Of a DNA stretch of 44,767 nucleotides, positions 1-44,767 are shown in pieces. The notes below the pieces were generated by a model. It was not told the DNA's origin, searched no databases, and saw only the letters and a list, made by a program, of their open reading frames with translations. Numbering within the stretch: the first letter of the stretch is position 1; every line of letters starts with the position of its first letter. The stretch comes from an uncultured Methanosarcinales archaeon. Lineage in GTDB: Archaea > Nanobdellota > Nanobdellia > Woesearchaeales > JAGWAF01. The position numbers and the translations under genes are program-made. The stretch lies in NCBI GenBank assembly GCA_964359785.1, contig CAYHWL010000004.1, positions 1 through 44,767 on the forward strand, in the 5' to 3' direction.

Positions 1-295
1 GATCATATAAGGCAGTGGAGCCAGATGGAATCATCACATCTGTCCCATATTTCTTCGAAAAAAACTCATGTGAGGACCCTGGATTTTTCCCCAGATTCCC
101 TTTCTTGGCAAAATATGAGTCTGCGGCATTGATATCTTTCATCCCCTTGACATTCGCAGGATCCTTGAAAAACTCATCAGCGGCGGCAGGATTTGTCTTC
201 ATCATATTGTCGACGTTCTCTTTCTTTGAGAAATAGACTTTTGCGGCTTCAGGGCTGGCCTTCACATTCACAGTTTGACCGAAATATTTGTCATC
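1..295. repeat. Near-identical coding block shared with 2694..2988
   Basis: gatcatataaggcagtggagccagatggaatc... aligns without gaps to gatcatatgaggcggtggagccagagggaatc... starting at 2694. Confidence 0.9.
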
Positions 296-487
296 ATATT
301 TCGAATTGGTTCCGACTACATTAGGGTACGAGTAATATTTCTGCATACTTTTCATGCACCCTTCCTTGTCACCCATGCATTTATCGAAGTTCTCTACATT
401 TTTTGGGTCAAAGACAATCTCTTCGATGGCAAAACCAACTATGCTAGACAGCAACAACACTAAAACAAGCGTTATGAAGCTCCTCAT
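1..487 (-). CDS. Secreted protein, paralog of 1225..3186 (N-terminal part only; runs off the window edge)
   Basis: Not in the ORF track; translated by hand from ATG at 487: MRSFITLVLVLLLSSIVGFAIEEIVFDPKNVENFDKCMGDKEGCMKSM...DDKYFGQTVNVKASPEAAKVYF..., open to the window edge. Sec-type signal peptide; ATGA overlap with the 484..1182 stop; 87/98 aa identical to the 653-aa protein over the shared block. Confidence 0.9.
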   Translation of the reverse strand, partial: MRSFITLVLVLLLSSIVGFAIEEIVFDPKNVENFDKCMGDKEGCMKSMQKYYSYPNVVGTNSKYDDKYFGQTVNVKASPEAAKVYFSKKENVDNMMKTNPAAADEFFKDPANVKGMKDINAADSYFAKKGNLGKNPGSSHEFFSKKYGTDVMIPSGSTALYD

Positions 488-1182
488 TGCGGCACCTCGA
501 CTGCAAACGCATAATTGCTGTTCATGTCGCTTTCATTGTAAAGCCTAACATCATAGAGGTTCCCTTCCATTTCTCCGAGGTTATACTTCATGGGAAGCAG
601 GTTCATCTGGGTGACATTCAAATAATCGGGATCCACAAGGAATGCGCCCACAGTCAATCTAGCCGAATCAAGATATTCCTGCAAAGTATAGTCAATTTGA
701 GGCGCGAAATTGAAGACTTTCCGCATTTTGCCAGAGGATGTTACAGTTAATGGGTAATAAGTATAGAATGTTATCCTGCCATCACTATAAGACAGATTAG
801 CGGTCGGCGCGGATGCTGTGATCTCATAATCAAATGGCAGTTCACTCGAACAATATACCGCGTCAGCCAAATAGTCTTCTCGGATCATCTCAAGCGCGGC
901 ATCAAGAGTGGGAACATCCCCCTCACCCCTAAAGATAGCGCGTGGCACATCCTTAATATAAACTGTCGATTCGGTCAATATATCCCCAGTCAACGCAAGA
1001 TGGTCCACAGATGCCTGTGCGCTTTGAGTCAAGCAATCCCGCATATAGTTCACAGCATCATCAAACATCGCTTCTTGCGGCGCGACAATGGGCGCACCAG
1101 TAGGTCTTTGCATCAACATCGACACGACTATCAACGCCAATACTCCTATCACAAGATACAGCGTTATTTGACCTTTTTGCAT
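484..1182 (-). CDS. Class III signal peptide (pilin-like) protein, cassette 3
   Basis: MQKGQ/ITLYLVIGVLALIVV prepilin-type N-terminus; paralog of 3186..3881 (shared APQEAMFDD motif, conserved Cys pair). Confidence 0.85.
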   Translation of the reverse strand: MQKGQITLYLVIGVLALIVVSMLMQRPTGAPIVAPQEAMFDDAVNYMRDCLTQSAQASVDHLALTGDILTESTVYIKDVPRAIFRGEGDVPTLDAALEMIREDYLADAVYCSSELPFDYEITASAPTANLSYSDGRITFYTYYPLTVTSSGKMRKVFNFAPQIDYTLQEYLDSARLTVGAFLVDPDYLNVTQMNLLPMKYNLGEMEGNLYDVRLYNESDMNSNYAFAVEVPQ

Positions 1183-1205
1183 GTAAGAACAACCAAGATT
1201 CCAGA

Positions 1206-1213
1206 TATATAAA
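1206..1213 (-). promoter_or_regulatory. Archaeal TATA box for cassette 3 (leaderless)
   Basis: TTTATATA beginning 31 nt upstream of the ATG at 1182. Confidence 0.6.
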
Positions 1214-1224
1214 TCCGTATGGGT

Positions 1225-3186
1225 CTAGTATCCTCTTGAGTTGACTTTTCTCATGAATTCTATTGGATTAACACTATAACTGCTAGGCAACCTCTGCCCT
1301 TGTTCAGCCTTCACGCCAGGTTTTATCTCGAGGTGTAGGTGAGGATCATTGTTTGGCCCCTCAACGCCGTATCCTACCGGTTCGCCGTTAGCTCGACCTC
1401 CTGTCCTTCCAGAATATGCAACAGTTTCTCCTTCAGAATAAGTGTATCCCATATCTTGGACAGGCATCTCGCGTAAGTGACTATATCTTACAGTCACTCC
1501 GGTTTTCATGCCATCTTCTGTCGGATACTGCATATTTGGATAATATACCTCTGCCACAAATCCATGTACTGACTGCCATCCCTTATATGTCATGACCCCA
1601 TCGCCCCAACCAGGCATTGTAGACACCGGCGTTCCTTTAGGCACCCCAAAATCATACCCTCTATGACCGCCACTGACACGACTTGCACCCCACCCGCTTT
1701 GCCACTCACCCATCCCAGTAGGCCAAGATCCTAACTCTCCCTGCGTTCCAGTAGGTAAACTTTTCTTCTGATAGATTGATCCAGTCTGGAATCCGGTCAA
1801 AGTCCCCCTGTCTTGTGATAGTTCTTGAATATCTGCTGTCTTCTTACTCAATGAGTCTATAGTCGCCTTATCAAGCAGACCAGTAGGAGATAACCCTGCC
1901 GATGACTGGAACGTTTTTAACGCTTCGTCGGTCCGTGGACCGAACTTTCCAGTGTCGGTCTCTAGGACATTTCCGTTTGCGTCCTTGACACCCAATTGGT
2001 TGAGTGCTTTCTGAAGGTTAGTGACTTCAGCGCCTCTCATCATATTGCCCTTTGTGTACTTTAGTCCTTCCTTCACTCCAAGATTGGGATTTGGGTTCAG
2101 GTCAACACGGTCAACCGACGCCCCGTCGTTCAAACCCGGCATTGAACTTTCGACACCTAGATGGTATCCTACACCCTTGCTAAAAGCAGGATCCGCTTTC
2201 CATGCTTGGATGGTCGCATCATCAAGAGGAGCATATTCTATTGACCCTTCTGATACAACAGCACGCAATGGGCCGTTAGTAATTACAGCTTCCGCGTATC
2301 TATTCGCAAGGACTCCGCCTTTTGTGACTGATATTGCAGCGTTCTTCATACCCGTCACTTTTGTTTCATCAAAATAAGTGTCCAAAGACTTATCTGCCTT
2401 GACGCTCCATTCTGGGACCGTCTTTCCCATTACATTTTTCATTTCTGCGCTAGAAAGGGTGGTGCCCGACTCAAGGTGACTCTTTCTAGGGTTGAACTCA
2501 TTGCCCTTGCCTTCCGCATCAGATATCATATCATCCATCCGTACTCTGCCATCAGGCATGTGTGATATCTTAGTAAACTCAGAATATTTATTTCCGCTGA
2601 TATCATATCCGCCATCTTTCAAAGGGGATATCCTCTCTCCCTTGAAGGTAGACAGATCAAGTGCTCCTTTATTGATGAGTGAGTTTGTCTTTGGATCATA
2701 TGAGGCGGTGGAGCCAGAGGGAATCGTCACATCTGTCCCATACTTCTTCGAAAAATACTCATGTGAGGATTCTGGATTCTTCCCAAGATTTCCTTTCTTG
2801 GCAAAATATGAATCGGCGGCATTTATATCCTCCATCCCCTTGACATTCACAGGATCCTTGAAGAACTCATCTGCGGCGGCCGGATTGGTTTTCATCATTT
2901 TGTCGACATTCTCTTTTTTTCCGAAATAGGCCTTCGCGGCCTCAAGGCTGGCCTTCACATTTACAGTCTGCGCAAAATATTTATCATCCAATTTAGGCTT
3001 GAGCCCTACAGACTGTTTTCCGGTGGAATACCAGTTACGCATACCCTCCAGACAACTAGATGATTTCATGCAATCATCAAAATTTTCTGATTTATCTGGA
3101 TTGAAAACCACAGATTCAGCGGCGGATCCAGCCAGGCTACAGATAATAAGGATCAATACAGCCAGGGTAAGAGACGCTCGTTTCAT
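1225..3186 (-). CDS. Secreted peptidoglycan hydrolase: signal peptide, conserved N-domain, PG_binding_1 domain, C-terminal M23 metallopeptidase
   Basis: MKRASLTLAVLILIICSLAGSAA signal. RGAEVTNLQKALNQLG...TGKFGPRTDEALKTFQSSAGLSPTGLLDKATIDSL is a three-helix PG-binding domain (~1850-2050). HRGYDFGVPKGTPV (HxxxD), RYSHL, SGRTG and PHLHLEI (HxH) are M23 motifs (~1260-1700). Confidence 0.92.
   Translation of the reverse strand: MKRASLTLAVLILIICSLAGSAAESVVFNPDKSENFDDCMKSSSCLEGMRNWYSTGKQSVGLKPKLDDKYFAQTVNVKASLEAAKAYFGKKENVDKMMKTNPAAADEFFKDPVNVKGMEDINAADSYFAKKGNLGKNPESSHEYFSKKYGTDVTIPSGSTASYDPKTNSLINKGALDLSTFKGERISPLKDGGYDISGNKYSEFTKISHMPDGRVRMDDMISDAEGKGNEFNPRKSHLESGTTLSSAEMKNVMGKTVPEWSVKADKSLDTYFDETKVTGMKNAAISVTKGGVLANRYAEAVITNGPLRAVVSEGSIEYAPLDDATIQAWKADPAFSKGVGYHLGVESSMPGLNDGASVDRVDLNPNPNLGVKEGLKYTKGNMMRGAEVTNLQKALNQLGVKDANGNVLETDTGKFGPRTDEALKTFQSSAGLSPTGLLDKATIDSLSKKTADIQELSQDRGTLTGFQTGSIYQKKSLPTGTQGELGSWPTGMGEWQSGWGASRVSGGHRGYDFGVPKGTPVSTMPGWGDGVMTYKGWQSVHGFVAEVYYPNMQYPTEDGMKTGVTVRYSHLREMPVQDMGYTYSEGETVAYSGRTGGRANGEPVGYGVEGPNNDPHLHLEIKPGVKAEQGQRLPSSYSVNPIEFMRKVNSRGY
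2694..2988. repeat. Second copy of the block at 1..295
   Basis: Ungapped alignment to 1..295; many differences are synonymous. Confidence 0.9.
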
Positions 3187-3881
3187 TACGGCACCTCTAC
3201 TACAAAAGAATAACTTGACAAAGTATTACTGCCATTGAATACCGAGACATCATATCTCCCATTTTCCTGGTGGCCTAAAGTATATCGATTCCCGATACGA
3301 TTCAATGCGCTGATATTGATATATGGGGGATTCATGGTTATAGCTTTCACCGCTTCCTTTCCAGATTCTAGATAGTGATCCAATTGATACTGAACTTGGG
3401 AAGCAAAACCGAATACCTTGCGTGTTCTCCCAGCAGCTGAAATTTGCATTGGTGAGAAAGTGTAAAACGTCAATTTTCCGTCGCCATACGTGATATTAGC
3501 TTGAAGAGAAGAGGCCTTAATGTCATAATTGAAAGGTAGATCCATATAACATACCTCAATCTGGTTTAGGAACTCCTCACGGATCATACGCAATGCTAAG
3601 TCCATCGATGGCACATCATTTTCTGACTTGAAGACTGCCCGGGTCATCCCTTCTAATCGTTCCAATTCCACGTTTCTTAAATCTCCACTCAAAGCAAAAT
3701 TGCTCACAGTATCCGTTGCTGCTGTGTCCAGACAGTCCTGGACATAACTTCTCACATCATCAAACATCGCCTCTTGCGGCGCGATAGTGGGCGCTGGAGC
3801 GGATTTCTGCATCAGAAAGTATCCTACGACCAAGACCAGCACTCCCACAACGATATACAAAGTGATCTGCCCCTTTTGCAT
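3186..3881 (-). CDS. Class III signal peptide (pilin-like) protein, cassette 2
   Basis: MQKGQ/ITLYIVVGVLVLVV; TAATG overlap with the downstream hydrolase; paralog of 484..1182. Confidence 0.85.
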   Translation of the reverse strand: MQKGQITLYIVVGVLVLVVGYFLMQKSAPAPTIAPQEAMFDDVRSYVQDCLDTAATDTVSNFALSGDLRNVELERLEGMTRAVFKSENDVPSMDLALRMIREEFLNQIEVCYMDLPFNYDIKASSLQANITYGDGKLTFYTFSPMQISAAGRTRKVFGFASQVQYQLDHYLESGKEAVKAITMNPPYINISALNRIGNRYTLGHQENGRYDVSVFNGSNTLSSYSFVVEVP

Positions 3882-3902
3882 AAATTATCTTACACTTTTT
3901 CC

Positions 3903-3910
3903 TATTTAAA
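3903..3910 (-). promoter_or_regulatory. Archaeal TATA box for cassette 2 (leaderless)
   Basis: TTTAAATA beginning 29 nt upstream of the ATG at 3881. Confidence 0.6.
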
Positions 3911-3970
3911 CCCATACTGAGAACCTCTCTGCAATATACTACTACTATCTAGTGGTAAAGAATCCATACA

Positions 3971-3978
3971 TTTATATA
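3971..3978 (+). promoter_or_regulatory. Archaeal TATA box for 4001..4627
   Basis: TTTATATA beginning 30 nt upstream of the ATG at 4001. Confidence 0.6.
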
Positions 3979-4000
3979 CTAGCTCGTCTATACACGGGTC

Positions 4001-4627
4001 ATGGCAATCACAAAACAAGGGGCATTCATAGGCTTGGCGGCATTGCTTCTAAACACAGCAACATACGCGCAAAACCCTTCGCAAACCACTCCCACAACCC
4101 ATGTACAAGAAGTCCACTCATTAGATTCTGATGTTGAGAGAGTCATCCAAAAACTAAGCGTTCATGGCGAAACGTCAAAAGACCCTTCCCAAAAAGTGAT
4201 ACATATAGTCTTGACTCCTTACATAGTCTCCCCAGATAACAGTGAGACCGTCAAATTATATTCCTGCCCAGGTTATGCGATTCGAAAGGACGTAAGAGAT
4301 CATGAAGGCGAGATCAGCTATGTCCTCAAAAAAGCAGGGCATAAAGGACTAAGTGTCAAAGTCGATGATGAAAACATCGCAATAAATGGTAAGCCTTACA
4401 AATACCCATTAGGAAGATTCAACAAGATCGCAAAGCAGATCAGAGAAGATTTCGCTCAGGGTATAATAAAGCCAGAATATGATGGTATTTCAACAAAGGT
4501 GGAAAAAAAAGAGGGTTGGAGAACTGTGGTCGATCAATATGATGATCCTCCAAAGGGCGACCCATATATTGTGACCCTGACTACCCCAGATAAGAGGCAT
4601 TCATTCAGATTTGGTCTGCAGGAATGA
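4001..4627 (+). CDS. Secreted hypothetical protein
   Basis: 208-aa ORF; signal peptide ending ATYA/Q, followed by a Thr/Pro-rich linker; has its own TATA box. Confidence 0.75.
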   Translation: MAITKQGAFIGLAALLLNTATYAQNPSQTTPTTHVQEVHSLDSDVERVIQKLSVHGETSKDPSQKVIHIVLTPYIVSPDNSETVKLYSCPGYAIRKDVRDHEGEISYVLKKAGHKGLSVKVDDENIAINGKPYKYPLGRFNKIAKQIREDFAQGIIKPEYDGISTKVEKKEGWRTVVDQYDDPPKGDPYIVTLTTPDKRHSFRFGLQE

Positions 4628-6451
4628 TTACACCTTTAGCGTGCTGAATTTAGGTATCACTCTCTTGTCATTCGGGATATACATCTTAAATGTTTGTTTA
4701 GCCTCTCCACCCCAATAGTTCTTGATCGTATTGACATAAGTCTTAGCTCCTGCTCCGCCATAGATATCAGCCCACTCATTTTTACTAGTGTCTGATCTAT
4801 CAGCAACGTATCCCTTTGGCCCTGATCCACTATCTGTGAGTCCGTACCAACCGTTTTTCTCGGGTCGATCGTTATACTCCATATACACATGGGTTATCCC
4901 TTGACTCTTTAGATCAGCAAATAAGGTTTCATGGACTGCGATGCTCCCAAACAAAGGGGCTTGCCCAGAGGCCGTCTGTCCAACCCAATATTTACGTTCC
5001 GCAGCAAGATTCACATCAGTGCCTTCTTTTGAAGGTGAGAACCCGTATTTTTTCGATTCGGCAGCATAATTTGCCGGATCATTTTTGACAATGGCCCCAA
5101 AAAAGGTGCCTGTCCCTTCCCGCACTTCGAATTTGCTCAAATCAGTCGGAGGATTTACCTTGCGTTCTTCAGGCAGCCTAAACTCCCCAAATGCGCCATT
5201 TATCACTTCTTCACTGACCCCTTTTCTTCGCAATTGATTGATTACCGTTTGATATCGCTGTTGTCCTGGAGAGGTGTAATCTAAACTTGATGCTGCACTC
5301 TGCGCCTCCCTCACTCCCACACTCGCCTGCCTTACCGTCTGCCCTGCCACGTCCTTCACCGTCTCCGTGACTCCAGTAGGCATCGTCTCATAGGTCATAT
5401 CCCCCTTCGCAAGAAGTGGGATATCACCGTTTTGTATCGCAGCTAGCAGTTTCTGGTTTTGCTGTGAATATCCTTTGTATCCTTCGCCAAAGTACTGTTT
5501 GTACAATGCCTCACGCGCGGCGTAGTTCTTACTGCCTTCACCATAGCCATTGTCTTTGAACAATTGTGATATGCTCTGGTATTTCTTGGCAGAAGCCAAA
5601 TCCACAGTGCTCTGTAGTGCGACAGCACTTCCTTTGTAGGTATAAGACACCAGAGGAGCAGTTCCTTTAGCCCCTCGTATCATTGCGACTTTGCCGTCTG
5701 TGAACATATAGTATCCATCGACTGCGACCTTGCCGCCGGCGTTAGAAAGATAGACTTTCTCTCCGATAAAGGCTTTATTCCCTTTGGATGAGTCATAATC
5801 AGCTTTGTCCATATAAAGTGTCAAAGACTCTTTCAAAGGTGTAAGCGTATGTTTGTTGTATCCAATGGATGATCCGCCTTTTTCATCCGCGGGCATACTG
5901 ATCGAATACGCTTTCCCCGCGCGATAATCAAGCAGTGCGGCCTTGGTTCCTGACGTCTTGATATCAAATGTCTTTCCACCAGCCACAATAGTCCCGGAGC
6001 CTATCAGACTATACCCTTCAGATGTCTTGCGCACGTCCAACTTACCACTCGTGCGAACCTCGACACCATCAAGCAATAATCCCTTGTCAGTCGCCTGTAT
6101 CTTTTCCACTCCAGACGCTTTGATCTCGCTATTGGCAAAACTGAACTTGAATTGTCCATCGGCAAGCATAGTGACTCCAGTCAAACCGGATAATCGTTGC
6201 AAAGTGGACAAGTCCAATTTGGCTCCTTTCGGGTGCACAAGCATGCCATTCTCTAATTTGGCTCCTCCAACCAGATCCATTTTAGCTCCGACCCCAAACT
6301 TGGCCTTGGCATAATCCTGGAATAATTTAGGATCTTTGTTGAGGTCATCTTTAATCTTCTCTACTTTGAGTTCAAGCTGTTGTACATCTTCAGCAGCATA
6401 GGCTATGGAGCAGAGCAGCAATATCACAAGCAAGATAGTCACTTTCTTCAT
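4628..6451 (-). CDS. Secreted protein with DUF3597-like cell-wall-binding motif and C-terminal 3D/DPBB-like (lytic transglycosylase-type) domain
   Basis: Start moved to MKKVTILLVILLLCSIAYA at 6451 (GAGGTGA SD, ATGA overlap). SISQLFKDNG...YAAREALYKQYFGEGYKGYSQQNQKLL resembles the S-I-x-D-Y-L...YxGxxxQNxxLL endolysin motif. GTGTFFG...GQTASG...GSIAVH...LTDSGSGPKG...WADIYGG follows the 3D-domain motif order. Confidence 0.75.
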   Translation of the reverse strand: MKKVTILLVILLLCSIAYAAEDVQQLELKVEKIKDDLNKDPKLFQDYAKAKFGVGAKMDLVGGAKLENGMLVHPKGAKLDLSTLQRLSGLTGVTMLADGQFKFSFANSEIKASGVEKIQATDKGLLLDGVEVRTSGKLDVRKTSEGYSLIGSGTIVAGGKTFDIKTSGTKAALLDYRAGKAYSISMPADEKGGSSIGYNKHTLTPLKESLTLYMDKADYDSSKGNKAFIGEKVYLSNAGGKVAVDGYYMFTDGKVAMIRGAKGTAPLVSYTYKGSAVALQSTVDLASAKKYQSISQLFKDNGYGEGSKNYAAREALYKQYFGEGYKGYSQQNQKLLAAIQNGDIPLLAKGDMTYETMPTGVTETVKDVAGQTVRQASVGVREAQSAASSLDYTSPGQQRYQTVINQLRRKGVSEEVINGAFGEFRLPEERKVNPPTDLSKFEVREGTGTFFGAIVKNDPANYAAESKKYGFSPSKEGTDVNLAAERKYWVGQTASGQAPLFGSIAVHETLFADLKSQGITHVYMEYNDRPEKNGWYGLTDSGSGPKGYVADRSDTSKNEWADIYGGAGAKTYVNTIKNYWGGEAKQTFKMYIPNDKRVIPKFSTLKV

Positions 6452-7173
6452 GGGGTCACCTCTAGGTAGACAAGCGCAGCCCTCCAATTCCACGGATTGC
6501 CCGCGACAGAACTGGAAGGGTCTGTGATATTGATTAGATAGATTTCGCCAGGATATCTGATAAGATCATAATGGAGATGACTGCTGATCAAAGAAGTTAT
6601 AGGTATGATAGTCAAATCATCTCGCGCCTCCTCAAGATATTCTTGCAGTGCGCTGTATGCCAATGGAAGATTCAAGTCCACTATCCCTGCCCCACCAGTG
6701 ATATAACTTGTCTTCGCCCCTATTACCAGCTTGAATTGTTGGGTGGGCATCATAGTGACAGTATCGCCTAACATAACCCGAAAAGGGATATCCGATTCCC
6801 ACGTGATAGAGTAATCTGTTTCTGCTCCATTCAAGCATTTCTGGAAGGGCACCACCGCATAAGATGCGATTTGATTCGAGTAATCCTCCAGTGAAGGCAA
6901 TCGGATCTCACCCTCTCTCATCATGACAGCGGCCCCGTCATCGTCTAGGTACTCGATATCAGCACTGTCGGCATCCCCCATGAGCCCGACAGTCACAAGC
7001 GACTCCGAAAGCGCGCTTTGTGTACACTCACCGACTAAGGCGATAGCGCCCGCTCGAGAGGAATCCACCGGAGTGATCACCGGCGCAGGTCTTGATTTAT
7101 AGGAGATAAAGGCAAAGACCACTAACGCCGCGACAGCTAGTATCAGGAATAGAGTTATCTGTCCTTTTCGCAT
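6448..7173 (-). CDS. Class III signal peptide (pilin-like) protein, cassette 1
   Basis: MRKGQ/ITLFLILAVAALVVF; similar length, Cys pair and C-terminal EV to the other two paralogs, but more diverged. Confidence 0.85.
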   Translation of the reverse strand: MRKGQITLFLILAVAALVVFAFISYKSRPAPVITPVDSSRAGAIALVGECTQSALSESLVTVGLMGDADSADIEYLDDDGAAVMMREGEIRLPSLEDYSNQIASYAVVPFQKCLNGAETDYSITWESDIPFRVMLGDTVTMMPTQQFKLVIGAKTSYITGGAGIVDLNLPLAYSALQEYLEEARDDLTIIPITSLISSHLHYDLIRYPGEIYLINITDPSSSVAGNPWNWRAALVYLEVTP

Positions 7174-7195
7174 GGAGAAAATCTTGTTTTGCCCA

Positions 7196-7203
7196 TTTAT
7201 TAA
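7196..7203 (-). promoter_or_regulatory. Archaeal TATA box for cassette 1 (leaderless)
   Basis: TTAATAAA beginning 30 nt upstream of the ATG at 7173. Confidence 0.5.
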
Positions 7204-7211
7204 GTATATAG

Positions 7212-8735
7212 TCAGGCTATCCCGCCAAATGACATCTTCTTAAGAAGAGGTTTCTCTTCTTTGACGATATCACTAAATAACGGCACATAGATAGGTGTGG
7301 CGAAACGCGCGAAATTGCTTGTCACAATCGCCTCCCCCTTGTCAAGCGAGGCTATCTGTCGGTCATCAGAGCTCAAGTCTTGCGCCGCCGATTCGATCAA
7401 TGCTTGCCGTTCAGGTTTCATCTCAACTCCCAAGATTATCTTGGTGTTCATGTTGGCCAAGATGTCCCGAGGAATCAAAGAAGGCAGTTGCGTGATCGCA
7501 ATTAGACCCACTTTAAATTTACGTCCCTCACGGGCAATCGAACCAAACACGTTGCTTCCGCGTTCAAGCGTCTCCTTTCCAAGCACACGGGCGGCTTCTT
7601 CAAGCAAAATAGAGATCACAGGTTTCATAGCGAGCTCCCCTCTTGACATATACCGTTTGTACCTCTCAAATATCTCATGAGCGAGCAGACTGCCGACAAG
7701 CAACTCAATGCTTCCATCAAAGAGGGAGGTGTCAACGATCACAGTATTTGCTTTCTCAAGTTCTCCCACGATATCTGAAAGTGTGCTCTGGCCTATCTTG
7801 TCATCAAACACGCCATGGCAGACGATTCGACTCTCCTCCAGATCAACATTGAGCAGCAGTCCAAGCCTTCTTTTCACGACAGCCACAGTATTCTCATTGA
7901 AATTGAAACCCTCCACCACGCGATCCAAAAATATCGCCTCGATCCACTCGCGTCCAAATCTGCGGTAATAAGCGGCGAGATAATCGCGCTGTGGGTCACT
8001 CCAGTCCAGCACCCCCATGAAGTGTGACGGACGTAACATGGATAGATTGATCTTGAGCGTCCTGGCTCCAGGCGGCGGCATCCTGCAGGTATAGTATACC
8101 ACTTTCTCACGCAGTGGATGGTCTTTCAGCCCCACGCCATTCCGTCCATAATACTCATCATGAGGATCCAAGACTAATATCCCACAATAGCTTTCAGAGA
8201 GCGTTTTCCACAACACTACAGAGCATAGATTCGATTTTCCCTTGCCTGTTGTGGCTGGTATCAGTACATGATGGGAAAACGCTTTCTCGCCATCCAAAAA
8301 GACTGGCACATCAGCCAAAACCTTACTCCCGCTGCGCAGATTCCCCAAAAATAGCGGAGATGCAGGTTTTGTCAGGAACTTAAGGTCGTCAGATGTGACA
8401 GCCCGCACATTGGAGAAGAACGCAGGCAGGTTCTTGCATGATACTGCGCGATACCCATTGATAGTCAATAGACTTTTAGCGCGAGCAAGATTATAATTCC
8501 GCAGATGCTCATCAAAAAAGGGATTCTTATTGTCTTCCTCAAGCCGCAACCCAGAGATCAGTTCCAAATTCTGTGAGGAAAGCTGTGATCCATAGATGAG
8601 ATTATACGCCTGCAACAGTATCAGTCCATCCATGGAAGGCGCGCATAGCAGCTCCCCAAGTTCAATCCCTGCCCCCTTTTTCTCTCGAATGACCAGATCG
8701 CCAAATTCCCCTCCGATGATCAAACCCTTATCCAT
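7212..8735 (-). CDS. HerA-like helicase/ATPase (DUF87, FtsK-HerA superfamily)
   Basis: Walker [23 protein letters not shown], Walker [36 protein letters not shown]; N-terminal HAS-barrel-like region. Confidence 0.88.
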
Positions 8736-8789
8736 AACAAGAGGAATCCAAGGGTATTATTTTAGGCTTGTCTATTCAAGGGCGAGAAC

Positions 8790-9137
8790 CTATTTGGCGG
8801 CCCCGATATTAAGGGAGTATCCCTTGCGTTGATAGTAACTCATGAGCGTTTCATTGCAATTCTTGCAAGTCTGATAGTGGTCTCCTAGACTCTCGATATG
8901 GGCTTTCACGAATTCATCGGATTCCTCTCCATCGAGCCAGTTCAGAAGGACTAATGCGGAGATATGGTCTGCTTGTCGGTGATAATTATTGGTGATATCT
9001 GCGACATTGCCTGGGTTTATGATGCCTGCCAGGACTTCTGCACTCCAGTCCATTTCCTCTGCAGGGCCCTTGAGATCAGCCGGAGGGTCTGGGAAGTATT
9101 TCACCCAATCGCTGCCTTTGCTTGATTGTTGTGTCAA
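8790..9137 (-). CDS. Hypothetical protein with HxxxCxxC zinc-finger-like motif
   Basis: 115 aa; TTG start preceded by GAGGTGA; contains HYQTCKNC. Confidence 0.6.
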   Translation of the reverse strand: MTQQSSKGSDWVKYFPDPPADLKGPAEEMDWSAEVLAGIINPGNVADITNNYHRQADHISALVLLNWLDGEESDEFVKAHIESLGDHYQTCKNCNETLMSYYQRKGYSLNIGAAK

Positions 9138-9204
9138 AATGGATCACCTCATGAGATTTATGAGAACAGGGTATATTTAATATAAGATACTTATGCTATC
9201 AGGA

Positions 9205-9261
9205 TAGACCACTCTTTCAAAAGCATTATATATCAAAAAAAGCCTATACATGGCATGGCAA
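9205..9261 (+). repeat. 57-bp direct repeat, copy 1 (promoter plus start codon)
   Basis: tagaccactctttcaaaagcattatatatcaaaaaaagcctatacatggcATGgcaa; 55/57 identical to 14634..14690; contains ATTATATA 30 nt before the ATG. Confidence 0.95.
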
Positions 9262-9791
9262 CAGCCACAAAACCAAGGAAAGATTTCGACGGCAGAGTCT
9301 GGCCGACCATTCTTGATTTCAATGTCAATATAGACTCTCAACTCACATCCAAAGCGAATTTTCTCTTTGGAGCAAGCACATTGATGTTCATGTACTTAGT
9401 GGACAAGTATCTGTTCTCGCCAATAACATTAACTTCTATAGATTACGCGGCAGTCTTGATCCTCCTGGCTGGAAGTTTCATAGCGATGGTCCTTGAATTG
9501 ATGGTCATCCTCCCAAAGATCAGGTTGTTCCAGAAAAAGGAGAGGGTCAAAGAAGATGTGTTGTACTACAAGAACATCATGAACTTCTACACAAGGGAAC
9601 AATATGTCAGGTATCTAAAAGATCTTCCGCTAGACGAGACTAGGATCTCCAAGGCATATGCCAATCAGATATACTCTTTGGCGACACATATAATTCCCTA
9701 TAAATTCGCCATGCTAAAGAAAGCCGGATGGATACAGGTGTTCTCGTTACTAGTGGCCGTCCTTCTTCTGCTTACCGGCCATTTCATTTAA
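9255..9791 (+). CDS. Pycsar effector-like (PycTM/DUF5706) membrane protein
   Basis: SQLTSKANFLFG followed by two TM helices ending ILPK, LYYKNI, then AYANQIYSLATHIIPYKFAMLKKA and a final TM helix; this is the PycTM pattern. Confidence 0.75.
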   Translation: MATATKPRKDFDGRVWPTILDFNVNIDSQLTSKANFLFGASTLMFMYLVDKYLFSPITLTSIDYAAVLILLAGSFIAMVLELMVILPKIRLFQKKERVKEDVLYYKNIMNFYTREQYVRYLKDLPLDETRISKAYANQIYSLATHIIPYKFAMLKKAGWIQVFSLLVAVLLLLTGHFI

Positions 9792-9795
9792 TAGG

Positions 9796-12462
9796 TTATT
9801 TTATCTCGACGTACGCCTTGTCGAAGTCTTTGATTCTCTTTGGCCAATTATATATCCTTCGCTCGCCTTCTTGTTGCACTTCCACTTTGAGCCACTCATT
9901 ATCCATTGAGACGCTCACTCTTGGTTCTGGATTTGAATCCCTTACTGGTCTTATCCCAAGATTTGGAAAGCTCTCTTCAAGATGAAATTTTCCGTCCCAA
10001 CAAGGCTGATCTAGCAGGAAGATGTAGCTTCTGCAAGGTATCACAAGATCAGAATCAGGTTGCCAATATCGCCACAGTTCTTTGTTTCCGTATTCGTTGC
10101 AAGGCCTTACCCGAAGCGGTATTCCCGTTATCCTATCGATCTCATCAGTATGGACTAATCCCGGGTTGCCTGATGGAATTTTCACTTGCGTAGCCATTCC
10201 CTCCAGATCAAGCCCTGGATGGTCTATTAATCTTGATTTGTCCTTGATCACTGAATCAAGAAACTCGACAAAGTTGGATCCCGACATCGAGCCTACCATC
10301 TGACCGTCTTTTTTGTGTTGGGCATCATCAAGCACTTTCCAGAATTCTCCAAGGCTTAGCATGCCTACCCCTAGTTTTTCGCACAGGTTCTTTGCCTCAA
10401 GGTAAGTGATGTGATTTATCCTTCCTTCGTAATCAACTGACAGACCAGGTTCCGCTTTACGCACTTCACGAGTATCGCGTAGAAAGTCCCTTTTCACCCA
10501 TTTGTTTATTGAAGAAGAATGGAAGTAAGAATTGAATGCTGATACCACCGATTGCAGCACAGGGGCTGTCTTTTTCCTTGAGAGCTGTAGTCCTCGTCCG
10601 CTAAAGTCAATCAAGTGTTCTCCTTTGTTTATCTTACAACTAGGGAATTCAAAAGTCACTATCTGCTCCAGGACATCCATAACAGCGTCTTTGAACCCTT
10701 GAGTTGTTTCTGGGTTGAATGCGCAATACAATCTCTCAAGATTCACGTTTTCATTGTCTTGCAGATAATCTGTCAATTTCACCAGTGTAAGAGGCAGATT
10801 CCTCTCAAGAGTATTCTTACTTGCAAGTTCGCAAAGCCGATGATAAAGAGAACCTTTCATTAGTTCGCCTTCCCTGTTGAATCCCCCTTTTATCTTAGCG
10901 ACAGCAAATCCGAATCCCCAATCCTCCTTATAGTCCCTTTGAAATAGTATTGAAGAGTCATCAGTATTCAGAAGGTGCGACATCAGATCAGAGTATAGTG
11001 GATCATCTTCATCCTTGGTTATTCGTTGCAGATGATCCATCAACACTATATCTTGTGAGGTCATCTTATGAGCGACGCGATTTTCTGTGTCCATCAAGGC
11101 TGCAGCGTAGAGGTAGTGCGCCACATCAATCGGGATATCCACACCCATCCCAAGCAGCTTGTTGGTTATAAGGGCCGCCGTGGAGCCTAGCATCTCAAGG
11201 GTCTTTGGGATCACACGTTTCTTTGCCGCATCGCAGACCGCATGGTGATCGATGATGGACGAAAAATACTTCTGGACTTCTGGTTCGCGGTTCTGATCTA
11301 CTGAGATCCACCTTGATAGTCCTGTGCGTTTTGCCTCGCTATAAAGCGGGTCGGTGGTCAGCACAAGTTTTTCTGCTAGGCCTCCAAGGAGCCTGCTCAC
11401 CTCATCAGGCACTCTGCTTGATTGGATGACTGGAATATATGTGATTTTGGAGCCGCCACAATGGTTTCTCCATGCCTCGACCATTGAACTGATCGCTGTG
11501 TCGGTGTCAGGGTTTCTATGCCCCATGACAAAGCATATATCGTTTTTATCTTGAAGTGCTTTCTCAAGGCAAGCCCTCCTTGAGTTGATGAATTCCCTAA
11601 AGCCCCCGAATCTATCTGTGTCCACCCCAAGCGCACAAGCGCAATCCGACACGTCATAAGAAGAGGAGATATTGCCAAGTCTGTCAAAGAATTCCTCTTT
11701 CAATCGAAGCGAGAGCGAATCATCTCCAAGAAATCTTCCGCCATAATTTTTGATGAAAGCCAGGAAGTCTTGTTCTGTCTTGATGGAGTCTAGAAGATTT
11801 AGTATAACCGGGTCTATCATCGGGTTTAGTGGTGAGCGTCTGCATTCTCTTATCATCAGCTTTGGCTGTCGCGCATCGACTGGTATCCCAAGGTCATAGC
11901 TTGGCATACCTACGGAAGTGACATACCCCCTAATAGGCGCCACGGCCCCAAGTTTTGTCACCGAAAGATCAGGTGACCAGTATTTCCAAAGGCTTGAGAA
12001 TTTTTCTCTGTGCGACAAGACATTTCTAGGTTCGCCATTTTCCAAAATGTTATCTTGAGGTGTGAACCATCCAGGTCTTCCAAGCGGCGTGTTGGATGTT
12101 TCTTTTTTTCCAGCATACTGGTATTTCTCTTCCAATGAAGGATTGTCGATGAATCGCAGATCTTGAAGATAGACCCTATCTAGCCACTCTGCGAAAAGTG
12201 GCGATTCCAGTTCGGCTCTCATCTCAGGATCGCTTTCACTATGCACAGTCCAATATTCTATTGGGGTCATCATCACGGAATCGAGTGATTCAAGTAACTT
12301 TTTGCTGCTATCAAAATCAAGATTGATTATCCTTCCCTCGTCATCCCAATCAAGTTTTACGCCTGCATCATCTGCCGCTTGATTGACTCGGGAATCTAAT
12401 CGCAAAGGCGATCTGGCTACATAAAGTCCTGTTTTTTTCGAATATGCAAAGTCCGTTTTCAT
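9796..12462 (-). CDS. Family II (DHH/DHHA2) inorganic pyrophosphatase-like core flanked by two homologous FGE-sulfatase/C-type-lectin-like domains
   Basis: Core motifs VMGHRNPDTDTAISS, SVDQN, IIDHH, GSTAALI, ALMDT, RDYKE, LSRKK. N- and C-terminal regions align: DDEGRIINL/DYEGRINHI, EYW/EFW, PLGRPGW/PSGNPGL, LWKYWSPD/LWRYWQPD, PKLMIRECR/PNLGIRPVR. Confidence 0.8.
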   Translation of the reverse strand: MKTDFAYSKKTGLYVARSPLRLDSRVNQAADDAGVKLDWDDEGRIINLDFDSSKKLLESLDSVMMTPIEYWTVHSESDPEMRAELESPLFAEWLDRVYLQDLRFIDNPSLEEKYQYAGKKETSNTPLGRPGWFTPQDNILENGEPRNVLSHREKFSSLWKYWSPDLSVTKLGAVAPIRGYVTSVGMPSYDLGIPVDARQPKLMIRECRRSPLNPMIDPVILNLLDSIKTEQDFLAFIKNYGGRFLGDDSLSLRLKEEFFDRLGNISSSYDVSDCACALGVDTDRFGGFREFINSRRACLEKALQDKNDICFVMGHRNPDTDTAISSMVEAWRNHCGGSKITYIPVIQSSRVPDEVSRLLGGLAEKLVLTTDPLYSEAKRTGLSRWISVDQNREPEVQKYFSSIIDHHAVCDAAKKRVIPKTLEMLGSTAALITNKLLGMGVDIPIDVAHYLYAAALMDTENRVAHKMTSQDIVLMDHLQRITKDEDDPLYSDLMSHLLNTDDSSILFQRDYKEDWGFGFAVAKIKGGFNREGELMKGSLYHRLCELASKNTLERNLPLTLVKLTDYLQDNENVNLERLYCAFNPETTQGFKDAVMDVLEQIVTFEFPSCKINKGEHLIDFSGRGLQLSRKKTAPVLQSVVSAFNSYFHSSSINKWVKRDFLRDTREVRKAEPGLSVDYEGRINHITYLEAKNLCEKLGVGMLSLGEFWKVLDDAQHKKDGQMVGSMSGSNFVEFLDSVIKDKSRLIDHPGLDLEGMATQVKIPSGNPGLVHTDEIDRITGIPLRVRPCNEYGNKELWRYWQPDSDLVIPCRSYIFLLDQPCWDGKFHLEESFPNLGIRPVRDSNPEPRVSVSMDNEWLKVEVQQEGERRIYNWPKRIKDFDKAYVEIK

Positions 12463-12884
12463 ACTAGCACCCCAATCACTTTTTTAGCTTCTTCCTCGCT
12501 GTCTGCGCAATGGAATATATTGTATGAGAGTCTGCCTTCCAACGCGCAAGTATCATAATTTTGACCCTTGGCATAATCTCCACGGATCGAACCTGCCCTC
12601 GCATCGCTTGGATTGCTTGCGCCCCGTATCTCTAGAAGTCGTTTGATCGCGTCAGGTCCACTCACTCGCAACAGGATGATTTCATTAGTCGTCAGATACT
12701 CCCTCATTTTCGCATAGAACCATTTGGATTTTGTATGTCCGTAGATGATTTCAAATTCATCATTTGACAAGATCTTGCGCTTAGATTCCTCGACAGCAAG
12801 ACCAACAGATTTGATTCGCCAAATGATATCCAAAAAGTGCTCCAGCCCTTCAGGTTTTACCATCCCATATGTTGTCTGAGTCAT
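12459..12884 (-). CDS. ndk: Nucleoside diphosphate kinase
   Basis: TYGMVKPEG, GASNP...GSIRGDYA, NIFHCADS with the catalytic His. Confidence 0.9.
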   Translation of the reverse strand: MTQTTYGMVKPEGLEHFLDIIWRIKSVGLAVEESKRKILSNDEFEIIYGHTKSKWFYAKMREYLTTNEIILLRVSGPDAIKRLLEIRGASNPSDARAGSIRGDYAKGQNYDTCALEGRLSYNIFHCADSEEEAKKVIGVLV

Positions 12885-12919
12885 TGTATCCTCCGTATCG
12901 GATCATTTATTGCTTCACC

Positions 12920-13144
12920 CTACTCTTTGTGTGGAAGGTCTCCTCTTTCATGGAGTATCGCTGCGCCTATCTCATATTGGTCGTAGCCAAATCTTCCCAT
13001 GTGCTTATACAAGTCTGCTAGTGGACCAAACCGCGGGTATTCCCCTAGCGATGTCTCAAGATGATCCTTTAGGTAGTCTCGTAGACGTGTCCTTAAAGGA
13101 TCCTCGTTTGCTATGTTTTCCAAGTTTCTTCCTTTGTATTCCAT
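12920..13144 (-). CDS. Small hypothetical protein
   Basis: Within the operon; start placed at MEYKGRNLE (13144), preceded by a GGAGGAG SD. Confidence 0.55.
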   Translation of the reverse strand: MEYKGRNLENIANEDPLRTRLRDYLKDHLETSLGEYPRFGPLADLYKHMGRFGYDQYEIGAAILHERGDLPHKE

Positions 13145-13180
13145 TTTGGTCTCCTCCGTTTCTTTTATCCTCGACTTCAC

Positions 13181-13687
13181 TTATAGTTCTTCGAGTATTT
13201 TTTGTACCCTTTCCGCAAGACCTGTGCTTGGGATTCGCACCACTTCGTATCCTTTTGCCTTGTAGATTTCTTCGAAGCGTTTCTCAAGGCGCATCGCCTC
13301 CTCATGGTTCTCTCGTCTCACTTCGTTCGTATGGGTGCTACCCAGGTTCTCTATCAGGAAGACTTTTGTGTAGCTTCCACCCGCTTTTCTGATGTTTTCG
13401 GTCAGCGCTTTCTCACTTGAGTAAGCCAGTCCGTCTTCGTATCCCCTGTCGATAAAGACTCTTGCCGCATCCTTTGGCACCCGCGCATCCCTTTGAATCT
13501 GCAGTTCCAGTATTTTTTGCTGGAAGTCGCTGTCAGTCCAAGGCTGCTTTTGCCCCTCGGCTTGCCTCATCCTGATGTAATCCTCAGCCGCTTCGCGGAT
13601 CACATGCTCCCCGTACCTTATCTCCAGACGCTGTGCTATCGAACTTTTTCCGCATCCCGGAGCTCCTGTCAAGATGTATTTTTTCAT
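13181..13687 (-). CDS. AAA_28 (NadR/Ttd14-type) P-loop NTPase, nucleotide-kinase fold
   Basis: KYILTGAPGCGKS, IREAA, FIDRG, VRRENHEEA, YKAKGYEVVRIP...ERV; GGTGA SD. Confidence 0.85.
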   Translation of the reverse strand: MKKYILTGAPGCGKSSIAQRLEIRYGEHVIREAAEDYIRMRQAEGQKQPWTDSDFQQKILELQIQRDARVPKDAARVFIDRGYEDGLAYSSEKALTENIRKAGGSYTKVFLIENLGSTHTNEVRRENHEEAMRLEKRFEEIYKAKGYEVVRIPSTGLAERVQKILEEL

Positions 13688-13702
13688 GTTTGATCACCAA
13701 TA

Positions 13703-13776
13703 TAGTTATAGTGTTTTAATCAATTTATAATTTAGTTTCAATTAATAACTACAGTGTTTCAATAAGTTTATAAACT
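13703..13776. promoter_or_regulatory. Divergent promoter region with candidate operator motifs
   Basis: Imperfect direct repeat TAGTTATAGTGTTT (13703) / TAACTACAGTGTTT (13746); palindrome AGTTTATAAACT (13765-13776) overlapping the TATA box. Confidence 0.45.
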
Positions 13777-13796
13777 GCCAAATGTTCCTGGCACAC

Positions 13797-14636
13797 ATGG
13801 GAGTCACCCAAAAAGAGATAGACAAGATAGTCGCTTTTGTAAGACAAGAACCGCGCACAATACAAGAGATAGCCCACCTTATCGAAAGATCATGGGTGAC
13901 TGCTGATTCATATGTCAAAGAGATACAAGATAGCACCGGACAGGTGAATATTAAGGTCTTCCGCAAAGGCACCCATGGCGCGACAAAGATTGCTTACTAC
14001 AACTACTCGGAAAGTCTGCTTGGAGATGCCAAAAAAGAAGAGCTTCTAAACAGGATCCTAAATTCCAGACGCAAGCAGGATTTTGATTTCCTTGAAATAT
14101 TCCAATTCGTGCCCGATGACAAGAAGAAGGCTTTCTTTGAAGAGTATAAAGACCCTAATATAGCGACATCGCAAAAGGTAGGGAAATTCCTGCGTAATGC
14201 AAATCATTCAGTCACATACTTTAGCGGCAACCTATCCTTTGTCAACATTGTTGAAAAGGGCGAAAAGGTAATCGATGTGATTGAAGAGCTCTTAGAAAGG
14301 GGCGTCAGTTTCAAGATCTTATGCAGAGTCAATCTTTCTTCTATCAACAATATCAACCTACTGACGACATTACTGAAAAAATACCCAGGGCAGATAGATA
14401 TCAAGCATTGCTATCAACCCTTGAGAGGCTACATTCTAGATGACAGTATGGCCCGTTTTGTCAATGAAGAGTTCGCAAATGATTACAAGAAAGGTGAGCT
14501 GAACCAAGATATTCGCATGTTCTGTGAGGTATATGATCAAGACTGGATCGCATGGTTGCGTAAATTATATTGGCACCTAGCCAAGACCTCTATAGACTAC
14601 CAAAGCAGGGCCAAGATGATAAGCAAATTCCTCTAG
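13797..14636 (+). CDS. Putative transcriptional regulator (N-terminal winged HTH, C-terminal TrmB/PLD-like ligand domain)
   Basis: QEPRTIQEIAHLIERSWVTADSYV HTH; LERGVSFKILC...PLRGYILDD TrmB-like pattern; divergent from the operon; start 13797 fits the TATA spacing (ORF track gives 13782). Confidence 0.7.
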   Translation: MGVTQKEIDKIVAFVRQEPRTIQEIAHLIERSWVTADSYVKEIQDSTGQVNIKVFRKGTHGATKIAYYNYSESLLGDAKKEELLNRILNSRRKQDFDFLEIFQFVPDDKKKAFFEEYKDPNIATSQKVGKFLRNANHSVTYFSGNLSFVNIVEKGEKVIDVIEELLERGVSFKILCRVNLSSINNINLLTTLLKKYPGQIDIKHCYQPLRGYILDDSMARFVNEEFANDYKKGELNQDIRMFCEVYDQDWIAWLRKLYWHLAKTSIDYQSRAKMISKFL

Positions 14637-14690
14637 ACCACTCTTTCAAAAGCATTATATATCAAAAAAAGCCCAGACATGGCATGGCAA
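14634..14690 (+). repeat. 57-bp direct repeat, copy 2 (promoter plus start codon)
   Basis: tagaccactctttcaaaagcattatatatcaaaaaaagcccagacatggcATGgcaa. Confidence 0.95.
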
Positions 14691-15007
14691 AGACTAAACC
14701 AGCCAAGAGAGCACAAAAAAGATACCACAATCCTGTGATGTCCGAGTCCCAGTTCAAAAAAGAGATGCGAGCCTTAAGGAAGATACATTCGCTCACAGAC
14801 CACAAGAAGGAGCAGAAAGTCCTCAAAGAGGTCAAAAAGGTGGAGTGGCTCAAGATCCCATCAGACAAGGAGCTCAAAGTAGAGATTGACCGCCTAAAAC
14901 AAGAGGAGCGCAAGGCAGGCACCATGCTAAACCCAGTAAAGGAAGCCTACGAACCGCTTCCAAGTTCAAAAGAGATACTAAAAAAAGAGAAGAGAAAAAA
15001 GAGATGA
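14684..15007 (+). CDS. Small Lys-rich basic hypothetical protein
   Basis: Start placed at MAKTKPAKRAQK (ATG 14684, 30 nt after the TATA box); 107 aa, very basic. Confidence 0.7.
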   Translation: MAKTKPAKRAQKRYHNPVMSESQFKKEMRALRKIHSLTDHKKEQKVLKEVKKVEWLKIPSDKELKVEIDRLKQEERKAGTMLNPVKEAYEPLPSSKEILKKEKRKKR

Positions 15008-15484
15008 CTATCGTCTATACCGACTGACATCAACTCCCAGATCTTCCGGTCCAAAGGCTAGGGGCAATAGCTCGCTTATTGTGGCGACCACTATCTTATC
15101 GTGTTGCGTGGTCGACATTATCACTTCCAGGTCTACTTTAGATATCACCGAGGCTTCATATAGCATCTGCCTGCAGCTTCCGCATGGCGCCGATACTTCC
15201 TTGGTGTCAAAACTCTCTCCCCTGGCGATTATGGCGATGCGGTCAAAGAGCCGTGACCCTTGAGCATATGCTCTCATTATCGCTCCTCTTTCAGCGCAGA
15301 TTGTCGAGCCATACGCCGCGTTCTCAACATTCACGCCAGTGATTATTGTTCCATCCCGCGCCAATATAGCCGCGCCCACATAAAAATGTGAATATAGATT
15401 GTATGCGTTTCTCATAACTTCTTGGGCCGCTTCCAAGAGCGATTTGTCTTCCAGACTCAATGATTCATAATTGACTTGTCTCAT
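15008..15484 (-). CDS. cdd: Cytidine deaminase (tetrameric type)
   Basis: AYNLYSHFYVGAA, GVNVENAAYGSTICAER, PCGSCRQML, ELLPLAF. Confidence 0.95.
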   Translation of the reverse strand: MRQVNYESLSLEDKSLLEAAQEVMRNAYNLYSHFYVGAAILARDGTIITGVNVENAAYGSTICAERGAIMRAYAQGSRLFDRIAIIARGESFDTKEVSAPCGSCRQMLYEASVISKVDLEVIMSTTQHDKIVVATISELLPLAFGPEDLGVDVSRYRR

Positions 15485-15554
15485 CCACAGAGGAGTTCAC
15501 ACCTAATATTTAAGCCTAGCTCGACTTTTTAAGCCGTCATCTATAACACCATTC

Positions 15555-17873
15555 ATGCCAGACCTAGAGACTCTTATACAAGAAGCGAAGAGATTAGCAA
15601 AAGATGATAACAATCTCCAGTCCTTCCAGATCGAACTTTTCAAGGTTCTTGACCTGACCAGATTTAAGGAAGAGGTGGAAAGTTTTTGGAAAGAGCGAGT
15701 GTTACAAGATGATGGAGATGAGTTTGGCTCATTTGAGAGGAAAGCTCCGATTACTCCTTATATTCTGCTGGGTAAGCGAAAAGGTGATCACTTTCTTTTA
15801 GATGAGAGCACACTAGAGAATTACATATTGTGCCATCATATGTTAAGAAAAGGGTATGATCATGTGAAAAATGATCTCCCGGGTGCAAGTCCGCATGGCA
15901 TCTTGTCTGGTCTGCTAGGGTTTTCAACAGGTCTAGGATGGGATATATATCTAGATCCCTCGCTTAGGAATATCCATCCACAAACTTTTTATGACTTGTT
16001 CTTTGCAGGGTACATGTTTTTAGAATCATTGCACTTTGATTTACAGAATCTTGGGACGAGTAAGCATTCAAACGCATCCTTCGCGCGACTTTTGTCAAAG
16101 ATGAAAGAGACTGGCAAACGCCCTAGAAGTCATAACACATTCTTCGCCAATAACAAGAAGGCTGCTCAGGAAGCGGCGAGGATCAAGAGCCTGGAACTAA
16201 ATTCACGGCAGGATGATGTCAAGAGAAAAGTGCATACTGCCATTGCCATTTTCAGTTATCTCCGCAATCTCCGATACACACAAAGCGTCTCTACCCCTCT
16301 TCTGACAAAGATTATGGACGAGGAATTAAAAATCAGTCTTAGAGAAGGTCACGCGCACTGCTATTGCCAGTTGGATCTTATGGGCGCTAAAGCCTCAGAT
16401 AATTTCCAGGAAGCGTTCAAGCTTATCCAATCCAACAACGACCCAGACCAGATGGCCGATTTTCTGCGTCTGATGGAGTCTTCACTAAACCCAAAGGATC
16501 TTTTCAAGGTCTCTATGACATTCGCCTCACTCTGGGATCAGGCGTACAAGAACGGCTGGCATATGCAGTATGAGGATCATCCAAGGAATTTCGATCCGTT
16601 CCTCTCAAGTCAAGAGAATCATGAGCTCTTGGCAAGGCAGGAGACCGGTGCGCTCCTGAATCTTTCCGCGAACCAAAGATTCCGCGAGGTATTCAAAGGC
16701 AAGATTCTGCCAGACCTGCCCTATGAGACTCTAGAGGAACTCATGGAGGCAGACATCGGCATCTTCGAGCAGATCCTCCCAGATTTCGGCAAGGAAGATG
16801 CAAGATTCGTCCAATCCCTTGTCCGTATCTTGAACGACAACGGGGCGAAAATCAGCGTAACCAAATTCTCCAAAGAGCAAAAAGAGTTTATTGAGGACGC
16901 GCCTCTCACCTGTGACTCGCAGGATCTTATCATGATCATCAACAACTTCCAGACAGCAAAAGAGGCGCTGGAGCATGGAGTCACCCCATATCAGGGTGCA
17001 ATCACAAAGATTGGCGATATCGCCGGGTTTGTGCAGTACTTCGCGATGAATCTCGATCATATCAATGAAGAACTCACTTATCATAAGGAGGTAGAAAGAT
17101 ACGGTCTAAACAGCCAATTAAGAGAGGATGTCCTCAAGATAGTGAGAGACAATGGCATCGAGCGATCCAGGAATTACCTTGCAAAATTATCTGACCTCCA
17201 AGGCGAGTCCTATGCCAGGCTAGCCTCCCTTATGTCAAAGACTGATCCTCGTTGGTTCCTGCGTTCAAGAGATTTGACAGATATTGTGAAGACGGTTGCG
17301 CAAGCCGGCAGCGAGACAGAATGGAAACGCCTGCAGGTTTCAGTGGCATCCGCAAAAGATGAGATTTCCGCCAGACAAGTCATCCTCTCTTACAGCGATA
17401 TTATTGAGAAAGAATCTCCTGTATACACCCAAGAGGTCATAAACACCCAGCCGCCGCCAAAAGCCCATATCCAAGCAAAACCCCTATACGACCCCCTCAA
17501 GTTTGATCAAGACATCCAAACAACCGGTTATGATCCTCAATTGGTGCGAGCTGTATTGGAGAAAGGGTTCTGTCTCGCCAGCGCAAGACGTTTCATAGGC
17601 CTCAACTATCTCACTTTCCGCCACGTAGTATCAAATGTGCAAAATGTGATGGGACAAGGGATGGTGGGTAACGATGACATAGAAGCCCTCCTCAAATTCT
17701 TCGACTCGCAAGAGGTGATAATACATCACGGAAAGAACCGCACGATAAGAGATGGCTGTCTAAGTATCAATTCCCACACAAAGCACATCCCGCTTGAACC
17801 CCTAAGAGATTATATCAGGGAGCTTCTCTACGGCAGATTGATACAAGATAAGGAGTATAAGATAAAAAAATAA
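15555..17873 (+). CDS. Large hypothetical protein, apparently helical
   Basis: 772-aa ORF with an upstream TTTTAAG box; no motif recognised. Confidence 0.75.
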   Translation: MPDLETLIQEAKRLAKDDNNLQSFQIELFKVLDLTRFKEEVESFWKERVLQDDGDEFGSFERKAPITPYILLGKRKGDHFLLDESTLENYILCHHMLRKGYDHVKNDLPGASPHGILSGLLGFSTGLGWDIYLDPSLRNIHPQTFYDLFFAGYMFLESLHFDLQNLGTSKHSNASFARLLSKMKETGKRPRSHNTFFANNKKAAQEAARIKSLELNSRQDDVKRKVHTAIAIFSYLRNLRYTQSVSTPLLTKIMDEELKISLREGHAHCYCQLDLMGAKASDNFQEAFKLIQSNNDPDQMADFLRLMESSLNPKDLFKVSMTFASLWDQAYKNGWHMQYEDHPRNFDPFLSSQENHELLARQETGALLNLSANQRFREVFKGKILPDLPYETLEELMEADIGIFEQILPDFGKEDARFVQSLVRILNDNGAKISVTKFSKEQKEFIEDAPLTCDSQDLIMIINNFQTAKEALEHGVTPYQGAITKIGDIAGFVQYFAMNLDHINEELTYHKEVERYGLNSQLREDVLKIVRDNGIERSRNYLAKLSDLQGESYARLASLMSKTDPRWFLRSRDLTDIVKTVAQAGSETEWKRLQVSVASAKDEISARQVILSYSDIIEKESPVYTQEVINTQPPPKAHIQAKPLYDPLKFDQDIQTTGYDPQLVRAVLEKGFCLASARRFIGLNYLTFRHVVSNVQNVMGQGMVGNDDIEALLKFFDSQEVIIHHGKNRTIRDGCLSINSHTKHIPLEPLRDYIRELLYGRLIQDKEYKIKK

Positions 17874-17903
17874 AATTAAAGAATGAAAATTTTCTTTCGT
17901 CAA

Positions 17904-18137
17904 CTATCTTCCGCCACGGGCCATCTTGGCTCGTGCGACGTGTCCGTTCTTGTCTATGAAGTACAAGTATCCGGACGCTTTCTTGACGCCGACCTTGGCG
18001 ACCTTTTCAGCCTTTGCTTTCTTGGCTCCTTTTCGGCCGCGGGCCATCTTTGCGCGGGATACGTCTCCCTGCTTGTCAACGAAGTAGAGGTAACCCACCT
18101 CTTTTTTCACACCCACTTTTGCTACGACTTCTGCCAT
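17904..18137 (-). CDS. Small basic tandem-repeat protein (candidate nucleic-acid-binding)
   Basis: Two copies of VAKVGVKKxxGYLYFxDKxGxVxRAKMARG; strong GGAGG SD. Confidence 0.85.
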   Translation of the reverse strand: MAEVVAKVGVKKEVGYLYFVDKQGDVSRAKMARGRKGAKKAKAEKVAKVGVKKASGYLYFIDKNGHVARAKMARGGR

Positions 18138-18200
18138 TTGTTATTCCTCCTTTTTTGGTTTTGCAACGTTTAACGTCGATACCAAGGGGTTTTCCCTCGA

Positions 18201-18289
18201 TTATCGTCTATATAAAGTTTTCGTCAATAAACGGCCATTTCCCCGTCTATGATACCCTACCCAAAAGTGATGAATCCGATAGACGATAA
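18201..18289. promoter_or_regulatory. Inverted repeat in the divergent promoter upstream of oapA
   Basis: TTATCGTCTAT (18201-18211) and its exact reverse complement ATAGACGATAA (18279-18289); further CGTCTAT at 18244. Confidence 0.55.
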
Positions 18290-18348
18290 GACCCCCAACG
18301 CAAATTATATAAACGAGATAGGAAAACGTGAACCATAGTGGTGGTTTG

Positions 18349-18981
18349 ATGATCAATGTTATCAAGGATTTTCTAAGTAAGGTCTTAAAGGACCTCTTCA
18401 AGAAGAAACGCCATCTAAAGATCGGTCTTTACGGTCCGCCAAACGGGGGTAAGACCACGCTCGCCAACCGTCTGTGCAAAGACTGGCTTGGCGAGGAGAT
18501 GGGTTCGGTCTCAAGCATCGCGCACGAGACTAGAGAGATCCAGATCAAGGAGCAGATCAACATCCGATCCAAAGGTAAAGAGCTCACATTCAATCTGATA
18601 GACACTCCAGGCATCGCCACAAAAGTCGATTATGAGGACTTCGTCAAGGTGGGCATGCCTGAACGCAAGGCCAAAGAACGCGCAAAAGAAGCCACCAAGG
18701 GAGTGATTGACGCTATCAAGTGGCTTGATGATATGGATATTGTCATCATCGTTCTAGACGCCACGCTGGACCCTTATTCACAGGTGAACATCACGATAAT
18801 AGGCAATCTGCAGGCAAGGGACATCCCTGTGCTCATAGTTGCCAATAAGATAGATTTAAAGAAAGCGAATATCAAGAGAATTGAGGCGGCTTTCCCGCAA
18901 TATGATGTTGTTGGGATATCTGCCAAATACGGGAAAAACACAGACGAGTTTTACGAGGCTTTGTTTGTCCTGGCAGGGTAA
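18349..18981 (+). CDS. oapA: Era-like GTP-binding protein OapA
   Basis: G1 GPPNGGKT, HETR, G3 DTPG, G4 ANKID, G5 ISAK; followed by DUF2073 and Zn-ribbon genes. Start placed at MINVIK. Confidence 0.88.
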   Translation: MINVIKDFLSKVLKDLFKKKRHLKIGLYGPPNGGKTTLANRLCKDWLGEEMGSVSSIAHETREIQIKEQINIRSKGKELTFNLIDTPGIATKVDYEDFVKVGMPERKAKERAKEATKGVIDAIKWLDDMDIVIIVLDATLDPYSQVNITIIGNLQARDIPVLIVANKIDLKKANIKRIEAAFPQYDVVGISAKYGKNTDEFYEALFVLAG

Positions 18982-18987
18982 AAGAAG

Positions 18988-19374
18988 ATGGTGACATTAC
19001 AGATAGTTCCATACACGGAGATTGAAGGGCTCTCATCCCTTGGTCGTATACGCAAATTGCTCAACATCGCAAAAGAGGATAAGATAGTCCTTCTGCAAGG
19101 CCGTCTGAAAAAGGAAGAGGAGGCCGAACTCATCAAAGTGACCATGGAAGAGATCAACAGCGAATTCCGGGGGATTGAATTGGCTGTGATAAACCCCTTA
19201 GAATCAAAATCAGATGGCATCTTCAAGTTAAGAAATGATATGATAGGTATGCTCCTAGGCGATAGGCATGGCCTTACTGTGGTAGGCCCTGCGAGTATTG
19301 TCAAATCTATCCGAAAAGATCCGCACAAGATCGAGCTTTTGACCAAAGAGTCTCAAAAGAAGAAGAAGAGGTGA
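18988..19374 (+). CDS. oapB: DUF2073 family protein OapB
   Basis: IVLLQGRLKKEEEAELIKVTMEEI...FRGIE...GLTVVGPA family pattern; synteny. Confidence 0.85.
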   Translation: MVTLQIVPYTEIEGLSSLGRIRKLLNIAKEDKIVLLQGRLKKEEEAELIKVTMEEINSEFRGIELAVINPLESKSDGIFKLRNDMIGMLLGDRHGLTVVGPASIVKSIRKDPHKIELLTKESQKKKKR

Positions 19375-19377
19375 ATC

Positions 19378-19773
19378 ATGCCTCACCAATGCGTCCGTTG
19401 TTCTAAGATGTATGCCGATGGCTCTCAAGACATCCTCAAAGGATGTGAATGCGGCGGCAAGATGTTCTTCTTCATCAGGAAAGAAAAACTTGAGGAGTCC
19501 AAGAAAGCGGCGGATGCTGTGAAGCTTACCACGGATGACCGCAAGGCCATTGAGGAGGATGTCTTTGAGATGCTGACAAGCAGGCTCGACCACGAAGCTC
19601 CAGTGGTCCTGGACCTGGAAGCTGTAAATGTGCTCAAACCAGGTCAGTATGAATTGGATCTTGTCCACTTGTTCCAGAATCAGCCTCTTATCTATAAATT
19701 GGAGGAAGGCAAATATATCATCGACCTTGCAGCCTCATTCCAAGAACTAAGAAAGGACAAGCCGCAGGACTAG
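19378..19773 (+). CDS. oapC: Zn-ribbon protein OapC (DUF2072)
   Basis: MPHQCVRC...ILKGCECGGKMF, PGQYELDL, EEGKYIIDL; synteny. Confidence 0.88.
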   Translation: MPHQCVRCSKMYADGSQDILKGCECGGKMFFFIRKEKLEESKKAADAVKLTTDDRKAIEEDVFEMLTSRLDHEAPVVLDLEAVNVLKPGQYELDLVHLFQNQPLIYKLEEGKYIIDLAASFQELRKDKPQD

Positions 19774-20441
19774 ATTTTGCCCATTAATTCTTTCTTCACG
19801 CTTTCCAGATCTTCAGGTCTCAAGTATTTATGCGAAAGTCCAGATTTCTTGCATAGATTCCCAAAGGATATCAGGGGCCAGGATTTTGTCTCTTCCTTAG
19901 TCACTCCAAAATGACCCATTGCTTTGAGCTGGTTTAGCAAGAGATAGTCAAGGTTGTTGTTTTGTTCAACCATAAATTGGTGCACGAAAGAATCACCGAA
20001 GGTCTCATATAGTATCTTGGCCGCAGCATAGGCTTGCGTATTGTTTTTTGGCGCGGGCACAGCTCGCAAGATCCCGCATGTCTTGCATCCAGAGCATTCA
20101 CGGCCGACAGACACTTTGGTCGGGTGCGCCGGATCAAGGCCGGTGCTTTGCACAGGGTACCCTCGGCACACAAGTGGCCGTGTTGGATAGACTCTGCACT
20201 TGTTCTCCTCATCTAAGAATGGGCACTTATCTTCTGCCAGCTGGTTCATCAATATGACTCTTGTTCTTGTCTTTGGGTCAGCGCGTATGATATGTTGAAG
20301 CGCAGGCTGCCTTCCAAGGAGTCGATCCCCGTCATTCAAAAAACCCAACGCTTCCCAATCAAAGAGCATAAGGCCAAAGCCGCGCCCATTACGCAGGTTC
20401 TGGCAGCATCTGCCGCTCTTCTCGCATGTGAACTTCGCCAT
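19770..20441 (-). CDS. YkgJ family cysteine-cluster protein
   Basis: FTCEKSGRCC, CPFL...CRVYPTRPLVCRGYP; start moved to MAKFTC (20441). Confidence 0.85.
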   Translation of the reverse strand: MAKFTCEKSGRCCQNLRNGRGFGLMLFDWEALGFLNDGDRLLGRQPALQHIIRADPKTRTRVILMNQLAEDKCPFLDEENKCRVYPTRPLVCRGYPVQSTGLDPAHPTKVSVGRECSGCKTCGILRAVPAPKNNTQAYAAAKILYETFGDSFVHQFMVEQNNNLDYLLLNQLKAMGHFGVTKEETKSWPLISFGNLCKKSGLSHKYLRPEDLESVKKELMGKI

Positions 20442-20443
20442 TT

Positions 20444-20950
20444 TCACTGCTGGTATCTTGCGAGGTTTAAGAAAGATTTGATGTTTAGCGAGCATTGCTC
20501 CACATGTGTCTTGATTTCAGCCTTGTATTTGCCAGTCACTGGCATCAGGATGTACTTATTCATCATGGCGCGCACAAAGTAGTAGATTGGTTTTTGTTCC
20601 CATCGGTTCTCATAGTCCGTGACTAGGTATCCATTGAAGAGTATCTGGACTTTCCCAAGATTCATCCTTTTTTTCTTGCCGTCGATCTTTGCCTCGGCAT
20701 CCTTGACATCCGAGAATATCATCTTTATGTTCACGACGTATCTAGCGTAGTCAGAGACCGTCTTGTATGGCTCTAGGATTATCTCGATATACTTCCCTTC
20801 GGCGCGTACTACCTCCGAATTTTTCAGCTCAACGCGGTCATAACCGAGTTTCGAGAAGTATCCCTCTATCATCTTGTAGACTTCAGCTGTGCTAAACATC
20901 CCTTCATAGGTGATTTTCCTGTCCTCTATCACGGTATCGACTTCGCTCAT
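20444..20950 (-). CDS. Conserved hypothetical protein (paralog triplet, third gene)
   Basis: ITYEGMFSTAEVYKMIEGYFSKLGYD aligns with the two upstream genes; ATGA overlap. Confidence 0.8.
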   Translation of the reverse strand: MSEVDTVIEDRKITYEGMFSTAEVYKMIEGYFSKLGYDRVELKNSEVVRAEGKYIEIILEPYKTVSDYARYVVNIKMIFSDVKDAEAKIDGKKKRMNLGKVQILFNGYLVTDYENRWEQKPIYYFVRAMMNKYILMPVTGKYKAEIKTHVEQCSLNIKSFLNLARYQQ

Positions 20951-21456
20951 TTTGTGGTCTCCATTCCGATATACTCCTTTATCGCCCTATGCAGTTTCAG
21001 AGCGTGATAATACAATCCATCTGCATGGACAAACATTATGTCATATTTAATAACATTGTTATGATAGAAATGTTTGAGTCTGTCTAGGAGCTTGCCTTTT
21101 TTGAACTTCTCATTGTAGTCCATAGTCACGATGGCGTCTATTTCTATCAAGATTCTGCAACTCTGTAGTTTCTGTTTCTGTCCGCCTTTCACCACTTCCA
21201 CATCCATGACGTTGTAGAAGTTTATGACCATCTTTATCGTGTATTTGAAGTAATCATCGACCTCCTTTGTCCCTTCCCATTCGATCTCCTTTTTGATGCC
21301 ATCAGAGCCTGCCTTGGCTTTGTTGCTCCCTTCAGTGAAGTCATATTTGTGGTCGATTATCCAGTCACGCATCATCTTGAGGAGTCCAGGTATATCGACT
21401 ATACCTTGATATTTTATTACTCCGATTCGTTGTTCCAGAGGGTTGGGTAAAGCCAT
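20947..21456 (-). CDS. Conserved hypothetical protein (paralog triplet, second gene)
   Basis: IKYQGIVDIPGLLKMMRDWIIDHKYD; start moved to MALPNP (TGATG overlap at 21456). Confidence 0.8.
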   Translation of the reverse strand: MALPNPLEQRIGVIKYQGIVDIPGLLKMMRDWIIDHKYDFTEGSNKAKAGSDGIKKEIEWEGTKEVDDYFKYTIKMVINFYNVMDVEVVKGGQKQKLQSCRILIEIDAIVTMDYNEKFKKGKLLDRLKHFYHNNVIKYDIMFVHADGLYYHALKLHRAIKEYIGMETTK

Positions 21457-22070
21457 CAGAGGTTCTCCTGGGTCCTTGTGAGATACCACTTCTCAAGCGC
21501 CGCTTCATCTAAGTACGTGTCGATCTGGAAATAGCCTTTCACGGCTTCCTGCAATTCTGTCATCTCATTGATAAGATCGCTTTTGTGCGCGGAGTATCTG
21601 CTTTTCATGGGTCTTCCTTTGGCAAAGGCGATTAGTTTCTTGAATGTGTCTCCAGGATACTTCTTGGTGTTGGTGACAAGCCGCGCATTGATTGAGACTT
21701 CTATCTCACCAGTGTCAGCGCCCAGTTTCTTTCCCTTCACAACCACTTCGGTTGGTTTTATCCCAAGTGCGTGCATGTCTATATCAAGCTCATAATAGTA
21801 CAAAGGATCCTTGAACCTGATATTTCCGCTCTCTTTGGTAACGCGCCATCTGATGAATATCTCACGAGGGCCGCCGCCAAAATCACGTTGTTCATAGAAG
21901 GTCTCATTGAATGCCGAATCGCTATCTCTTGTGCAGTACTTATGCTCTATCAGCCACTCATGGAGCATGAAGTACAAATACTCCATACTAAAGACGTCCT
22001 TGCTCACTACGACCATCCTTGGCATAGGTTTTGCGTCTTTGTTGTTTAGTCGGTATGTTATCAGTGCCAT
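21456..22070 (-). CDS. Conserved hypothetical protein (paralog triplet, first gene)
   Basis: VSKDVFSMEYLYFMLHEWLIEHKYC...EVVVKGKK...LQEAVKGYF. Confidence 0.8.
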   Translation of the reverse strand: MALITYRLNNKDAKPMPRMVVVSKDVFSMEYLYFMLHEWLIEHKYCTRDSDSAFNETFYEQRDFGGGPREIFIRWRVTKESGNIRFKDPLYYYELDIDMHALGIKPTEVVVKGKKLGADTGEIEVSINARLVTNTKKYPGDTFKKLIAFAKGRPMKSRYSAHKSDLINEMTELQEAVKGYFQIDTYLDEAALEKWYLTRTQENL

Positions 22071-22765
22071 GGTGTGTATAGGGGTTTGATCCGGTTTGGC
22101 GCCATCATCCAGATGCCTTGTTCCACGAATCTATGCAAGGGAAGCGGCGTGCTTATTGGTCGGGTTTTGCCCTTTTTAATGGCTTCTACGACCCCAAGAG
22201 GTGTACGTTCTTTCACATCTATCAAGGTATGCGTGCTTCTCCCTATATGCGTCAGACAGTGCGAATCGCTATTTGCTAGCAGGGCTTTATGATGCTGTCT
22301 TGCCATCATCACTGCCTTTTTGTTGCAGTCAAGCCAATCCATGTACATGAAGCTCACTTCGATGGCATCGAATAGATCGATGTTCGCTAGTAGTTTCTCC
22401 CCAAGCGCGCAGCCGGCAGGATGGGGGAAATATGGATGTGGCGCGCACACTGCATGATGGGATCGCTTCGCCTTCCTCAGGTCTTCGAATGTCGTGATTC
22501 CCATCGCCTCTTTCTTGGAAAAATTGTATAAGAGCACATGTCTGCCTTCGATCTCCTTTTCGCATCCAGGCACAAGTACGACGCCTTTTTTAGAAGCGTA
22601 CCGTCCTAGCATTGGCGTCCACAAAAAACCGTCATGAGCTGTGATGGAGATTATCCCAAGCCCTATCTTCTTGGAATAGTCTATAGCGTCCTTCACCGTG
22701 TATGAGATAAAGTCATCATCCGGGTCGCCAGCCGCATGGATATGCATATCTGCTTTAAGTATCAT
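22061..22765 (-). CDS. PHP domain metal-dependent phosphoesterase
   Basis: KADMHIH, SITAHD, PGCE, HVL, APHP, DAIEV, ANSDSH; start probably MILKAD. Confidence 0.88.
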   Translation of the reverse strand: MILKADMHIHAAGDPDDDFISYTVKDAIDYSKKIGLGIISITAHDGFLWTPMLGRYASKKGVVLVPGCEKEIEGRHVLLYNFSKKEAMGITTFEDLRKAKRSHHAVCAPHPYFPHPAGCALGEKLLANIDLFDAIEVSFMYMDWLDCNKKAVMMARQHHKALLANSDSHCLTHIGRSTHTLIDVKERTPLGVVEAIKKGKTRPISTPLPLHRFVEQGIWMMAPNRIKPLYTPWH

Positions 22766-22853
22766 AGACCATAAGCCTACCATGGATTTATTTAATCCTT
22801 TCTAGACAAAGAGTCCCCAATACCTTTTTATTACGTGCAAAAACCCTGTCCAT

Positions 22854-24053
22854 ATGTTAGTCGGTATCGTTGGAAAGCCAAGCTGTGGGAAATCCACGTT
22901 CTTCAGGGCGAGCACCCTGGCAGAAGCGGAGATAGCCAATTATCCGTTTACGACGATCAAGCCAAATCACGGTGTGGGCTACGTCCGCGTCCAATGCGTC
23001 GACTCCTTCTTCAATAGGCAATGCAATCCCAGATTTGGTTACTGCACAGCGCATAACAGGTTCGTTCCAGTCGATATGCTGGATGTGGCCGGGCTTGTTC
23101 CAGGCGCCCATGAAGGTCTTGGGATGGGCAACCAGTTCCTAGATGACCTTAGGCAAGCTGATGTCCTGATACATGTGATCGATGTCTCGGGTTCAGTGAA
23201 CGAGAAGGGCGAACCAGTGGATCCTTTATCGTACGACCCTGCCAAAGATGTCGAATTCCTGGAGTACGAGCTTGATATGTGGTATCTTGGTGTCCTCAAG
23301 AGAGGGTGGGACAAACTCACCCGATTGATAGTCCAGGAGAAACAACCAGTCCATAAGACGATTGCGAAACAGGTCTCTGCGTTCAAAGTCACTGAAGAGA
23401 TGTGTGATGATCTGATAAACAAGATGGGTCTTAATCGGGATAAGCCTACACAATGGTCTGAAGAAGACTTATTCAAATTCGCCCAGGCCTTGAGGAAGCA
23501 GACAAAGCCCATGCTTATCGCCTGCAATAAGGTGGATGTCCCTGGCGCCTATCAAAACTACGAACGTCTGAAGAAAGATTTCCCTGACAGATTATTCGTT
23601 CCATGCTCAGCAGAATCAGAGCTTGCCCTCAAGACCGCGGCCAAAGCTGGCATGATCGAGTACATCCCGGGTGATAAATATTTCAAGATCCCAGACCCAG
23701 CAAAACTCACAGAAAAGCAGACAGCGGCTCTTAACTTCATCAAGACAAACATCCTTGACAAACACGGTGACACCGGTGTCCAACACGTCCTAAACGAAGC
23801 CGTGCTAAACTTCCTAAAATATATCGCCATCTATCCTGGCGGCGTGAACAAGTTAGAGGACAAGGACGGCAATGTCCTTCCAGACTGCTTCTGGATGCCT
23901 CCTGGGAGCACAGCCTTGGACTTCGCATTCCGTCTCCATACTGATTTTGGCAAGAACTTCATCAGGGCCATAGATGTCAAGACAAAGAGGACAGTCGGAA
24001 AAGACCATCCCCTAAAGCACCTTGATGTCCTCGAGATAGTGGCGAATAAGTGA
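22854..24053 (+). CDS. ychF: Obg-family ATPase YchF (archaeal type) with TGS domain
   Basis: GIVGKPSCGKST, IANYPFTTI, DVAGLVPGAHEGLGMGNQFLDDLR, NKVD, GNVLPD...AFRLHTD. Confidence 0.93.
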   Translation: MLVGIVGKPSCGKSTFFRASTLAEAEIANYPFTTIKPNHGVGYVRVQCVDSFFNRQCNPRFGYCTAHNRFVPVDMLDVAGLVPGAHEGLGMGNQFLDDLRQADVLIHVIDVSGSVNEKGEPVDPLSYDPAKDVEFLEYELDMWYLGVLKRGWDKLTRLIVQEKQPVHKTIAKQVSAFKVTEEMCDDLINKMGLNRDKPTQWSEEDLFKFAQALRKQTKPMLIACNKVDVPGAYQNYERLKKDFPDRLFVPCSAESELALKTAAKAGMIEYIPGDKYFKIPDPAKLTEKQTAALNFIKTNILDKHGDTGVQHVLNEAVLNFLKYIAIYPGGVNKLEDKDGNVLPDCFWMPPGSTALDFAFRLHTDFGKNFIRAIDVKTKRTVGKDHPLKHLDVLEIVANK

Positions 24054-24094
24054 CCTCCAAAAACCCTCCAATCTTGAAGAAGAACCGCAACCTT

Positions 24095-24157
24095 TAAATA
24101 CAAAATGTCTTTTATATAATACAAATTATGCCAAATATGTTCAATGGAAAAGACAAA
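24095..24157 (+). repeat. 63-bp direct repeat, copy 1 (promoter/5' region of ATPase)
   Basis: taaatacaaaatgtcttttatataatacaaattatgccaaatatgttcaatggaaaagacaaa; 58/63 identical to 25482..25544. Confidence 0.92.
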
Positions 24158-25450
24158 ATGGAACACAAAAGGATTGTTATAAACTGGAAAGAATTCAAGA
24201 TACCGGATGTACTGCCTAGACTTTCTGATGTGGACTTGAACATTGATTTTATTATTACCATAAGTGGTCCAAGAAGGGCTGGAAAAACGTACTTCTGCTT
24301 CCAATTGATGCAAAAGCTGATGGAAAGAGGAACCTCCAGAGAGAACATATTCTATATGAATTTTGAGGATAATCATCTTTTAGATGCGAACGCAGACGAT
24401 CTGGACAAGATTCTAGAATATTTTTTTGAACTCCACAATGTGGATGACAAACACAAGATCTACCTCTTCTTTGATGAAATACAAGTAGTAAAAGACTGGG
24501 ACGCCTGGGCAAGGAAGGTGTATGATCAGAGAAAAGACATCCATCTGATACTTACTGGTTCCAGTTCAAAGCTTCTAAGCAGAGAGATCTCAACAAAACT
24601 ACGAGGCAGGGTGATAAACAAGGAGATATTCCCATTGAGCTTCGAAGAGGTCCTTTTATGGAGCCATCTGCGTTACGACCCAAAGACGATAACCCACAGC
24701 AAGGAAAAGACCGCTGTAAGGAAAGCTTTCTCACGATTTCTTATAGATGGAGGCTACCCGGCTTTACTACTAGATAATAATCTGCAAAAAGAACAGATAT
24801 TGCAAAGCTACTATGACTCTATGATATTCAAAGATATAATTGAGAGATACAAGATAGAGGATGTTAAGAAGCTCAAATCCCTTGCGCAATTGCTATTCCA
24901 ATCAGTTTCAAGTGACATGTCATATACTAAACTTGCAGAGAGGATGAAAGCGATAGGTTTTGTCATAAGTAAAAATACAGTAATAGAGTATATCTCTTAT
25001 TTCGAGGACGCATATCTTTTTTTCCAGAACCTCAAATATGAATATTCTGTGGCTCAACAAATGGGATCGATAAAGAAATTGTACTGCATAGACAATGGGA
25101 TATTGAATGCGGTCAGCTTTAAATTTTCAGACGATATTGGAAGGCTTCTTGAGAATTTGGTGTTTGTGGAGCTCAAAAGAAAAGGTGAGACCGTGTACCG
25201 TCACAAATCCAAACACGACTGCGATTTCTTGATTGTTAGGAAGGGCAAGGTTGTCCAAGCGGTCCAAGTCACACAGAACTTGGATGAGGCCACCAAAAAA
25301 AGGGAGTATTCTGGTTTATTGGAAGCAATGGCCATTCATGGTTTACAAGAAGGCCTTATATTGACCGAAGAGCAGATTGGGGAAGAGAAAGTCCAAGGGA
25401 AAAAAATTATGGTAAAACCAATTTGGCAATGGCTCTTGGGCGTGGATTAG
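24128..25450 (+). CDS. AAA_14 + DUF4143 ATP-binding protein
   Basis: ISGPRRAGKT, FFDEIQ, LTGSSS, LRGR...FPLSFEE, GGYP, KLYCIDNG, LENLV, DCDF...AVQV; start may be 24158. Confidence 0.92.
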   Translation: MPNMFNGKDKMEHKRIVINWKEFKIPDVLPRLSDVDLNIDFIITISGPRRAGKTYFCFQLMQKLMERGTSRENIFYMNFEDNHLLDANADDLDKILEYFFELHNVDDKHKIYLFFDEIQVVKDWDAWARKVYDQRKDIHLILTGSSSKLLSREISTKLRGRVINKEIFPLSFEEVLLWSHLRYDPKTITHSKEKTAVRKAFSRFLIDGGYPALLLDNNLQKEQILQSYYDSMIFKDIIERYKIEDVKKLKSLAQLLFQSVSSDMSYTKLAERMKAIGFVISKNTVIEYISYFEDAYLFFQNLKYEYSVAQQMGSIKKLYCIDNGILNAVSFKFSDDIGRLLENLVFVELKRKGETVYRHKSKHDCDFLIVRKGKVVQAVQVTQNLDEATKKREYSGLLEAMAIHGLQEGLILTEEQIGEEKVQGKKIMVKPIWQWLLGVD

Positions 25451-25481
25451 GCCAACTCGAGGGCAGAGTGGAGATGCAACC

Positions 25482-25544
25482 TAAATGCAAAATGTCTTTT
25501 ATATGATACAGATTATGCCAAATAGGTTCAATGGAAAAAACAAA
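25482..25544 (+). repeat. 63-bp direct repeat, copy 2
   Basis: taaatgcaaaatgtcttttatatgatacagattatgccaaataggttcaatggaaaaaacaaa; not followed by an intact gene. Confidence 0.92.
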
Positions 25545-25595
25545 TAGACTTACTATCTTCCAGATATCAATGAAGGATCCCTTCAAGATGTTCAT
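25545..25595 (-). pseudogene. Possible remnant of a vapC (PIN) toxin 5' end
   Basis: ATGA-coupled to the antitoxin stop; MNILKGSFIDIWK resembles a degenerate MxILDSSFLIDxLR PIN start, then runs into the repeat copy. Confidence 0.35.
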
Positions 25596-25816
25596 CTTAT
25601 GCTTGGTATAGAAGCAGCTCTTTGTGTTTGTATATCCTTTTGGAGGTTATCCACATCTTCTTTGGTCATATCCTTCCATGCCCCGGCCAGATCAGATATT
25701 CTTGTTTTCCCGGACAAGAGCCGTTGTATCGTTTCTGAGAAGCTCTCTGTCTTTTTCTTCTGGTTGGCTAAGAGATTATATGCATCCTCTGTTATAGTCA
25801 AGGTTTTGGTTGTCAT
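25592..25816 (-). CDS. VapB-type antitoxin (DUF217/COG1753 family)
   Basis: MTTKTLTITEDAYNLLANQKKKTESFSETIQRL...LAGAWKD; start moved to 25816. Confidence 0.85.
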   Translation of the reverse strand: MTTKTLTITEDAYNLLANQKKKTESFSETIQRLLSGKTRISDLAGAWKDMTKEDVDNLQKDIQTQRAASIPSIR

Positions 25817-25918
25817 AGTACATACAGGCATATGTGTATATTTGAACATTTGGTTTCAGGGTATTTCACTCGAACAAATAAAGCAATTCTTTTATACCCC
25901 CCACAAGAACGTCCCCTT

Positions 25919-26638
25919 ATGGCCAAGAAACATCCCGAGATAATCCTAGTCATCCCGACTTATAATGAGTCCCAGAACCTCCCGCTGCTAGTGGAGGGAA
26001 TCGATAGAGCGATCAAGAAAGAATCCTACATCGTTTTCATAATCGACGACGGCTCGCCAGATGGTACGGCCAGCTTAGCCGAAAAACTCTCAAAAAAATA
26101 CCCCATCACAGTCTTTAGAAGAGCTGGAAAGCTTGGTCTTGGCACAGCTTACATCTTCGGATTCCAGGAAGCGTTCAAACTCTCCCCCAAGTTCATCATC
26201 AGCATGGACGCTGACCTATCCCACGATCCAAAATACCTGCCAATCCTCTTGAAAAAAGCGAGAGCGGGCGCAGACATCGTCCTAGGTTCCAGATACATCA
26301 AAGGCGGCGGAGTCCAAAACTGGGGCATCCATAGAAAGATCATGTCGAGGGGAGCGAACCTTATGGCCAGATTAGCGTTAGGCATCCCTGCTAACGACCT
26401 CACAGGCGCATTCAGATGTTTCAAGACGCAGACTCTTATGTCTTTAGATCTGGAATCCATCAAATCCAACGGCTACTCTTTTCTCGAAGAGATACTATAT
26501 CTCTGCGTCAAACAAGACTTCAAGATCCAAGAGATCCCCATCATCTTCAAAGACAGGGAGCTTGGCGCTTCCAAACTCTCAAAAAAAGAGATGGTCAAGT
26601 TCTTCTGGACTCTGATCAGGTTGAGGTTCTTGAGATAA
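25919..26638 (+). CDS. Polyprenol monophosphomannose synthase-like GT2
   Basis: IPTYNE, DDGSPDGT, KLGLGTAY, MDADLSHDP, GSRY, DLTGAFR, SNGYSF; start moved to MAKKHP. Confidence 0.92.
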   Translation: MAKKHPEIILVIPTYNESQNLPLLVEGIDRAIKKESYIVFIIDDGSPDGTASLAEKLSKKYPITVFRRAGKLGLGTAYIFGFQEAFKLSPKFIISMDADLSHDPKYLPILLKKARAGADIVLGSRYIKGGGVQNWGIHRKIMSRGANLMARLALGIPANDLTGAFRCFKTQTLMSLDLESIKSNGYSFLEEILYLCVKQDFKIQEIPIIFKDRELGASKLSKKEMVKFFWTLIRLRFLR

Positions 26639-26672
26639 TCACCTTTTTATCTCCCCCCGAATAAATCCACCC

Positions 26673-27452
26673 ATGACCCACTGCAATCTCGAAGGCTACA
26701 CGATTCACGCAAAACAGATGTCTCGTAGAGTCAGAGACCGAAAATCCCATCCAGAGCTTTCCGCGATAGATCGGATAGTGGAGGCCAAGTTACAAGAGAG
26801 ACAACCCCTCACGATCCTCGACATCGGTTGTGGCACTGGTGAACGGCTCAAGATGATCCTTGAAAGATCAGATATTGACCTAAATAAGGCAAAAATCACT
26901 GGTGTGGACTTCTGCCTCCCTCTTTTAGAAGAGGCAAAAGACAAGGAACTAAACGGCAGAAAAATCTATTGCGATCTCATCCACACTGACGCAAAAGACA
27001 TCCCAAATGAAAAGCAGTTTGATATTATTCTCTGTTTATTCTCAGTCCTAAACAACGTAGGTGACCTCATGGCGGTAAACACTTGGGCCCCACTCCTAAG
27101 AAAAGACGGCCTCCTGATCCTAGACGTCCTGCATCCGGGAGTCATCCCACATTTCTTCAAGGACAAGGAGCCGATACTAGAAAAAAGATTCGGCAAGACA
27201 GAACAAAACGTCTTCTATTACCGAAGAAAGACCGACAACTCATTTGGCCAAGCGACGATCTGGTCATTCGACATCCTAGCCGACACGCTCCAAGCGAACA
27301 ACTTAGCCATCAAAGAGGCTTACGATATCCTCACATTCAGATCAAAAGGGAGAAAAGGCGCCTTGGCAAGACCCTACAAAGACAACACCCCAGGCACTAC
27401 TCACGAGAAAGCCTGGCCAAACAGTATCCTCTTCATCTGCACCAAACCTTAA
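26673..27452 (+). CDS. Class I SAM-dependent methyltransferase
   Basis: ILDIGCGTG, GVDF, FDIILC, LRKDGLLILD. Confidence 0.88.
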   Translation: MTHCNLEGYTIHAKQMSRRVRDRKSHPELSAIDRIVEAKLQERQPLTILDIGCGTGERLKMILERSDIDLNKAKITGVDFCLPLLEEAKDKELNGRKIYCDLIHTDAKDIPNEKQFDIILCLFSVLNNVGDLMAVNTWAPLLRKDGLLILDVLHPGVIPHFFKDKEPILEKRFGKTEQNVFYYRRKTDNSFGQATIWSFDILADTLQANNLAIKEAYDILTFRSKGRKGALARPYKDNTPGTTHEKAWPNSILFICTKP

Positions 27453-27478
27453 TAAACAAACGCAAGATTTCTCGTCTT

Positions 27479-28645
27479 ATGTCCTGGTTTCCAAAATACG
27501 AATTAAAGCCGATCTACAAGCCTTTTGTCCAAGTGATTGACTTTCTAGGCAGTATCATGTTCTCCCCTTTCAAGCCAAAAGAAAAGATCATAAATAGCGA
27601 TATCAAAAGCATCCTCCTCATCAGATTGGATAACATGGGCGATGTCCTCACAACCACACCAGCTATAAGGGCGATAAAAAAAGGATTCCCAAACTCCAAG
27701 ATTGACATCCTTATCCGTCCAGCGACAAAGGATCTGATAAAGAACCATCCGGCGATTGATAAGGTCATCGAATTCGACAGCCCATGGCTGCACAGGTCTG
27801 GCGCGTTGAATATCCTCGAATCCTTCAAAGCATTCAAGTCCAATCCGATAATCAGCCAATTAAGACAAAAACACTACGACTTAGCTATCGAATTCCATAC
27901 CGATCCAAGGAACCTCTTGTTAACCTACATAATAGGCGCCAAAAGAAGATTAGGCCATGATGTGAGAGGCCTTGGATTCCTTCTTACAGATGTGGTCCCA
28001 TACAAGAAGGGGAATCATATCATTGAGCGTAATCTTCTCCTCCCAGAGTATCTCGATTGCAAAGCAAAAGACAAACACACTGATCTTTTCTTGGACAAGC
28101 CTTCCTTCACCCAAGCCGATAGATGGATAGAAAAGAACATCAGAGGCCAATTCATCTGCATCAATCCTTGCACAGGAAGGCCCAACAAATTCTGGTTAGA
28201 CCAAAGGTGGGCTCAAGTGGCAGATCAGCTCATCGAAAAGCTCGGCATCACTGTGGTTTTCACGGGCGCAAAACAGGACACTGATAGAATAAACAATATC
28301 ATCTCCCAGATGAAGAACAGATCTTCCGCAAAAGTTGCGGCAGGGTCTCTTTCCCTGCTTGCGAGCGCCGCTTTATTCAAGCGATCCAAACTGCTTCTAG
28401 CCACGGATACAGGTCCGCTCCATATAGCCAAAGCGATGAGAACACCTATCATAGGCCTCTTTGGTCCAGTTGACCCTAAAGAATGGGGCTATGATGACAA
28501 GACTAGCATCACGATTGACAAATTCAAGGATTGCAAGTGCAAGTATCTTCCTGACTGCGTGCAGGAGGATAAGTATTTATGCATGAGAGGGATATCTGTC
28601 CAAGAAGTGGTTGAGGCGGCTTTGAAGTTATGGAAAAAGAACTAG
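27479..28645 (+). CDS. Glycosyltransferase family 9 (heptosyltransferase-like)
   Basis: ILLIRLDNMGDVLTTTPAIRAIK, YDLAI, KFW...WAQV, ATDTGPLHIA...IIGLFGP; start placed at MSWFPKY (27479). Confidence 0.9.
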   Translation: MSWFPKYELKPIYKPFVQVIDFLGSIMFSPFKPKEKIINSDIKSILLIRLDNMGDVLTTTPAIRAIKKGFPNSKIDILIRPATKDLIKNHPAIDKVIEFDSPWLHRSGALNILESFKAFKSNPIISQLRQKHYDLAIEFHTDPRNLLLTYIIGAKRRLGHDVRGLGFLLTDVVPYKKGNHIIERNLLLPEYLDCKAKDKHTDLFLDKPSFTQADRWIEKNIRGQFICINPCTGRPNKFWLDQRWAQVADQLIEKLGITVVFTGAKQDTDRINNIISQMKNRSSAKVAAGSLSLLASAALFKRSKLLLATDTGPLHIAKAMRTPIIGLFGPVDPKEWGYDDKTSITIDKFKDCKCKYLPDCVQEDKYLCMRGISVQEVVEAALKLWKKN

Positions 28646-30510
28646 ATCTAAAGAGCGTATTGAATCATCTCCCAGTCATACTAGTCGTGATTGGGACGTT
28701 CCTGGGCCTTTACTTCGTGAGCCCACTAGCGCAAGACGGCGTCCCTATGAATATCGACCTTGCTTTTCATTACGGCAGGATAGCGTGTTTTGAGAAGTCC
28801 CCCATGTTAAGCCTTCCTACTTTCTGGTGTCCTCAAAGCCAAGCAGGCATCGCTTCATTCCAAGCTTATGCCATGATGCCGTTCCATCTGGTCTCCATTT
28901 TCAGTTGGGTGATGTCCCTAGCTGCAGCCTACAAGCTCATGCTCGTGTTCACCTTCTTCCTTCTCCCAGCAGGAGCGCTTTTCCTATTATGGTATTTTGA
29001 TATGCCTTTGGCCGGCGCATTTGCTTATCTGCTTTTGATTGTCGAGCATGGCTCTTGGCATGCTGGTTCTTTCGATAAGATCTTCCTGGTGGGCATGTTT
29101 AGCAATGCGTTTGGCTCTGGCATGCTGCTCTTTGCGTTGGCGGGAGCATACTTGTTATTCGAAAAGCCATCTTGGAAGTCCTGTATAATAGCATCAGCCA
29201 TCACGGCCATCTTCTTCCTTGGTCACGCGGCCACGTTCATGTTTTTCCCATTGGTGCTCATCTTGATGGCCGTCCTTTACAAGGATTCTGCTCTAAAGAA
29301 TTGGAAGAAGTTGGCTGTATACCCATTGGTGGTCTTTCTGCTTGTCTCCTACTGGCTTGTCCCATTCATCGCCAAGAACGCGTACTATGTGGACTCGGGT
29401 GGCGGCAATGTCAAGTATCAAGAGATCCAGGATTATCTTTTCAAGGATCTAAGTTGGATCCTATTGTCGTTCTCCCTGATAGGTTTTGTCTATTGCGTGA
29501 TCTTCGGTGACAAGAGGCTCAAGGTCTTAGGCGCCATATCTCTTATCATCCCCCTATTGTGGCTTTTGGGTTTCATCTGGCCGTCATTTTTCTATTTCAA
29601 GTATATCCAGATGATCCGCAATCTTGGTGAAGCTAGGACATTCATCCTGATTTTCGCAGGGATCGCCTTAGGCGCCATAGGCAAGATAAACTTGAGAATC
29701 AGAAATTTCCGTCTTCCTTTGGCAGTGATTTCAATCATCCTTCTCTACTTGATAGCCCAACCCCTATTCGCCCTGACCGATTCAAAGAAATCCTCCATAT
29801 TGATGTCCAGCCAGCCTGATTTTGTCAGACAAGCGAACCTGTATTCAAAATTGGAAGGCATCCCAGGTCGTATCATCGTAGAGGATACCCTCTTCTATAT
29901 CCCAAACACGGTGTTCATGCTCTCACACCCATATGCTCTCTCACCATCGATTTCGGATGTCGAGCTTCTGGGCGCGGGTGACAATCTTTACAACAGTCCT
30001 GATTTCTCGAACACCCAGCAGGATGTTTTCTTCGATAGACCTATCTCATCAGTCACAAAAGCCCAGATGGACCACATCCTCACTGACCTAAATGTGCAGT
30101 ATGTGATAGCTTTCGCAGGGCCATACATGGACAGGTTCCAGAATTTCACGATCACAAATCAGGATCCCCCTTTCACGGTTTATGCGACAAATATCACCTC
30201 ATCATATTTTAGGATGGAGGACGCGAGACTTAGTGATGAAGTTTACAGACGCACAAGCGCAAGTGTGCGTGTCACCTCTGAAGGTGGGGAGCTCCTCTTC
30301 AAAGTGAGGGAATTCCCTAATTGGCAAGTAAAGATCGACGGGATTGAAGTCCCGCACAAAGTTAGTGATCTTGGACTCTTGATTGTCCAAGTCCCGGCAG
30401 GCGAGCACATCGTGACATATGATTATGTCTATCGGTTTGTTGATATCTTTGGTTATATCCTGACATCTGCTGGGCTTATCATGATAGGATTTTTGTCAAG
30501 AAAATATTAG
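28630..30510 (+). CDS. Polytopic membrane protein, PTPS-related/YfhO-like GT-C glycosyltransferase
   Basis: DLAFH after the first TM helix, many TM helices, LVSYWLVP, C-terminal FPNWQVKIDG...VPAGEHIV and a final TM helix. Confidence 0.75.
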   Translation: MEKELDLKSVLNHLPVILVVIGTFLGLYFVSPLAQDGVPMNIDLAFHYGRIACFEKSPMLSLPTFWCPQSQAGIASFQAYAMMPFHLVSIFSWVMSLAAAYKLMLVFTFFLLPAGALFLLWYFDMPLAGAFAYLLLIVEHGSWHAGSFDKIFLVGMFSNAFGSGMLLFALAGAYLLFEKPSWKSCIIASAITAIFFLGHAATFMFFPLVLILMAVLYKDSALKNWKKLAVYPLVVFLLVSYWLVPFIAKNAYYVDSGGGNVKYQEIQDYLFKDLSWILLSFSLIGFVYCVIFGDKRLKVLGAISLIIPLLWLLGFIWPSFFYFKYIQMIRNLGEARTFILIFAGIALGAIGKINLRIRNFRLPLAVISIILLYLIAQPLFALTDSKKSSILMSSQPDFVRQANLYSKLEGIPGRIIVEDTLFYIPNTVFMLSHPYALSPSISDVELLGAGDNLYNSPDFSNTQQDVFFDRPISSVTKAQMDHILTDLNVQYVIAFAGPYMDRFQNFTITNQDPPFTVYATNITSSYFRMEDARLSDEVYRRTSASVRVTSEGGELLFKVREFPNWQVKIDGIEVPHKVSDLGLLIVQVPAGEHIVTYDYVYRFVDIFGYILTSAGLIMIGFLSRKY

Positions 30511-30511
30511 C

Positions 30512-31609
30512 CTATCTGCTCATCATAAATAATTTATGCCATTTCTTTGCTATTGTGCTTAGAGAGAATCGTTTCTCTAGATAAGCGCTCCAGTCGAATT
30601 CATCTTTCATCGCCATGACTGTCTCGATGCGTTTGGCAAGATTGACGCTATCCCCAAATGGCACAAACATCCACTCTTCAGGCAGGATCTCCTTTGCCCC
30701 CGTGTTTGGGGTGCTTATCACAGGCGTCCCGCATGCGATGCTTTCTGCCATCAGATAGCCGAATTGCTCTTCCCAATGTGGGGTCTGGAGGCTCGGGTAC
30801 AAGAACACTTTGGCGCGGTTCAGATAGGAAGGGACTTCTTCGCGCGGTATCCAGGGGATCAGTTCACAATTGTCCCCCTGATTATTCTTTATATATTCTT
30901 GCATCTCACCGCTGCCGACAAATATCCACTTATACTTCTTGCCTTTCTTGTCCAATATCTTCTTTGCCGCAAGCATCTCTTTTATCCCTTTCTCGGGCAG
31001 AAGTCTGCCCATGAACAACACAGTATCCTCACGGTCTTTGCGCAGGGTCTTCTTCGAGAACACGCGTAGATCGATCCCAGTCTCAGGAAACACCACAAAA
31101 TGATTTCCTGGCAATTGATATTTTTCCTGGAGTATCTCTTCGGCTTTCCTTGAAGCGCAGACTACTTTATTGGCCATTTTCACGCTCACCTTCTCGAAAA
31201 GGGAGATCGGGAACCACCATTTCCTATATTGGTTCTCATAAGTGTATGTGCAATAAGGCGTGCGCGTCACGACTGCATAGATTGCCATCATCCAGGTCAT
31301 GAACGGCTGGATAGGTTCTTCGGCGGCATAGATATAGTCTGGCCGAACCCTTATCAGATCCCATATCATGGTAGGCATCATGTACTTGAATTGCCCCCAT
31401 CGGCTGAACCATATCGGCCGTTGATGGACATACAAGTTGCTAAGTGGTTGCGGATCCAGTTTCTTCTCCCAGCTATCCCAAAGGTAGCGTCTGCCAGTGA
31501 AGATATGCACCTCATCGTGGGGATACAACTTCGCGTACTCTTCCCACACATGCGTGTTCCTCTCGCCTGTACTGCAGGCGAACCGGAATCCGACCATCGC
31601 TATCTTCAT
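30512..31609 (-). CDS. Glycosyltransferase family 4
   Basis: FMGRLLPEKG, EEQFGYLMAESIACGTPVIS; start probably MKIAMVG. Confidence 0.9.
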   Translation of the reverse strand: MKIAMVGFRFACSTGERNTHVWEEYAKLYPHDEVHIFTGRRYLWDSWEKKLDPQPLSNLYVHQRPIWFSRWGQFKYMMPTMIWDLIRVRPDYIYAAEEPIQPFMTWMMAIYAVVTRTPYCTYTYENQYRKWWFPISLFEKVSVKMANKVVCASRKAEEILQEKYQLPGNHFVVFPETGIDLRVFSKKTLRKDREDTVLFMGRLLPEKGIKEMLAAKKILDKKGKKYKWIFVGSGEMQEYIKNNQGDNCELIPWIPREEVPSYLNRAKVFLYPSLQTPHWEEQFGYLMAESIACGTPVISTPNTGAKEILPEEWMFVPFGDSVNLAKRIETVMAMKDEFDWSAYLEKRFSLSTIAKKWHKLFMMSR

Positions 31610-31707
31610 GTGGTTAGCCAAAGGCCCCCCAGTTTTAAAACTTGCCAAGCATTGTGATCCTTCAGTTCCCTGATAGGTTTTTATAGGGCTTCTCTCTCAA
31701 GCCAGAA

Positions 31708-32790
31708 ATGAGAAAGAACCCTTTAGTATCGATAATCACTCTAAGCTGGAATGGCAAGGATATGATGTCCACCTGTCTTGATGCGGTGAAGGTCCAGACT
31801 TTCCAGGATTTTGAGATGATCGTTGTGGACAACGGTTCCGTTGATGGGACAAGTGATTTTATCAAGAAGAATTATCCCTGGGTGAGACTAATAAAAAACA
31901 AGACAAATCTGGGTTTTGCTGGAGGGAACAACAGCGCCTTTCCGTCATGCAAAGGCAAGTATATCGCTCTCCTAAATAACGACACCCAAGCTGACAGGAG
32001 ATGGCTTGAAGAACTAGTCAAAGTCTTGGAGAAAAATCCAGACATATTCGGCGTGGGATCAGTCCCTAGGCACAAGTACGGAAGGGAGGAATGGTGGTTC
32101 CCAGGGTACGGTACAAGCGGTTTCTTCGGACAGCCTTCCATTGACACGAGGATCCCAAAAGATTTCAAAGGCCTTGTCGATGTCTGGGGTCCAGGCGGCG
32201 GAGCATGCCTCCTACGCAGGCCAATTGATATGCTCTTCGACCCTGATTACTTCGCCTATTCCGAGGATTTCTGGAACTCTTGGAGGTTCCGTCTGCAAGG
32301 CTATAAAGCAGTCATGAATCCAAAATCTACTGTCCTTCACGAGGGAGAGATCACTGGGAAGAGGCTCAAATGGTGGAAGATATTCTATCAGGAGCGTAAC
32401 AGGCTTCTAAATGCTCTCATCGCTTTTGAGCCGTGGACTCTTGTGAGGCTTGCGCCGCTATTGGCCATAAACATCGTCGCGACTCTCATCTATGATTATC
32501 CGAATGCATATGCCCGAATAATAGCGCACCTATGGCTCTTGGCACATATCCCAACAATCCTAAAAAAACGCAGTTATCTTCAATCATACAGGAGAGTGCC
32601 TGATTCAAAGGTCATCAAATACATGAGTTGTGTGCTCTACGAAGAAAGCCTGATAACAAACAGATTCCTCAATAGGTTCGTTCAAGCGATAAACCGCCTG
32701 CAAAAGAGATACTGCAGTCTTGTCCATCTCTTCACTGCAGAATTCTATCAGATCAAAAATGGCCGTCTCACTGACAAGTTGACCAAATAA
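31708..32790 (+). CDS. Glycosyltransferase family 2
   Basis: VSIITLSWN, VVDNGSVDG, NLGFAGGNN, LLNND, FAYSED. Confidence 0.92.
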   Translation: MRKNPLVSIITLSWNGKDMMSTCLDAVKVQTFQDFEMIVVDNGSVDGTSDFIKKNYPWVRLIKNKTNLGFAGGNNSAFPSCKGKYIALLNNDTQADRRWLEELVKVLEKNPDIFGVGSVPRHKYGREEWWFPGYGTSGFFGQPSIDTRIPKDFKGLVDVWGPGGGACLLRRPIDMLFDPDYFAYSEDFWNSWRFRLQGYKAVMNPKSTVLHEGEITGKRLKWWKIFYQERNRLLNALIAFEPWTLVRLAPLLAINIVATLIYDYPNAYARIIAHLWLLAHIPTILKKRSYLQSYRRVPDSKVIKYMSCVLYEESLITNRFLNRFVQAINRLQKRYCSLVHLFTAEFYQIKNGRLTDKLTK

Positions 32791-32852
32791 GGCATATCTC
32801 TCGTCTTATATCATCCATTACACTTATAAACTTCGCATCATTGCCCCAAGTC

Positions 32853-34247
32853 ATGCCAGAGAAACTAATTAGGATCAACCTCGTATCGGCCCCTTCAGAG
32901 AAGCTGATGGGCAAGGAATACTCCTATCCCTTGGCCTTATGCTATCTTGGCAGTTCTTTGGAAGCCGCAGGTTATAGGGTGAAAGCCCACGACCTTTTCA
33001 GGATCCCTTATGAACAGATTGACGCCAAGAAGCTTGCCGACTGCGACGTCATTGGTTTTAGCATCCTCACATGGAATCGTATCGCGTCTTTCAAGTTGAT
33101 CCAGGACGTAAAGAGGATCAATCCTAATATCAAGATCATCGCGGGTGGAGTCCACTGCCAGACCCTGTATGGACAGATACTCAAGAATTATCCTATTGAT
33201 CTTGTGGCGATAGGAGAGGCGGATACCACGATAGTAGAGATGATCAAGATCCTTGAAGGCAGATTGGACAAAAAGGATGTCAAAGGCATAGCGTACTTAG
33301 AGGATGAAAAAGTGATCTTCGTCCCAAAAAAACTTCTCACACGTCAAGAGCTTGATGATCTGCCGTTCCCAAAATATGAGTATTTTGTCAATGACAAATC
33401 CAAGACTGTCTATATGATGACAAGCAGGGGCTGCGGATTCCACTGCACTTTTTGTTCCACGACTGTCTATTGGGGCAATCTGTGGAGGAGCCATTCTGTC
33501 GAGAGAACTATAAACGAAATTGAGCATGTGCTGGCCAAATTCCCTCATATCAAGCATATCTTCTTCCATGATGACCAATTCTGCCTTGATAACAATCGCG
33601 TTATTGAGCTGTGCAAGGAGATTGTGAAGCGTGACCTGAAATTCTCCTGGAATTGCAGTGCGCGGGTCTTCCCGATCTCTGATGAGATGCTCGGATGGAT
33701 GAAAAAAGCTGGGTGCATCTGGATCACTTATGGTGTTGAGTCAGGCAGTCAGAGCCAGATCCTTAGCATGAATAAATTGATCACTATCGATCAGATCAAG
33801 GACACTTTCGCAAGGACCCGCAAAGCAGGGATCAAACCGGAGATGTTCCTCTTTGTAGGGATCCCTGGCGAGACCATGCAGACTGTGAATGAGACGGCCG
33901 ATCTACTAGACCACCTGGGTATCTCTCTTCCTGAAGTGGGCATTCTTGAGATCTATCCAAACACCAAAGTATACGAGATCGCCAAATCCCAAGGTTTGGT
34001 CGACGATGCGTATTGGCTCTCCGATAAGCCTGTGCCGATCTATACTTTTGAGCATTCTTATGAGGAGCTGCGCCAGATGGCCAACGAGATAGTCCTTAGA
34101 GGCGCCAAGCGTGACAAGTTGGGTTTCGCTTTATTTGTTAGCAAGCATTTCCTCAAACACCCTCTCAAGGTCATAAAGGCTGGTTGGGAGAGGAAGTACT
34201 TCCAGAGGTTCCTGGGGCAGAAATATCCAAAAGAGCCAAATCCTTAA
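32853..34247 (+). CDS. B12-binding radical SAM protein (class B methylase-like)
   Basis: YPLALCYL, GGVH, IGEAD, TSRGCGFHCTFC (CxxxCxxC), DDQF, GVESGS, GIPGET. Confidence 0.92.
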   Translation: MPEKLIRINLVSAPSEKLMGKEYSYPLALCYLGSSLEAAGYRVKAHDLFRIPYEQIDAKKLADCDVIGFSILTWNRIASFKLIQDVKRINPNIKIIAGGVHCQTLYGQILKNYPIDLVAIGEADTTIVEMIKILEGRLDKKDVKGIAYLEDEKVIFVPKKLLTRQELDDLPFPKYEYFVNDKSKTVYMMTSRGCGFHCTFCSTTVYWGNLWRSHSVERTINEIEHVLAKFPHIKHIFFHDDQFCLDNNRVIELCKEIVKRDLKFSWNCSARVFPISDEMLGWMKKAGCIWITYGVESGSQSQILSMNKLITIDQIKDTFARTRKAGIKPEMFLFVGIPGETMQTVNETADLLDHLGISLPEVGILEIYPNTKVYEIAKSQGLVDDAYWLSDKPVPIYTFEHSYEELRQMANEIVLRGAKRDKLGFALFVSKHFLKHPLKVIKAGWERKYFQRFLGQKYPKEPNP

Positions 34248-34271
34248 ATAAAGGTTGGGTGCATCACGATT

Positions 34272-34856
34272 ATGGTCAAATACACTCTAGACACTGCCCC
34301 TGGCAAGAATATTCTATTAGGCGGCGGCCTGATGAAAAGGGAAGGTTGGCTCGTCTGGGATCTCAACGTGCCAAGCGCGCAGATCAATCATGATCTGACA
34401 AAATTCCCTTACCCTCTAAAAGACAACACGGTCTCACAAATAGAAGCCACTCAAATTTTCGAGCATCTGGATGACTGGAGATCCACTCTCTACGAATGTC
34501 ACAGGATGCTCAAACCCGGCGGGCTTATCATGATCCAAGTGCCTCACTACATGGGTATCTACGCCTGGAGTCATTTTGATCACAAATCAGCTTTCAACGC
34601 GTATAGCATGGAGCCGTTTATCAGCAATCCTGCAAGACATTTCCTTTTTGAGGAGACAGTTGATGCGATGGTGCATGACAAAGCAAGATTCGAGTTGGTG
34701 AGGCGCAGGATAATGTTCCCAAAAGGCGCTTGGTTTTGGGGATACCCATTGGAGTGGGTAACCAACCTATGTGCTTACACCCAGCTTATCCATGAGTTCT
34801 GGCTAAACGGCATCTTCAAACCGTCTGGTGTCATGTTTGTGCTAAAGAAGATCTAA
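34272..34856 (+). CDS. Short SAM-dependent methyltransferase-fold protein
   Basis: HDLTKFPYPL, FEHL, ECHRMLKPGG, VPH; motif I is atypical (LLGGG); paralog of 40898..41485. Confidence 0.8.
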   Translation: MVKYTLDTAPGKNILLGGGLMKREGWLVWDLNVPSAQINHDLTKFPYPLKDNTVSQIEATQIFEHLDDWRSTLYECHRMLKPGGLIMIQVPHYMGIYAWSHFDHKSAFNAYSMEPFISNPARHFLFEETVDAMVHDKARFELVRRRIMFPKGAWFWGYPLEWVTNLCAYTQLIHEFWLNGIFKPSGVMFVLKKI

Positions 34857-34859
34857 GGC

Positions 34860-35621
34860 TCACTCAAACATCGGCAGTCTCTTTATCCCTTTACGATGCA
34901 GTGTGTATCTTCCTAGCGCGCTAAATATCCCAAGAGTGTACCTCACAAGTGCGGAGATGGGCGGGCTTGCGCTCTCCTCGCCGTAGTGAGTCGGGATGGG
35001 TATCTCACCTATCCTCAATTTTTTGTTATTGAATTGTATGAGTATCTCGGTGTCGAAATGGTAGTTGTTGGAGCACAGTCCGAATTTGACTTTCTTTAGA
35101 GCACCAACCTTATACGCTCGAAAGCCGCTGTGGAATTCACTGATGTTCATTCCAAGCCAGTAATTCTCAAGCGCCGTGAGCCCCCTATTCCCTGCGTATC
35201 TCCATTTGGGCATCACTTTCACGCTGTCTCCTTTGATCCTGCTTCCAAAGACTAGGTCCGCGTCCCCCTCTTCTATGGGTTTTATCAATTCAAGGATCTT
35301 CTCTACAGGGTATTGGCCGTCGCCGTGCAACATCACGGCTATATCGAATCCACTGTCTATCGCGTACTGATACGCCACTTTCTGTGAGCCGCCGTATCCT
35401 AGATTGGTCTGGTTTCGGATCACTTTAAGTTTGTCAAGTCCATGGAGCGCCTTGTATCCCAATGCAGTGAGATTCGCGTTATCTGTACTGCAATTATCTA
35501 CAATAAGTATCTCATCTGCTCGATCGCGTGTTTTCTTATCCATTCGGTCTAAGACCCATGGCAGTGTCCTGCTCCCGTTATATGTCGGGATGAATATCAG
35601 TAATCGCAGCTCTTTTTTCAT
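34860..35621 (-). CDS. Glycosyltransferase family 2
   Basis: [40 protein letters not shown]. Confidence 0.92.
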
Positions 35622-36937
35622 TGAAGATTCCTCCCCGCGAAAAATGTGTCGAATGTCTTTAGGGTATAATCGATTCTTTCTTTATCAAGCCCTGGATAGA
35701 CGCCGATGAAGAACGTCTGGTTCATGACAAAATCAGTATTCACAAGATCCCCGACGACGCGATGAGGGATCTTGAGATACCCTGGTTGCCGCAGTATATT
35801 CCCTGCGAAAAGCATCCTTGTCGCCACCTTGTTTTGTTCAAGGAATTGGACAAGGTCATTCTTGGTGAATGGCGCATCGGGTTTCACTGATATCAAGAAA
35901 CCAAACCATGATGGGTCTGATCCAGGGGTCGCTTTTGGAAGGATAAGATACTTCTCATATTTACGCAGTCCATCATATAATAGTCCGAAATTCCGTTTTC
36001 GGGCTTCGATAAATCCCGGCAGTTTCTTGAGCTGTTCGACTCCGATGGCGGGTTGCACGTCGATTGGTTTTAGGTTATAGCCTAGGTGTGAGTATACATA
36101 TTTATGGTCGTATCCAAGTGGTAGGGTGCCAAATTGCTGGGTGAATCTTCTTCCGCAGGTATTGGCTTTTCCAGGATCGCACCAGCAATCCCTTCCCCAA
36201 TCCCTTAGTGATTCTACGATCCGTTTAAAAAGGGGATTATCCGTGAACACGACTCCGCCTTCGCCCATGGTTATGTGATGAGCGGGATAGAAACTGCAGG
36301 TGGCTATGTCCCCGTATGTTCCGACAGGTTTCCCTTTGTATAGCGATCCAAGCGCGTCACAGCAATCCTCTACGACATAAAGGTCATGCCGTTTAGCGAT
36401 CTCCATCACTTTGTCAAGATCAAATGGATTTCCAAGTGTGTGAGCGATCACGATCGCTCGTGTCTTTGCTGTTATGGCCTCTTCAAGCAGGGTGCAGTCC
36501 ATGTTATAAGTGCCAAGTTCCACGTCCAAAAATACAGGCACCCATCCATTCATGATGATGGGAGCAACTGTGGTGGGAAATGACGCCGCGACTGTGATCA
36601 CTTCATCGCCTGCTTTTAGCGGATCCGGTAATAAGTGGCTTCCAAGAGCGCTTATGGCCAGCAGGTTGGCCGATGATCCGCTGTTTGCAAGCATAGCGTA
36701 TTTTGTCCCGGAGAATGAAGCGAACATTTTCTCGAATTCGCGGCCGAATCTTCCCATGGTGAGCCAGAATTCGAGGCATGCATCTACCGCGTTTATCATC
36801 TCTTTTTCATCATAGACTCTTCCCGCGTATTCGACTGGGCTTGTGCCTGGCACAAATGGCTTTCTTTGATGCGCCGCTTGATAATATCTCTTGGTGAGTT
36901 CCAATATCTGCGTCCTGATCTCTTCCGCTTCACTCAT
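35618..36937 (-). CDS. rfbH: CDP-4-keto-6-deoxy-D-glucose 3-dehydrase (RfbH/DdhC/AscC, E1)
   Basis: [40 protein letters not shown] (His in place of the PLP Lys), RDWGRDCWC...NTC, YDHKY. Confidence 0.95.
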
Positions 36938-37800
36938 CTTCTCTCCTCTTTCATGAGCCTAAGACCTGTGAAAGGGTCCACAGGCTTATATCCAGTTTCA
37001 TCCACCAATTTGTCTATCAAGAGCCCGGCATTAAGAGGCCGTTTCGCCTTTTGCCCAAGTTTGTTAGTCTCGACGGCATTGACAAGTTTCTTGTCAAGGC
37101 CAAACACATCGCATATCTCCAGGGAGAAGTCATATCTGCTCATGACCTGCGGCCCGACCACGTTATACACGCCATGGGCGTCCTGTTCTAGCAATTTTTC
37201 AGTGGCTTGGACTAGTGTGCTGATGTGGGTGGGACTGCTGATCTGATCGATTGGGACATTGAATGTCTTTCCTTCTCCAAGGGTCTTGATGAATCTCTCG
37301 ACGAAATTCTTTCCTGTCTCCTCCCAGCCATATATGACTGTTGTCCGGAGAGCCAGGCTGTCTTTGAGGATGTCTAATACGTATCGTTCAGCGACATATT
37401 TGTGGAAACCATAGACTCCTATCGGGTTAGGCGTGTCCTTTTCAGAATACGGCCCATTTTTCCCGTCAAAGACGTACTCAGTAGAATAGTAAACCAATTT
37501 GCATCGCGACCCGCGCGCGGCATCCGCCACATTCACTATGCCCTCGACATTGACCCTCCACGATTCAGCGGGATGCTCCTCACACCACTCGACATTAGGG
37601 TTCGCCGCAGGCAACAAAACGATATTAGGACAATATTTGGAAAAGAAATCCGCCACTGCCCCTCGGTCAGAGATGTCAAGTTTCACAAGATTTGGCACGC
37701 CACGGTTGCAATATGTCCCGACCACTTCATGAGATTTTTGGAAATGGTTGTACAGATGCTGTCCTACGAATCCCGATGCCCCGATTATCCCTATCTTCAT
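36934..37800 (-). CDS. RmlD-like NDP-4-keto-sugar reductase (SDR)
   Basis: [20 protein letters not shown] (YxxxK), [16 protein letters not shown]; start moved to MKIGII. Confidence 0.88.
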
Positions 37801-38792
37801 TTTGATCCGTAGCGCTCCTTGAAGAATTCTTGGTACCAAGGTATTGTCTTAGCGAGTCCTTTCTCTAGTTTGTGCGAGGCTTCCCATCCAAGCACCTTGC
37901 GCGATTTCTCATTAGAGAGGTACTGATTCTTGATCTCTCCATGCGCTTCATTCAAGATCTTTGGTTTGAGTTTCGAGCAGGTCAATTTGAGTATGGCATT
38001 CACCATGTCAAGCACATTGCTTCTTTCCTCGCTTGAGAAGTTGAATGCGTTGCCTTTCACGTCAGTCCGATGCAGATTCTCTGCGACAGTCAGGTAAGCG
38101 TCGACAGCGTCGCCGACATATAGATAATCTCTGATGAATGTGCCGTCGCTGCGGATGATAGGCTCCGCTCCTAGATAGATTGATTTTATCGTGCCCGGCA
38201 CTATCCTATTGAAGTTCAGGTCGCCAGGCCCATATAGGTTTCCGCATCGAGTGACTGCGATTGGCATGCCGTATGTCTTGAAATAGGATATGGCGATAAG
38301 ATCAGTGCATGATTTTGACACGTCATAAGGATGTTCTCCTGCGAGGCCTTCATCTTCAGTGTAAGGGAGTTTTAGTTTTGTGCCGTATGCTTTGTCGCTT
38401 GATGCGACCACTATCCTGTGCACCGTCTTGCAATGTCTTGCTGCTTCCAGTAGATATGCCGTGCCCATTATGTTGGCTTCGAATGTGCCGATTGGATGCT
38501 GGTTAGCGATTGTGACTTGTGTCTGGGCGCCAAGATGGAATATCGAGTCAATCTCATATTCATGGAGAGCCCTGGCAAGTGTTGGCATATCAGCCAGACT
38601 TCCGCGGACGATATTGACTTTTTCAAGAAGGCCGGTCTTGATAAGTTCCGATGATGGATTCCAATCCCGCAAAAGGACTGTGACCTCTGCGTTTAGATTC
38701 ACAAGTTCACGCACAAGATGGCCGCCTAGGAGGCCGCTTGCTCCAGTGACAAATACCTTCTTCTCTTTCCAGAATTCCTCACGTGAAACCAT
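37797..38792 (-). CDS. rfbG: CDP-glucose 4,6-dehydratase-like SDR
   Basis: FWKEKKVFVTGASGLLG, ASSDKAY, PYDVSK, RCGNLYGPGD; lies with rfbF and rfbH. Confidence 0.75.
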   Translation of the reverse strand: MVSREEFWKEKKVFVTGASGLLGGHLVRELVNLNAEVTVLLRDWNPSSELIKTGLLEKVNIVRGSLADMPTLARALHEYEIDSIFHLGAQTQVTIANQHPIGTFEANIMGTAYLLEAARHCKTVHRIVVASSDKAYGTKLKLPYTEDEGLAGEHPYDVSKSCTDLIAISYFKTYGMPIAVTRCGNLYGPGDLNFNRIVPGTIKSIYLGAEPIIRSDGTFIRDYLYVGDAVDAYLTVAENLHRTDVKGNAFNFSSEERSNVLDMVNAILKLTCSKLKPKILNEAHGEIKNQYLSNEKSRKVLGWEASHKLEKGLAKTIPWYQEFFKERYGSK

Positions 38793-38851
38793 TTTTTAGA
38801 GGAGATATCAAGCGTTTATAAAACCTACCATCGACCAAGGCTCTTCAAAAA

Positions 38852-39103
38852 TTACTTTTCATCGACATTTGTGATGATGTTTTCAATCTCTTCTAGCCTA
38901 TCCGGATTCAGGCTTATCTGAAGACCATAAGAAGTTTTCTTAGCGTTGATAAAGCCATCTTTGATTAATTCTTCTGCGGCTTTCTTGACTTCTCCAGTTG
39001 CATGTCCTGGGACTCCCATCATCACATGCTCAAATGCGGTGTGTTTTCCACCAATGATTCTTCTGCGGAATAGTTTTCTGAGGACCAAAGGTTTGTAATC
39101 CAT
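38852..39103 (-). CDS. Small winged-helix-like hypothetical protein
   Basis: LRKLFRRRIIGGKHT...AEELIKDGFINAKKTSYGLQISLNP; start probably MDYKPL. Confidence 0.7.
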   Translation of the reverse strand: MDYKPLVLRKLFRRRIIGGKHTAFEHVMMGVPGHATGEVKKAAEELIKDGFINAKKTSYGLQISLNPDRLEEIENIITNVDEK

Positions 39104-39200
39104 CCCATCCTTGGGGTATTCCTGATATTTTAGGTTTTGTCCTAATGGACTAATTTGAAACATCAATAAGTTTAAATACAAACTCCCCATTTAGGATATC

Positions 39201-39515
39201 ATGGAACAGACATCATTTAGGCTTGTGTTCGGTGATTCTCCTGTAGTGAGAGTTATGGATTTCTTTATTGATAACCAGGAGTTTGATTACAGTTTGACGG
39301 ATATCGCAAAAGGCGCAGGCATCGCGTGGAGCACGTTACATGGATTGTGGCCGGATTTCTTGAAAGCAGGTCTCGTGGTCAACACCCGGAAAATAGGAAG
39401 AGCGGAACTATACAGACTCAACCTTGATAATCCGCTAGTGAAGAAGCTTCTTGAGATTGATGTGATAGTCTCAAAACAGATAATGGGTGGACAGATCCAA
39501 AAAATCATTGCATAG
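39201..39515 (+). CDS. Winged HTH transcriptional regulator (ArsR-like)
   Basis: FGDSPVVRVMDF, DYSLTDIAKGAGIAWSTL, TRKIGRAELYRLN; TTTAAATA ~30 nt upstream. Confidence 0.8.
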   Translation: MEQTSFRLVFGDSPVVRVMDFFIDNQEFDYSLTDIAKGAGIAWSTLHGLWPDFLKAGLVVNTRKIGRAELYRLNLDNPLVKKLLEIDVIVSKQIMGGQIQKIIA

Positions 39516-39539
39516 ATCCCTACGGGGGATTAAACAAGG

Positions 39540-40313
39540 CTACCAAACCTTCCAAGGCACATTATCTGACTCCCATATCTTGTTTATCTCTTCGAAATCC
39601 CGTTGGGTGTCTACTGGGAAGAAAAAGCCATGGTGCTTATAGAGCGTTAGTTGATTGTCTTTTGCTAGGATGGGGAATATCTCCTCAAGCATACAGTTAT
39701 TGTCTTCACTAAGATAGTCGAATATCCTCTTGTTTAGCACCATGAATCCGCAGTTTATCAGGTCATTTAAGACTGGTTTTTCAGCGAATTCATAGACGAG
39801 TCCATCCTCCTTTGTCCGTACGATCCCATATTTGGATCTTGGGTGGACTCCAGTGATCGTGGCTATCTTCCCGCTTTTTTTATGATGTTCGATGACAGCT
39901 TTCAGATCGACATCCGCGACTCCATCACCGTATGTGAGAAGGAAATTATCATCTTTGATATATTTCTTCACTTGCCGCAACCTGCTCGCTGTTAGCATCT
40001 TTTGCCCCGTGTCAGCAAAAGTGATGGTCCAGTCTTCCTCGCCGGTGTTGGTATGGATCATGTGCTCATGTCCAGGCCCCAATTTGAGTGTGAAATCGTT
40101 TGCCAGCCACTTATAGTTCAAGAAATAATCCTTGATCATCTCGCCTTTATAGCCAAGGCATAGCACGAAATCCTTATGGCCGAATTGTGAGTATATCTTC
40201 ATGATGTGCCACAGTATAGGCATGGTCCCTACACGAGCTAGTGGTTTTGGCAGGAACTCTGTCTGCTCCTTGAATCTGGTCCCAAGCCCCCCGCATAGTA
40301 TGACTGTCTGCAT
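39540..40313 (-). CDS. rfbF: Glucose-1-phosphate cytidylyltransferase
   Basis: VILCGGLGTR, PKP, PILWHIMK, LGYKGEMIKDYF, DTG, LTYGDGV; start moved to MQTVIL. Confidence 0.92.
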   Translation of the reverse strand: MQTVILCGGLGTRFKEQTEFLPKPLARVGTMPILWHIMKIYSQFGHKDFVLCLGYKGEMIKDYFLNYKWLANDFTLKLGPGHEHMIHTNTGEEDWTITFADTGQKMLTASRLRQVKKYIKDDNFLLTYGDGVADVDLKAVIEHHKKSGKIATITGVHPRSKYGIVRTKEDGLVYEFAEKPVLNDLINCGFMVLNKRIFDYLSEDNNCMLEEIFPILAKDNQLTLYKHHGFFFPVDTQRDFEEINKIWESDNVPWKVW

Positions 40314-40435
40314 ATCCCGAGGGTAAGAGAAGGCATTTTTAAACGTATTGCCTGGACTGTGCCGGGATTGACCAATCCTATCGCCCAAGTCTTTAGAGGA
40401 TAATCTTTTAAACCATCATCCAATACAAGATAGTC

Positions 40436-40897
40436 ATGGCACAAAACGAGATCCAAGGCGTGAAGATCGTCCCGCTTCGCAGGATTCTAGACGAACGCGG
40501 CAACATCATGCATATGTTCAAGGTTACTGATCCAGAATTCACTAAGTTTGGTGAGATCTATTTTTCGACCATCTTCCCAGATGCTATCAAGGGCTGGCAT
40601 CTCCATAGTAAAATGACGCTTAATTATGCGGCAGTCTCAGGTAACATCAAGCTCGTCTTATTCGACATGAGAAAAGACTCCCCCACAAAAGGAGTCTTGC
40701 AAGAAGTCTTCATCGGTGAGGACAACTATTGCAGAGTCTCTATCCCTCCAGGTGTCCTAAACGGATTCAAGGCGGTAGGAAACCAAAAGGCGATCGTGGC
40801 CAATTGCACTGACATCCCTCATGATCCCGGAGAGATCAGCAGGATAGATCCATTTTCTAAAGAGGTTCCTTACACTTGGGATATCAAACATGGGTGA
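40436..40897 (+). CDS. RmlC-like NDP-4-keto-6-deoxysugar epimerase (cupin)
   Basis: DERG, FGEIYFS, IKGWHLH, DMRKDSPT, IPPGVLNGFK. Confidence 0.88.
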   Translation: MAQNEIQGVKIVPLRRILDERGNIMHMFKVTDPEFTKFGEIYFSTIFPDAIKGWHLHSKMTLNYAAVSGNIKLVLFDMRKDSPTKGVLQEVFIGEDNYCRVSIPPGVLNGFKAVGNQKAIVANCTDIPHDPGEISRIDPFSKEVPYTWDIKHG

Positions 40898-41485
40898 ATG
40901 GACTTTTCAAGAAGTTTTATTAATCGTCCCATTTCCGTTAACTCGATGCGTAAGCTCCCAAAAGTCTTAAGGTTGAACCTCGGTGCCGGCTGGCGCCCTA
41001 TCGAGGGGTATATCAATCAGGACTTGGTCAAGTTAAAAGGGATAGACTTGACTTTTGATCTCAACAAGTTCCCTTGGCCTCTAGAGGACAACTGCGCTGA
41101 TGAAATCCGTATGCATGATGTCCTTGAGCATCTTGATGATGTCTGCGCGGTCATGAAGGAGATCCACAGGGTCCTAAAGCCCGGAGGCACCGCAAATATC
41201 TTGGTCCCTCATTGGAATAGCAATGGCCCAACATTTGATCCCACCCACAAGCATGGTTTTGGGTACACCACTTTTGAGTATTTCTGCAAAGGTTATCGTC
41301 CGATGTTCCATTATTATTTTGATTTCCAGTTCCAATCGCTTAAGCGGCATATCCATCTGCCAGGAGGATTGCAGTTCTGGAACAAGATACTCGAGCCGCT
41401 GATAAACCTGGTGCCCGATGTCTATGAGACCACTCCGCTCAAGATATTCCCTAGTGAAGGCATCGAGGTTTGGCTGACAAAATAG
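40898..41485 (+). CDS. Short SAM-dependent methyltransferase
   Basis: LNLGAG, GYINQD, DLNKFPWP, VLEHL, EIHRVLKPGG, DPTH; start may be 40946. Confidence 0.85.
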   Translation: MDFSRSFINRPISVNSMRKLPKVLRLNLGAGWRPIEGYINQDLVKLKGIDLTFDLNKFPWPLEDNCADEIRMHDVLEHLDDVCAVMKEIHRVLKPGGTANILVPHWNSNGPTFDPTHKHGFGYTTFEYFCKGYRPMFHYYFDFQFQSLKRHIHLPGGLQFWNKILEPLINLVPDVYETTPLKIFPSEGIEVWLTK

Positions 41486-41528
41486 GCACAAACAAGTTTC
41501 TTAAAGGGTCAGGGATTCCCGCCAGTTT

Positions 41529-43295
41529 ATGATAGAGGATAAGTTGAAGAGGAGTTTTAGGATCGCTTTTGTGGTCATCTTGCTGCTAGGCCTAGCCTTG
41601 CGTCTTTATGGGATCACCTGGGGCCTCCCAAACGAACTGCATCCTTATTCCTATCACCCAGACGAGGCTAGGCTCATCCAGTATATGGCTAATATGCATC
41701 CTGGCTCCTTTGATTTTTATCCAGATGATTTCGCTTATCCGACTTTCCATGTCTTGTTTGTGGGCGCAATCCTCCTGGTACTCTCAAAATTAGGTTTTAT
41801 CATCGTGGCTGCGGATCCGCTCTTCTACGCTGCGAATCCAGGGGCTTTCGCGCATATCATTCTTGTGGGCAGATTGATTGGTGTTGGTTTCTCGATAGCT
41901 AGCCTTGTCATGGTCTATCTTATCGGAAAGCATCTCTATAACAGGAAAGCCGGTATTATCGCGATGCTTTTTATGGCGATAAATCCCTTGGATGTGGTTG
42001 AATCTCATTATTTCACCCTTGATGCGCCGATGATATTTTGGATGCTGCTCTGCGTCTTTGCGAGCATCCGGATCGCAAAAGAAGGCGAAAGGGTCTGGTA
42101 TCTCTTGGCGGGCGCCGCCCTTGGCCTTGCGGGTGCGACGAAATATCCCGGCCTGATGGCCGGCGTGTTCATTGTCGCAGGCCACATCTTCTTCACAAGA
42201 AAGCATAAAGATGATTTCAAGGATTTGGTGAGGTCATTCCTATCAAAAGACATCCTTATCTGCGGAATCATATTTATCGCCGCTTTCCTTATAGGCGTCC
42301 CTTATGCTATGTTAGAGCCAGGCACATTCATAGGCAATTTCATCAAGACCTACGAGATAAGTTCAGGAGCGGATCAAAGCTTCCCATGGTTCTACAATAT
42401 CGGACTGGCCAGCTGGTCATATCATTGGAATAATATCCCCTTTGTTTATCAATTGACTGCCCTGCTTCCTTTCGCGTTTGGCATCATGATGTACCTGTCT
42501 GTGCTAGTCTCATTTTGGCTGATGATAAGATACGCTGATCTGCGCTCAAAGGTCTTTGTGATGGGCGCATTCGCCCTTTATCTTCTCTTGATAGGTAAAT
42601 GGATCAATGTCTTCCCAAGATATGTGCTTTTTCTGATGCCTTTGGGAGCGTTGGCTTGCGCGATAGGCCAGCGTATCACTCTTAAGGTCTGGCGTGGTCC
42701 AGCCCCTATGGTCATCTTCTGGTTGGTGATCGTGGCCACTTTTGTCCATACTGTCTCTTTGGATTACAAATTCAATGATACACAGGATCAGGCATATGAT
42801 TGGATCATGGGTAATATCGCGGATGACTCCAAAATCGCCACTACGCTCTGGGCGCCCCTGCGTTACTCCCCATTACAGGATAGGGAGGCGTTGGACAACA
42901 AAGCGATGCGCAATGATGTCATCGTCTCCAAGAGGGCGAATGATCCTGATTCGCAGGATATGACGTTTCTGGCGCTATGCAAAGGCGGTCTGTGCAAATC
43001 TTTCAAATCATACACGATGTATAACCCGGCCCCCGATTGGTTCGACAAGCGTTCACCTGATTATGTCATCCTCTCAAGCCTTGAGACAGATGGTGTGGAC
43101 GCCCCGCATTTCGACAAGTCCGTCGATTCCATCCGTTCATTCTACACGAGATTCGCGAATTGCAATTCCAGCTACTATACTGTCGCGGTATTCGATCGCC
43201 CATATTTCCTGGAGTCTTTCTACGCTCTGCTCGATCCTAGACTCAAGAGCCTATACCCCTCCCCAAGGATCGAGATACTGCGTAAGGCGCAATAG
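41529..43295 (+). CDS. GT-C glycosyltransferase (ArnT/PMT_2-like)
   Basis: ALRLYGITWGLP...HPDE, YPT, ESHY, ATKY, PRY; many TM helices. Confidence 0.85.
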   Translation: MIEDKLKRSFRIAFVVILLLGLALRLYGITWGLPNELHPYSYHPDEARLIQYMANMHPGSFDFYPDDFAYPTFHVLFVGAILLVLSKLGFIIVAADPLFYAANPGAFAHIILVGRLIGVGFSIASLVMVYLIGKHLYNRKAGIIAMLFMAINPLDVVESHYFTLDAPMIFWMLLCVFASIRIAKEGERVWYLLAGAALGLAGATKYPGLMAGVFIVAGHIFFTRKHKDDFKDLVRSFLSKDILICGIIFIAAFLIGVPYAMLEPGTFIGNFIKTYEISSGADQSFPWFYNIGLASWSYHWNNIPFVYQLTALLPFAFGIMMYLSVLVSFWLMIRYADLRSKVFVMGAFALYLLLIGKWINVFPRYVLFLMPLGALACAIGQRITLKVWRGPAPMVIFWLVIVATFVHTVSLDYKFNDTQDQAYDWIMGNIADDSKIATTLWAPLRYSPLQDREALDNKAMRNDVIVSKRANDPDSQDMTFLALCKGGLCKSFKSYTMYNPAPDWFDKRSPDYVILSSLETDGVDAPHFDKSVDSIRSFYTRFANCNSSYYTVAVFDRPYFLESFYALLDPRLKSLYPSPRIEILRKAQ

Positions 43296-43314
43296 GCCTG
43301 TACTCTCTGCACAA

Positions 43315-43587
43315 TTAATCATACACTCGCGATCTTTTGTCTATAGTGACGATCATGATGCGATTTTTGTCATAATTTAGAGAATAGAGAACGCGGTAAT
43401 CTCCGACTCGAATTCGAAAGACCTTTTCGTTTTCATACCAACTGTTTTCAACGCGCTTGGTTCCTTTAGGGAATGGTGTAGTAGCAAGCGCTTCGATGTG
43501 CTTACCTAGCCGACGAGCAAGTGGGGGGTCTATCTTCTCTAAAAATTTTGCTGCAGCACTCGAAAAGGAGACATCGAGCATTGTCAA
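43315..43587 (-). CDS. relE: RelE/ParE family toxin
   Basis: PFPKGTKRV...FRIRVGDYRVLY...IDKRSRVYD. Confidence 0.9.
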   Translation of the reverse strand: MTMLDVSFSSAAAKFLEKIDPPLARRLGKHIEALATTPFPKGTKRVENSWYENEKVFRIRVGDYRVLYSLNYDKNRIMIVTIDKRSRVYD

Positions 43588-43799
43588 AAGCCTAGGCGAC
43601 GTTTCATTTCTGCCAATGGCACTGTCTTGCCCTTCGATTCATCTTCAAGCGCTTTGGTGAAACTTGCCCGTTCGCCTTCGCTCATATGTGCATCGTGAAA
43701 ATCCTCTCGGAGATTGTGTAATTCTGCGTCCATTTCAGTGAGCTTCATTTTGACAGATTGGAGTTCCTCAAGGATTTGTTGCGTGATTGCTTCTGGCAT
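43584..43799 (-). CDS. Cognate antitoxin (coiled-coil, acidic)
   Basis: 71 aa, immediately upstream of and overlapping relE; C-terminal GKTVPLAEMKRRLG antitoxin-like motif. Confidence 0.8.
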   Translation of the reverse strand: MPEAITQQILEELQSVKMKLTEMDAELHNLREDFHDAHMSEGERASFTKALEDESKGKTVPLAEMKRRLGF

Positions 43800-43982
43800 G
43801 AGTGGTGTATTATTTCTTGAGCTTAAATACTTTTGTCCCTTCTAAGTACGAGACGCTGCGTTCTCCAAAAGGAGAAAAGGAGAAATCTCCCAAAGTCCTA
43901 AGTAACTTATAGAACCATATCACTCATAATTACAATGCCAAGGATCGAGCATTGATCCAGAGGCTTCAACTTCTTTTTTCGT

Positions 43983-44047
43983 AGTTTGCTAGAGGCTTCC
44001 GGGGTGACGTTGCAAACCCAGGGGGTATTCGGAATGTGCTGCAAACT
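43983..44047. other. Long imperfect hairpin downstream of 44050..44688
   Basis: AGTTTGC...TTCCG...GGGT/ACCC...CGGAA...GCAAACT nested pairings. Confidence 0.35.
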
Positions 44048-44049
44048 CC

Positions 44050-44688
44050 CTACTTGATCGTATCATGTATAAGACTCAAGGCTTTGTAGTATTCCTGTTG
44101 CACATACGCGCGACGCGTCTCGTTTGAGAATGATCCTGGAATGCGTCTCAAAAGGTTTGCGCCGAGGTGATCAGTTTTACGATAAACCGGATTGTCCAAT
44201 TCATACATGTATTCTCCAGCAGGGCATTCCGGGGTAAATCCATCGACGCCTTCGTCTCTGAAGTCTCTCCGGATACTGCCATTTTCAAGATACATAACGA
44301 CGCGGATCCTATCCCTTGTGTTACGTCCCATTTCATAGTCAATCATCATTATTCCACCTTTCGAACGTATATGTTTTCGATACATGGTTCCGGGGTCGTC
44401 CGGGTCGTTAGAAAGAATTGTTTCATCAGGATGTAAGGAAACGTATCTTGCGATATTTTCAGTGAGCACCAAGACTTCCTTATCAGTTGCTTGATATAGT
44501 TGTGGACCACATCCATTATTTGACTTACTCAAATGTTGTGCAAGCGCGTTTTTACTCTTCAATACATGACTCTCAATGTTTGGTTTGGTGTTATCCATGT
44601 GCCAGAATATACTCGTCCCAAGCACACCTATGCCTACCGCAACTGCATGGGACAAGAGTTTTATACGTAAACTAGGACGGTCATTCAT
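44050..44688 (-). CDS. Membrane-anchored hypothetical protein
   Basis: 212 aa; single N-terminal hydrophobic segment AVAVGIGVLGTSIFW. Confidence 0.7.
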   Translation of the reverse strand: MNDRPSLRIKLLSHAVAVGIGVLGTSIFWHMDNTKPNIESHVLKSKNALAQHLSKSNNGCGPQLYQATDKEVLVLTENIARYVSLHPDETILSNDPDDPGTMYRKHIRSKGGIMMIDYEMGRNTRDRIRVVMYLENGSIRRDFRDEGVDGFTPECPAGEYMYELDNPVYRKTDHLGANLLRRIPGSFSNETRRAYVQQEYYKALSLIHDTIK

Positions 44689-44767
44689 TTAAACCTTAAT
44701 TGCGAATCACTATGTCAATTGCGAGCGCTCACCCCTGGTGATCGCGATGTCGCTGCGGCTCTTCGCT

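Follow-up and report, generated by a model that had tools for sequence, protein, structure and literature searches.

What does an archaeon in whose genome no murein synthesis was detected do with a secreted protein that is built to bind and to cut murein? The window in which this question arises, i.e., the whole stretch of 44,767 nucleotides that we analyzed, comes from a Woesearchaeales (DPANN) archaeon, an assignment that is based on the archaeal genes of the contig and on named Woesearchaeota relatives. The host is a tiny groundwater archaeon. Within this window, a single open reading frame on the minus strand (1225..3186) encodes a protein of 653 aa, hereafter P0001, with a PG_binding_1 domain and a Peptidase_M23 domain. 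The host genome (87.7% complete) yielded no SEDS protein (FtsW/RodA) and no transpeptidase, and its single Mur_ligase_M match is weak (25.9 bits), in a family that also matches wall-less control archaea. With both domain types in one protein, and in an archaeal genome without detected murein synthesis, we class P0001 as a putative modular archaeal peptidoglycan hydrolase. Contamination or a chimeric contig end was considered as an explanation and rejected, in that GC is even along the window (0.40-0.49), archaeal genes are present on the contig (OapB, OapC and a YGR210-type GTPase share it with P0001), and the cassettes described below lie beside archaeal genes in three related genomes. Our preferred answer, which we hold with moderate confidence, is that P0001 is a secreted murein endopeptidase that is tethered to the cell surface by a partner protein and aimed at a bacterium with which the archaeon is in contact. 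The gene and its parts are as follows:

1225..3186, minus strand: P0001 gene, secreted carrier followed by PG-binding and M23 domains, stop codon included (ORF list, translation, Pfam)
3118..3186, minus strand: signal peptide, aa 1-23, MKRASLTLAVLILIICSLAGSAA, with a Sec-type look by inspection of the sequence
2740..3090, minus strand: helical-repeat part of the carrier, aa 33-149 (AlphaFold2 model, pLDDT mostly >90)
2092..2709, minus strand: beta-rich part of the carrier, aa 160-365 (model)
1849..2037, minus strand: PG_binding_1, aa 384-446 (Pfam, whole-genome profile search, model)
1669..1848, minus strand: linker of low model confidence, aa 447-506 (AlphaFold2 model)
1243..1668, minus strand: M23 (LytM-type) metallopeptidase domain, aa 507-648 (Pfam, invariant columns, Foldseek)
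1663-1665, 1651-1653, 1477-1479, 1339-1341 and 1333-1335, minus strand: codons of the M23 residues H508, D512, H570, H616 and H618

An initial annotation of positions 1225..2050, which correspond to the C-terminal 275 aa of P0001 plus the stop codon, had described the HRGYD and HLH zinc motifs and a full PG_binding_1 repeat as intact, and Pfam, the alignment and the structural model all bear this out. The Pfam match to Peptidase_M23 (PF01551; aa 507-623, window 1318..1668) narrowly exceeds its cut-off of 28.7, scoring 30.0 bits (E 6.1e-7), or 31.7 bits when the genome is searched, and this weak score is shored up by the motifs, the invariant residues and the structural match. The motifs are HRGYD from aa 508, YSHL from aa 568 and PHLHLE from aa 615, so placed that all five catalytic or zinc-binding residues are kept (H508, D512, H570, H616 and H618), with their individual roles presumed to be those of the corresponding residues in LytM and lysostaphin. 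The same five residues are invariant across an alignment of 19 sequences, in which the relatives stand beside M23 domains from elsewhere in Woesearchaeales and four proteins of bacterial type. When the C-terminal 275 aa were modelled with AlphaFold2, the mean pLDDT was 80.5, with values of at least 90 across most of both domains; the top Foldseek match of this model is LytM (2b13_A, E 1.2e-8, target TM 0.75), ahead of ShyA, lysostaphin and zoocin A, with 59 chains matched at E <= 0.001. With a profile above threshold, the HxxxD and HxH ligands plus two catalytic His, and the beta-sheet fold, P0001 belongs to the M23 family, and we infer from the retained residues that the head is probably an active enzyme.

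The same domain bears on the alternative that the M23 part only binds, in the manner of EnvC and NlpD, and that P0001 is a non-catalytic LytM-type adaptor or adhesin, i.e., an attachment factor. Three insertions relative to canonical M23 are present, with insertions near the active-site loops, and the G-N that usually follows the second strand is absent (HGFVAEV versus YGNxV), so that from the sequence a changed or lost activity is possible; the marginal Pfam score and the EnvC and DipM LytM domains among the structural matches point in the same direction. Degenerate LytM factors such as EnvC and NlpD, however, are without metal-binding residues, whereas P0001 retains every metal ligand and its catalytic residues, and we consider a purely adhesive role very improbable.

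The PG_binding_1 domain is well matched by its profile (Pfam E 2.1e-14, 53.9 bits against a cut-off of 23), and the model shows the three-helix bundle of this family (residues 7-19, 39-51 and 62-84 of the 275-aa model, pLDDT ~90), followed by the linker, where pLDDT falls below 50 at residues 80-106 and 123-127 of the same model. Upstream of these domains, the helical part of the carrier contains four AAxxYF-type motifs (aa 83, 104, 123 and 140). Foldseek found no match for the carrier fold at E <= 0.001 (best E 0.023), and VIA-align, in a comparison that hardly probed the beta-rich part, returned generic helical-repeat matches only (best Z 6.0, within chance for helical repeats); we do not claim a new fold for the carrier. 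The signal peptide of P0001 also matches our loose class-III pattern, which the other family members do not (motif scan, alignment).

Comparison of the six family members demonstrated that the catalytic head varies on an otherwise conserved protein: four have an M23 head (30-95 bits; 48-95 bits in the relatives of P0001) and two have a Glucosaminidase/GH73 head (26.8 and 35.7 bits), and PG_binding_1 follows the same carrier in all six, M23 and GH73 alike. Since GH73 replaces M23 on the same carrier in paralogues, the catalytic head is an exchangeable graft, and PG_binding_1 belongs to the conserved carrier. The initial annotation had regarded PG-binding and M23 as one module that was acquired from bacteria and grafted onto an archaeal stalk. 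The idea of a joint module does not hold, because PG_binding_1 stays with the carrier whichever head follows; the graft itself survives in modified form, as a swappable head on a lineage-specific N-terminal carrier, with its acquisition from bacteria no more than plausible.

This exchange of heads also bears on what is cut. Were the target an archaeal wall polymer, e.g., the pseudomurein of a methanogen host, this would agree with the partnerships that have been proposed between Woesearchaeota and methanogens, with the PG_binding_1 profile also matching the Methanosarcina control genome, a methanogen without murein (a match that counts against our preferred reading as well), and with the peptide cross-links that exist in pseudomurein. 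Pseudomurein, however, lacks the GlcNAc-MurNAc beta-1,4 bond that GH73 enzymes cleave; a pseudomurein-binding repeat was not found by Pfam; and the pseudomurein endoisopeptidases known to us are cysteine peptidases, not M23 enzymes. We therefore regard a pseudomurein target as highly doubtful, and bacterial murein as the probable substrate.

The ~360-aa carrier with its PG-binding domain forms a narrow family that 4 of the 11 genomes in the taxonomic family encode, and protein, genome, metagenome and viral-contig searches detected no carrier relatives beyond four closely related Woesearchaeales genomes. A scan with a five-sequence carrier alignment identified three loci in genome contigs, all in two genomes already found, and none of 314 pattern matches in metagenome contigs and none of 61 in viral contigs was confirmed. 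Word-indexed searches of 5.8 billion proteins, with full-length P0001, its C-terminal module or the family alignment as query, gave nothing other than the query or proteins with GH25 and PG-binding domains, and are uninformative on relatives.

A phylogeny of the M23 domain, which the initial annotation had proposed as a check on bacterial origin, leaves a bacterial donor plausible. In this tree, which was built from 46 domains over 111 columns and has many long branches, 18 of the 43 inner branches stay open, the only firm pair is G000 with G007 (100/98), a pair that is joined by a long-branch Rubrobacter sequence, and the four family M23 domains are dispersed on the best tree, with a single clade not rejected (AU p 0.478). 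We draw no donor or direction of transfer from this tree, because its sampling is biased, in that bacterial and phage rows are the best matches to the query and archaeal rows were chosen by Pfam score. An Atlas look-up of the M23 part led to short, mostly phage M23 clusters, which confirms the family and does not inform on origin. No close phage or plasmid relative of P0001 was found, the best matches being 26-35% identical over the M23 part only, and a phage collection gave six weak matches (30-32% identical, again M23 part only). A phage endolysin or tail lysin was rejected as an identity for P0001, with weak M23-only phage matches, no carrier in viral contigs, and cellular archaeal neighbours.

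Similar in architecture are antibacterial Xanthomonas-type T4SS effectors (X-Tfe), which combine PG_binding_1 and M23 as P0001 does: in an exhaustive representative search, X-Tfe-type rows were the only ones, besides the query and its relative P0015, that aligned collinearly through the PG-binding domain, the linker and M23. Three of these proteins (P0053, P0067 and P0117) are 33-37% identical to P0001 over ~230-245 residues, and P0097 is 33% identical in an alignment that reaches query residue 146 only. P0117 contains an X-Tfes_XVIPCD domain, whereas in P0001 Pfam gives PG_binding_1 and M23 only, and we do not class P0001 as an X-Tfe. X-Tfe proteins also differ in having additional lysozyme, SLT or GH19 domains, and their M23 domains form their own clade apart from P0001 (97/92 support).

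How a protein of this kind would be deployed is suggested by its neighbourhood, where three cassettes, each made up of a partner gene and a gene for a large secreted protein, lie in tandem in the window. In addition to P0001, they contain:

3186..3881, minus strand: partner gene of P0001, 231 aa (family alignment, Atlas, complex prediction)
484..1182, minus strand: gene of the partner family in the adjoining cassette, 232 aa, product 46% identical to that of 3186..3881
2..487, minus strand: 5' part of a second carrier gene, which ends at the contig end with its head missing (ORF list, alignment)
6448..7173, minus strand: third partner-family gene, 241 aa, MRKGQITLF... (24% identity in the alignment; own-genome profile search E 5.7e-71)
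4628..6451, minus strand: gene for the large secreted product of cassette three, 607 aa when read from the ATG at 6451, with a start that overlaps the stop of 6448..7173

The first 162 aa of the second carrier are 70% identical to P0001, and a TATA-like TTTATATAT box is located ~25 nt upstream of the ATG of the 484..1182 gene. The 607-aa protein of the third cassette has no match in Pfam, NCBIfam or PDB sequences and no significant similarity to P0001. A partner gene precedes the large gene in all three cassettes of the window and in 6 of 6 full cassettes in the relatives. The stop codon of the partner of P0001 overlaps the start codon of the lysin gene (TAATG); such overlaps are present in all three cassettes of the window and are usual for all copies.

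The 231-aa partner begins with MQKGQITLY and continues with a hydrophobic helix, which resembles a pilin start or a membrane anchor. All three partner copies in the window have M(Q/R)KGQIT followed by ~20 hydrophobic residues, and most relatives have similar N-termini. The KGQ start may be a class-III signal motif (K/R-G/A, then a hydrophobic helix), and, judged by sequence, a plain N-terminal membrane anchor would fit equally well. Neither Pfam nor NCBIfam places the partner in a pilin family; in the Atlas it falls in DPANN-only hypothetical clusters, with one structural hint, to TadE, at a TM of 0.37 that is below the bar of the tool. Pilus machinery is present in the same genome, with two Peptidase_A24 prepilin peptidase matches above cut-off and three matches to T2SSE (the type IV assembly ATPase), two of them above cut-off.

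Complex prediction suggests that the partner binds the carrier. The median ipSAE of the pair is 0.61, against 0.01 for the best of three controls; 116 of 157 solved complexes attain the mark of the pair, as do 2 of 215 mismatched pairs, a calibration that is rough here since our own alignments were used. The runs have at least 62% of contacts in common, and the partner has a pLDDT of at least 81; the score expresses model confidence and comes from alignments that are unpaired and shallow, with 7 and 8 rows. The predicted interface joins the final strands of the carrier (aa 309-361/375) to aa 184-210/230 of the partner.

These observations weigh on a further alternative, in which P0001 is set free after secretion and diffuses, either as a lysin that kills competitors like a bacteriocin or as a scavenger of necromass that obtains amino sugars and amino acids by digesting wall debris, with a partner that is unrelated or only helps in secretion or folding. 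Such a role is consistent with the Sec-type signal peptide recognized by inspection, with the partner not being a recognized pilin, with the domains shared with experimentally active halophile enzymes (PMC12352652), and with the recycling of cell material that Vigneron et al. proposed for Woesearchaeota (PMC9723730). It leaves unexplained why the 360-aa carrier is conserved when nothing but the PG-binding domain and the head would count, and every cassette has kept its partner gene in translational coupling, with predicted binding far over the controls. We consider free release unlikely, and infer instead that the partner may tether P0001.

Other genes around the cassettes were examined as possible components. 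The HerA ATPase at 7212..8735 was considered as a cassette secretion motor, which is unsupported, its best family matches being DNA-repair HerA. A Mre11-like phosphoesterase follows the cassettes in relatives, which makes the adjacency of HerA look like a herA-mre11 synteny that encloses the cassettes. The small genes that adjoin the cassettes were considered as a conserved third component or an immunity gene and rejected, as an all-against-all BLASTP of nine sequences, three larger cassette proteins included, showed no mutual similarity at E <= 1e-3.

Beyond this family, 144 of the 301 Woesearchaeales genomes encode M23 domains, and this prevalence, about half of those sampled, suggests a trait that is far commoner in the order than in archaea overall, for which PMC12352652 gives roughly 5% with modular hydrolases, a figure for modular enzymes only that is not directly comparable. 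M23 being so common in the order, its role could instead be housekeeping, i.e., an endogenous one in which it processes the surface proteins or pilins of the archaeon itself or serves envelope remodelling or division. A K/R-G/A plus hydrophobic N-terminus in 8 of 31 other Woesearchaeales M23 proteins (by our loose pattern) and the pilin-like genes that the cassettes adjoin are in line with this, and some M23 enzymes, such as LasA, cut non-murein Gly-rich substrates. Murein is indicated, however, by PG_binding_1 and by the GH73 head that can replace M23 on one and the same carrier, and elsewhere in the order M23 occurs together with SLT, LysM, Hydrolase_2 and 3D domains. The machinery for making murein was not found in the host genome. 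An endogenous role is in our view improbable, and a secreted endopeptidase directed at bacteria remains the reading that we prefer.

Murein hydrolases in archaea, Nanoarchaeia included, have already been published (PMC12352652 and PMC9723730). For example, M23 homologues were reported in four Nanoarchaeia genomes (Strock et al., PLoS Biol 2025, PMC12352652), where archaeal modular murein hydrolases are also described as killing bacteria and as prominent in Nanoarchaeota, and murein transglycosylases were reported in Woesearchaeota (Vigneron et al. 2022, PMC9723730). As described in PMC12352652, Woldo (M23) and Danwoldo of Halogranum salarium are, like P0001, archaeal and secreted, with PG_binding_1 and an M23 head, and both families are patchily distributed and shaped by domain shuffling. 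They differ in that M23 is C-terminal of one PG-binding domain in P0001 and N-terminal of two in Woldo, and in that P0001 has a 360-aa lineage-specific carrier before the PG-binding domain, a head that alternates with GH73, and a gene coupled to a partner with a pilin-like N-terminus within tandem cassettes, features seen here at the level of sequence. The Woesearchaeota GH23 lytic murein transglycosylases (AR20 and Lake A MAGs) are from the same order, with the same inferred attack on bacterial murein; they cut glycan, in contrast to the M23 peptidase and GH73 of the present family, and the text of PMC9723730 describes no carrier or partner cassette and does not contain "M23" or "pili". With the bacterial endopeptidases LytM, lysostaphin, zoocin A and ShyA/MepM, P0001 shares the fold (Foldseek E 1e-8 to 1e-6) and the HxxxD, H and HxH motifs, but it is only 19-26% identical to bacterial M23 endopeptidases, which lack its three insertions and are targeted by SH3b, LysM or the zoocin TRD in place of PG_binding_1. 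Its best sequence match among solved structures is zoocin A (E 0.0071), and in NCBIfam the M23 part comes closest to MepM, at an E of 7.7e-4 and well short of the cut-off. What is new here is the narrow carrier family, the exchange of M23 and GH73 heads, the coupled partner that is predicted to bind, and the tandem cassettes.

In the mechanism that we propose, the signal peptide would export P0001, the lineage-specific carrier of helical repeats and beta-rich part would follow it, PG_binding_1 would dock the protein on peptidoglycan, and the zinc-dependent M23 head, beyond its flexible linker, would cut peptide cross-links. With carrier and PG-binding part reused with GH73 in paralogues, the copies of one genome could together cut murein in its peptides as well as in its glycan. 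The ~230-aa partner with its pilin-like or membrane-anchor N-terminus, to whose gene the lysin gene is translationally coupled, would hold the lysin at the cell surface or on a pilus-like fibre via the last beta-strands of the carrier, so that the archaeon may open the wall of a bacterium that it touches, be it host, prey or competitor, as opposed to releasing a freely diffusing bacteriocin. A more specific version, which we put forward tentatively, is a surface- or pilus-mounted "lysin rack", in which the partner captures the carrier by beta-strand pairing and heads (M23, GH73 and perhaps others) are exchanged between tandem cassettes to give a contact-dependent wall opener.

Murein hydrolases in archaea are an accepted sign of antagonism between archaea and bacteria, and the locus is in line with the view, already in print, of such archaea as attackers or consumers of bacteria. 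As almost no DPANN archaea have been cultured, their physical interaction with bacteria, and the means of it, are largely unknown. To this the locus adds a concrete and testable architecture, i.e., a carrier, swappable peptide- and glycan-cutting heads, and a dedicated partner that perhaps fixes the lysin to the surface, with both proteins open to recombinant production. The bond cut by the head, in DAP-type or Lys-type murein, would narrow the candidate bacterial targets, and the complex of partner and carrier, if confirmed, would reveal how an enzyme that cuts walls is directed by an archaeon that has none. If the rack arrangement is true, the hosts or prey of this DPANN lineage would be bacterial, not archaeal.

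Our analysis confirmed that P0001, the 653-aa M23 lysin encoded by a single 653-codon open frame at 1225..3186 on the minus strand (ORF list and translation), carries the intact PG-binding and M23 module observed in the initial annotation, which occupies the last 275 codons of the frame (1225..2050). Pfam recovered the full PG_binding_1 domain at residues 384-446 (E 2.1e-14, 53.9 bits, cut-off 23) and a Peptidase_M23 domain at residues 507-623 (E 6.1e-7, 30.0 bits, cut-off 28.7); the latter score is marginal alone, but the motifs, the invariant residues and the modelled fold each back it independently. Both Zn-binding motifs that had been described are present, HRGYD from residue 508 and HLH within PHLHLE from residue 615, with a further catalytic histidine, H570, within YSHL, and all five active-site residues (H508, D512, H570, H616 and H618) are invariant across a 19-row alignment of P0001, three same-carrier relatives, 11 other Woesearchaeales M23 domains and four bacterial-type proteins. 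The 275 C-terminal residues, modelled with AlphaFold2, have a mean pLDDT of 80.5, mostly at least 90 in both domains and below 50 in the linker. Among solved structures, Foldseek ranks LytM first for this model (2b13_A, E 1.2e-8, target TM 0.75), ahead of ShyA, lysostaphin and zoocin A; in all, 59 chains match at E <= 0.001. Zoocin A (E 0.0071) is also the sole solved relative found by sequence alone. Unlike canonical M23 domains, that of P0001 has three insertions and lacks the Gly-Asn usual after the second strand.

The source genome (1.65 Mb, 184 contigs, 87.7% complete) is that of a Woesearchaeales-type DPANN archaeon, and the contig carries archaeal origin-associated OapB and OapC, a YGR210-type GTPase and HerA, with even GC content throughout the window; the P0001 gene is therefore not a bacterial contaminant. 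Two of these neighbouring loci are:

18988..19773, plus strand: adjacent OapB and OapC genes, following a small GTPase gene
7212..8735, minus strand: HerA-type ATPase gene, directly upstream of the window's cassettes

The adjoining OapB and OapC genes suggest that a replication origin is nearby. In two relatives, a gene for an Mre11-like phosphoesterase lies directly downstream of the cassettes (L003:1..1116, L004:180..1373 and L011:10119..11333), and the lysin cassettes seem to lie within or next to an archaeal herA-mre11 repair neighbourhood. Elsewhere in the window, a 178-aa protein (9255..9791, plus strand) matches PycTM, the transmembrane domain of Pycsar anti-phage effectors (E 6.8e-9, 36.5 bits, cut-off 27.2), and we noticed no cyclase gene adjoining it. 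An 888-aa protein (9796..12462, minus strand) matches the DHH family weakly, at 26.9 bits where the cut-off is 28.1, and its gene lies upstream of, and overlaps by 4 nt, a nucleoside diphosphate kinase gene (12459..12884). A long surface-glycan cluster (25832..43295, both strands) contains genes for several GT2 and GT4 glycosyltransferases, a B12 radical-SAM enzyme, a DegT aminotransferase, RmlD and RmlC-like proteins, methyltransferases, a PMT-type mannosyltransferase and a GT9 heptosyltransferase-like protein, the last unusual for an archaeon.

The N-terminal part of P0001 belongs to a narrowly distributed carrier family. A word-indexed protein library yielded no relative close to P0001 in length, and a whole-genome search with P0001 as query matched 5 of 61 genomes, including its own and one (G048) in which only the PG-binding part matched. 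A profile of the N-terminal 375 positions matched 4 of the 11 genomes of the taxonomic family, from two genera, with no further relatives in species-representative genome contigs, JGI metagenome contigs or viral contigs. All six full-length members have the same order of signal peptide, carrier of about 360 aa, PG_binding_1, linker and catalytic head. The head is Peptidase_M23 in P0001 and three relatives and Glucosaminidase (GH73) in the other two (26.8 and 35.7 bits, cut-off 30.2), where the glutamate-containing motif of the GH73 family is visible in the alignment. Since this order is constant while the head differs, the PG-binding domain is part of the conserved carrier, with the catalytic head alone exchanged. 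The proposal of a module grafted onto an archaeal stalk thus holds for the head but not for PG-binding and M23 domains as a joint unit. At the start of a related genome's contig, a partial ORF (L011:19..801, plus strand) encodes the end of a PG_binding_1 domain and then about 230 aa lacking a Pfam match, with Cys and His motifs that by eye are reminiscent of an NlpC/P60- or CHAP-type peptidase; the ORF may encode a third head type of this system. The carrier model (pLDDT 83.5) gave no meaningful match to solved structures (best Foldseek E 0.023; best VIA-align Z 6.0, to generic helical repeats) and comprises:

aa 33-149: helical-repeat part with four AAxxYF-type motifs
aa 160-365: beta-rich part

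Upstream of every lysin gene, in the same orientation, stands a gene whose 208-254-aa product belongs to a single family (alignment A5), here called the partner; the window has three copies:

6448..7173, minus strand: partner (241 aa), then a 607-aa secreted protein of unassigned function (4628..6451)
3186..3881, minus strand: partner, then the M23 lysin P0001
484..1182, minus strand: partner, then a second carrier gene (2..487; 70% identical over 162 aa), cut off by the contig end

In all three cassettes the partner stop overlaps the start of the large gene, as a TAATG read directly at 3184..3188 and from ORF coordinates in the other two. Between the M23 gene and the partner gene that follows it lie 42 nt (1183..1224), in which TTTATATAT, some 25 nt upstream of the ATG, is a candidate archaeal TATA box; each cassette would then have a promoter of its own. 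For the 607-aa protein, Pfam, NCBIfam and PDB sequences gave no match, and it is not significantly similar to P0001; it may have an unrecognised head or a different function. A related contig (L011) carries at least three cassettes in a row, followed by the Mre11-like gene.

The partner begins with M-(Q/R)-K-G-Q-I-T and continues with about 20 hydrophobic residues, an arrangement that we take to fit the archaeal class III (prepilin) signal pattern; a plain membrane anchor would fit as well. The partner has no pilin-family match in Pfam or NCBIfam, and its Atlas matches are DPANN-specific hypothetical clusters only. The source genome contains 13 matches to the partner-family profile, two A24 prepilin peptidases and type IV assembly ATPases. 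Among 31 other Woesearchaeales M23 proteins, 8 (on L027, L030, L033, L035, L050, L052, L055 and L056) start with K/R-G/A and a long hydrophobic stretch, by a loose pattern of our own that also matches four of the window's 42 long ORFs, namely the three partner genes and P0001 itself; in these eight, a pilin-like or membrane-anchoring N-terminus may be part of the hydrolase itself.

We modelled carrier residues 24-378 (7-row alignment) with the partner ectodomain, residues 36-231 (8-row alignment). This gave a median ipSAE of 0.61, and the best of the three controls scored 0.01. Of solved complexes, 116 of 157 reach the ipSAE mark, as do 2 of 215 mismatched pairs; these counts are a rough guide since our own alignments were used. 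The runs shared at least 62% of contacts, with a partner pLDDT of at least 81, and placed the interface at carrier residues 309-321, 345-361 and 375 and partner residues 184-210 and 230. This prediction supports, but does not show, binding of the partner to the carrier.

Among representatives searched exhaustively, 2173 proteins matched at E <= 0.001; of the 150 listed, the majority align over the PG-binding part only. The query aside, five of those listed have a best stretch that extends beyond query residue 140: P0015, a relative from the same taxonomic family, and P0053, P0067, P0117 and P0097. These last four and P0028 are murein hydrolases of bacterial type with several domains, and one of the five, P0117, carries the XVIPCD signal of Xanthomonas-type T4SS effectors. 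In a 46-domain M23 tree, whose sampling is biased (bacterial and phage rows were best matches to the query, archaeal rows were chosen by Pfam score), the domains of the bacterial-type hydrolases form a separate clade (97/92) with P0001 outside, and P0001 pairs firmly only with the G007 relative (100/98). A single origin of the four M23 heads of the family was not rejected (AU p 0.478). Plasmid and phage collections gave weak, M23-only matches (26-35% identity). M23 domains occur in 144 of 301 sampled genomes of the order, 139 over the cut-off (142 of 299 without the two unpublished genomes G253 and G281). Among the 31 other M23 proteins examined, none has PG_binding_1; LysM occurs in one, a LysM2-type domain with Hydrolase_2 in one, SLT in two and a 3D domain in one. 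As to the suggested acquisition from bacteria, an ultimately bacterial origin is likely on general grounds, but the M23 tree, with 18 of 43 inner branches open, names neither donor nor timing.

The features seen are a signal peptide, a predicted murein-binding domain, a full set of M23 active-site residues, an alternative head of a glycan-cutting family and a coupled partner gene. In the source genome (87.7% complete) we detected no SEDS polymerase or transpeptidase, and a single Mur-ligase match scores weakly (25.9 bits), from a family that also matches control archaea without murein. We propose that P0001 would be exported and anchored by the partner to the cell surface or to a pilus-like fibre, that its PG-binding domain would dock it on the murein of a contacted bacterium, and that the M23 head would cut cross-links while paralogues cut glycan. 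Host entry, predation, competition and feeding on debris are candidate purposes, among which the sequence does not decide. As to the idea that specificity could point to the bacterial target, the sequence does not decide the cleaved bond; the matches by structure and by sequence include Gly-Gly, D-Ala-L-Ala and D-Ala-mDAP enzymes alike.

Archaeal murein hydrolases are already known as a general phenomenon from two reports. Strock et al. 2025 (PMC12352652) describe modular murein hydrolases in 175 of 3,706 archaeal genomes, prominent in Nanoarchaeota, with M23 homologues in four Nanoarchaeia genomes, and demonstrate killing by halophile enzymes in experiments. Vigneron et al. 2022 (PMC9723730) describe GH23 murein transglycosylases in Woesearchaeota and suggest predation, in a text in which M23 and pili are both absent. 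A literature search on pilin-linked peptidoglycan endopeptidases in DPANN archaea gave three listings, two being versions of the same paper, which by titles and abstract openings concern CPR bacteria. The carrier family, its separate, coupled and predicted-binding partner, the exchange of M23 and GH73 heads on one carrier, and the tandem array appear to be previously undescribed.
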